A stretch of DNA of 56,610 nucleotides, counting the filler, from Sphacelaria rigidula (Eukaryota), in assembly GCA_964200075.2 (NCBI GenBank). It is 4 parts of 4 records of this genome, joined end to end, with 100 filler letters (N's around TTAATTAATTAA, not from the genome) between each part and the next. Parts side by side here need not be neighbours in the genome. Positions count along the whole stretch, not along the records: positions 14,180 to 28,257 come from CAXNAA020002469.1; 3 more parts are not named here. One strand, 5' to 3'. Every line of letters begins with the position of its first letter. Position 1 is the first letter of the stretch. Both the position numbers and the translations under genes were made by a program. Positions 1-56,610 of this stretch are shown here, piece by piece. The notes under the pieces are model-generated. The model was not told where the DNA came from. It saw nothing but the letters and a program-made list of their open reading frames with translations, and made no database searches.

Positions 1-18
1 CCCCCCCCCTTTTTTGCC

Positions 19-77
19 CCGTCCGGAAAGGGAGGCGTGGTCAATGGTCAAATGACCAGGGAAAGCAAAAAATGGGG
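19..77 (-). repeat. Copy of a ~60-bp dispersed repeat flanked by G/C homopolymers
   Basis: Reverse complement resembles GTACTCATTTGTTGCTTGCCTTAGTCATTTGACCATTGACCACGCATCCCTTTCGAGACGG, seen near 12640, 12717, 28487 and 38947. Confidence 0.75.
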
Positions 78-461
78 CCCCCCCCCCCCCCCCCGTGTTT
101 TGAGAGTATCGGCGACATTGCGTCCCCCGCAAGTTGAACGCAACATTCATCAGTTTTCAGAGCTGTGAACAACTGCACTAGTTAATTCTGTCGTTTAAAT
201 TGGAACTGGAGTTAAATAGAAGTGGAGTTTTATGGAACTGGCGACGAGGCCGCCATTTGTCTAGTTTTTGAACTTTGCCGTTACGGGCTACATGATTTCA
301 TACCACCAGAGTTCTGGTATGGGGCAGTTCCACGTCTTTCCAGGCCACTTTTTTTAGATGTTCGTTTTCATGGATTAGGGCACTATCGATGCAAAAAGAA
401 AAAGGTTCAATACTGCATTATTTTTGGTTCTCCTCCGTTGTTTTACTGTACGCCCCAAAAT

Positions 462-768
462 AGGGCTAGACGGATGGTGACACCTTGGAATGACCTTTTC
501 CACTCGTTGAGCTCGCTCCAGGATATCTTCGCGTTTCCGGTAGCCGCACTTTTGTTTTTGGTCAAGCTTGCATCTTCAATGACAGCCGGTCAAGTTATAA
601 AAAACGCAGCAAGACCCTCTCCATTTATTCACGATAACTTGACTGTTCGTTATTGAAAATGCAAATTTTGAAAAAAAACACGGCTACCGGAAAACATTAA
701 ATATATCCTGGAACGGGCTCAACGAGTTGAGCAAGTCATTCCAGGCGGTTAATATCCGCCTAGCACTC
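462..768. mobile_element. Diverged foldback MITE
   Basis: Imperfect arms of ~135 bp: GGAATGAC..CTCGTTGAGC..TCCAGGATAT..TTTCCGGTAGCCG versus CGGCTACCGGAAA..ATATCCTGGA..GCTCAACGAG..GTCATTCC. Confidence 0.8.
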
Positions 769-994
769 TCTTCGGGCGTGAATGACAGAACGGCCAGAAA
801 GGCAGTTTTTCAGCAAGAGTTTTTCGTTGCTCATCAGAAGTGGCCTTGGGGACCTCATTATCAGCCAAAAGTTTGACAGTTGACGCACAATAGTATAGAA
901 ACAAAGTTGGTGAAGTCGTATTTGGACGGGGGGTGCATGGTGGCGCAGGGGACGAGAAAACAGCTGTCCCCGGGGTGTGCTTTTTACCGTGAAT

Positions 995-1960
995 TTAGGG
1001 GTGGTATCCACCGTTTTGGCCTATACCGTGCGAATGACAATACGTTTGGATGTTTTTGAACGCGTTTTGGGAACTTGAAACATGGAACTAACGGAAGGTA
1101 GAAAAAATTCCTTTTCCGGTTACAAAACTTGATGTACGTATCCCACCCAAAAATAGTTGTCACCCGGCGGGTGGTCTCTACCGTTCTAGCCTGTTATACA
1201 CGAATGACGATACACCTGAACACGTGAACACATGGATAGAACTTGTGAAAAATTATGTACTTGCCTCCCTCTCCCCTATCTTCCCACCCCGGGATGAAAT
1301 CGCTCTATCCCCTCTCCAGAAACGATGCGGGTGTTATCTACCGTTTGCGCTTGATACATAGGCAACAACACACGAATAGGTATGCCATCGGACACAAGGG
1401 AGGGAACGTAAGAACGTACCTACTACAACGATAACCTTATTGCCCACTTCTCCCTCCATCCTCTATTCCCGGGACGAAATCAACGCATCCCCTCCCTGAA
1501 CCATTTCCACGTAAAGGGGGTGCTATCCGACGTTTCAGCCATCTGCGGCCAGACAAGCGTGAATCTGAACAGCTAACCGGTGCCGATAGAAAAGATAAAC
1601 TCTACCCTAAATGACTATGAGTGCCGTTTTCCTTATCGGGGTCACAGACGCCACGGGAAAGATACTGCTCCATCCTCTCGCTAAACACGCGCAGGGGGCA
1701 TCATTCACCGTCAGGGCGTGTTACATACGAACGGCGAGCCTACTGAACACGCAGGAGTCATCATTAGATCGTGCTCATCTCATCCCGCAGCTTGAGAATC
1801 CCTGCACCCCTTCCCCGGCCCCTCCTCCCTGGGGTGAAAACTAACGTATTGCCTCACCGAATAATCTCAGCGGGAAGGGGGTGTCATCTGACGTGCGAGC
1901 TATTGGCGGCCGGACAACAATGGATTCGAACACGTGGCCGGTACCAATAGAAGTTCTACA
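995..1960 (+). repeat. Degenerate tandem units (about 160-190 bp spacing)
   Basis: A GGGTGYTATCYACCGTTT-like motif recurs near 998, 1168, 1329, 1516 and 1877. The stretches 1516-1610 and 1877-1970 are clearly homologous. Confidence 0.55.
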
Positions 1961-2757
1961 ACCCACCCTAACTCTTTGTACTTTCTGTTTTTCTTGACAG
2001 GACTACAGACACCCCGGGGGTCTACGGTGGGGGTGCACGAATATTTCTTAGGTTAGAATTGTTAGCAGCCCTTCATCCCATCCAAAACACAGCTTAGTAA
2101 ATATGTGAGAGTACGACAGGATTACTATTCCAATGCGCTAGGGATATTCCGAATGAATTTGCAAACGGGGATGCCCTGACCCACATTCTTGTGCATGTAG
2201 AATCGTAAGGAGCCCTTGAACCAGGCAAGATTTTGCGCAAAAAGTGCACCCCTACCGTAGAATTGTCCCATCCCATCCCGACGTAAAGCTGGGATCATTA
2301 TCCACAGTCAAGGTCTATTCAAAACAAATGGCGATGCCCCCGAACAAGTGAGTGGTCACTAGAACGTATGGATCTCACTTGCTGACTCAAAACCACCCTT
2401 CTCCCCCTTCCCGACGAGGAGATGGGCATATCTCCTCCCCGAACACCGTCACTGGCGGGTGTTATTTGACGTGTTGGCCGTTCGCGGGAGGACTACGTAT
2501 GACACGTATTGCCTACAATATCGACGCCATTACTCTGTACGCCACGGATAGCCAGGAGCGCCATCGTTCGTTCACGACAGAGCAAAACGGTGCATATCAC
2601 CCCCGGGGACGGCTTCTTTCCAATCCGTGGAAAAACCTTGGGCCTAACCTCCACATGAGACATCATGAACGTATTGAAGAAGTTTTTAGTGTATCCGTGC
2701 GTGCCATGCAGTACATTTCTTCGACACTTGATGAGATCTTGAATGTACTGAAACAAG

Positions 2758-3184
2758 CACTATATTCGTGAGATCCAGAGTGTAGTTTCAGATTCAGAGT
2801 TGGGATTTCCAACGGAAGAACTGTTTTCTTTGTGGTCGATTCTTATGCGAAACAGTCCGCGTCACTAATCAACCAAGATTGGAGGCTGTGGAAACACGCA
2901 CGTTCATTACTCGCATTGGTCGATTGGTGACGCGAACTGTTCCGCATAAGAATCGACCACGAAGAAACTAGTTCTTCCTTTTGAAATCCAAACGATCCAA
3001 ACGGAAGAACTGTACCAATCGACCAATCCGAGTAATCAACGCGCGTGTTTCCACAGCCTCCAATGTTGGTTGATTAGTGACGCGGGCTGTTTCGCATAAG
3101 AATCTACCACAAAGAAAACAGTTCTTCCGTTGGAAATCCTGACTCTGAATCTGAAACTACACTCTGGATCTCACGAATATAGTG
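2758..3184. mobile_element. Foldback MITE with CACTA...TAGTG termini
   Basis: Highly similar ~170-bp inverted arms (CACTATATTCGTGAGATCCAGAGTGTAGTTTCAGATTCAGAGT / ACTCTGAATCTGAAACTACACTCTGGATCTCACGAATATAGTG). No TSD is evident. Confidence 0.88.
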
Positions 3185-6100
3185 TTAACAGCCGAAACAA
3201 AAAGGGGCAACAACGGTGGCCCGCAAGTTGTTTTACATTCAAATAAATTGGTCAGACTCGTCGGCCCAAGCGCTCAAACATCAGGTAGCTTACTTGCTCC
3301 CGTCCTCCGCTTCTCATGGAGAGGCTCTGCTGCTGCATACTACTGATGAATAATTTTCGAACCACTCACTTCGTTGGATGAGATTTAACGACATCACATC
3401 AGCCTCTGAGTTCCTCAATCTGAGGGCTCACATTTTCTATGGCTATCCACGTTTTGTCATGGAAAACGAGCGAAGCCAATTACCTGGGAAAACATGGATT
3501 AACAGGCCGCTGGCGCGGCCAGTTCAAACTTCACTGACCCAAGCCGCCAGTTCATAGCCCTATCAATTTCCGTTCGGGTATGACTCGTTTATTAGAGTCT
3601 CGCGCACGCGTCATTTTTAGCCAGCTAACTGTTGCTAGCTTAGGTCTCATGAACTTGCACTGTCGAAAACTCACACTTTTCTTGCAGAGCGAGCTGGTTC
3701 ACGCTCATTACCCAGGATTCATTCATCCGCAAATGTTCACGCCGATTGTTGAAGGTAGCCTCTGAACGTTTGCACACATAGAACACGCAACATAAGAAAA
3801 CAAGTAGGGGATCGGATATCTTTACTTGTTGTCACCTATCGGGGGTCCTGGGGACCTGGGGAGTCACATCCCTCCCTGGGACCCCCAATAACTGGCAGGA
3901 AAAAACAAGTCAGAAGACCCCGCCCACAAAAGAGTCGAAGTGTCACATAGTGCTTGTGTGCACATATTCAGAGTCTGACTCAGGCGTGAAAAATTGCGTT
4001 TTTGTGCGATGGAGTGGGCTTCAAAACGTACAAGGTAATAACGATTTGGTTTTGGCGTGAAAACTTTGTTTTGGGGGTATGTTCATTGCTAGACGAGGAA
4101 GTTGCATCAGCTTTTCGAGTTTTGCAACCAAACTTTGTTCAAATGTTCCTTGGACTACACTGGGACACATGATTATATTTTCGTATTCCGAGGCATTCTG
4201 TACCGGCTTCTGGGGGTCTTTCACGCCGGAGACTCCGGAAGCTGGCAAAGAGCGGAGAAAGACTTGAATGTTTCTTAGCACAATTTTCCCATTTGGAGCA
4301 CCAATCTGTCAAGTTTGAAGGCGGTCGCAGGCTCTCTGTGATAGATATGAAGCAAAAAATCATAAAACGTTCTGGATCTTGGTTGCCTATCATGAGAGGA
4401 AAGCCGACGACGTGAAGGCCGCACGTCACCGAAATACCACGGTTCGAGGTATGATTCGATCCCATCGTGACCGTTTTCACATCTGATCTTCTCTGTTAGA
4501 TTCCCGACCTAATCACAGTTACTACTACATATGCATGTGAAGTTTGGGCAGAAATTGCGTCGGAAAATTGCATTTTAGTTTTAAAACAATTTGAACGCAC
4601 CTGATTGGTCCAGGGGTCTTTTGGCCCTTCGCGCCATAGCAATGGCCTTCAACAAACCCGGCTACGTCCCCTCTTCAGTTGCCCGTGGCGGTCAGCATGA
4701 TGCCACGTATGCGACTATTGGGTGAGTATTGTGGAAGGCATTGAAATTGGCTGATGACACAACTGTGGGTGATAAGCGTGAACCCGCTCGTATCTTGAGT
4801 TTTGAATGTGTTGCGTCATGAGGAAAGTTTTAGAAGTGGGAACTTCGTGAGATATACTCTGACAAAGGTCATGGTGACAATCACACAGTGTCTTCCTCGA
4901 AATAGGTTTTTGGGGTACGGTTATTCGGTATCATACATGAGTTTCGCGGTTTTTGCTGTTTTGTTCTGTTTGCATTTTTGTTTGTCAGATGTCTTCGTTT
5001 GTTCGGCACTTGTCGTCTCCCCTGCATTTTTGTGGTGGGCGAGTAATTTTCGTTTCGTTGATCTTATTGGGTATGCCTATCTTGTGACCCCCGCTGTGTC
5101 CCTCGGGGATCACTGAATGTGCGACAATCAGACAATAAACTACAGTACACGGGTTTTGGTACCTGTACAGTGTGGTAGGTTCGGTGTGGTATCTGTTATC
5201 GCAGATTCTACGGTACCTTGGTGTCTGTTTCCGAGAACACTGTACGGACAATACGGGTCGGACGAATGTAGTACTTCCACAGAAAGCTGCAGATATCGCG
5301 GGAACTGTGGAAATCTGAAGCCATGGTACCCTGCCACGGAAAATTGCGGCACGTGGCATGCTATACTACTGTACATGTGTGTTCATGTACGCGTTGCCAT
5401 CTTCAATCGACGAATGTATTGCGATTCCGACAGTCACCGTGCAGATCCACCCATAAACAAACTCTGAGGACATATGGCCAAAATCAAACGCGACGCGAGA
5501 GTCAATGTAGCGTTCACTTCGCTGTACAAGAAGAAAGGATGAAATTGCAGATGACGGGTTGCAAACTACAACCAGTGCATCAGAGTAAAATACAGCAGAA
5601 AGCGTAGTTAAATCCCCCGGCGATCGCAACATTACCAAGGGAGCACCAAAAATACGTGGGGAGTGCGACACAACCGAAATCAGAAATACGGCAACCGGAA
5701 CAAGACAGATATTGCGGATGGTAGAAAAATGATTTACACAAAGACAGCAATGCACGAGTAATGGCGGATTACCAAATACCCAATCAACCGTAGCGACATT
5801 TTCCAGGAACTACTGTGTGCGCCCATTACCTTCTAAAATCGGGCAACCGGAGGAAGGAAGGGGGGGGAGGGGTTGCTACACAGTGTGCTGTGTTATTTAT
5901 TGTCCTCAACATGTCCAGAAGATAGTAAAGTACAAATCCTCAGGCGTTGGTCGGGCGCTGCCCGAACTCAAAGAAATTCGTATTTGGCTCGACAGCAATG
6001 GCAAAAACTCCATAATTAGCGCGAACAAAATGATGCCTATGCGCTGCCTTTGCTGTAAGACATCCGTACTTAGATGAGAGCAGTCATGAAAGATTCCTCT

Positions 6101-7599
6101 ATGAGCTGGAAATAATTGTGAGAAGTGTTCATGTTTTGTTCGGAAAACTGCTCGCGGGGGAAGCGGGGGGAGCGGGGAGGGGGGGGGATATGACTCCTGG
6201 AAAAACGTTTCTCAGTAGGCCCCTTGCATCAGCCAAAACAAATGGCAAGCAAGATTTGCGAAGTATGAAGGTTACCTGTCTTATGACACTAACTACAAAA
6301 AATGGCATTATAAATTCGTCTCCGATCACCACTCTACATATCAAGCATGACGCCCTTCGGTGACACCTTCGTCGACTTGCGAATGTTTAGTAAATTGGAT
6401 CCGATCGCTTTGCGTGCGCAACTCCTGACAGAGTTGGAGCCGAGCATCTCCGCCTTACTCACATGTAGATACGGATAAGGTGGTGCCATCAAAGATAGCC
6501 TTGGCCAGAGAGGCACAGTGGTTGTCGAATTCTCTATGAGCGCTGAGCAGGTACGTTTCTTGAGTGCGGCTCGCAATCTCAAAGTGACAATGGGAGAAAA
6601 CGTCCCTTTCTCCGACGTCTAATATTATATAAAAACAAACAAACCCGCACGAAGTGATCGCCTTTTGAAAAGAGATTCTGAGTGCGCTCTGATGATTACT
6701 GGAACATCTAGGTCGTTCTCTTGGGCCCCTTAATTGTCAATCTGAAACAATTTCACCTCTATTTTTGGTTGCCAGGTCACCTTTCCCCCCGTTAGTTTCT
6801 GGTCTACACAATCGAACGTTATTATTTTATATTGCACTCTAAATATGAGTTAAAGGCCACGACTTGGAGCCTCGAGTACAGTCGGTCAGCCCTCTAGATT
6901 TTGTGTACCCCTTGCGGTATTTTCGTTATGTATTTCTAGTGAGTACAATATAGAGCATAACGTATCTCGCACCGCAATCGAATAGTCTTTGACCAAACAT
7001 TGAAACCGAATGGCTTGTGCACGAGACGAATATGCAGGGATTATCTGGCGGTGGTAGACTACAAGCAAATTGCTCGTTGAACCCACAGCACTCAGATAGT
7101 CAGCCACTCCCCCCCACTGCCAATCCTACAAACCCCCTCCCCTTGTCAACTTCAGACACTTCGAGGAGTGATATTTACTCACAAAAAAAGAAAAAATACG
7201 CCTTCCACCACCTACTACGGCGAATACCAAGATAAGTACAACTTGTCGGTGCCTCACTCAACATTGCAAGATACTCAACAAAGGTACGTAAGTGCCGAGT
7301 GATCGAAGGCGAAGTCGGTATTGGTTGAAAGTAAGTCAAGATCATAATGAGTGAACAAAAGACAAGATATCGTCCACGAGATTTAATACTCTGAGCGGAA
7401 AGGGATGCAAACTGTGCGTTTTCCCGCAAGTCTTCGAAGCTGTTGAATAACAGACACCGGGGAAACAAGCATGCAGACATGTGGAGCCAATTGCCGTGAT
7501 GACGAGAATTTTGTTTTGTGGTGTTCCTTTTGCGTCATTTGCCACGAGAACAGCACTCATCAGTCAAACACGAGATGATCATCATACAAATTGGGTTTC

Positions 7600-10500
7600 C
7601 AACGATACCAGCCACGGCTCAATCTCTAGCGTGTTTTTGTTGTCTCATATCATGCCACCAATCATATTCATTGTTCGTAAGCCAGAACGCGGCAAAATGA
7701 CAACCCGATCCGGGAAAAATAACGCCGTGACATTTCTTCGGGAGAAAGCAGGTTTTACTCTCTCGTGACCCCTATAGGTATATCGCTGGCGCCACCACCC
7801 GTCCCGCCGCCGGTACTCAGTAGGTCAGCGCCCACGACAGTGGCGGCGGTGCTGCGAAACGAAAGTTTCAGCAACGGGTAGTTTCTGGTACGGAAAACCG
7901 ACGACGACAATTCATTGTTTTCAACATACACACACAGATCTGCCACGCACCTCCCCTATCCAACCGTCCCGCGATATCTGTAGGTTGTTCTGCGTTGTGA
8001 AACGGGTAAATGTATCGCCGGAGCGAAGCAGGATACTTGATAGAGCAAATTGGGTATATACCCTTCGTCCCAAGTGATATTTACAAAGAAACATTGGTAT
8101 CGACGACCTCCTCCTCCCTGGACTTGGCTAGAACGGTATCCCCCTGATTCACCCTACCTCCTACCGTGTCAGCGGGCACGACGTTTTCCTTCGCGGACTC
8201 CTCCACCAGCTGGACCGACTCAGCGGCCGCCTCCTCCACGCAATCGCTTCACATACACTGCGCGTAAGTGCAATAGTCAACGTCAACATCCCAACGTTCA
8301 GGCACGAAACCGACATACATTCAGGAGCAGAGTTTACTCGGCTCGATTCCACGGCATGAAGTGGATATCAAAATCGCTGCAAGACCGAGACGGTTAACAC
8401 GTTGTAGATGCGTCCGTTTATCCTGAGGGCAAGGTCTATCCCGCTCAAAGGCCGTGCGCTTTGCCCGGGATAGTCGATACCACAGTTCGAGTCATCATTG
8501 TCGGCTGTGTCAGACCCTTGAATTGGGATTACTATCTCAAATATAGATCAACTGTATACTTTCGGGCGGGCGGTCTCAGCTGCAACGTTTTCAACTCGCC
8601 TGCAGTAGAATCTGCACCCCGGATGTTTTGAACTTGTTAGTGTAAAGGGTTCTGTGATATTTTCGTTACCACTTATGTGAAGACGTAAACCAATCAAACC
8701 CGCCTAGGTTGAAGATGTTCTTGTGTTGTTTGCCCAAGCGCCGCAAGATGCCTTGCGATGTCTGGTACCATGGCATTTGAACAGGTGGAAGAACCTGTTG
8801 AAGAGGTCCGTGCCGCCTCATACTCGCAGCTGCTCGTCACCTCAGAAGGGGACCTGGAGAGCTCGACGTTTATCCCAAAGGCGCTAAGGGCAGGAGGTGA
8901 CTCTGCCTCAAGACGATGGGGAAAGGCGGATCTTTTGGAGAGAGATGGCAGTGGGGTCGGGAACGGCGCGTTCGGTGAGTGCGGTCACACACGTTCATTC
9001 ATGTTGGGAGGTAGCTCATGGCAACCGCATTCCGCCGTGGCGGTGGCCAGTTACCGTGCTCCGCCGAAGCTGCGTGTGTAGCACGTACTACTGCTATGTG
9101 CTTCTTGGGGGATCTCCTACAGAATACCGCGTTTGGTTTGAGCGCGGAAGCTGAAATTGGCAATCGCCTTAGCGCTAGAGGTACCAATGAACAGGTGCTG
9201 AAACTTGCTACTCCTCAAACGACACAGTCATAGCGCTGAATGATGAGCAACAAGCGACGTATGATGGTCTCTGCCAGGACTGGGCAAGTGATCTAAACTA
9301 CTATTTTCTTGAGTGAAGGAAGGCGATTTCTTCCCACAGTCTGCTTTCGTGGTACGGCGAAGGGGCTTTGCAGGGCAACACGAGCCGTTGAGCATGTCCT
9401 GTGTCACCTGAAACTGGTGCGATCACCCTCGACAACTATGTGGTCGCTTGCGTGTGTATGTCGCCGTACCTCGATGGCCGAACCGGTGCATCTTCAGCGA
9501 GTTAGAGCCGAATATTGAGGCTTCGAATCCCGACAGATGCGGTTTTTCTCTAAAAAGTGTCTGATGTCCCTCATTGAGGGAGTCAGGGCGTGAGTGGCAA
9601 AGAAAAGTTCATGAAAGCCGACGTGGTGAGGGTGTTTCGATCCAACCCGCTATACTAAAAATCGCGTATATGGTCAGCTCGCTGCTGTTCGGAACATGTG
9701 ACGGCAACGACATCGATCATGAAATTAGGTGTTAGTATAGCATATGGGAGAAGGTGGGAAAACTCGAGATGGGTTCGTCTACTGTCGTTTCTGGTAGTTG
9801 GGGCCTGAACATGTCAGTATGGACGCGCATAAAACAATCGGACTCCGTCAAGGGGGAGTACAACGCATCTTCTGTATATCTCGAGGATAAAAATCCGGAC
9901 TTTCGAAGCACAATAACTAATCGGGAGCTAACATTGTGTTCTCCGTATTTTGATAGCTTCGTGTGATGGCTGGGTAACGTTCGCTGTGTACTCGTTCTCG
10001 AAATGCCGACCGTTCCTATAAACCGTACCAGCATTGGACGGGAAGAGGGTCAAAGGGTTTCCATCCGACTTGCCGAGCTCAGCCGGCTTGCCCGGCACAA
10101 AGCCAAAGATCGCGTTCAGAAAACAATTTCCCATCACTTCAGGGGTGACATACCGTAGTGTGTCACCAATCGCGAAACATCAATAACCCCGGTGTATCGC
10201 TACCTACTCCACCGTGCCTCGTTCTGGTTTATTGGCACTGATCAGCGAGTGTTGTCGCCGTCAGGACCTTTGCGGGATCCGTTCTGGCGGTGAAAAAGAT
10301 GGAGAGAAACCATGCAACGAGGGGTAACCAGGTACGAGGAATGTGTGCAACCCTGTGAATGAAGACGAGCTATTTCTCTGGGCTTGGCGTTGAGATCCTT
10401 TTGCTCATAGGCTGGCGCCAGCGAAAGCCACCCAAACATTGGCACTGGGGCAAACAGCACGAACAACGCCGGAGCATACCACAAGTGTGCGTCCCATTCC

Positions 10501-12060
10501 CTGCCACCGTACAGCCACCCCGGAGTGCTCGGCGTGCTCTGATTGTCGTTCTAGCATTTTCGGCACCTCCTCCTGTTCGAGCAAGCACACCGAATACGAC
10601 CTGGTAGAGGTAGTAAGGGTACAGTTGAAAGACAATTTGGTACAAAGATTAATCAACATGCCCAAAAATCTGGCACGATTGTCTCGAAGTTTGGTGCGTA
10701 TGTTGCTGACACCGTAGCGAGAGTGATTATACCTATTTTGACACCCAACTCGTCGCCGTTTGTATGTTATGACCGGAACAAAGCACAACAAACTCATGTG
10801 TGAGTCAATCAGGTATGGGACGTCCAGGCTGTTACGAAGGTAACCTTTTCGGATCTCTTCCTCGGGGTTTGAAGAAGTAGGGCCTGAGATCTCTAGGAGA
10901 GAAATGTGTCGACCATTCAAAGGTCTCCTTACCGTGCGTGCTTGAGCGACAAGTCCCCGGAGAGACTTTCTACTCTTTCGCTGTAAGCAGCTCTTCGCAG
11001 ACAGGGTTTTGTCACTGGTTGCTCAGATCAACAGAAGGGAATCTTGCACATCTCCTCCTTGCTCAATTCACCTTACCTTTGCGTGCCTTCTGTCGGTGCT
11101 TACCTCTCAGGACGATTTTATTACCCGCGAGCTGGGCTTGCTCACTGAGTGCGCCGGCCATCCTAACGTGGTGGAAGCAGTAGGGTACATGAAGACTACC
11201 GAAATGTGAGATAAAAGATTGCTGAAGTTATGCGAAACAAGGCGTGTAGTTTGCCATCCTGTCAACCACCGATCTCTGTGTTCCACGGCGCACATGCAAA
11301 TTACGCCAGGGATCTTGATGTGCAGGTAGGCGCGGATACGTGTGTATCCTCCATGGCACATATGTTGCATTCTTGTAATTGCATCGTTTGGAATTGGTCG
11401 CAGCATCCGGCGCTCCAGTTGATCGGAATATATCGCATACTGAAGGGTTGGGGTACTAAAACCTCTCAACCGGAAGTAAAACGAGATAGACGATGAGGCT
11501 AGATGGTCAAGAACATTTACCAATCCTGGTGTTACCGGGCAATTATTGAATTGGATTGGATTGTACATTTCAGCAAAGTAGAAAAAACCACTATCGAGAG
11601 TACCTTTGAAAGGATGCAATTTCCTCAAAATTCTGTAGAGGATTGAAACATCCTTTCGGACACGGCGTCGGCGATCGAACCGCACACGATACACCGTAGG
11701 ATCTAAGGGTCATGATTTCGAATCCAACCGCGACCACCGTGAAGAAAAGAATGCGCTTGCCGAAGTTAAGCTGGCCACAAGCATGATGGGGGACCTCACC
11801 GAATTTCATCACCGTACTATTTTCGTATGAAGTGTTTATTTTATTTGTTCAATGTAAAGGTGGGGACCCACACGTTGAAAGACTGATGATTGTGAAGGGC
11901 AAAGGGATGGACAATGCCCCTCGCTCGTCCCCTGGACAACCGTTTAGCCCTCGAAATCTCTCGCTGGAATAGCAGGGAGACTCGTGGCGCAAGGTGTACT
12001 CATGGTCTTGCATGCCGTAGCCATATGGCCATTGACCTCGTATCCCTGCGAAGCCGGGAC
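7600..12060 (-). pseudogene. Possible decayed multi-exon gene of unknown product
   Basis: Several short AG...GT-bounded blocks on the minus strand (e.g. ttag|GATGGCC..CTGAGAG|gtaagc near 11162-11104; cttacag|..GCACG|gtaagg near 10981-10934; cag|ISRDGWIGE|gtgcgt near 7977-7951). They contain in-frame stops and give no consistent model. Confidence 0.3.
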
Positions 12061-12489
12061 GGGGCACGCCAGGGTTTCGCCGGACCAGGCTCACAGTCAC
12101 CAAGCCCGAGGCGCCGTAATGTGTTCGTCGACTGGCATATAAGGGGCGATCTTTATCCTGCTAAGATCGTTACACCCGAAGCGTACCGATTATTTTGCGT
12201 ATGGCTGACAGCCTCGCATGATTTGTTTCATTTTCTGGTATGCTAATATCAGCGACAGCCACTCGTTACAAGGCGTCATGGATGCCTTACCATTTGAACA
12301 CTGCGTAGCATGATTGTCTCCTTGGCGTGGAGTTGAAGTTATTCCACCCCGCAAAATATGATCTAGCTCCATCACTATCATGCTTACCGCAAAACAAGGG
12401 CAAGCGCAACCAAGCATGGTAATGTGGTTGCCTCGTTTACGCAGGGAGTGGCGTGTTTCGCCGAGTCGTTACCAACCAACGCCAAACCT

Positions 12490-12787
12490 TCAAGGGGTAG
12501 GGGGGGGGGGGGGGGGGGGACCCATTTTTTGTTTTCCTTTGTGGTTTGCCCATTGACCCCCCCTCCCTTTTGTGACGGAGCAATGAGNNNNNNNNNNGGT
12601 AGGGGTGTGTGGGGGGGGTTGGTCGTGCTCTTCCCCTTTTCTTGCTTTCCTTAGTCGTTTGACCATTGACCACGCATCCCTTTCGAGACGGAGCATCAAG
12701 GGGTAAGGGGGGGGGCGTACTCATTTGTTGCTTGCCCTAATCATCTGACCATCGACCACGCATCCCTCTCGAGACGGAGCACGGGGG
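12490..12787 (+). repeat. Three tandem copies of the ~60-bp dispersed repeat with G-tracts
   Basis: The unit (poly-G)..TTGACCATTGACCACGCATCCCTTTCGAGACGGAGCA recurs three times; the first copy is degenerate and there is a small N gap. Confidence 0.75.
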
Positions 12788-13940
12788 TGCGTATGTCTAT
12801 AAGAGGGGACAGGAGCATCAAACTATTGTGTGTGAACAAGCTTTGGGGGATGTCGTCGGGGGATCAATACGCACGACTGACTGCTGTGTACTGCTGCATA
12901 GCTATCTCTCGACTGAGCAGAATCCATGACACGCTTGAACGTCCTTACACGCGGACCGTGCAACACTCGCTTGCTTCGTTGGCTGCTATCACACAGTGTC
13001 GTACATGGCAGACTCTGTTTCATGATATTCGATGGGTAAAGCAGAACTCGATCGCAGGATCAAAGTGGAATTTTCAATCTGCAGATCCTTCCTATGTTGT
13101 TTCATTTTGCTTCTGTTACCGTCGCGGCGTTCATATCTGTGTTGGTTTGATCACCAAGTTTCTCTTGACAATGGGTATTTCCGTTTTATAGCCCTCCGTT
13201 GCGTCTATTTCACAGACTGCTTCACGCATTTGACCCAAGATTGAATAATCAGCGAATGCCTTGCGCGGTATCCATCCAATAGTCGCATGCATGGTATCAT
13301 AGTGACTATCATGGCAAACTGAAGAGGGTGACACGGCTGGAGCTTTGCTCGAGACCATACCGGTGGCGTTACGGCGGAAAGGTACCTCGACCAATCAACA
13401 GCCCTGAACTGCTCTGAAGTAAATATTACAAATTCTTAAGAAAAAATCTGCTCAATCTCCGCATGCTTTAAAATTTTGTAACTGACATCATCTCGGGGTT
13501 CTAAAGGGGAAAACACATATTCGAATACGGTTTCTACGAGGTCGACGTGCATCCACAACAGGGGTGTTTTGGCGACGTGGGGTTTTGACGTCGTCGGATT
13601 TCTTCTATCATGTGCATCAAAGACCAAGAAAGCCTCCCGACGGTTTCCCATTTATCACTTTTAAAGTTCGTAGAAAAACTCTGACTGCCCTCACACTTCG
13701 CTATTCGGTACGTATTGGTGCTTCGAATGGGAACATGTATTGCTGAAATATATTTTCAAGTTTCTCCACTCGTTCCCGGCTTTCGGGGATCTTCATGCCG
13801 AGACCCCCGGAACCCAGTACGAAATGCCTCGAAATGATTAAAAACCATGACGCGTCCCGAGGTAGTTCAAGGAACATTTGTAGAAAGTTGCGTCGTGTAA
13901 CTCGAGAAAATGATGACATGGGGTCGTTTGTCAAACGTAC

Positions 13941-14007
13941 GCCACGGTGGTGTAATGGTCCGAATTTCGCCATTAGGGTGGAGAGTACGGGGTTTGATTC
14001 CCGATGC
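13941..14007 (+). pseudogene. tRNA-like (Gly-like) pseudogene or SINE head
   Basis: A-box TGGTGTAATGG and B-box-like GGTTTGATTCCCG followed by a T tract. The anticodon arm and acceptor stem are not intact. Confidence 0.55.
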
Positions 14008-14079
14008 GTTGGGTTTTTTCTTCGTAATGTATAATTTCCACCGTGGAAAGCGTGAGAACGTGAGTAAACAAAATAGTCG

Positions 14080-14179
14080 NNNNNNNNNNNNNNNNNNNNN
14101 NNNNNNNNNNNNNNNNNNNNNNNTTAATTAATTAANNNNNNNNNNNNNNNNNNNNNNNNNNNNNNNNNNNNNNNNNNNN
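14080..14179. other. Artificial contig linker (N run, TTAATTAATTAA, N run)
   Basis: 100-nt spacer with a six-frame stop cassette; the same design occurs at all three joins. Confidence 0.97.
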
Positions 14180-16450
14180 CGACTCGACCACTGATGACGC
14201 CGTTACTGTTGCTGACGACTCGATCACAGACGACACAGTCACGGACAACTCGACCACCGACGACACGACTGCAGACGAGTCAACCGCCGACGACACGGCT
14301 ACGGACGATTCGTTTGCGGACGACTCGACCACTGACGATTCCGCCACCGACGACACTGCCACAGGTGAGCTGACCACACACGATCTCACTACATGCGTTG
14401 GTATCACGGACCATTCGACGACTGACGACTTGACAAGAGGTACCCCAGCGCTTGACGACTCAACGGTAGACAGCCCCACCGGGAACGACGGGGCCATGAG
14501 AGATTCTTGCACACACGACTCGACCACGCATTCGATCACGATCGGCTTGACCACACACGATTCAGCAAACACATTCTCGATCATCGGCAACTTGACCACG
14601 GACGACTTGATCAATGATGCGTCGCTCACGGAAATGATGATCACGAAGGATTCGACAGTGATGAGCCTACCGCAAATGTCTCGGCCGGACACCGCTCAAT
14701 ACATGTGCTGACGAATAGAGAACACATCAGTCTACCACCAACGGTTCGACCACCCTCGCCTCAGCAACATGCGAACTGATCGCCGTCGATTCGGCCACAG
14801 ACCACAGACACCGGTTTCACAGACGACTCGATTACCGACGAGACGAGCACGGACACGTCGATCACCGGCGACTCGACCATCGTTTCCTTCACTGATGACT
14901 CGTCCCCGGATGACTCGACCATAGACGACTCGCTCACGTACGACGCGCTCACGGAAGACTGGCCCGCAGACGACTCGACCTCGGATAAACCGAGGACAGA
15001 CGACTCTCTCCCTAACGACTCGGCCACTTACGACTGCACCACGGAGGGATTGCCGCCAGACGAATCTCTTTCCCTCACGACTCGACCGCCGATGACTCGA
15101 CCACCAACGGTCCGACTACTGACTCGTTCATTGACGGCTCGACCACCGGCGATTCTACTACTGACGACTCGACCAACGTCGACTCGACCACTGATGACGC
15201 CGTTACTGTTGCTGACGACTCGATCACAGACGACACAGTCACGGACAACTCGACCACCGACGACACGACTGCAGACGAGTCAACCGCCGACGACACGGCT
15301 ACGGACCAGTCGCTCACGGACGACTCGACCACTGACGATTCCGCCACCGACGACACTGCCACAGGTGAGCTGACCACACACGATCTCACTACATGCGTTG
15401 GTATCACGGACCATTCGACGACTGACAAGTCGACAAGAGGTACCCCAGCGCCTGACGACTCAACGACAGACAGCCCCACCGGGAACGACGCGGCCATGGG
15501 AGATTCTTGCACACACGACTAGACCATCCATGTGATCACGATCGGCTTGACCACACACGATTCAGCGAACACATTCTCGATCATCGGCAACTTGACCACG
15601 GACGACTTGATCAATGATGCGTCGCTCACGGAGATGATGATCACGAAGGATTCGACAGTGATGAGCTGACCGCAGATGTCTCGGCCGGACACCGCTCAAT
15701 ATATGTGCTGACGAATAGAGAACACATCAGTCTACCACCAACGGTTCGACCATCCTCGCCTCAGCAACATGCGAACTGATCGCCGTCGATTCGGCCACAA
15801 ACCACAGACACCGGTTTCACAGACGACTCGATTACCGACGAGACGAGCACGGACACGTCGATCACCGGCGACTCGACCATCGATTCCTTCACTGATGACT
15901 CGTCCCAGGATGACTCGACCATAGACGACTCGCTCACGTACGACGCGCTCACGGAAGACTGGCCCGCAGACGACTCGACCTCGGATGAACCGAGGACAAA
16001 CGACTCTCTCCCTAACGACTCGGCCACTTACGACTGCACCACGGAGGGATTGCCGCCAGACGAATCTCTTTCCCTCACGACTCGACCGCCGATGACTCGA
16101 CCACCAACGGTCCGATTACTGACTCGTTCATTGACGGCTCGACCACCTGCGATTCTACTACTGACGACTCGACCAACGACGACGCGACCACTGATGACAT
16201 CGCTACTGTTACTGACGACTCGATGACAGACGACACAGCCACGGACAACTCGACCACCGACGACACGACTACAGACGAGACAACCACCGACGACACGGCT
16301 ACGGACGATTCGTTTGCGGACGACTCGACCACTGACGATTCCGCCACCGACGACACTGCCACAGGTGAGCTGATCACACACGATCTCACTACATGCGTTG
16401 GTATCACGGACCATTCGACGACTGACAGTTTGATCATGCATGACGTGTCG
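14180..16450 (+). repeat. Tandem array with exact 1000-bp period (about 2.3 units)
   Basis: Landmarks recur at +1000 (14275/15275/16275; 14364/15364/16364; ORF track 14761/15761). Built from degenerate GACGACTCGACCACT 15-mers. Confidence 0.95.
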
Positions 16451-19400
16451 CCACGTCGCAACGGCACACACCCTTACCGCGAACGAGTCAACTGCCGGGC
16501 ACTCGTGCACTGATGACATGACCATCAAGTTGATAGCGAATGACGCCACCGCAGAGTATCTAGCGGAGATGTAGTCCCTCACAGACGCCGTGATAACGGA
16601 CGACTTGCTCACTCGCTCACAGAGATCTCAGTCACGGACGAGCCAACCGTGAACGTAGCGACTGAAAATAATTCGGCTGCAGACGAGTCGACCACGGACG
16701 ACTCGTTTATCGACTACTCGACCACTGATGACTCGTCCAAGGACGTCTCACCGGCGACTCGATAACTAACGACTTGACCAATGATGACTCGTCCAATGAC
16801 GGCTCGTCAACGGCCGACACACCCACGGATAACTCGACCACTGTAGATTCGGGTGCAGACGACTCCACTTTCGACGACACCATCACAAACGACTCCATCA
16901 CTGACGACTCCACCACTGACGACTCCATCACTGACGACTCCATCACTGACGACTCCACCACTGACGAGTCTGTCACGGATGACACCACCACTGATGACTC
17001 CGCTACAGGTGAGTTGGTAACAGACGACCTCACGAAGAATGTCCTCGTCACGGATCATACACCACCTCACGGAACATATATGACGTTTCGCTACGACTCA
17101 ATGACAGACAGATTGACGGCGAATGACTCGACCACCGCCGACTCCTTCACTGACGAGTCGGCCACCGAGTGGACGGCGGATGACCCCACCACAAATGATG
17201 TGGCCAAAGTATAATCGAATACAGACGACTCCATCACGAATGACCGGATGAGTCGCTCACGGGAATCATGATCATAAGCGAGTCAACCATGAATAAAACG
17301 ACCAAAGAGCATTCCGCCGCAGACGCCTCGATCACAGACAACTGGACCGGTGATTTCCAGTTCAATGACGACTCGACCTCGGACGACTCGACCTCGGACG
17401 ACTCGACTTCGGACGACTCAACCACTGACGACTTTCCACTGACGACTAGATCAACGACGAAACGATCACTCACGGCTTGTTTACGGACGATTCGACCGTG
17501 GACAACTTGTTTAATGACCACTCATCTACCGACGACTTGGTCACTGACGGCTCGACCACTGACGGCTCGACCACTGACGACTCAACGGTAGACAGCCAAA
17601 CCGCGAACGACTCGACGACCGGAAGCTCGTTTACTGACGCATCGACCCTCGGAGACTCCTCCACGGACAAATCGACCACCGAGTTGACAACCATAAACTC
17701 CATCACAGATGGTTCAGAAGACGTACTCCACCACAAACGACGTTACTACAAACGACCTGATCAATCCCTCACTGACGGATCCCTTGATCACGGACGAATC
17801 ATCCGTGAACGAGGCGAACAAAGACAATCCGGACGAAGCCTAGTCGACAACGAACGACTCTACCTATGACTACTCGTTTACTGACGACTCGATAGCCGAC
17901 GGCTCGACCACTGACGACTCGACCACTGACTCTTCGACCACTTACGGCTTATTAACTGACAATCCCACTACTGATAACTCGTTCAATGACGACTCAATCT
18001 CCGACGACTGAACTGCTGACGATGCCACCACTGATGACTCGTTCATTGGCGGCTTGACGACGGACGACCCACTCACTGTGACTCGACCACTGCAGACTCG
18101 ACCGCAGACGACTCCACAACCGACGACTTGATCACGGACTACCCCACCACTGACGACTCCACCACTCATAACTCCACCACTCATAACTCCACCACTGATA
18201 CCTCCACCACCGATGACTCCACCATCACACCACTGATGGCTCCACCACTGACGACTCCACCACTGATGACTCCATCACCGATGACTCCACCACTGATGAC
18301 TTCATCACTGACGACTCCAAAACCGACGACTCGACGGATGACGACCCGTTTACAGACGACTCGATCGCCGACGACTCGATCACTGACGACTCGTCGACTG
18401 ACAGTTCAACATCTGACGGCTCGTTGACTGACAACTCCACCACTGACGACTCGTTCAATGACAACTGATTCACCGACGACTGGACCACTGACGATACCAC
18501 CACCGTTGATTCGTTCGCTGGCGTCTCGACGATGGACGACCCACTTGACGTAACTCGACCACTGCGGACTCGACCGCAGACGACCCCACGACCTACGACT
18601 CGATCACTGACGACTCCACCACCGATGACTCCACCACCGACGACTCCACCACAGGTGAGTTGGTGACAGACGACCTCACCATAGATGCCTTCGTCATGGA
18701 CCATCCAACGACTCACGACTCAACCAAGTATCATTCCGCTACGACTCAAGGGCAGACGGTCTGACTAACCGCGAGCGACTCGACTCCCGGACGACTCATC
18801 GACCCCGTTAGACAACTCCACTGCCCAGGCCACCACAAAGTTGACAACCAGGATCTCCACCATATACTACTTCATCACACACGACGGTACTACAAACGAC
18901 CTGATCACTTGCTCACAGCACTCTTGATCACGGGTAAGACAGCCGTGAAGGCGGCGACCAAAGACAATTTGAACATATACGGGTCGACAACAGACGACTC
19001 GACCGATGACGACTCGTTTACTGACGACTCGATCGCCGAGGACTCGACCACTGACGGTTTGTTGACTGACAATTCAACCTCTGACGGCTCGTTGACCATC
19101 AACTGCACCATTGACAACTCGTTCAATGACAACTGATTCACCGACGTCGGGACCACTGACGATGCCACCACTGTTAATTCGTTCGCTGCCGACTCGACGA
19201 TACACGACCCACTCACCGTGACTCGACCACTGCGGACTCGACCGCAGACGACTCCACGACCGACGACTCGATCACTGACGACTCCACCACTGACGACTCG
19301 ATCACTGACGACTCCACCACTGACGACTCCACAACTGACGACTTTACCACTGACGACTCCACGACAGGTGAGTTGGTGACAGACGAACTTACTATAGATG

Positions 19401-22400
19401 CCTTCGTCATCGACCATCCAACAACTCACGACTCAACCAGGCACGTTCCGCTACGACTCAAGGGCAGACGGTCTGACTAACCGCGAGCGACTCGACTGCC
19501 GGACGCTCGCTCACTGACGCATCGACCCTGTCGGACACCTCCACTGACCAGGCTACCGCCAAGTTCACAACCAGAATCTCCACCATATACTACTTCATCA
19601 CACACGACGGTACTACAAACGACCTGATCACTTGCTCACAGCACTCTTGATCACCGGCGAGACAGCCGTGAAGGCGACGACCAGAGACAGTTTGAACAGA
19701 TACGGGTCGACCACCGACGACTCGACCGATGATGACTCGTTTACAGACGACTCGATAGCCGACGACTCGACCACTGACGGTTCGTCGACTGACAGTTCAA
19801 CATCTGACGGCTCGTTGACTGACAACTCCACCACTGACGACTTGTTCAATGACAACTGATTCACCGCCGACTGGAGCACTGACGATGCCACCACTGTTGA
19901 TTTGTTCGCTGGCGTCTCGACGATGGACGACCCACTTGACGTGACTCGACCACTGCGGACCCGACCGCAGACGACCCCACGACCGACGACTCGATCACTG
20001 ACGACTCCACCACTGACGACTCCACCACCGATGACTCCACCACTGACGACTTCACGACAGGTGAGTTGGTGACAGACGACCTTACCATAGATGCCTTCGT
20101 CATGGGCCATCCAATAACTCACGACTCAACCAGACATGACGTCCCGCTACGACTCAAGGGCAGACGGTCTGACTAACCGCAAGCTACTTGACTACCGGGC
20201 GCTCGTTTATCGACCCATCGACCCCGTTAGACTCCTCCACTGCCCAGGCGACCACAAAGTTGACAACCAGAATCTCCACCATATACTACGTCATCACACA
20301 CGGCGGTACTACATGCGACCTGATCACTTGCTCACAGCACTCTTGATCACGGGTAAGACAGCCGTGAAGGCGGCGACCAAAGATAGTTCGAACCGATACG
20401 AGTCGACAACCGTCGACTCGACCGATGACGACTCGTTTACAGACGACTCGATCGCCGACGACTCGATCACTGACGGTTCGTCGACTAACAGTTCAACCTC
20501 TGACGGCTCGTCGACTGACAACTCCACCATTGACAACCCGTTCAATGACAACTGATTCGCCGACGACTGGACCACTGACGATGCCACCACTGTTGACTCG
20601 TTCGCTGCCGACTCGACGATACACGACCCACTCACCGTGACTCGACCACTGCGAACTCGACCGCAGACGACTCCACGACCGATGACTCGATCACTGACGA
20701 CTCCACCACTGACGACTCGATCACTGACGACTCCACCACTGATGACTCCACCACCGACGACTCTACCACTGACGACTCCACGACGGGTGAGTTGATGACA
20801 GACGACCTTACCATAGATGCCTTCGTCATGGACCATCCAACAACTCACGACTCGACCAGGCATGACATTCTGCTCAGCCTCAAGGGCAGACGGTCTGACT
20901 ATCCATGAGCGACTCGACTACCGGACGCTCGTTCACCGACGCGTCGACCCCGTTAGACACCTCCACTGACCAGGCTACCGCCAAGTTCACAACCAGGATC
21001 TCCACCATATACTACTTCATCACACACGACGGTACTACAAACGACCTGATCACTTGCTCACAGCACACTTGATCACGGACGAGACAGCCGTGAAGGCGGC
21101 GACCAAAGACAGTTTGGACAGATACGGGTCGACCACCGACGACTCGACCGATGACGACTCGTTTACTGACGACTCGATCGTCGAGGACTCGACCACTGAT
21201 GGTTTGTTGACTGACAGCTGCTCCACTGACGGCTTGTTGACTGTCAACTGCACTACTAAGGACTCGTCCACTTACGACTCATTTACCGCCGACTGAACCA
21301 CTGACGATGCCACCACTGTTGATTCGTTCGCTGGCGACTCGACGATGGATGACCTATTCATCGTGACTCGACCACTGTGGACTCGACCGCAGACGACTCC
21401 ACGACCGACGACTCGATCACTGACGACTCCACCACTTACGACTCCACCACTGACGACTCCACCACTGACGACTCCATCACTGACGACGCCACGACAGGTG
21501 AGTTAGTGACAGACGACCTCACCATAGATGCCTCCGTCAGGGACCATCCAACAACTCACGACTAGACCGGGCATGACGTTCCGCTACGACTCAAGGGCAG
21601 ACGGTCTGACTACTCGCGAGCGACTCGACTACCGGACGCTCGTTCACTGACGCATCGACGCCGGTAGACACCTCCACTGACGAAGCCACCACGAAGTTGA
21701 CAACCAGAAACTCCACCATATACTACTTCATCACACACGACGGTACTTCAAACGACACGCTCACAGCACTCTTGATCACGGACGAGACAGCCGTGAAGGC
21801 GGCGTCTAAAGACAGTTTGAACAGAGACAAGTCGACCACTGACGACTCGACTGATGAGGACCCGTTTACAGACGACTCGATAGCCGACGACTCGACCACT
21901 GACGGTTCGTCGACTGACAGCTCAACATCTGACGGCTCGTTGACTGACAACTCCACCACTGATGACTCGTCTAATGACAACTGATTCACCGCCGACTGGA
22001 CCACTGACGATGCCACCACTGTTGATTCGTTCGCTGGCGTCTCGATGATGGACGACCCACTTGACGTAACTCGACCACTGCGGACTCGACCGCAGACGAC
22101 CCCACGACCGACGACTCGATCACTGACGACTCGACCACTGACGACTCCACCACCGATGACTCCACCACTGACGACTCCACCACAGGTGAGTTGGTGACAG
22201 ACGACCTCACCATAGATGCCTTCGTCATGGGCCATCCAACAACTCACGACTCAACCAGGCATGTCGTCCCGCTACGATCAAAAGTCAAACGGTCTAACTA
22301 CTCGCGAGCGACTCGACTACCGGAAGCTTGTTCACCGACGCATCGACCTCGTTAGACACCTCCACTGACCAGGCCACCACAAAGTTGACAACCAGGATCT

Positions 22401-25400
22401 CCACCATATACTACGTCATCACACACGGCGGTACTACATGCGACCTGATCACTTGCTCACAGCACTCTTGATCACGGGTAAGACAGCCGTGAAGGCGGCG
22501 ACCAAAGACAGTTTGAACAGAAACAGGTCGACAACCGTCGACTCGACCGATGACGACTCGACCGATGACGACCCGTTTACAGACGACTCGATCGCCGACG
22601 ACTCGACCACTGACGTTTCGTCTACTAACAGTTCAACCTCTGACGGCTCGTTGACTGACAACTGCACCATTGACAACCCGTTCAATGACAACTGATTCGC
22701 CGACGACTGGACCACTGACGATGCCATCACTGTTGATTCGTTCGCTGACGACTCGACGATGGACGACCCACTCACCGTGACTCGACCACTGCGGACTCGT
22801 CCGCAGACGACTCCACGACCGACGACTCGATCACTGACGACTCGACCACTGACGACTCGATCACTGACGACTCCACCACTGACGACTTTATCACCGACGA
22901 CTCCACCACTGACGCCGCGTCGACGGGTAAGTTGGTGACAGACGACCTTACCATAGATGCCTTCGTCATGGACCATCCAACAACTCACGACTCGACCAGG
23001 CATGACATTCTGCTCAGACCCAAGGGCAGACGGTCTGACTATCCACGAGCGACTCGACTGCCGGACGCTCGTTCACCGACCCCTCGACCCCGTTAGACAC
23101 CTCCACTGACCAGGCTACCGTCAAGTTCACAACCAGAATCTCCACCATATACTACTTCATCACACACGACGGTACTACAAACGACCTGATCACTTGCTCA
23201 CAGCACTCTTGATCACGGACGAGACAGCCGTGAGGGCGGCGATTAAAGACAGTTTGGACAGATACGGGTCGACCACCGACGACTCGACCGATGACGACTC
23301 GTTTACTGACGACTCGATCGTCGAGGACTCGACCACTGACGGTTTGTTGACTAACAGCTGCTTCACTGACGGCTCGTTGACTGTAAACCGCTCTACTAAG
23401 GACTCGTCCAATGACGACTCATTTACCGCCGACTGGACCACTGACGATGCCACCACTGTTGATTCGTTCGCTGGCGACTCGACGATGGATGACCTATTCA
23501 TCGTGACTCGACCACTGTGGACTCGACCGCAGACGACTCCACAACCGACGACTCGATCACTGACGACTCCACCACTAACGACTCCACCACTGACGACTCC
23601 ACCACTGACGACTCCATCACTGACGACGCCACGACAGGTGAGTTGGTGACAGACGACCTCACCATAGATGCCTCCGTCAGGAACCATCCAACAACTCACG
23701 ATTCGACCGGGCATGACGTTCCGCTACGACTCAAGGGCAGACGGTCTGACTACTCGCGAGCGACTCGACTACCGGACGCTCGTTCATCGACCCATCGACC
23801 CCGTTAGACACCTCCACTGCCCACGCGACCACAAAGTTGACAACCAGAATATTCACCATATACTACTTCATCACACACGACGGTACTACAAGCGACCTGT
23901 TTACTCGCTCACAGCTACTCTTGATCACGGACGAGACAGCCGTGAAGGCGGCGACCAAAGACAATATGAACAGAAACAGGTCGACCACCGACGACTCGAC
24001 TGATCACGACCCGTTTACAGACGACTCGATAGCCGACGACTCGACCACTATTGGTTCGTCTACTGACAGTTCAACATCTGACGTCTCATAGACTGACACC
24101 TGCACCACTGACGACTCGTCTAATGACAACTCATATGACGAGGACCGGAACACTGATGATGCCACCACTGTTGATTCGTTCGCTGGCGTCTCGACGATGG
24201 ACGACCCACTCACCGTGACCCGACCACTGCGAACTCGACCGCAGACGACTCCACGACCGACGACTCGATCACTGACGACTCCACCACTGACGACTCCACC
24301 ACTGACGACTCCACCATCGATGACACCACCACCGACAACTCCACCACAGGTGAGTTGGTGACAGACGACCTCACCATAGATACCTTCGTCAGGGACCATC
24401 CAACAACTCACGACTCAACCAGGCATGTCGTCCCGCTACGACCAAAGGTCAAACGGTCTAACTACTCGCGAACGACTCGACCACCGGACGCTCGTTCACC
24501 GACGCATCGACCCCGTTAGACACCTCCACTGACCAGGCGACCACAAAGTTGACAACCAGAATCTCCACCATATACTACTCCATCACACACGACAGTACTA
24601 CAAGCGACCTGATCACTTGCTTACAGCACTCTTGATCACGGACGAGACAGCCGTCAAGGCGGCGACCAAAGACAATATGAACAGAAACAGGTCGATCACC
24701 GACGACTCGACCATTGACGACTCGTTCACTGACGACCCGATCGCCGACGACTCGACCACTGACAGTTTGTTGACTGACAATTCAACCACTGACGGCTCGG
24801 TGACTGACAACTTTACCACTGACGACTAGTTCAATGACAACTGATTCATTGCCGACTGGACCACTGGCGACGCCACCACTGTTGATTCGTTCGCTGGCGT
24901 CTCGACGATGGACGACCCACTTAACGTAACTCGACCACTGTGGACTCGACCGCAGACGACTCCACGACCGACGACTCGATCACTGACGACTCGATCACTG
25001 ACGACTCGACCACTGGCGACTCAACCACTGATGACTTCACCACTGACGACTCCACCACAGGTGAGTGGGTGACAGACGACCTCACCATAGATGCCTTCGT
25101 CAGGGACCATCCAACAACTCACGACTCAACCAGGCATGTCGTCCCGCTACGAACGAAGGTCAAACGGTCTGACTACTCGCGAACGACTCGACTACCGGAC
25201 GCTCGTTCACCGACGCATCGACCGCGTTAGACTCCTCCACTGACCAGGCGACCACAAAGTTGACAACCAGAATCTCCACCATTTACTACTCCATCACACA
25301 CGACCGTACTACAAGCGACCTGATCACTTGCTCACAGCACTCTTGATCACGGACGAGACAGCCGTGAAAGCGGCGACCAAAGACAATATGAACAGAAACA

Positions 25401-27934
25401 GGTCGACCACCGACGACTCGACCGATGACGACCCGTTTACTGACGACCCGATCGCCGACAACTCGACCACTGACAGTTTGTTGACTGACAATTCAACCAC
25501 TGACGGCTCGTTGACTGACAACTCCACCACTGACGACTTGTTCAATGACAACTGATTCATTGCCGACTGGACCACTGGCGACGCCACCACTGTTGATTCG
25601 TTCGCTGGCGTCTCGACGATGGACGACCCACGTAACGTAACTCGATCACTGTGGACTCCACGACCGACGACTCGAACACTGACGACTCGATCACTGACGA
25701 CTTCACCGCTGACGACTCGATCACTGACGACTCCACCACTGACGACTCCACCACTGATGACTCCACCATTGACGACTCCACCACAGGTGAGTTGGTGACA
25801 GACGACCTCACCATAGATGCCTTCGTCAGGGACCATCCAACAACTCACGACTCAACCAGGCATGTCGTCCCGCCACGACTAAAGGTCAAACGGTCTGACT
25901 AATCGCGAGTGACTCGACTACCGGACGCTCGTTCACCGACGCATCGACCCCGTTAGACACCTCCACTGACTAGGCCACCACAAAGTTGACAACCAGGATC
26001 TCCACCATATACTACTTCATCACACACGGCGGTACTACAAGCGACCTGATCACTTGCTCACAGCACTCTTGATCACGGACGAGACAGCCGTGAAGGCGGC
26101 GACCAAAGACAGTTTGAACAGACACAGGTCGACAACGGACGACTCGACCAATGACGACATGCTTACAGACGACTCGATCGCCGACGACTCGGCCACTGAC
26201 GGTTTGTTGACCGACAATTCAACCACTGACGGCTCGGTAACTGACAACTGCACCATTAACAACTCGTCCAATGACGACTCATTGACCGCCGACTGAACCA
26301 CTGACGATGCCACCACTGTTGATTCGTTCGCTGGCGACTCGACGGTGCGCGACCCACTCACCGTGACTCGACCACTGCGGACTCGATCGCAGACGACTCC
26401 ACGACCTACGACTCGATCACTGACGACTCGATCACTGACGACTCCACCACTGACGACTCTACCACCGACGACTCCACCACCGATGATTCCACCACTGACG
26501 ACTCCACCGCAGGTGAGTTGGTGACAGACGACCTCACCATAGATGCCTTCGTCATCGACCATCCAACAACTCACGACTCAACCACGCATGGCGTTCCGCT
26601 ACGACTCAAAGAGAGATGGTCTCACTAATCGCGAGAGACTCGACTACCGGAAGCTCGTCCACCGACGCATCGACCCCGTTACACACCTCTACTGATCAGG
26701 CCACCGCCAAGTTGACAACCAGAATCTCCACCATATACTACTTCATCACACACGACGGTACTACAAGACACCTGATCACTTGCTCACAGCACTCTTGATC
26801 ACCGGCGAGACAGCCGTGAAGGCGACGACCAGAGACAGTTTGGACAGATACGGGTCGACCACCGACGACTCGACCGATGACGACTCGTTTACAGACGACT
26901 CGATAGCCGACGACTCGACCACTGACGGCTCGTCAACTGACAGTTCAACATCTGACGGCTCGTTGACTGACAACTGCACCACTGACGACTCGTTCAATGA
27001 CAACTGATTCACCGCCGACTGGAGCACTGACGATGCCACCACTGTTGATTCGTTCGCTGGCGACTCGACGATGTACGACCCACTTGACGTAACTCGACCA
27101 CTGCGGACTCGACCGCAGACGACTCCACGACCGACGACTCGATCACTGACGACTCCACCACTGACGACTCCACCACCGACGACTCTACCACTGACGACTC
27201 TTCGACGGGTAAGTTGGTGACAGACGACCTTACCATAGATGCCTTCGTCATGGACCATCCAACGACTCACGACTCGACCAGGCATGACATTCTGCTCAGA
27301 CTCAAGGGCAGACGGTCTGACTATCCGCGAGCGACTCGACTACCTGACGCTCGTTCACTGACGCATCGACCCCGTCAGACACCTCCACTGACCAGGCTAC
27401 CGCCAAGTTCTCAACCAGAATCTCCACCATATACTACTTCATCACACACGACGGTACTACAAGCGACCTGATCACTTGCTCACAGCACTCTTGATCACGG
27501 ACGAGACAGCCGTGAAGGCGGCGACCAAAGACAGTTTGAACAGAAACAGGTCGACAACAGAAGACTCGACCGATGACGACAAGCTTACAGACGACTCGAT
27601 CGCCGACGACTCGGCCACTGACGGTTTGTTGACCGAAAATTCAACCTCTGACGGCTCGGTAACTGACAACTGCACCATTGACAACTCGTCAAATGACGAC
27701 TCATTTACCGCCGACTGAACCACTGACGATGCCACCACTGTTGATTCGTTCGCTGGCGACTCGACGGTGTGCGACCCACTCACCGTGACTCGACCACTGC
27801 GGACTCGATCGCAGACGACTACACGACCTACGACTCCATCACTGACGACTCCATCACTGACGACTCCATCACTGACGACTCTACCACCGACGACTCCACC
27901 ACCGATGATTCCACCACTGACGACTCGACCACAG
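14275..27934 (+). CDS. Putative array of 17 phase-1/phase-1 exons encoding an acidic Asp/Ser/Thr (DDSTT)n protein segment; start and stop not in the contig
   Basis: Candidate exons: 14275-14364, 15275-15364, 16275-16364, 16859-17008, 18580-18654, 19248-19367, 19971-20060, 20667-20786, 21393-21497, 22096-22185, 22807-22926, 23533-23637, 24245-24349, 24956-25060, 26393-26512, 27119-27208, 27815-27934. Each follows CAG, ends at GT[G/A]AG and is stop-free in the DDSTT frame. No transcript evidence. Confidence 0.45.
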
Positions 27935-28257
27935 GTGAGTTGGTGACAGACGACCGCACCATAGATGCCTTCGTCATCGACCATCCAACAACTCACGACT
28001 CAACCACGCATGACGTTCCGCTACGACTCAAAGACAGATGGTCTAACTAATCGCGAGAGACTCGACTACCGGACGCTCGTTCACCCTCCCATCCACCCCG
28101 TTAGACACCTCCACTCACGAGGCGACCACAAAGTTGACAACCAGAATCTCCACCATATACTACTTCATCACACACGACGGTACTACAAGACACCTGATCA
28201 CTTGCTCACAGCACTCTTGATCACGGACGAGACAGCCGTGAAGGCGACGACCAGAGA
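17700..28257 (+). repeat. Tandem array of about 14 units of 688-741 bp built on a 15-mer
   Basis: The AC(A/G)GGT(G/A)AGT landmark lies at 18654, 19367, 20060, 20786, 21497, 22185, 22926, 23637, 24349, 25060, 25786, 26512, 27208 and 27934. Confidence 0.96.
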
Positions 28258-28357
28258 NNNNNNNNNNNNNNNNNNNNNNNNNNNNNNNNNNNNNNNNNNN
28301 NTTAATTAATTAANNNNNNNNNNNNNNNNNNNNNNNNNNNNNNNNNNNNNNNNNNNN
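28258..28357. other. Artificial contig linker
   Basis: Same 100-nt N/TTAATTAATTAA/N spacer. Confidence 0.97.
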
Positions 28358-28486
28358 AGAGGCACCTTGAACATCATCTTCTGTCTACACTCCAAAGCAG
28401 CTTGTCTGCTTGCTTGGCTTAAGTGCCATTGCGCCAACTCTAGCGATCACGTCAAAGGGTTCATCGCGACACTTTTCTAACAGGGC

Positions 28487-28551
28487 GTACTCATTTGTTG
28501 CTTGCCTTAGTCATTTGACCATTGACCACGCATCCCTTTCGAGACGGAGCA
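28487..28551 (+). repeat. Copy of the ~60-bp dispersed repeat
   Basis: GTACTCATTTGTTGCTTGCCTTAGTCATTTGACCATTGACCACGCATCCCTTTCGAGACGGAGCA, followed by a G tract. Confidence 0.85.
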
Positions 28552-28814
28552 ACTTCAAAAGGGGGGGGGGTGTACCTATTTGTTTCGAGCATCCAAGTTA
28601 TTCCCCTCGCTGCTGTAATCTGCACTGTTCCCCAACTCCTTCACCAACTTCACTTCATCCAAGTAGTGTTCGAGCTGTTGCACTCTGTACTGTTTTCATC
28701 TTCACTATTTTCATTGCATCCAAGTATTCTTTTCTTTGCTGCCATTTGCACCGTTTCCGCATCAAAGTATTCTCTTGGCTGCGGCCAGTTGCACTGTTTC
28801 CGGTCGTTTCATCA

Positions 28815-29075
28815 TTTTCACCCCTCGCTTTGTCATGACTCATGCTTGTATCAGGCCATCGAAGAATACCTCGTTTAGAGAGGGTGATAACGTACATGCT
28901 GGTGCGATTCCTTCAAAAATATCAAAATATGTCGATATTTCCTTGTCTAGCACCGTCGCACTTTTGGCACGTTTCATTCGTCTTGATCGTCCACACCTTT
29001 TCCTTGATCACAGTTCCTCGTATATTTTCCCACAACCCATTGCTCCATACTGCGTCATAAGCCTTTTGCACCTGT
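28815..29075 (-). pseudogene. Non-LTR retrotransposon (LINE) reverse transcriptase fragment
   Basis: Frameshifted translation VQKAYDAVWSNGLW..IKEKVW..AKSATVLDKEISTYFDIL / GIAPACTLSPSLNEVFFDGLI matches the LINE RT motifs D-x-x-K-A-[FY]-D and G-V-x-Q-G-C-x-L-S-P-x-L-F. Contains stops and frameshifts. Confidence 0.85.
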
Positions 29076-29526
29076 ATCACCTCACAGTTTTCTCGACCCC
29101 GCCATCGCACTCGAAGCACTCTGCTTCCCCACGTAGTGATGCCTTGAAGCATTTGTCACAGGGGCTACCTCCTGGAAAGGCTACATCAGTGCCGGGTTGA
29201 GGCACCACGTGTATGATTATGGAAATTCCTTTCGGCGAGTACGATACGAAGGTGGAGACTGGAAACAGCCATCTCGCTTGGAAGTTTAGCGCCCCAAGCT
29301 GAAACGGAGGAGCCAAAGAGTAGACTGCAGCCATGGACGTTACGAATGGCTGTGTGTGATGGGGTACACAATATCATTGCGAGAGGAATACGGTAGTGAA
29401 ATAAGGGAATATGTAACTATATATTGCTGCTACCGTGCGCTTCAGTCATGAATTTCGAGTGTTCCTTGTCTTTTTCTTGTGCCGCTGTCATCGATTGCTT
29501 CCCATTTGGTGATATACGGGCACATG

Positions 29527-30030
29527 TGTGAGCCAAGGCGCGTAGTCTCTATTTCCAGTAGAATAGGTATCGGTAGTTACAGAAGAGCACCCCTCAAAAG
29601 CTGCACTCCTGTAACTATTGATCAGTTCGCGGAAAGGTTGTTTTTAGCGAGGTTTGAGCCCCGCACTACCCTAGAATCCAGTCTAACTGATCCAGGGTGT
29701 CGACGCGCGATCACGCTAACTAGCCGATCGTTCTCCAGTCTAACTGAGATCCCGGGAAAACGACAGCGACCGTACTTGTCTGCTGTTTCTGTCGTTGGAA
29801 AGGGCGTTATAGATTTTTTTCCTTTCCTAACGGATGGAGTTTTCCCCTGCTTATCAGGGTTTACCTATTCATTAGATCTGCAACGAGTTTTCCCCTGTAC
29901 TGTAATTCAGCAGGTTTTTCTCGTTTTACTTTCAGGCGTATGGTGCACAGGCGTTGTTTCTGTTCTGGCCCTTCCAGACCTCCAATAAATTTGGGTGTAG
30001 TCATATAAATATGGCTAGGGGGACGTCACA
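29527..30030 (+). mobile_element. Candidate solo LTR (504 bp)
   Basis: TGTGA...TCACA termini, AATAAA near 29984 and an internal direct repeat TCCAGTCTAACTGA. No TSD found. Confidence 0.35.
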
Positions 30031-30519
30031 GATTTATTGGTCGTGTTCCAGTCGACTGGGTTCCATTTGTCATACTTTGTCATGCTTGGTACCTGATGGG
30101 TCATAAATTGTTTGATTGAATTGACTTGGCCGCCCTCTTTGGGTCACAGCGTTTTGGACTATGCATCTCAACTAGCAAAGCACAAGTTAGCCTCTACGCC
30201 AATAATACAAGAGCATCTACGCCATCATGGACTGCTATCTCAGAGGATTCTCTGGTCTTCACAGATGTAAGCTTGACCTTCATGCAACACATGTTGTGCT
30301 GCAGCCTGCGCGGCTCATGGCATGACACCTGACCACTGGTGCGGTGGCTGACTTTACACTCTATAATGTCGAACGCAATGGCTTCGATACTAAAGGTTGT
30401 GTTTGGGCCTGCTAGCCCCGGTGCCCTTTGAACTGGCATCTTCCTACCCAGGTGGTAAGTATCGTACCATGACAGCAACACGCGAGCGGCGGCCACGAGT
30501 ATTCTACGCACGTAGATCT

Positions 30520-30730
30520 TGTAATGCGTGAGAGGACCGCGTGCTTAGAGGACCGCATCGGAATTTGAACATTCCTATGGTTAGGGTTAGGGTTAGGGTT
30601 AGGGTTAGGGTTATGGTCAGGGGTGTGGTGCCTGCAGGGACTGGCCCGATTGGTTTTGAAAAACATCGATCCTGCGGTGTTTTGAACTACGGCGCGGTCC
30701 TCTAAGCACGCGGTCCTCTCACGCATTATA
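30520..30730 (+). mobile_element. TTAGGG-bearing MITE, copy 1
   Basis: TIR TGTAATGCGTGAGAGGACCGCGTGCTTAGAGGACCGC; internal perfect (TTAGGG)5 at 30581-30610. Confidence 0.92.
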
Positions 30731-31368
30731 GATGTAGACAAGTACTTCGACGGTGAGGCGACCGCCATCGCCCAGCAATTTCTCTACCGTTGTCAGCGTT
30801 GTTCGCGGCGGCAGTCATGGTGCGATATCCAAACGCACGCTGCGTACACTCGGTACGTTCAACACTTTAAGATCCAGTACGCTGCAGACCGCGCGTGCAA
30901 CCACTGCAAGATACACTACAGACTGCATGGCAAAAATACGAGGCGTAATAGTCAGGTGGTCGACGACCACACCACCGTCTGTGTTATGACTCTCACAACT
31001 ATGTGCCTCTTGTGCACTCCCAGTCCCTTCCGCCGTAGAGTAGGCGGTTTGAGTTGTGACGAAGGACTTATTCTGAACCCAAAACGTGGAGTGTATACCT
31101 CAGTCTAACAGCGGGGGGGGTCGCTGTCTAAGGGTTATGCGCCTCATGTTGGCGACATTGGCGAGAACGAACCCAAGCGTGAAAATTCCCAGCTGCTCGT
31201 TGTGCTCCGCTTCTTCCATTTCGATTCACGTGAAGGTTTTGCTTCCACAAACTATGCACTTTTGTTTTGGGGGGAGGGGGGGGGGGCTTTTGTAGAAAGT
31301 GTCAACGTCACTTAGACACGTAGACTATAGATTACCAAGAAGTAGGCACTCGGTGAAAAAGATACGTG

Positions 31369-31580
31369 TGTAATGCGTGAGAAGACCGCGTGCTTAGAGG
31401 ACCGCATCGGCATTTGGACATCCCTATGGTTGGGGTTAGGGTCAGGGTTAGTGTCAGGGTTAGTGTCAGGGCCGTGGTACCTCCAGGGACTGACTTAATT
31501 GGTGTTGAGAAACGTCGATTCTGAGGTATTTTTTAACTACGGCGCGGTCCTCCAAGCACGCGGTCCTCTCACGCATTACA
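31369..31580 (+). mobile_element. TTAGGG-bearing MITE, copy 2
   Basis: Same TIRs; perfect 4-bp TSD CGTG. Confidence 0.92.
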
Positions 31581-32002
31581 CGTGGATCGTGATTTTCTTG
31601 AACCGTCATGAGTTTTAGCGCTCGTCTTGCTGCGACGACTTCATTCCAACGCAATGAATATATATTCCTAGACAGCTTCGTCTAGATTCTCAACAGAGTA
31701 GCCACACAGACCAGCACCATTGCTATGTCGATTTTGAAACCCCAACACCGATGTGCCTCGATCCTTCCATCATCCGGGAAGGTCCTTCACGTGTTGAATA
31801 AGCAATGATTCCAGTAGAAAAATGAAGGTGAGACCCAGACGACCTTACCCCGGCGTTCGAAGGGCGAGTCGTTACTTCAAGACCATTTGGCGCGTACGCT
31901 GTTCTCATGTGCACGCCTCTTGATTTTCTAGTATACCAGACTATACCTCGTGTGGTGGACTGACCATGAGCGACTGTTGTGTACGAGAAGTTGAGGACGC
32001 GT

Positions 32003-32220
32003 TGTAATGCGTGAGCAGACCGCGTGTTTTTGGACCGCATCGTAATTCAAAACACCCCGGGACGGACGACGATTTTCAAGACCGCTCGGGCCAGTCCCCC
32101 CAAGGACCGCACCGCGCCCCTGACCCTGATCCCAACACTGATCCTAACCCTAACCCTAACCCTAGGGGTGTTTGAACTCCGATGCGGTCCGAAAGGCACG
32201 CGGTCCGCTCACGCATTACA
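32003..32220 (-). mobile_element. TTAGGG-bearing MITE, copy 3 (variant interior)
   Basis: TGTAATGCGTGAG...CTCACGCATTACA with (CCCTAA)n inside; perfect TSD GCGT. Confidence 0.9.
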
Positions 32221-32956
32221 GCGTGACCCCTGCCGGGTGGGACCAACACGATAGAATGCATACGGCATGTGCTGAGATCATCAGAAAGAATCCCGCGACG
32301 GGGGGGATTCCACTCTCCTCTCCCGTGGACCAGAAACGAAGCGATTTTGGCTTGGTGGATATATTTCGGCATAGTGCGTGCACTGCACTGCTATCTTCGA
32401 ACTCATCCTGAGGAAGGGGAGGGGTTGAAAGGGAAAAGGAAGTAGGCACCGATGGACCGAGGAACAGTCAATAGATGTCCATCGGGGGTGGGCGGATACC
32501 CCCGTTCCTATCCGTTTTCCGGTATCACGAAGTGCATCTTTGTTACTCGAACAGCGCTCTGTTCAGAATGCTGGCTGCTGTGGAGGAATCGTCACGTGGG
32601 TGACCCTTCCTTCATGTCAGAAATGAGGAAGCAATGTTACCAGAAACACCATTCGTCACCGCAGTTCATTCGCTGATCGGAGTAGTCTCGGTAGGGGGGA
32701 CCCTCGGCTTGGGTGTACTTTGCTGCGCTGCACTACTACGAACTTCCGTTTTTTCATATCCAACCGAACTCCCTGGATTTTACGTGGAGCTGTGCGCATG
32801 AACTGGCGGACGATTCTCCCGGAACAATGTCGACGGGGGTAAACTCTGGTGTGGGACAGGTGAGCAGTGGACCCAGCTCGTCCACAACGTGTTTTTGTCG
32901 AAATCGGCGCCTGCGGCATCGATGTGAGGTCTGCCAACCAACGCACACTTTGCCTA

Positions 32957-33171
32957 CACGGGTGGCCACTGGCGTGCCTGTAACCTAGAATTCGGACGTC
33001 ACAGCCGTTGCACAACGCCTTAACCCTTGGACCGCGAGGGTAGGTCACCTGCTGAATCGGCATCAATTTTCATTTGAAAAAAGTATGCGTGATCCAAATG
33101 GACTACCCCCACCGCGGTCTAAGGGTTAACGTCAAAATTTGAGGTTACAAGCACCCCAGTGGCCACCCGTT
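32957..33171. mobile_element. Tc1/mariner-like MITE (CACGGGTGGCCAC TIR) hosting a nested piggyBac-like element
   Basis: TA|CACGGGTGGCCACTGG..GTAACCT ... AGGTTAC..CCAGTGGCCACCCGTT|TA; same TIR family as 41294-41586. Confidence 0.7.
33024..33125 (+). mobile_element. piggyBac-like mini-MITE (102 bp)
   Basis: TTAA|CCCTTGGACCGCG ... CGCGGTCTAAGGG|TTAA: TTAA TSD and CCC/GGG termini. Confidence 0.85.
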
Positions 33172-34243
33172 TAGGGAAACTCATGCACGACCGTTGGCCA
33201 CGGGTCTCGTGCTGCTTGGGTCGGGGTTAGGGTTGGGGTTAGCGGTGTTTTTGTTTTTGTGAAAAAAGAATCAACCTTAAATCTACGCCCGAAACTTCAG
33301 GTCGCCTCAAACTCGGGCCTTCTCCGGCGCTCTAGTGCGGGTGTTCAGACCTGCACCACACAGACGTGAATACCCCGACACATATATGAGAAAAAAACGG
33401 ACAGAATACAAGCCGTATACTCCGCTCGACACCGGGTGAAATATTGTAATTTAGATACGCCTCTCAGTCGTGCCTACCCCCCCCCCCCCCCGCCCCCAAC
33501 CCCCCATCCCCGCATCCTACACCACAACCCCTTCCTCTCCTATTCACCAGACTACTCACCTTCCGGTGTAGTGTGCAACAGTAATTTCACACCACCCTCG
33601 ACCCCCTAGCAGCTTCACTCCTCGAGAGCAAGGGCTACCATGAAGATCGGAGGCGAGAAAACAGCCTTTTTTTTGCTGTTGCTGGGTATGGCATGGGGAT
33701 CCACCGCTGTTGTTGAACCTGAAGGTCAGTGCAAACAGTGCGGTGGGATTTGTTCCGAGCGGTGGTGATGTCATGGTATATTCCATAGCGGATGAGTGTC
33801 TTAAAATTATGCGAACGAGTACACGATCGCATGTTACTGACAACGCGCAGGCTTTCACTGCACCTGCTTGCTGGTATTGGCATCGGGTACTGTGTGTCGC
33901 TGCAGAGTTGTAGAGCGAGCAGGTGATGACTGAGATTTCGAATATCCCTTCAACGGGCGTCGCGTGGCGACTGGAGTGGATGATTAACCTCTTGTATTCG
34001 TACCAAGTTGGGCAAACTACTCCCCAGATTATATTTGGACAGTTGAAGTGCATCGTTATGAACGGACACACATATTCGGCAGCTCATGGCTATAGCGTGC
34101 TGTTTGCATCCCGCGTATGATGCGGCTTGAGCACCGCACACGTCTCTAGGTCACCCACGGGGGTATTATGGACGATCGACCTCCTACGCTCGTCTCCGGC
34201 GCCCACTGTTTGAATTGAACTGTCCATTCTGGATTGATGGTGG

Positions 34244-34436
34244 TGTAATGCGTGAGAGGACCGCGTGCTCAGAGGACCGCACCGTGGTTCGAAACACCTC
34301 AGGATCGACGTTTTTCGAAACCAATCGGGCCAGTCCCTGCAGGTACCACGCCCCTGACCATAACCCTAACCCTAACCTTAGGGATGTTCAAGTTCGAATG
34401 CGGTCCTCTAAGCACGCGGTCCCCGCACGCATTACA
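34244..34436 (-). mobile_element. TTAGGG-bearing MITE, copy 4
   Basis: Full TIRs and a CCCTAA tract; no TSD retained. Confidence 0.9.
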
Positions 34437-34831
34437 ACGATATCTTCGATACTGCAAGCTGACTACATTTGTATGTGGGGTTGCTCCTGCGTTCCTACCG
34501 CTGATTCATGTGGCGGGTACATGATACCATGCCGCGGTATACATATGAATGCCTCGAGCTTGCGCGAGAATGAATAGTGCGCAAGTATGCCCATCTCGGA
34601 ATGAACGTTACGTTACTGCGTGGAGCCAGTGCCACGAGTGTCAAGGTGACGTTCGTGTCCGGCTTCTGCCCAACGTCCATCCCCTTAAGCTTTGATCCCC
34701 CTTATCTTGTAGCACCACTGCTGGAAACTTCAAATGATGTCATCCTGAGAGGAATGGTGAATGGGACATGTGCCCCGCCCAACGAACTCCACAGTCTTGA
34801 ATTTTGAGTCCGGGTTCGATGGAGTCGGCCG

Positions 34832-35044
34832 TGTAATGCGTGAGGGGACCGCGTGCTTGGAGGACCGCATCGTATTTTGCACACCCTTATGGTTGAGGTC
34901 AGTTAGGGTTAGGGTTAGGGTTGGCGTTGTGGTTAGGGTCGGGGACGTGGTCCCTGCAGGGACCGGCCCGATCGGTTCTGAAAAACGTCGATCGTAAGGT
35001 GTCCCGAGCTATGATGCGGTCTTCGAAGCACGCGGTCCTCTCAC
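34832..35044 (+). mobile_element. TTAGGG-bearing MITE, copy 5 (right end truncated)
   Basis: Left TIR intact and (TTAGGG)3 present; the right TIR stops at TCTCAC, next to the adjacent foldback element. Confidence 0.88.
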
Positions 35045-35046
35045 AA

Positions 35047-35486
35047 CACGGGATCTTACGAATTGGGGATGGATATTCTATTGGGGATGAGAAACCCGGA
35101 GAAATAAAATCGTCGTATTCACACCAACTCTTCTAAACATTGTTCCACTTCTTCGCCTACTGATTGCTATTCACAACTTCTACACGCCACAGAAATTTGG
35201 ATCTCGATCACCGAAATGTTGGGGTCGTGGGTGGAGTACCAATTTCAAAACCAATTTGGCATCCGTTCGGACACCCCGAATTCCCCAAAAATGTTTTTTC
35301 ATCCAAGACCCCAACATTTTGGTGATTGAGATCCAAACTTGTATGCCGTGTAGTAGTTGTCAAACGCTATAAGTAGGTCAAGAATTGAAGCAATATCTCG
35401 GAGATTTGGTGTGGATACGAAGATTTCAGTTCTCGGGGTTTTTCATCCCCCCAAAAGGATCCATCCCCAATTTGTAGGATCCCGTG
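35047..35486. mobile_element. Foldback MITE with ~190-bp diverged arms
   Basis: CACGGGATCTTACGAATTGGGGATGGAT ... ATCCATCCCCAATTTGTAGGATCCCGTG. A related right arm occurs at ~37120-37276. Confidence 0.82.
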
Positions 35487-35705
35487 TTTTGAGAACATGA
35501 ATGCCGTGCAGGTATCAGGTACGAGCAGATTCGATTCCACCGTGCGTTGGGAGTCGGAAACAATTTGATAGGGCAGCCCGTGTTATCCAATCGTTTTCGT
35601 GTCGATAACGTGCGGTCGGATCGAATTCGCGCGTGTCTGATTCGTCCGCACTATTTTTTTCTCGGATGGCCGAGAACATGAGTGCCGTGCACGTATCAGG
35701 CGAGG

Positions 35706-35916
35706 TGAAATGCGCGAGACGACCGCGTGCTTAGAGGACCGCATCGGAATTTGAACACCCCTGTGGTTGGGGTTGAGGTTACGGTTGGTGTTGGGGCTCA
35801 GATCAGGGGTGTGATACCTGCAGGGACTGACCCGATTGGTTTTGAAAAACGTCAATCCTGAGGTATTTTGAACTACGGCGCGGTCCTCTGAGCACGCGGT
35901 CCTCTCACGCATTACA
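35706..35916 (+). mobile_element. TTAGGG-bearing MITE, copy 6
   Basis: Diverged left TIR and intact right TIR; flanks GAGG/GGGG. Confidence 0.88.
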
Positions 35917-36336
35917 GGGGTCTCGTCGGATGTGACTTATCACTTTTCGTGAAATCACTTTGGAGAAGCGTTTGCCCCCACGACGACCAGTGCTTCGTGT
36001 CATCGACGAGCAGGTTTGTCCAGATCGAAGCCCAGATCTGCACACAAGTACAAAATGCGGCGGTTCAGGAAGTGAACGTCAAGTCCAATATCTCCGTGTA
36101 CAGCTGCGGACTAGACGCAACGAGGTGATACAGCGCCGACACATCGAGCCACGAAAACCGACGCATAGACACCCAGCACTCACACGCGTTGTTAGCTCAA
36201 GCGCTAGCTCACCATCTACAGACTACATACCGCCTTTGTTGGACGGAAATCCATCCAGTATTGGATGAAAGGCGGCCGCGTGCGTGTCGAATAGCAACCG
36301 CAAACGTGCTGTTGCTGACTGTTTCTGAGAGCGCAT

Positions 36337-36540
36337 TGTAATACGTGAGAGGATCGCGTACTTGAAGGACCGCATCGGAATTTGAACATTCCCATGGTTG
36401 GGGTTAGGGTTAGGGTTGGGTTGGGGTCAGGGGCGTGGTAGCTGCAGGGACTGGCCCGATTGGTTTTGAAAAACGTCGATCCTGAGGTGTTTTGGAGTAC
36501 GGCGCGGTCCTCTAAGCACGCGGTCCTCTCACGCATTACA
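36337..36540 (+). mobile_element. TTAGGG-bearing MITE, copy 7
   Basis: TIRs plus a TT(A/G)GGG tract. Confidence 0.9.
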
Positions 36541-37119
36541 GTGTGCAATGCGCGCGTCTCACGCAAATCAGAGTTCTCCCTGAATTCTGAACCGATTTGA
36601 GCAGGGTCAAGCACAGCATGCTCAGCTGATGAAGAGCAGTGATATGAGCGGTGTGTTTCGGTTCAGGAGGGCAATACCATCCTCAGGTTCACGTTGTCTG
36701 TCACGACCTCGGTCATCCCCCTGTCAAAGGGATGCTTTATGTTCCCGTTTGAGATGTCACAAGGTCATTTTTGCTAGAAGCCTTTTTTTTTTTGGCACTT
36801 GTCGGGGGGGGGGGGGGGAGGGGGACAGGGGGGGGGTATCGCAGGAACCAATCATCACACACGCGGCCATTTGGGTACCTCTGGAATTCCTCGAGGTGGG
36901 TAAACGTTTCGAGCATCCAGAGGAATTGAACGCCTCCGGAGGAGTGCGCGACCCTCCGGGGGAGATGTCCTCGGTTACCTCCAGAGGGATTGAACGCCTC
37001 CGGACGCTCATGTTTGCCTCTGGAGGGCCGCGCATACCCCCCAAATTTGAGCGGTTTCAGGTGTCCGATCGGACGCCAAAATTGGGTTTTCACCTGAGAC
37101 CCGACATTTCGGTTATCGG

Positions 37120-37276
37120 AATCCAAACTTGTATGGCGTGTAGTAGTCGTCGAAAGCTAGTAGCTGTTGGAGAAATGAAAGCATACCTGGAAGATCTCGT
37201 ATGGATACGAAGATTTCAATCCTCCGGGTCTTCATCCACGATGGAAGATCCATTCCCGATTCGTAAAATCCCGTGT
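37120..37276. mobile_element. Partial arm of the 35047-35486 foldback family
   Basis: ATCCAAACTTGTATG.CGTGTAGTAGT..GGATACGAAGATTTCA..ATCCCGTG is shared with 35332-35486. Confidence 0.7.
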
Positions 37277-38166
37277 CTGATATATCATCGGCACACGATT
37301 CTTTTCGTCACACATTATTTACCCTTACGACGAATCCATGATCTCGAGACATGGATCGACCTCCCTTCACATTCTCACGCGTTCGACGATGGAATACTCT
37401 ATTTCGAAAGGGGAAAACGCATCTGGAGGGAAAAACGCATCTGGTGGGAATTCAACCCACGTTCTCTTCACTCTGATGTCGGCAGTCACGACATTATCCT
37501 TTGTGTGAACACCCTCGAGTACAGTGGAAGCCATCGGAGCACAAGCATGATCCCCCCATCACAAGAATAATAGGTAAACTTCGTGATGTGTCGCTGCGCT
37601 TGTCGAGATATTTTCGGTCGGAGGTTTCCAGCTTCTAGGCTGACTGCTAAAACGGTACACCGACATGGTGAAGGAGTGTCTCGTCTCCGCCGTGTATCAC
37701 GTTTGTGGCCACATGCGCTGACCTGCTGTAACCCCAACGTCTGCCTCTAATACTCGTGTCTGCTGCGGCCTCGTGCCGGCAGGCGGGGAGCACGGAATCG
37801 CTAATCAGGAGGACTTCGACCCAGCAGACACGCATCGCGACCTCACATCCCGTGGCCGCAAGGTGACGTGAAGTACAAATATCGCGCACTGCCGTACATT
37901 GACATGCCAATGTTGCAAGTGTAGTGCAGAGGGGATCGGATGGGTTGTATTTGTACAGTATATTCGTATATACGCCGAGCTGAATGGGTGCGGTGGTAGC
38001 CAACGACCACGTTGGACGATTTAACAGACGAGCCACCCTGGGGGTCGAAAAGCCGAATCACACTGGTTCAGTTTGGCACCATATTAGAGTCGCTTCCTTC
38101 GGCGCTGTGGACAACAACCAGCGTGGTTTTACTGCATCGAATGTCCATGTGGTAAGTGACGTTAAC

Positions 38167-38378
38167 TGTAATGCGTGAGAGCACCGCGTGCTTACAGGAC
38201 CGCGCCGTAGTTCAAAACACCTAAGGATTGATGTTTTTCAAAACCAATCGGGCCAGTCCCCGCAGGTACCACACACCCCTGACCATAACCCCAACACTAA
38301 CCCTACCCTAACCCTAACCATGGGGATGTTCAAATTCCGATGCGGTCCTCTAATCACGCGGTCCTCTCACGCATTACA
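38167..38378 (-). mobile_element. TTAGGG-bearing MITE, copy 8
   Basis: Full TIRs and a CCCTAA tract. Confidence 0.9.
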
Positions 38379-38492
38379 GTTGAAGATTAGATCACTCTAT
38401 TGATTATTGTCAACCAGACCAATGCTGGGATAGCGCCCCCCGGGACTGACTGGGTTGGGGAGGCGAGATCTACACGTGAGTCACTGTCGGTC

Positions 38493-38561
38493 GCCCCGGT
38501 GGCTCAGTCGGTAACCTCGAAACCCCCTGACGGTTGGGTCATGGATTCAAATCTGGAAGCG
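38493..38561 (+). pseudogene. tRNA-like remnant or SINE head
   Basis: A-box TGGCTCAGTCGG, B-box-like GGATTCAAATC and a downstream T tract; no full cloverleaf. Confidence 0.45.
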
Positions 38562-38606
38562 ATCTGAGATTTTTTCTCACGCAATCCACAACAGTGGAGA
38601 GCGACT

Positions 38607-38767
38607 TCGGAATTCGAACATCCCCATGGTTAGGGTGTGTGTTGGGGTTATGGTCAGAGGCGTGGTACCTGCAGGGACTGGCCCAGTTGGTTTTGAAAAA
38701 AATCAATCCTGCGGTGTTTCGAACTACGGCAAGGTCCTCTCAGCACGCGGTCCGCTCACGCATCACA
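38607..38767 (+). mobile_element. TTAGGG-bearing MITE, copy 9 (left TIR missing)
   Basis: Interior and right TIR match the family. Confidence 0.85.
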
Positions 38768-38946
38768 GTGGCTCTCGAGGCATCACTCACCACTTACTTG
38801 CATTCGGTGCAGTTCATGGTGGTCACGATGCTGAGTTTTGTATGGTCCTAGGGGGGGCTGGGGGCGCAATTTGAAAATTGTTTTGGAATCAAGGTACCAT
38901 ACCTTCAAAGAGTTGAAATTTGTTGGAGGATTTGGAGGGGGAGGGC

Positions 38947-39007
38947 TACTCATTTGTTGCTTGCCTTAGTCATTTGACCATTGACCACGCATCCCTTTCG
39001 AGACGGG
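38947..39007 (+). repeat. Copy of the ~60-bp dispersed repeat
   Basis: TACTCATTTGTTGCTTGCCTTAGTCATTTGACCATTGACCACGCATCCCTTTCGAGACGG, identical to the copy at 28488. Confidence 0.85.
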
Positions 39008-39098
39008 TTGAGGGGTGAGGGGGCGCGGAACCCACGAGATATCAGATGTCCCCGGGATGGGGTGTCGAACAAGAATCCAAAACCTGACGCTAGACTAC

Positions 39099-39301
39099 TG
39101 TAATGCGTGAGAGGACCGCGTGCTTGGAGGACCGCGCCGTACTCCAAAACACCCCAGGATCGACGTTTTTCATACCCACTCGGGCCAGTCCCTGCTGGAA
39201 CCACGCCCCTGACCCCAACCCCAACCCCAACACTAACCCTAACCCCAACCGTAGGGATGTTCAAATTCAGATGTAAGCACGGGATCCTCTCACGCATTAC
39301 A
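39099..39301 (-). mobile_element. TTAGGG-bearing MITE, copy 10
   Basis: TGT..ACA termini; perfect TSD CTAC; internal deletion in the right TIR. Confidence 0.9.
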
Positions 39302-40638
39302 CTACAACAGTTGTGTGGGGGAATCAGGACTGACTTTAGGCGCTACATTTCGGTATAGTGTGCATCGACTCCTCTTTTTCGGAAGAAATTAGGCCTTACC
39401 GAGCCAATCAGTGTAATTCACAAGTGGACGCGTCACCCCAAAATTACGACCTGGCTCATTTGTAATGTACTGAAGAAATGATACATGCCGCGGCAGGAGG
39501 ATGGAGGAAGCTGCTGCTCCTGTTGTTGCTGTGCCCTTGTTGTTGCACTCGAGTACTGCTGCTGTTTGTCGGTGAAACACTCGAGAAGCACATACCCGCA
39601 AGCTACCACGCCACGTTCACAGCTCTTGCGAATATCACGAGACAAACATTTTCACAAGTTGTGGCCCTCTACACACCACAGCAACAGCCGGACACGTTTC
39701 CCTGGTATGCTGCTGGTCGCGAACCCACGAGGGCCAATTTTGCAACGAAAACTTCTCGGCAACCAAGCAAAGGATCGGACTCGCGTGCCGAGAAAACGCG
39801 ATGCAAGCACTGAAGTTATCTTGTACTTGAACCAAGATGATTGGGGACAAAGCGTGACTCGGAACAAGTCGGAACAACTGATGGCGTTCCTTACTCCCCT
39901 GCCTTATTTATTTTCCCTCGTTGTGTTTTTTTTTGCATTGTAGCTCTCATTCTCCTCATAACATTAGACCAAGTGACACAAGATGGCAGATCGGAACATA
40001 CTTGTTCGGAGGTACTCACTTGGATCGAGTGATCGACTACCTCGTGGTCGGTGTATGTCCAGGATAAGGCAAAACTGCTCGACATTATTACTGCACCTGT
40101 ATCAAAAAAGGCTGACTGAGCACGGGAAACATTTTGGCACGCAAAAGTTGAAGTATCTCCCGCGAGGAGGGCTCGAAATTCTCATCTACGGAGCTCCCTG
40201 TATGGTCAGCGCCTCTTTGCTTTGGTATGGCTTCATTCAACATAGGTTGGCAATAACGTGTTGTTTCATCACATTCACCAGCATTCACATAGCAACGTAT
40301 GGCCGTGGCCCGGAGGTGCACAGCTGTGGTGTGGAGACTGCCATCAACCCGTATGCATGATGTGCCACATGATTAGTACACGTCTTCACGACGTATATTC
40401 TACTCGGCAGCATTCCTCGGGAAATGTGTAGGTTCGCGTGCGACTGTCACCGCAGAGGCAGCACACGGAAAGCGAGGCCTGGAACGAGATGACCAGAAGC
40501 TTCGTCGCCGCCCATTGAAAACTAGAGGGCAAGAGACACGAACGCTGACCAATTAGTTGCCGGCATGTGATCCATTACTGATCACCAACATGTGTGCTGT
40601 TTGCTTCTTGTCTGTGCCGGTTTACTCACTCCACAAAG

Positions 40639-40747
40639 CAGCGTGACAAGTGCAAGCATTTCTCTTGCCCCGGTGACTGGAAGCCAATTGGCGACGACCG
40701 CAAGAGATGCCGCGGCAAGTGCGACAAGTACGACTGCTGCTTCAAGG
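40639..40747 (+). CDS. Exon encoding six-cysteine module 1
   Basis: NAGNAG acceptor (aag/cag), (Q)RDKCKHFSCPGDWKPIGDDRKRCRGKCDKYDCCFK, donor G|gtaagc (phase 1). Confidence 0.75.
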
Positions 40748-40864
40748 GTAAGCGACGTGCGGACGGTTGCATGTGTTGCTGGTGGACGATGAGTCGACAT
40801 TTGAAATCGATTAGAAATGCCCACCACTTGCGAAAAACGGATCGGAACGTTTTTCGAGAAGACC

Positions 40865-41039
40865 TGTAATCTGTGGGAGAACCGCGTGCTTGGAGGGCGG
40901 CATTGGAGTTGAAGGTTGGGGTTAGGGTCAGAGGCATGGTTCCTGTTGACCCGCCCGATTGGGTATGAAGGGCGTCAATCCTGGGGTGCTACGAACTACG
41001 GTGCGGTGCTCTAAGCACACGATCTTCCCACGAAGTACA
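40865..41039 (+). mobile_element. TTAGGG-bearing MITE, copy 11 (degenerate, intronic)
   Basis: TGTAAT..ACCGCGTGCTTGGAGG..GGTTAGGG..GAACTACGGTGCGGT..CTAAGCAC. Confidence 0.75.
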
Positions 41040-41293
41040 AAACCATCGCAGTTGGGTCGGAAACAATGCACTAGTTTCACGACGACGTGGCAACGGCGAC
41101 GAATCAGTTGGTCGTAGATGGCGACATTATTATATCGTTGGTGGCTGGGAATCATCTGAAAAGAGCCGGAACAACCAGCACATCATGAACATATGGCTGT
41201 CGTGAGGATATCGACTCGTGTGTTGGAGGCAGCGCAACTCTCGTGGTCGTCAGCGTTGAAGCTATTGGATCGGTCCTGGGTGGCCGAGAACTG

Positions 41294-41586
41294 CACGGGT
41301 GGCCACTGGGGTTTGTAACCTGGCCATTTTGGGACCTTCTCCACCTTTGGTAAGGTCCGCGGATTGGGTAGACAACTGAAGAGCATTCGCACAGCATGGA
41401 CAGGATCGAAACAAAACATGTCCCACTCTATAGGCGGGTGACTCCCCTGTAGACTGGAACATGCTTTGTTTCGAACCTGTCCATGCTGTGCGAATGCTCT
41501 TCAGTTGTCCACCTAATCCGCGGACCTTACCACATGTGGATGAGGTCCCAAAATGGCCCGGTTACAGACCCCAGTGGCCACCCGTG
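41294..41586. mobile_element. Near-perfect palindromic MITE (CACGGGTGGCCAC TIR), intronic
   Basis: Arms of ~140 bp: CACGGGTGGCCACTGGGG..AACTGAAGAGCATTCGCACAGCATGGACAGG / CCTGTCCATGCTGTGCGAATGCTCTTCAGTT..CCCCAGTGGCCACCCGTG. Confidence 0.9.
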
Positions 41587-41764
41587 GGGGTCATGCGTAC
41601 GAACTGCGTACACCTGAAGCGCGTATGCTGCCGGTGCCGGACCCAGTTTGCTATGGCCACCCACGAGGCTTCGAAGCAGGACCTGCTGAGTGAGGCAAGC
41701 GTGAGATTGACATACCCATGCGCGACATGTTGCATGATCTACTGGTGTTACTCGTGCGTCACAG

Positions 41765-41869
41765 AAAAAGAAACATGTAAGGACGACTTTAGGTGCCCTG
41801 ACGGATACCTCAACCGCGGTGACAGGGAGTGCCGCGGAAAGTGTGACCAGCGCGAATGCTGCGAGAAAG
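41765..41869 (+). CDS. Exon encoding six-cysteine module 2 (105 nt, phase 1-1)
   Basis: cacag| (E)KETCKDDFRCPDGYLNRGDRECRGKCDQRECCEK |gtgagt. Confidence 0.85.
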
Positions 41870-42324
41870 GTGAGTTTCCAGAGGAAGCAACATTGTACCC
41901 ACCTGCGGTTGGCTGCGGTCCACAGCATTCGGTTTGGATATGACGGATGGGGGCTGGGATATCGCATACGGCAGTGAACGCGGGCATGGAACTGCTCAAT
42001 ACAAATACGGTATATATTGCTGGGGTGACGAGAGTGTACTGCGAAGCCTATCTGACGAGACTGGGCACCGTGCGGGGATGTTCAATCAACCTGCGATACC
42101 GAAATGAAGGCATGTACCAGGTGAGACCACAGGCTCGTCCCGAGGAAGAGAAAGGGTTGGAAGTACAACGAAAACAACGAACTACAGTACACCACTGAGG
42201 CCAGTGATGGCGATTCATACTCACGGTTCTTTGAAGCGGCCCACCACGCTTCAGTAACAAGGTGCGCCAGCGTCGCTGGAACGCGATGACGACACTCACC
42301 CGTTGGCTGCCGTGTCCGTCGCAG

Positions 42325-42429
42325 AGGTGAAGACTTGCAAGGACGACTACACGTGCCCCAGCGGCTTCCTGAACGTCGGTAACAAGGAGTGCCGCGGCAA
42401 GTGCGACAAGCGCGAATGCTGCGAGAAGG
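42325..42429 (+). CDS. Exon encoding six-cysteine module 3 (105 nt, phase 1-1)
   Basis: Branch-like ACTCACC, then tcgcag| (E)VKTCKDDYTCPSGFLNVGNKECRGKCDKRECCEK |gtgag. Not in the ORF track; paralogous to module 2 with synonymous differences. Confidence 0.85.
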
Positions 42430-42434
42430 GTGAG

Positions 42435-42534
42435 NNNNNNNNNNNNNNNNNNNNNNNNNNNNNNNNNNNNNNNNNNNNTTAATTAATTAANNNNNNNNNN
42501 NNNNNNNNNNNNNNNNNNNNNNNNNNNNNNNNNN
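42435..42534. other. Artificial contig linker
   Basis: Same 100-nt N/TTAATTAATTAA/N spacer. Confidence 0.97.
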
Positions 42535-42674
42535 GTGGTCTCCCGCGGAGATTGGGGGGGGAAGATACTTTCGCTTTGTGTTACTCTTTCGTATCTTCCC
42601 TGCACTGGAGAAATGGGACTTCAACCTCATGTTATGTTTTAACCCCAAAAATTAGGATCGGCTGTTACCAGTAT

Positions 42675-43497
42675 CAGCAGCATACTTGCTGCCAGTAGAT
42701 GTACGCTGCTGGGGTGGGTCTAAGTCAGCCGGTGCCGATACTGCCGATACTGCTGCTGCCGCTGCTGCTGCCGCTGCTGCTGCCGTTTTTCCTCATGGGA
42801 GAGACGGTCCGTGTTTCAATCGTGCTACAACGCCCACGCACCTTGCGCGCGATAGCCATGCCGGAAAGCGCTGGTCCGTACTGCCCAATCATGAGTCAAT
42901 GCTTCCTCACCAGGCTAAGTGCTAGGAGATACAGCTGTGCGCATCTTTTTGTGCGAGCTGTGCACATCGGGTGTGTTTCGCGAGCGTGGCTACTGCTGAT
43001 GATGGCGTTGAAAGAATAAAGCCAGCGTCCAATACAGGGGAAAACAAGTGAAACGTACTCGTACTGAAATGCTTCAGTATACTGATACAATTTGAGGGTA
43101 ACAGCACGCAAACAGATCATTATCGATTTCAAGTGGGGAGGAGGAAATTACGCGCCAGGTGCATGGGTATTGTCGCACGTCGAAACGCGGATCGCCTCCC
43201 GCACGAGAAGAAGAAGCAGCAGCATCTTTATTGCCAATAAATGTTTACGGTTGGGGATGGTTCTGAATCAGCCGGTGCCGATGTTGCTGCTGCCGCTGCT
43301 GCTGCTCTTCATCGTAGATGGTCTGCGTCTCGACCGTGCCACAACACGCACGCACCTTGCGAGTGATAGCCACTGTGCTGGACAGCGCTGGATCGTGCTA
43401 TCCGCCGATGGGTCCATGCTTACTTACTCGGCGAGGTTCTGGTAGATATAGCTGTGCGCATCTCTCTGTGGGAGCTGTGAACATGGAGTGTGTCGCA
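42675..43497 (+). repeat. Diverged direct duplication (~300 bp x2) containing a CTG/CCG microsatellite
   Basis: 42675-42982 and 43218-43497 share TCAGCCGGTGCCGAT, ACGCACCTTGCG..GATAGCCA and AGCTGTGCGCATCT. Confidence 0.75.
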
Positions 43498-45525
43498 AAA
43501 TCAGATGCCCAAGTTTTCTCAGGCACACGTTTCACTGCAGTAACGTTGATGTGTGGCGGCCACGACTGCTGTAGTTCGTGTCCTTGTCTTGTTATGTTCA
43601 CAATGACGCTAAACGTGGGGTGACACCTCGAGGGCGTGCGCTTCCGTAGAAGTACAGCAGCAGCAGTTGGACACTATAAATTGTGCAACACGAGAAAGCA
43701 GCTGATGCATACTGTATACAGTCCGTGTTCAGGTTCTAAAAGACACTGCAGAATTGTGTTGTGTTTAGTAGTAGCCTGTACTCCATATAGTGAGGTCACG
43801 TATTGGGCAGTTTTTCGAAAAAGTTTGCTTGTTTTTTTAAAAGTTATCAGAAAGTTCTGCTCGTTTTTTGAAAAGTTGAGCTTGTTTTTTTTTCAAGTTC
43901 TGCTTGTTTTTTTAACAGTATTCTGAGAAACCCGAGACAGTTTTCTGTCACAGAATACTGTTAAAAAACTATAGCTGCCGCGGATTCTAAATTGAAAAAG
44001 GATCGGCTCGAATTTTGCAAGCGCGTTGCACTCCAGTGGTTTTGGTCAACAGCCCACCGCGAAACCGGTTCCTAACACAGCCACGGTGGAGGTGGCCATA
44101 CAAGGCGTGATAGATAGTTCAGACTGGATGAAGCGCCTCGCATGGGCACTACTGGCGAAACAACCCCAGGCGTGGGACTGACCCTTACCCCCGTTGTGTG
44201 TGTCTGCAGCTTCATTGTGGGGCACCCATTTGATCCAACTGACCACTGTACTGTAGTGATGCTGTACTCTGGTGATGGTATATCTCAGCAGACTGCTGAA
44301 TGATGCTGCGTTTCAAAGATCGTTGGCGTCTGCCGCCGCATTGAATCATTTCGCTGACGGCGGTCGTCGCCGGTGCAACAGTATGGAGTCTCTCTCAGAT
44401 ACTCAACCAGAGGCGCTCGAAAACCCGATGACTAGTCCAAAGGAGTATGTTTCCAGCATGCTTTGTTACGTGTTCCGTAGCGCTTAGACGCAGGGGTTGC
44501 TCAAAAGATGCGGCACAATGAATGACGGCGGCTTTTTTGTTGGACTGGTCGTCATCATGCTTTCGCTGCCGTGCAGAAACTTCTGCGTTAGGGGCACATG
44601 GTCGGAAGCGGTTGCGAATCCCGAGCCTTTTGAACAAAGTAAGTGAAACTTTGATGGTCCATTGAACCTCAATTAAATGTTGAACCTCAAAAACGAATCC
44701 AGGTTGTCATGAGGACTCGTCTATGGTGGGCTAGTGGGATGAAGCTCAGAGGCGATGCAAGATATCAGGATATTGGGTCTGCTCGTAGATCCTGGATTCC
44801 GTGACGTGTTGTATTGCGTTTGCCCTTGTCATTACTGTGGATTGTTGGGCGTCGCTGGAACCCGCACGCCGCTACATTCGACACTTGTCTGGCTTGTCTT
44901 GCTCGCTTGCCTGATTCTGCTCCCCTGGCACCATCGCCACGCTCTGCTCCTATGGCTACGCCCCGCCTGTATTGAGTTAGAGAGCTGCTTGTAGGTATAA
45001 CATGATGCTATCAACATGTCAGTCTCTAGTCTCCCAGCAGTACGCAGGAGAACTTACTGTATTCTGTGCATGATGAATATAAGCTAGGTCTATATGATGT
45101 ACCCACGTTGGGAGCTTAGTTAGCTGGAACAACCATGGTATCCCCTCGTACACATACTGAGAGACCCCGGCCAATGCATTATATACCCCATCCATATCAC
45201 ATTCACCGAGTAGCTCTACAGCAAGGCATTCCAAGGTTCCAAAGTTCGCCTAACTCTCTTTAGGGCGTGAAACGACCCCAAAGCTCCAAAAAGAAGGCAC
45301 TTTTCAAGATTTTCATCTTTGTTATTGCCATAAAAAGCGGCCGAAGACACGCTCCGAGACAGGGCCTCATGGCCACAGCATGTGTGACAGCAAAAGCCAA
45401 GGAAGAGGGAAATTCTCGCAGCCATCGTGGCTCTTGTAACGGGGTCCTGGCAAGTGAGATCGAGATTTTCGATTTTCGATTCGCAACTAAGCGAACGAGG
45501 TGAGATCGAAATCCCATACATAATA

Positions 45526-46270
45526 CTCCCTCTGGCCGGGAATATAAGGCCGATAAGCACAAAAAGCTGTCTATCTTGGGCCCATGATACTCTTTTTCAG
45601 AACGGTTTTTTTTATTGGTTTTTCCGACCCGACACGGAGCGGCCAGAACCGGTGTTTTTCAAAAACTTTGACAAAACACGTTGCCCTACCCCAGCAGAAA
45701 TCTCTCGAAATCACCACCCCAACTTTGAACACCTGGTCAAAAGCCTTCCCATCTTCTGGTGAGGTAGTATGTCCGTTGCTGGGAGCGACTCCCAGGTGCC
45801 ACAACGCAAGAGTCTCAACGGTTTTGAAAAATCTGCGGTGATTCGGTACCTCCTCGCCGGCAGCAAGGACGGGGTTCTGAAGCGAGGTGCGTACAAGGCA
45901 GCAGCGGAGGAGTTTGGCTGCGGATGGAAGTCGATCAGCAGGCTGTGGAAGAAGTACGATCAGCAGCATAAAGCAGGCGTCGCGCACCGGGGTGCACATT
46001 CAGCTTCCGCACTTCGTTTCTCTCGTGGCCGGGTGCATTTAAGCTGGATTTTCCACGATTTTCACCTATTCGGGGATACTCATCAACCATCCCCCCCCTA
46101 TCGAGCGGATACACTTTTTTTGTATCCAACTTGATACTCGATCATACACCAAACTTATCCGACGTCCCACGTGACTGAATTGCCCGATATGGAGGATACA
46201 GGGCATATCGGACATATCGGCCTTATATTCCGGATATCCTTATCGGCCTTATATTCCCGGCCAGAGGGAG
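45526..46270 (+). mobile_element. Internally deleted mariner-like element (CTCCCTC termini, Stowaway/DD39D type)
   Basis: Perfect 32-bp TIR CTCCCTCTGGCCGGGAATATAAGGCCGATAAG, TA TSD, and an extra sub-terminal TIR motif near 46216. Confidence 0.92.
45769..46134 (+). pseudogene. Truncated mariner transposase ORF (N-terminal helix-turn-helix only)
   Basis: RKSLNGFEKSAVIRYLLAGSKDGVLKRGAYKAAAEEFGCGWKSISRLWKKY resembles the N-terminus of DD39D-type transposases; no DDD catalytic domain follows. Confidence 0.8.
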
Positions 46271-46604
46271 TATTACTTTCGTGAGATTGAGAGCAGGGGA
46301 TACGATTGAGAGTGAGAATCCGTCAGTGTATGAATGAATAGTTTCAATTCTGAAATACCCTTCCACGAGGCTCGATACGCTTTCTGGAGTAGCTCGCCAC
46401 TGAGGCCCTTGAAATCCCCGGGTAGGATATCGATGTGTAGCTGTAAGCACACGCCAGTGTTACAGGCAAAGAAAACACACATGGACTGTAAAAGGGGTCA
46501 CGTCAAAGCGAATGATATAACCCACTCTCAATCAACACTTTACTCAATCTCACGAAAACAGTGTTACGTGCATATAACAGTCCTCGTACAGTGGTGGAAA
46601 ATTT

Positions 46605-47499
46605 CGAGGTTGTGTTCTGTAAGGTACGGGTACGTTCTGTAGGGTATGAGTTTCCTTACAGAACTTACAGAAATGTCGGGTATACCGTTATGAAAGTCTT
46701 ACAGAGTTTACAGAACTGTCGGGTACCGGTATGAAAGGCTTATAGAAAATGCAGAACTTGCCGGGCACGGTATGGAAAGCTTACAGAAAACTGGTACCGG
46801 CAATCGGGTAACTCTTTTAGGCCATACCCGCACCTCGGGTTGGGGTAAAGTGTTTGTACAGAACTCACAAAAACTGTCTGTTAAGGGTATGGGAGGCTTA
46901 CAGAACTCACAGAAACTGTCGGGTAGGGTATAGAGGTTGCACAGAAGACCGTACCCGCAACCGGGTATCTGATCAAGAGCATACCCGTGCCCCCCGGTAA
47001 CGGTACGGGAGGCCTACAGAACTCACAGAACTATCGGGTACCGGTACTGAGTGAAAGTCTTGCAGAAATTACAGAACTTGTCGGGTATATACGGTATGGG
47101 AGGCTTATAATAAACCGGTACCGGCTATCGGGTATTCTTCAAGAGCATACCCGCGCTCCGGGTACGGGTAAACATTCTGTACAGAGCTTACAAAGCTGTC
47201 GGGTAAGGGTATGGGAGGCTTACAGAACTCACAGAAACTGTCGGGTAGAGTATGGAGGTGGCACAAAAAACCGTACCCGCAATCACGTATCTTATCAAGA
47301 GCGTACCCGTGCCGCCTGGTAACAGTACGGGAGTCTTACAGAAGTATCGGGTAAGGGTGTGAAAGTCTTTTAGAGATGGAAGAACTGTCGGGTACCGGTA
47401 CAAAAGTCTTACAGAAGTCACATAACTGTCGGGTACGGTAAACACCCGCCAAAATTCCATGGATATACAGAAAACCGTACCCTACAGAACACAACCTCG
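46605..47499. mobile_element. Non-autonomous DNA transposon with 8-bp TSD (hAT/P-like) and internal tandem repeats
   Basis: TIR CGAGGTTGTGTTCTGTA.GGTACGG / CCGTACC.TACAGAACACAACCTCG; flanks GAAAATTT and GAAAATTC; many ACAGAA..TGTCGGGTA motifs. Confidence 0.82.
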
Positions 47500-48347
47500 G
47501 AAAATTCTTCTGCTCTGAGGCCTCGGGTTTTATCTTTGTGTGGATGACAACTCTGGGATCAGATTCTATGTCAAACGAGAGCACCCACCAAAAAGCGACA
47601 AGTGAAGTCAGCGTAAAAGAGCCGTGAAAATGGTGGGGGACCACATAAGTGGTGTATGGCTTCGAAGTCTTCTGTGGATATTGTTGGCTTGGGGACCCAA
47701 CACACATAAAAGATGTGTGAAGTATGGTACACTGTAACAGCGATAAAAAGGCGAAAATGGAACACGTGAAGGAGGAAAAAATGATCTTGTTCTTTCCATG
47801 AAAACAACGGCCCTTGTATCCAACCTAGGGGCATCGTCAAATACCGGAAGTTAGCGCCACTACAGTACTCACACAAGAAACACAAGAAGAAACCCCGTTC
47901 GACACGGACGGCAGGCAACCCGCTCCAACGCTTTTTTCAAGCTCAGCAGCACCATAATATGGTAGAGGACTCATACGGAATGCATCTGCTCCGATCAGTT
48001 GCAAAGCCAGGGGGTAACAGCACCACACACATCCTACAGTCATTTCTACTCTAAGGATCCGCAACGATACTTGTTCGAGACACGCAACAACGAAAAATTG
48101 AGATCTATCATCAACCAACACTTGAACACCAGCATTTATCCCCAATCATACTCATCACGCTACTTCCAACATCCAAAATACCATACTTGCCCTGATACAG
48201 CCTACCAAAATCATCGTCTACGATCGTCACGGGCTGACCCCTCCCACATGGGGTGCGACGCCAAACACACTACCCATACACACAAAAAATCAACACACAG
48301 GATTGTCATTCAGGTCGGAATCACACCCAGATGGTCACGTGTTGTAT

Positions 48348-48614
48348 CTAAGGAGAGCGGTGGTGCTCAGCTGTTATTTCACGCTTCCACGGGAAACGGT
48401 GAAGCCTTGCCGGCTCCCAATTGTACACAAATTCCGGATTCCCCATGCCTTGATTCGCCGCGCGAGATGGTTGTTCTTGGTCATGTTCTCCCGAAGTGCG
48501 CCATTCCACGTCGTCCTGTCTCTCACGTCTCCTGGCGACGAATTCGGAATCGCCCTGGAGGGTGGCACAGCGCAACACTCTTGCAGCATCGTACTCCGTC
48601 AAAGCCTCTTCCAC
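48348..48614 (-). CDS. FAD-dependent monooxygenase terminal exon
   Basis: ccgcag| VEEALTEYDAARVLRCATLQGDS...NPEFVYNWEP...stop. Continues the family's AL-x-x-Y-x-x-x-R helix in phase 0 after a 4.8-kb intron. Confidence 0.8.
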   Translation of the reverse strand: MEEALTEYDAARVLRCATLQGDSEFVARRRERQDDVEWRTSGEHDQEQPSRAANQGMGNPEFVYNWEPARLHRFPWKREITAEHHRSP

Positions 48615-49174
48615 CTGCGGCAGTAATTTGGGATAATGAAGGGGGCAAACCCACAAGTAGACTCCGTCAGGATGCTGGAGCGACATGGGCTACAGCCGGG
48701 CACCATGCTGGATACACAGGTACGTAGGACGCAGCGGCGATTTGGTAGCTCCACCCCGTGGTATCGCCTGGCACGTTCTAGTGCGACAAGTTCTAGCCAG
48801 AATGTACCCGTGTGCACGGTCCTAAACGCAACGAGGAACACCAGGGGGCTGGGGACGTGCCCAATTAGGGGCGTCTACGAATACCCTACAAATACCCTAC
48901 TCTAAACAACATACAACATTCGCACGATATCATTTCAAGGTCGAAACAGTTCAAGGGGACCTCTGCTACATGTATCGATCAGAATGGTACGTGGTGCCGA
49001 ATACTGTAACGTCATCATTCTTACAATACTAGTGGTGAGCCACGGCTGACGCGCGTGGCAGCAGTGCCGCAGGTCTCAACGCCACGGGTCTCGCATGCGT
49101 GGAGGCTTTGAACAAAATGATTAAACAAAAGGTGATCCATCATCAATCATAATTTACTAGTATAAGGGGCTTCA

Positions 49175-49282
49175 TTAACCCTTAGACGGCGAGAGTAGGC
49201 CATCTATTGAATCGGCGGCCATCTCACTCGAAACAAAATATGCATGATCCTCATGGACTACCCTGGGCGGTCTAAGGATTGA
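49175..49282 (+). mobile_element. Diverged piggyBac-like mini-MITE
   Basis: TTAACCCTTAGAC..GATCC..ATGGACTACC..GCGGTCTAAGG; homologous to 33024-33125. Confidence 0.7.
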
Positions 49283-50280
49283 CAGGCTTTATTTTTCATG
49301 TTTTTCGTCCATTTTCATCCATGAAAATGGCAAAGTAAAACCCGGTAACAACGGCCCAATCAGCAAATTTGCTGCTCCTGATCACGGGCTGGATTGTTGC
49401 AATCAGCTAAGGTGAGATAATCAATCAATCAATCAAGCAGGTAAGGACTTCGAACCGCACGGCTAAACGTCAGCATCACGAAAGAAAAAGGGAACCCTAA
49501 CTATATTGGTGCCAACCCGGCAGCGCTGCATTCATAGAGAATCTGCCCCGAAGAAGCAAGCAGCAAACCGAGTAGAAAAACGCCCCGTCATTCGTCTAGT
49601 TCCCACAGGGTGTACAACAACGAAGCCCAAGAGCATCGATTCCTAGCTAGTTGATCCTCGTCGGCCGTAGTGAGGTGTCGGCCGCCTGTATCGCATGGGC
49701 AACACGCTGGCTGTATGCATCTACTCGATAGCGAGGGTATTCGTCAAGAGCCATGATGACTTGTTCCTGGCGCGTGTCGGCGTCGTACCCGTTGGCGTTG
49801 AGGGTGTTGGCTGGGTTGACATCATGCTCTTCAAACGCCTGGCGGTAGCTTTTTGCGATGTTTTGAAACCCGCTGGCCTGTCGTAACCATCAAAGTCCGG
49901 ACAGACCCCTTTTTCACGGTTATATGTGCATGTAGCCGACACCACACGCCCTTGCAAGGTCATGGTAATATGTATGATGAGCGACCCATGTCATCAGGCC
50001 CCACCTATCCCCATTCTGATATATCCTCAGTGTTTTTTTGTCTTTGGCCATTCATGTCAAGGTAACTCCGTATCAGATAATATATCTTCTCTCCACCGCA
50101 CATTCATTGTATTTTATATTGTATCGCGTCTGTGTGAGTTTCACGGGCCCGATCATATATATATATGTACTTTTTTTTCCTCATTCCTTTATTTGCGTAG
50201 TTTATCTGACCACGGACCGCGTCCCCATCAAATGCCCGGTAGACATTACTGCGCAGATGTCGGAGCGGTTCTCACGTGAA

Positions 50281-50282
50281 AA

Positions 50283-50331
<49 letters not shown>
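50281..50331 (+). repeat. (AACGAC)n microsatellite
   Basis: About seven perfect AACGAC units. Confidence 0.95.
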
Positions 50332-50499
50332 AGCCTTACGTCTGCGAAGACGCGCCCTCAGACGGGGTCTGTGATTTTCACTTTTTGAATACGTGGGCAC
50401 TTTTGAAAATTGATTGCCCCAACAACGACCAGTATTCAGTTTTTTCGGAAAGCAGTTTTATCCCGATTAGGGTTGTACGCCAAATTTTTACCGTATAAG

Positions 50500-50938
50500 G
50501 CCACTTCTTATTTTTTCAGAAAACGGGCTGTCTGAAAACTGCCCTTTTTGAGCCTTTCGTCACGGATTTTCGGCGAAATACAGGCCTTGGCGGATTGGGC
50601 CTCCTCTGACAGACTTGCCATGCTTTCCAAGAGGATTCTAGCGCATTTTCCCGATTTTTCGTCGCACAGATTTACGTTTGGCCAGATGCCCGATTTTTGG
50701 GGCGATTTTTGGTGCGACTGAAAAAATCGGGAATCCGGCCAACCGTGAAATGGGCGACGAAAAATCGGGAATGTGCACTAGAATGCTTTTGGCTAGCATA
50801 GCAAATCTGTCAGAGGAGGCCCAATCCGCCAAGGCCCATTTTCTACCAAGGCCCGTAATCCGCCAAAAATCCGTGATGAAAGGCTCAAGAAGAGCAGTTC
50901 TCAGAAAATCCCATTTTCTGACTTGAAGAAGCGCCCAC
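50500..50938. mobile_element. Foldback MITE (intronic)
   Basis: TTGAGCCTTTC.TCACGGATTTT..GGCCTTGGCGGATTGGGCCTCCTCTGACAGA / TCTGTCAGAGGAGGCCCAATCCGCCAAGGCC..AAAATCCGTGA.GAAAGGCTCAA. Confidence 0.82.
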
Positions 50939-51303
50939 GGGTTGTTTTTTTATTCAAATTTTATTTGATTATTAAAATCGAATGATTCATAAAAACAGTT
51001 TGCTGTTGATTGTCAATTTACCCACACGTTCCGCCGCTGCGAGACAGACAGCTGCGACCATGAACTGCCAATCGCTGAGGATACAGCCGTCAGTGCTGGC
51101 TCAGTATGTTTGCCCCAACCTGCACGCACCCGGCTTGTCTGTCTTACTGCACTCGATCACAGCACCCGACTCCTTGGCCTTTTGACGGCAAGAGTAGGTC
51201 ATCTGTTGACATGGCATCAATTTCTACCCAAAACTCATGTGCATGATCCGATGGACCACACACGCGTTCTAAACGTTTGACTGGCCCATAAAACACTCAG
51301 AAG

Positions 51304-51508
51304 TTAGCCCTTCGACCGCGGCGCGGGTCGTTCATCTGGACCACGTATACTTTTTTTAATGAAATTGATGCCGATCCAGCAGGTGACCTACCCTCGCGGT
51401 TTAACCCGTTGACCGCGAGGGTAGGTCACCTGCTGGATCGGCATCAATATCATTAAAAAAAGTATGCGTGATCCGGATGGACTACCCGCACCGCGGTCTA
51501 AGGGTCAA
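51304..51508. mobile_element. Head-to-head pair of piggyBac-like mini-MITEs
   Basis: GATGCCGATCCAGCAGGTGACCTACCCTCGCGGT / ACCGCGAGGGTAGGTCACCTGCTGGATCGGCATC around a central TTAA; an older copy lies at ~51178-51280. Confidence 0.8.
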
Positions 51509-53441
51509 GGGTCAAGTGCCAAAGGAGACACAACGGACAGCTGCATAGCCATCACATGATTTTTTCAACTGCATATAGACAACACTTTCTAGTCCGCCCA
51601 CTCCACTGTACAGACCGGTACACGACAGCAGTACAGCTGCTGAGGCACTCTCCAGCGCAGCTCCAACTACGCTTGACGAGGGCTCAAACGTTCAACAGCA
51701 CAGCGACAACTCAACTAGACATTAAAATGATGGGTGTGGGCAACGCCTTGTTCGTTTGACGGAAGATGAGACGGCCAACACACCATGAAGTTTTCAGCAG
51801 TGTGTAGAGAGAACTGCGTGCCTACTAACATCATCATTTTCTACAGCGACGAACACAACAGTGCGGTGGTAGCTCAGGTAGTCCCAGCGGAGACCAAATC
51901 GTCTCGGTAAGGTCTGAACACACCAAAGTTCAGTGACAGCTCAACAGCATGTGAGCGGGCGTGAGCGTGTTTGTGCTGAAGCACCAGCTCACACATGCGA
52001 ACACGGGTCATCACGAGCTAGCGGCAAAAACAGCAGCAGCAACGTAGCACGAAGACCGCCAGTGAACGTGTCGCACACGCTTGTGGGTTGCCAACACGTC
52101 CGCACAGCATTGTTCCCAATACACCGTCATGGTACAGTGCGGCACACACAACGGTGGTACCCGTACAGAGGTGATCGTCCGCAGATGTATTGACTTCACA
52201 GTGTTCGAAAGTATATACTCGTGTGCATGTGTCACGTAACCCCAAAGCCTGTGAACCCTTCGACATATGGGAGAAGACGGGGTTGCATGAAGATGGCATG
52301 CTAGCTGCATCTATTTGGGTGCTGTTTTTTTTAGCAAGCAGCTGTTCATTTACCCTTGTATCTTCCGACCCCGACACGGAGAGCAATCAGCGGTTTGCTG
52401 CTTCCACAATAGCGACGGTGTGTCCGCTACCAAACTGACTGTACAAACAGATAGTAGAGGTACTGTAAACACTCTCCTCCTTCAGTGCTATCGCCGTACT
52501 ACGGTACCAGTCAGCATCCAATCCCGCAAGGGAGCTATTACTCTATACGTACTGTGGTTCTACTGTTGTATAGTACATATAAAACCGTCTGCCGTTCACG
52601 TGGGTGCTTGAACTCTCCGAAAAAACACGCACAGATACGGAAGTTACGTTGCATTTCCATGCTAGTCTGTGCGCATTGTCGGTACCCCTACTACAATGTA
52701 CACACAGCAGCCTTCGTTTGACGGAGAGTCGTTTGGAGTGGTGTTGGATGAGGGCCAGCCGTGTTTTGTTTTGTTTTATGGCGCAACAAAATTTGCTCAA
52801 GATGGAGTCATAGACCGTCTTATCTACATGGATGGGTGCATATTTTTGTTCCGGAGATGGTGGGTATTACACAAAGTGCATAGCGTAACAGATCTACAAG
52901 AGTGTATAGAGCTCAACATTCCACCATACCGGTACACACAGTGCAATTGGATAGATAGGTGAGGCCGGAGAGCGCACATCGCACAGCATTTTGGCAGCGC
53001 ACGTACCTCAGACCAGCCGTTATTGGCCGATGGGTGTGCAGGGTAGGTGGCGGTGGTGGTTCGTGGCGCTAACAAAAAACACTGGATTGCTGAGCATGGG
53101 TGCAGTGCGTCGTATCGGTAGTGTCAAGACTGAAAGGTTTTCAGATTCTGTGGGTCCACAAACAACCTGACCGTTCGTCCCAGATCATCTTTCGGGTTGT
53201 TCCTGCGGAACGATAGAGGACAGTGACAGTTTCCTCCTCTTCAGTCCGAGCGTCTAGTGTGAAACACTCTTCCGAAAAGGATCATTTTCTATTTGGGTCA
53301 AGTATGGAAAACCTGGAAACAATCGTCTTGATCACAGCATGCAGCGGCGAGACATTACGCTACTAAAAAATAGGACATCCCGGGTCCTCAACCAAAGCCT
53401 TCGTTTCTGTGTTAATACCAGTGCCAAATCGTAGTGCTTAC

Positions 53442-53609
53442 GGAGTCTGTATCGCGCAGGAGCAGGGCCAGCTGAACCGCGTCCTCGAGCGCCATGTTGG
53501 CCCCTTGACCTAACGACGGCCGTCCCGGGTGGGCCGCGTCACCGACCAGGGCGCAATAAAACTCATCGCTTCGGACGCCGGATACAAATGAACGTAACGC
53601 AGGTCGATC
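53442..53609 (-). CDS. FAD-dependent monooxygenase exon with GD motif
   Basis: atccag| DRPALRSF...ALVGDAAHPGRPSLGQGANMALEDAVQLALLLRDTDS |gtaagc; FAD_binding_3 fingerprint. Confidence 0.93.
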
Positions 53610-53952
53610 CTGGATGTGAAACATGCGGGGAATGTCGGCAAAACAGATGTCGTAGTTAGTGGGGACGGGGTTTTGGCGACTGGCGACCTGTGCGGAATCA
53701 TTGCGGTACTTACCGCCAGTAAGGCCCCCACACATGCAGCGGAACCGTTTTACTCTAAAGCAGTCATGTCACAGTCTTACGGTGTTTCAGATTCGCAGTG
53801 CCCCATACAGGGAACTTCCAGAGAGATGAACCACCTGCGCATCAGGGATTCTCCAGCAGACACGTCCATCAGCGTACATCTGCCTTTAAACTAAAAGCGC
53901 CGGCAGATGCTTACGATCAGATTTGGTGCGAAAACTGCCGTGGCCAGTTCAC

Positions 53953-54087
53953 CTCGATGCGACGCCGATGAATCTGGTTTGGAGGCGTCGCGTCGACCAG
54001 ATCTACCAGACCCGGGCACTCCTCCCCAAACTTTCTCTTCACGAACTCTCGCACCTCCTCGTGCCGGCTGCTCAGCTCCATCGCCTC
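53953..54087 (-). CDS. FAD-dependent monooxygenase exon
   Basis: ttcag| EAMELSSRHEEVREFVKRKFGEECPGLVDLVDATPPNQIHRRRIE |gtgaac; 135 nt, phase 0-0. Confidence 0.8.
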
Positions 54088-55577
54088 CTGAACAACGATC
54101 GTATTCCAAGGCACGCCGCAGATGATGCGCACAGGTACGTTGAGGAACATTGACTACGTTCGTGAGGGTGCCTCTACTCTGAATTGTGAACTACTGCTCC
54201 AAGTTGGCGTAGTTCACGACGCGAGGGAGCTCGTTTGCAGGGGATGTTCGAGACAGTGGCAAAAAAGGCATCGGAGCATTCATGGATGCTGTGACCGCGA
54301 GACTATGCTCTTTCGCTTGGTATTCCTTTTCTCCTCGATAAATTTCCGACTCCCAGACAAGACGCCGCATCGAATTCACGTAGCTTTTACCATGCAACGA
54401 CCCTGCAGTCACCAGTCCCAAAGGGTGTAAACACGGCATCTCGCGCAAGGTAAACTGGTTGATACCAACGAGTCGGGAGCTACCTTTCCATTCGCTGCAA
54501 TTGCCGTCCTTTGCCAAGCCTTTCACCATGAGCACATCGCACTTCTACACAACGTGTGCTTCGTGCTTACTGCAATATATACCTGCCGCAAATGCATTCT
54601 CGACGACAGCTGTACCACTCCATCGTATCTCCGGTGAGGGATAAACAGCTATCTCCGAATCCATGGGAAACCGCATCAATACTTTCGACAAATCCGCAGG
54701 CATATTTTTTCCGCCATAGCGAGAAGCCCGACTATCGGTCCTGGCACCAACTCTCATTGTTTCCTCAAATAGAAGGGAAAAGGCGCTCGTATATCAAGAA
54801 ATAAAACTGCCATGTATAGCGAGCCTCTGAACTGAAATTGGCTCGAGGAACAAGAGTATGTTGCTAGATTCGGAGGGAGGATGTTAACTTTCGGGAGAAT
54901 ACAACAGTCGACCGTGGATGAGAGAAATCGAACTGACATGAAGAATAAAATAAGAGCGGTCAGCCGAAATTTCGAAATTTCTCCGAGACCATCCACACCC
55001 CCACAATAAGAGGGAAGGAAAATATCTGATCCCAACATCAACTAACGAGCACACATGCACTCCAGGTCATTCCTACAGCTGTTGCATTTGCCCGAAGAGT
55101 ACTTCCAACTAATCAAACTCAAAATACACCACGGCCCAACACAAGTTATGCCTTAATGTTCCTCCCCACCAGAAAAAGACCCTGGTACAAGCATGGCGCC
55201 TTCGCACCAATGTGCAGGACCTCCGGGTATGATCATTCGAAATGTGGTGATCAGGGCTGTCTATCGTGTATCCGCGGATTCGCTGATTGCTCGTGGGCGG
55301 TAAGACACACATCATGGCGTTGCAGATCAACTCTACATCTCCAGGTGTACTTGTCATTTTTCAGTGAGTTCATGTACTGTGCGCCAATGTGCACGTGGTT
55401 TTACTTCTATCTTAATCCACGAAGGTCCTTGCAGTGAAGATATTAAAACTTCGTGATTCACAGGCTCTAGCTTCCCTTTTGCTCAAGGTCCAGGGAATTT
55501 GAGGGTGTGGGGGATGAGCGCAAGTGCGGACGTGTTGGCCCCTCGGCAGCAGTGCCTGCACCCCACTGTCCTCTTAC

Positions 55578-55765
55578 CATACGGTCGTCGCCTGTCAAAG
55601 CCACCGCCCAGTAAGTGTGGTCTCCCACCGGCATGAGAGAAGCCGCCTTGCCGGGTTCGCTCATGAAAAACGTGTGTATCCGGGATCGGAGGAGTACAGG
55701 GCATGCGACGTGCCCGACGATGCCGAACACCCACACGCACTCTGCATCCCGCGGCAAGGCAGAAT
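55578..55765 (-). CDS. FAD-dependent monooxygenase exon
   Basis: aaatag| (D)SALPRDAECVWVFGIV...SLMPVGDHTYWAVALTGDDRM |gtaaga. Phase 1 to 0, matching both neighbours. Confidence 0.82.
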
Positions 55766-56135
55766 CTATTTTTCAGGAGCCCGAGCGTGGGGTGGTAAAA
55801 ATCACCCCGGAAGTAGGAGCGGGTAGGACGAGGGGGGCGGGAGAAAGGGTGGAGGGGAACTCGACAATGTAGATATCAAACGGGAATATTTAATAGAAAA
55901 CCCAGCGATTACGGCAGCGGTATAAAGAGGTGAAATCCTGGCAGATGATGACTCTTGTTGTGCAAAAAGATCCCTGTATTCAACTTCACGTGACACCATG
56001 GCCGCTCCGTCTCTCAATTGCATCACAGAAGCGTTTTCTCTAGACCACACACCCATATACAGTTCACGCCATGATGATCACCCGAGACACACTGCATTGC
56101 ACTGCAAGCACGCCCTTGTGTTGCACCATATATAC

Positions 56136-56461
56136 CTCCCAGATGTTGTCGAATTACGCTCTTCAGACCGTCCGCACCAACGACGAAGTCTGCCGTAACG
56201 ACGTCCCTCTTGCCCCCTTCCTGAGACGTGAGCACCAGCACCGCTTGTTTGTTGCCCTCTTCCTGCCCCAAGACGGGGCTGACGGATCGGCACGACACGC
56301 CGGAGACCAGCTCGCAGCCGTGGCGTAGGGCGGAGCGACGAAGCGCATTGTACAGGCTCAGAGAGCGGACGCAGAGCATTGGGTGTCCGAAGGCCTCCCG
56401 CTCACGGCAGTAGTCTATGTTCGTCGCTTCCGAGGTGGTGTACATTCGTTCTTCGATCACG
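56136..56461 (-). CDS. FAD-dependent monooxygenase, first visible exon (5' part missing from contig)
   Basis: Acceptor tgtacag; contains the DG motif ADFVVGADGLKSVIR of flavoprotein hydroxylases; donor gtatat (phase 1). Confidence 0.88.
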
Positions 56462-56610
56462 CTGTACATTGGAAAAAGGTGCAGTACCGCGGGAGTGTAT
56501 AGAAAAAACGTTGGGTATTGCGGGTGGGGGGGGGGGGGGGGGGGGGGGGCGTTTGTTTTGCTGGCGGGCGAGCGTGAAGGCCCAGCGCCACCGCTCCCCT
56601 TTGGGTGGGC

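Follow-up and report, generated by a model that had tools for sequence, protein, structure and literature searches.

Candidate exon-intron cassettes in a tandem pentapeptide repeat array of Sphacelaria rigidula

Architecture of the array

The window, i.e., the whole stretch of Sphacelaria rigidula DNA that was analyzed (56,610 nucleotides), consists of four contigs joined by artificial spacers (N44-TTAATTAATTAA-N44). Its second contig (positions 14180-28257; 14,078 bp) is occupied by a tandem array based on a 15-nt repeat that corresponds to the pentapeptide DDSTT. As the array spans this entire contig it comes without genomic flanks, and it continues through both contig ends. The base composition is C 0.34, G 0.21, A 0.27 and T 0.18; a 15-nt periodicity runs across most of the contig, with TRF returning many rows of period 15, 30 or 45 and autocorrelation a lag-15 identity of 0.51. 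As in a satellite, tandem units are built up from this shorter period: a 1000-bp family and a ~711-bp family lie on either side of an irregular middle part, and in each ~711-bp unit a candidate intron of ~600 nt precedes a single candidate exon. The features of the array are as follows:

14180-28257, plus strand: stand-alone tandem array of the 15-nt (DDSTT) repeat, from spacers, TRF, autocorrelation and composition
14180-16580, plus strand: 2.4 units of the 1000-bp family, lag-1000 identity 0.889
16580-18654, plus strand: irregular middle part, from array analysis
18107-18226, plus strand: orphan pure tract after a CGCAG acceptor (18103-18107), with no donor and followed by a register shift
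18655-27934, plus strand: 13 units of the ~711-bp family (688-741 bp), pairwise differences 4-15%
19851-19859, plus strand: example of the shared in-frame stop GACAACTGA in a decayed tract, from unit alignment
19940-19943, plus strand: example of the shared register shift ~25 nt upstream of CGCAG (phase 9 to phase 10)
25636-25786, plus strand: pure tract of the 711-type unit 25061-25786, with its CGCAG acceptor lost via a 15-nt difference and its donor at 25787 retained

The original prediction had derived the whole contig from a single 15-mer, which is borne out for only ~60% of a unit: unit columns ~76-345 differ from the 15-mer by 5-8 mismatches, i.e., no better than shuffled sequence (mean 7.6). 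Nor does the supposed lack of any long open reading frame stand, given stop-free frames of up to 197 codons on the plus strand and 207 on the minus strand. The stop said to be common to the units is present in 9 of the 13 aligned units, the register shift upstream of CGCAG was recovered, and the 17 segments nominated as exons are indeed the purest tracts, with 0-3 mismatches per 15-mer as against 4-9 elsewhere. The orphan tract at 18107-18226 (synonymous fraction 0.48; 2.6 mismatches per 15-mer) is probably a cassette broken by deletion.

With respect to copy number, the X1 read depths are contig depths, in contigs that look like DNA, and are compared here with a unique middle piece rather than with a single-copy depth. 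On this scale, unit-specific pieces of the ~711-bp part (68-104) have depths similar to those of the unique middle piece (61-74); thus, this part is probably a low-copy locus rather than a genome-wide satellite. Pieces of the 1-kb unit reach 317-1103, ~5-17 times the unique middle piece, which points to more genomic copies than the contig holds.

Candidate exons and splice-like signals

All 17 stop-free segments that had been predicted to run from YRCAG/ to /GTRAG (slashes mark the would-be junctions) were recovered at the positions expected for them:

14275-14364, plus strand: candidate exon 1, 90 nt, TGCAG/AC to CAG/GTGAGC
15275-15364, plus strand: candidate exon 2, 90 nt
16275-16364, plus strand: candidate exon 3, 90 nt, acceptor TACAG
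16859-17008, plus strand: candidate exon 4, 150 nt, in the irregular middle part
18580-18654, plus strand: candidate exon 5, 75 nt
19248-19367, plus strand: candidate exon 6, 120 nt
19971-20060, plus strand: candidate exon 7, 90 nt
20667-20786, plus strand: candidate exon 8, 120 nt
21393-21497, plus strand: candidate exon 9, 105 nt
22096-22185, plus strand: candidate exon 10, 90 nt
22807-22926, plus strand: candidate exon 11, 120 nt, donor GTAAGT
23533-23637, plus strand: candidate exon 12, 105 nt
24245-24349, plus strand: candidate exon 13, 105 nt
24956-25060, plus strand: candidate exon 14, 105 nt
26393-26512, plus strand: candidate exon 15, 120 nt
27119-27208, plus strand: candidate exon 16, 90 nt, donor GTAAGT
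27815-27934, plus strand: candidate exon 17, 120 nt

These segments are 75-150 nt long, all 0 mod 15 and all phase 1-1; they total 1785 nt or 595 codons, in keeping with the ~590 residues foreseen. Since all were copied from one or two ancestral cassettes, they are not 17 independent events and count as one or two observations. Likewise, the symmetric, 3n lengths of all 17, by virtue of which any cassette might be skipped or duplicated, are expected anyway from a 15-mer and thus constitute no independent evidence, as had been cautioned from the outset; their being stop-free is no evidence either, because DDSTT codons hardly reach a stop in one step. Length differences among the 13 aligned units that are not multiples of three (11, 8, 2 and 1 nt) all fall inside candidate introns, and 8 of the 16 candidate introns are not 0 mod 3, as against 17 of 17 candidate exons that are 0 mod 15.

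The acceptors of the 17 segments read TGCAG, TACAG or CGCAG, followed by AC, and the donors CAG or CGG, followed by GTGAGT, GTAAGT or GTGAGC; the variant GTAAGT at 22927 and 27209 was confirmed. As motifs, acceptor YRCAG/ and donor /GTRAG occur at matching places in 17 of 18 units, and the donor GT is retained in all 18, the diverged 1-kb family included. Counting against a cassette gene, one unit (25061-25786) has no acceptor and another no donor; the expectation of one exon per ~710-bp unit is good in general but breaks down in the former. The full donor consensus forms the 3' edge of every pure tract and is kept in both diverged unit families. Among 5000 dinucleotide shuffles of a single unit, the full MAG/GTRAGT arose in two (0.04%), GTRAGT on the plus strand in 7.9% and GTRAGT on the minus strand in 89%; in the contig itself GTRAGT occurs 29 times on the minus strand versus 15 on the plus strand.

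On the acceptor side, the branch-like motif described as CTCAC or TTGAC is present but variable (CTCAC, TTGAC, TTCAT, TTAAC, GTAAC), as is the stretch that holds it, and YTRAY lies upstream of 5 of the 16 acceptors examined. No polypyrimidine tract was found at the acceptors examined, pyrimidines making up 0.50-0.60 of positions -22 to -3 versus a background of 0.52. That no AG intervenes before the acceptor proved correct for the 13 711-type acceptors, each of which is the first AG after 92-222 AG-free nucleotides. Such signals are plausible for this genome: a true gene from the assembly contains GT-AG introns (~343-4827 nt) that lack strong pyrimidine tracts, and one of its acceptors reads CCGCAG.

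Substitution patterns inside and outside the candidate exons

The comparison of substitutions inside and outside the candidate exons, put forward with the original prediction as a test of it, gave a divided answer: a coding-type signature is present in the pure tracts only, but total divergence is equal and the youngest changes are near neutral. In the pure tracts, variation is not free of codon phase as it would be in a satellite: in the plus-strand DDSTT frame, diversity at codon positions 1, 2 and 3 is 0.046, 0.084 and 0.181, and candidate exon pN/pS is 0.24. Among the 91 exonic 15-mers, 10 of the 11 possible synonymous single-base variant types are seen versus 14 of the 34 non-synonymous ones (Fisher p=0.005), with 101 synonymous and 47 non-synonymous occurrences. 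At the two GAY codons C>T alone is found (11 times, 0 transversions), while four-fold sites show changes of all kinds; this is consistent with the plus DDSTT frame but not with its minus-strand mirror, in which one of these sites would be four-fold. By alignment column, exon events are 25 synonymous to 20 non-synonymous (56%, expected 24%, p=6e-6), whereas six other segments, each taken in its own pentapeptide frame, give a neutral-looking 94:234 (29%; exon versus flank, Fisher p=0.0005). Relative to the 15-mer consensus, the synonymous bias is 0.68 at 1.6 mismatches per 15-mer in the candidate exons and 0.41-0.42 at 4.7-6.0 in the decayed flanks, the weaker bias of the latter being as expected if they once coded and were released earlier.

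On the other side, overall diversity is 0.125 in candidate exons (0.100 without gapped columns) versus 0.113 in introns; nearest-neighbour units show no consistently greater similarity in the exon than elsewhere; and the most conserved unit blocks are candidate intron columns 1-60, 211-240 and 541-570. At 0.245, exon pS is double the neutral diversity of the introns, which implies that much of the synonymous signal is a reshuffling of old 15-mer variants and may predate the amplification. The youngest, unit-private changes (13/940 at exon positions 1+2 versus 146/7870 in introns) are 26% rarer at these exon positions, a difference that is not significant (p=0.36). Further, the column-based synonymous signal has a counterpart when the minus frame VVESS is read (20:18).

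Spliced gene or decayed satellite

These observations partly support the earlier interpretation of the locus as a tandem exon-cassette gene. To our reading of the sequence, an exon-intron cassette architecture, whether current or recent, has about an even chance of being correct; that such a gene is currently expressed is doubtful. The structure of the array, its motifs and the restriction of coding-type variation to the pure tracts are direct observations; the splicing of such a gene, the direction of its history and its function we infer along the following lines. The contig would be an internal, tandemly amplified part of a brown-algal split gene on the plus strand, each 0.7-1.0-kb cassette comprising a short phase 1-1 exon of 5-10 pentapeptides (D-D-S-T/I-T) and a ~0.6-0.9-kb intron that would itself be a decayed copy of the coding repeat. 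A long (DDSTT)n open reading frame might have picked up frameshifts and stops in places; the damaged stretches would then have been spliced out between a CAG/GTGAGT donor and a YRCAG/ acceptor (intronisation), to decay neutrally thereafter, while the retained tract would have remained under selection for the DDSTT frame. Finally, unequal exchange would have multiplied the exon-plus-intron cassette, with exon length continuing to shift in 15-nt steps by slippage. In its fullest form, a living gene with introns born from its own coding minisatellite, a cassette amplified at least 18 times and a protein whose length would change by whole cassettes and by 5-residue steps, the proposal is a tentative one.

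The conceptual 595-residue product of the 17 exons (38% Asp, 33% Thr, 17% Ser, no Pro) has the long Ser/Thr-rich tandem repeats of mucin-like (PTS-type) proteins; as part of a secreted or wall-associated protein, it would form an acidic and disordered region, probably glycosylated or cation-binding. Among public proteins we found no relative of it beyond low-complexity likeness, the comparisons giving either 0 matches or 53 weak ones, and on the contig no start, end or non-repeat exon. The public collection that was searched includes the proteins annotated on this assembly.

A dead (DDSTT)n coding minisatellite that became a low-copy satellite, never spliced, with a 0.7-1-kb stretch amplified as a higher-order repeat, is a possible but somewhat unlikely account of the same array. 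Tract purity would then stem from slippage and exchange among 15-mers, and the splice-like motifs would be accidents copied with the unit. This agrees with the equal divergence of exon and intron, the near-neutral youngest changes and a synonymous diversity of the tracts above the neutral level, as expected from shuffled old variants; it also agrees with the spread of exon lengths in the 711-type units (5 to 8 15-mers), a sign of active slippage, with the abundance of donor-like hexamers on the minus strand (29), and with the lack of a pyrimidine tract, a stable branch motif and a matching public protein. However, a dead tract renewed by slippage should vary neutrally, whereas the variant types are biased towards synonymous ones (p=0.005); equal age and neutrality fail to explain 1.6 and 4.7-6.0 mismatches per 15-mer side by side; the full donor consensus sits exactly at the tract edge, as against 2/5000 shuffles with it anywhere in the unit; and the copy number appears to be low.

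It is improbable that the locus is a real gene with other exon limits. Its exons could be longer, adding in-frame codons before CGCAG (DSTTADSTA) and after GTGAG (ELVTDDLTIDAFV...), or the 1-kb family could use an acceptor far upstream, its frame being open for ~85 codons before TGCAG. In nearly all units the open DDSTT frame extends from ~23 codons upstream of the acceptor to ~37 codons past the donor, a 168-codon open frame (15016-15519) spans the candidate exon of a 1-kb unit, and the synonymous share of the two flanks is slightly raised (0.32 and 0.33 versus 0.24-0.27 expected), although not significantly (p=0.11 and 0.32). Because the frame meets a stop ~37 codons past the donor and a register shift lies ~9 codons upstream of the acceptor, such a gene would still need some splicing at almost identical limits. 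Coding by the minus strand, with the pure tract read as (VVESS)n or (VVSGG)n inside open frames of 175-207 codons, is very improbable. Stop-free frames of this length do occur in most units, synonymous events exceed expectation when the pure tract is read in the mirror frame VVESS (20:18, expected share 0.29), and a minus-strand GTGAGT adjoins the tract in some units. Yet over the pure tract the long 175-codon frame gives VVSGG, for which no synonymous excess is seen (8:30), the would-be four-fold VVESS site shows only the transition permitted by the plus frame, the donor-like motif is retained in just 6 of 13 units, long open frames are expected on so A-poor a strand, and Pfam gave 0 matches in the three frames tested.

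If the junctions of the cassette gene are used, the array would illustrate how coding repeat DNA is intronised while the intron still betrays its parent repeat, and how an intron spreads when its cassette is amplified, a process proposed for silk genes. It would also add a second brown-algal gene class built for exon-number variation, beside ROCO and NB-ARC-TPR, and a candidate acidic Ser/Thr-rich cell-surface protein, possibly cation-binding or interacting with wall polysaccharides. A living gene would be one of the few whose sequence still reveals how an entire set of spliceosomal introns originated. If the junctions are unused, the locus would clearly exemplify the decay of a coding minisatellite into a higher-order satellite, and would caution against taking copied splice-like motifs or 3n lengths in repeats as proof of anything.

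Comparison with known systems

The contig resembles higher-order-repeat satellites in its head-to-tail units of a shorter period, whose lengths differ by multiples of that period and whose copies have drifted 4-15% apart; it departs from them in its apparently low copy number by read depth, its strong strand asymmetry and the codon-phased variation of one tract per unit. At the protein level, similar composition and a 5-residue period are seen in the (D/E)(D/E)STT runs of the unrelated P0015, P0037, P0004 and P0003, and some proteins with such runs have an N-terminal signal-like or lipoprotein-like start. They come from scattered sources (clam, bacteria, metagenomes), and resemble the Sphacelaria product in the repeat alone, a pattern indicative of convergence and not of homology. 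A mucin-like or acidic Ser-Thr pentapeptide linker domain is typically encoded by one long exon.

Closer in gene architecture are the spider silk genes Flag and Argiope MaSp2, in which repetitive exons are separated by near-identical introns (PMC3522626): here too the protein would be highly repetitive and exon and intron would have been propagated together. The silk introns within a gene are almost identical, whereas the Sphacelaria units differ by 4-15%; the silk exons are much longer and their expression is proven, and in the accessible portion of that source their introns are not described as derived from a coding repeat (PMC3522626).

The nearest parallel is offered by the exon arrays for the type I LRRs of Ectocarpus ROCO genes and the TPRs of NB-ARC-TPR genes, the brown-algal precedent of exon shuffling invoked by the original prediction and borne out, for ROCO LRRs, by the available part of Zambounis et al. 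2012 (PMC3341825). In both cases a brown alga has, or in Sphacelaria would have, one short repeat module per exon, the exons being symmetric, with lengths divisible by 3, and the cassettes open to gain and loss; in the Ectocarpus ROCO genes, there is one 72-nt exon per LRR, and non-coding LRR-like copies lie within introns (PMC3341825). The ROCO module is a folded 24-residue LRR, with EST support, in genes with known domains (PMC3341825), whereas the putative module of Sphacelaria consists of pentapeptides in low-complexity runs that vary in length. Further, in Sphacelaria the whole intron, and not just inserts within it, appears to be derived from the coding repeat.

The repeat contig and its candidate exons

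The second contig (14180-28257) is in its entirety the feature under study, without flanks, and the other three contigs of the window are not its genomic neighbours. The four measure 14,079, 14,078, 14,077 and 14,076 bases, being adjacent by rank of length, not by genomic position, and a run of ten N's lies at 12588-12597, besides the spacers. On its plus strand, the repeat contig has a composition of C 0.34, A 0.27, G 0.21 and T 0.18, with a 15-nt periodicity (identity of 0.51 at lag 15).

Features of the window
14080-14179, 28258-28357 and 42435-42534: artificial spacers (N44-TTAATTAATTAA-N44) between the four contigs
Left end of contig 14180-28257: 1-kb family, 2.4 units of 1000 bp, identity 0.889 at lag 1000
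16580-18654: irregular middle between the 1-kb and 711-bp families
18103-18107, plus strand: acceptor of an irregular unit without donor
18655-27934: 711-bp family, 13 units of 688-741 bp, with length differences mostly multiples of 15
25061-25786, plus strand: eighteenth unit, donor kept, acceptor lost
48351-56445, minus strand, fourth contig: five-exon FAD-binding gene (FAD_binding_3 domain)

All 17 segments of the original prediction were recovered exactly: each begins after TGCAG, TACAG or CGCAG and ends just ahead of GTGAGT, GTAAGT or GTGAGC, measures 75-150 nt (5 to 8 15-mers among the 711-type units), lacks stops, has a length of 0 mod 15 and joins in phase 1-1. Together they amount to 1785 nt or 595 codons, in agreement with the acidic Ser/Thr-rich product of about 590 residues that had been proposed, and their conceptual translation is 38% Asp, 33% Thr, 17% Ser and 5% Ile. 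They are, as claimed, the purest repeat tracts (0-3 mismatches per 15-mer versus 4-9 elsewhere); the shared stop GACAACTGA (9 of 13 aligned units), the register shift about 25 nt upstream of a CGCAG and the GTAAGT donor variant in two units were likewise found. Other statements need amendment: derivation of the whole contig from one 15-mer is not borne out for about 270 nt per ~711-bp unit (columns about 76-345), where the match is at the shuffled level; the supposed lack of a long ORF is contradicted by stop-free frames of up to 197 codons on the plus and 207 on the minus strand; and the branch-like motif is present but lies within a variable stretch (as CTCAC, TTGAC, TTCAT, TTAAC or GTAAC). 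Upstream of the acceptors there is no pyrimidine tract, the content being 0.50-0.60 versus a background of 0.52.

The FAD-binding gene offers a set of introns from the same window, its exons matching at 99-100% a 355-aa NCBI protein labelled Sphacelaria rigidula (P0054). Its GT-AG introns of roughly 370, 1490, 343 and 4827 nt, delimited by exact-match extension with a possible error of a base or two, have donors GTATAT, GTAAGA, GTGAAC and GTAAGC and acceptors ATAG, TCAG, CCAG and GCAG, and a marked pyrimidine tract is absent from all four. Also in the window are short telomere-like runs (GGTTAG/CCCTAA and variants) in the third contig at 30579-30622, 31433-31471, 38277-38319 and 39212-39250, and a plus-strand ORF at 45763-46131 with a weak DUF7769/helix-turn-helix match (26.6 bits versus a cut-off of 27), which may be a transposase remnant.

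The regularity of the segments calls for caution in counting them. They descend by copying from one or two ancestral cassettes and are hence not independent; that they contain no stops carries no information, because none of GAC, TCC, ACC and ACT can turn into a stop by one step; and lengths divisible by 3 are a consequence of the 15-mer, as the original prediction had itself cautioned. Donor-like hexamers number 29 on the minus strand versus 15 on the plus strand, and among 5000 dinucleotide shuffles of one unit the minus strand carried one in 89% of cases. On the plus strand, which is poor in G and T, GTRAGT appeared in 7.9% of the shuffles, and the full MAG|GTRAGT, as actually present, in 2 of 5000. 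The latter coincides exactly with the 3' end of the pure tract, and the 15-mer holding it disagrees with the repeat consensus at 9 of its 15 bases. The donor match is a single observation, chosen by a reader scanning many windows, yet it is not trivial.

Substitution patterns and strand

Comparison of substitutions inside and outside the candidate exons, suggested earlier as a check, was carried out on an alignment of the 13 units of the ~711-bp family: the pattern of change differs as anticipated, whereas total diversity is equal. With values of 0.113 for the candidate introns and 0.125 for the candidate exons (0.100 without gapped columns), the latter cannot be called better conserved overall; the blocks of the unit that vary least (columns 1-60, 211-240 and 541-570) actually lie in the candidate intron. 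In the DDSTT frame, exon diversity at codon positions 1/2/3 is 0.046/0.084/0.181, pN/pS is 0.24, and distinct column events are 25 synonymous to 20 non-synonymous (56% versus 24% expected, p=6e-6), as against 94:234 (29%) for six other segments pooled in their own local pentapeptide frames (Fisher p=0.0005). Since copies and register shifts make column events non-independent, variant types were counted additionally: in 91 exonic 15-mers, 10 of 11 synonymous single-base variants are present versus 14 of 34 non-synonymous ones (p=0.005), with 101 versus 47 occurrences. The three candidate exons of the 1-kb family show a pattern of the same kind (mismatches by codon position 24/3/44). The orphan pure tracts, at 8 and 7 15-mers, are too short to gauge how lost constraint would look. 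The long frame-0 ORF (PGHHK...FNDN) was rejected as the site of a second exon, since its changes follow a neutral pattern (14:44 and 23:57, with 4 stop mutations).

The age of this constraint is a separate matter. The decayed tracts show a weaker synonymous bias relative to the consensus (0.41-0.42) at 3-4 times the exon mismatch load, as would be expected if they were once coding and released earlier. Exon pS (0.245) is twice the neutral intron diversity; hence, part of the synonymous signal comes from slippage and exchange reshuffling older 15-mer variants. Of the youngest changes, the unit-private alleles, exon positions 1+2 hold 13 in 940 cells, position 3 holds 9 in 470 and the introns hold 146 in 7870, giving a ratio of 0.74 (p=0.36) for positions 1+2 versus introns. 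Selection on the DDSTT frame is accordingly indicated for the time when the 15-mer variants originated and the flanks degenerated, not for the present.

A gene on the minus strand could draw on the VVESS frame, which mirrors the column signal (20:18), but this follows from VVESS and DDSTT sharing their third codon positions. The two GAY codons changed exclusively by C>T, 11 times and with no transversion, while all changes are common at four-fold sites; in VVESS one of the two GAY-codon sites would be four-fold. Further, the long minus-strand frames are VVSGG over the pure tract, with no synonymous excess (8:30), and the minus-strand donor-like motif is retained in 6 of 13 units. On these grounds of degeneracy, frame and poor motif retention, we reject a minus-strand gene as highly improbable.

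Copy number, relatives and expression

In contigs of sequencing run X1, depth is 61-74 over the unique middle, 68-104 over pieces specific to single ~711-bp units, up to 636 over shared pieces and 317-1103 over pieces of the 1-kb unit, all of these being contig depths. Read literally, they give the 0.7-kb family roughly the number of units present in the contig, and the array would be a low-copy locus spanning a few tens of kilobases rather than a genome-wide satellite; the 1-kb family perhaps extends past the left end by some ten more units. Where contigs of run X2 diverge from the array, a GATC immediately precedes the break and another opens the divergent sequence, which looks like proximity-ligation (Hi-C type) junctions; their loose ends (22121, 23191 and 26418) were rejected as array borders, being GATC-GATC ligation chimeras. 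Two X1 contigs pass from the array into unlike sequence at 15091 and 24718 (255 letters each) with no GATC at the junction, and may come from further loci that carry this 15-mer repeat or show where other copies truly end. In X3, labelled as an algae metagenome, 15 nt or one pentapeptide step are missing at 15165, so the array varies between samples in 15-nt steps.

Searches with the 100-codon frame at 19178-19480 gave no match among proteins of near length (1 candidate) or longer (102 candidates). A representative library returned 53 matches at E<=0.001, 3 of them at E<=1e-10; the 19 sequences examined are unrelated pentapeptide low-complexity proteins, none matching the non-repeat flank of the frame, and the ten of the 53 whose sources were looked up were clam, bacterial and metagenome proteins. 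A metagenome scan with a 20-nt donor-region pattern found 10 loci matching just 23-27 nt each, as by chance. Pfam gave nothing above cut-off in five plus-strand and three minus-strand frames (Extensin_1: 14.8 bits versus 105), and Rfam gave no match. In the Phaeoexplorer preprint (10.1101/2024.02.19.579948), RNA-seq and transcriptomes are described as produced per strain, and gene prediction as combining RNA-seq with protein homology after transposon masking. No protein like the conceptual product was found in the public collection, which includes the annotated proteins of this assembly. This is weak evidence against a well-expressed gene, because such repeats are hard to assemble and annotate. 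The contigs of runs X1-X3 (longest 29-283 kb) look like DNA and have no bearing on expression; none of the four joints listed (17583>25060, 19857>20450, 21609>22302 and 22200>14622) is donor-to-acceptor.

A split-gene reading and its known counterparts

The pure tract carries 1.6 mismatches per 15-mer, mostly synonymous, and the adjoining tracts 4.7-6.0, with in-frame stops and three register shifts; since these frameshifts and stops are common to the units, they predate the amplification. The simplest reading is that the pure tract would have been translated at a time when the adjoining ones were not. As stops bound it on either side, this would call for splicing at, or close to, the two motifs; a real gene with other exon limits is unlikely. 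If the array were dead and never spliced, which is possible but not what we favour, tracts of equal age would decay to an equal extent, and a tract regrown by slippage would be expected to vary neutrally. Gene conversion from an intact paralogue elsewhere might be the alternative, but public protein searches found no such protein. The original prediction is thus partly supported: we give roughly even chances to an exon-intron cassette architecture, present or until recently, and regard current expression as doubtful.

The closest known system is that of the Ectocarpus ROCO genes, and the brown-algal precedent for exon shuffling cited in the original prediction stands: the published account (PMC3341825) describes an exon-per-LRR arrangement, with a single 72-nt exon per repeat, symmetric exons that permit shuffling, and introns containing non-coding LRR-like copies. 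Likewise, as presented in another source (PMC3522626), an intron was propagated together with an exon through the repetitive spider genes Flag and MaSp2. Acidic (D/E)(D/E)STT pentapeptide runs are convergent, occurring in unrelated proteins. The novelty would lie in whole introns being recognisable as decayed copies of the exon-encoded repeat, and in a module consisting of a low-complexity run instead of a folded repeat.
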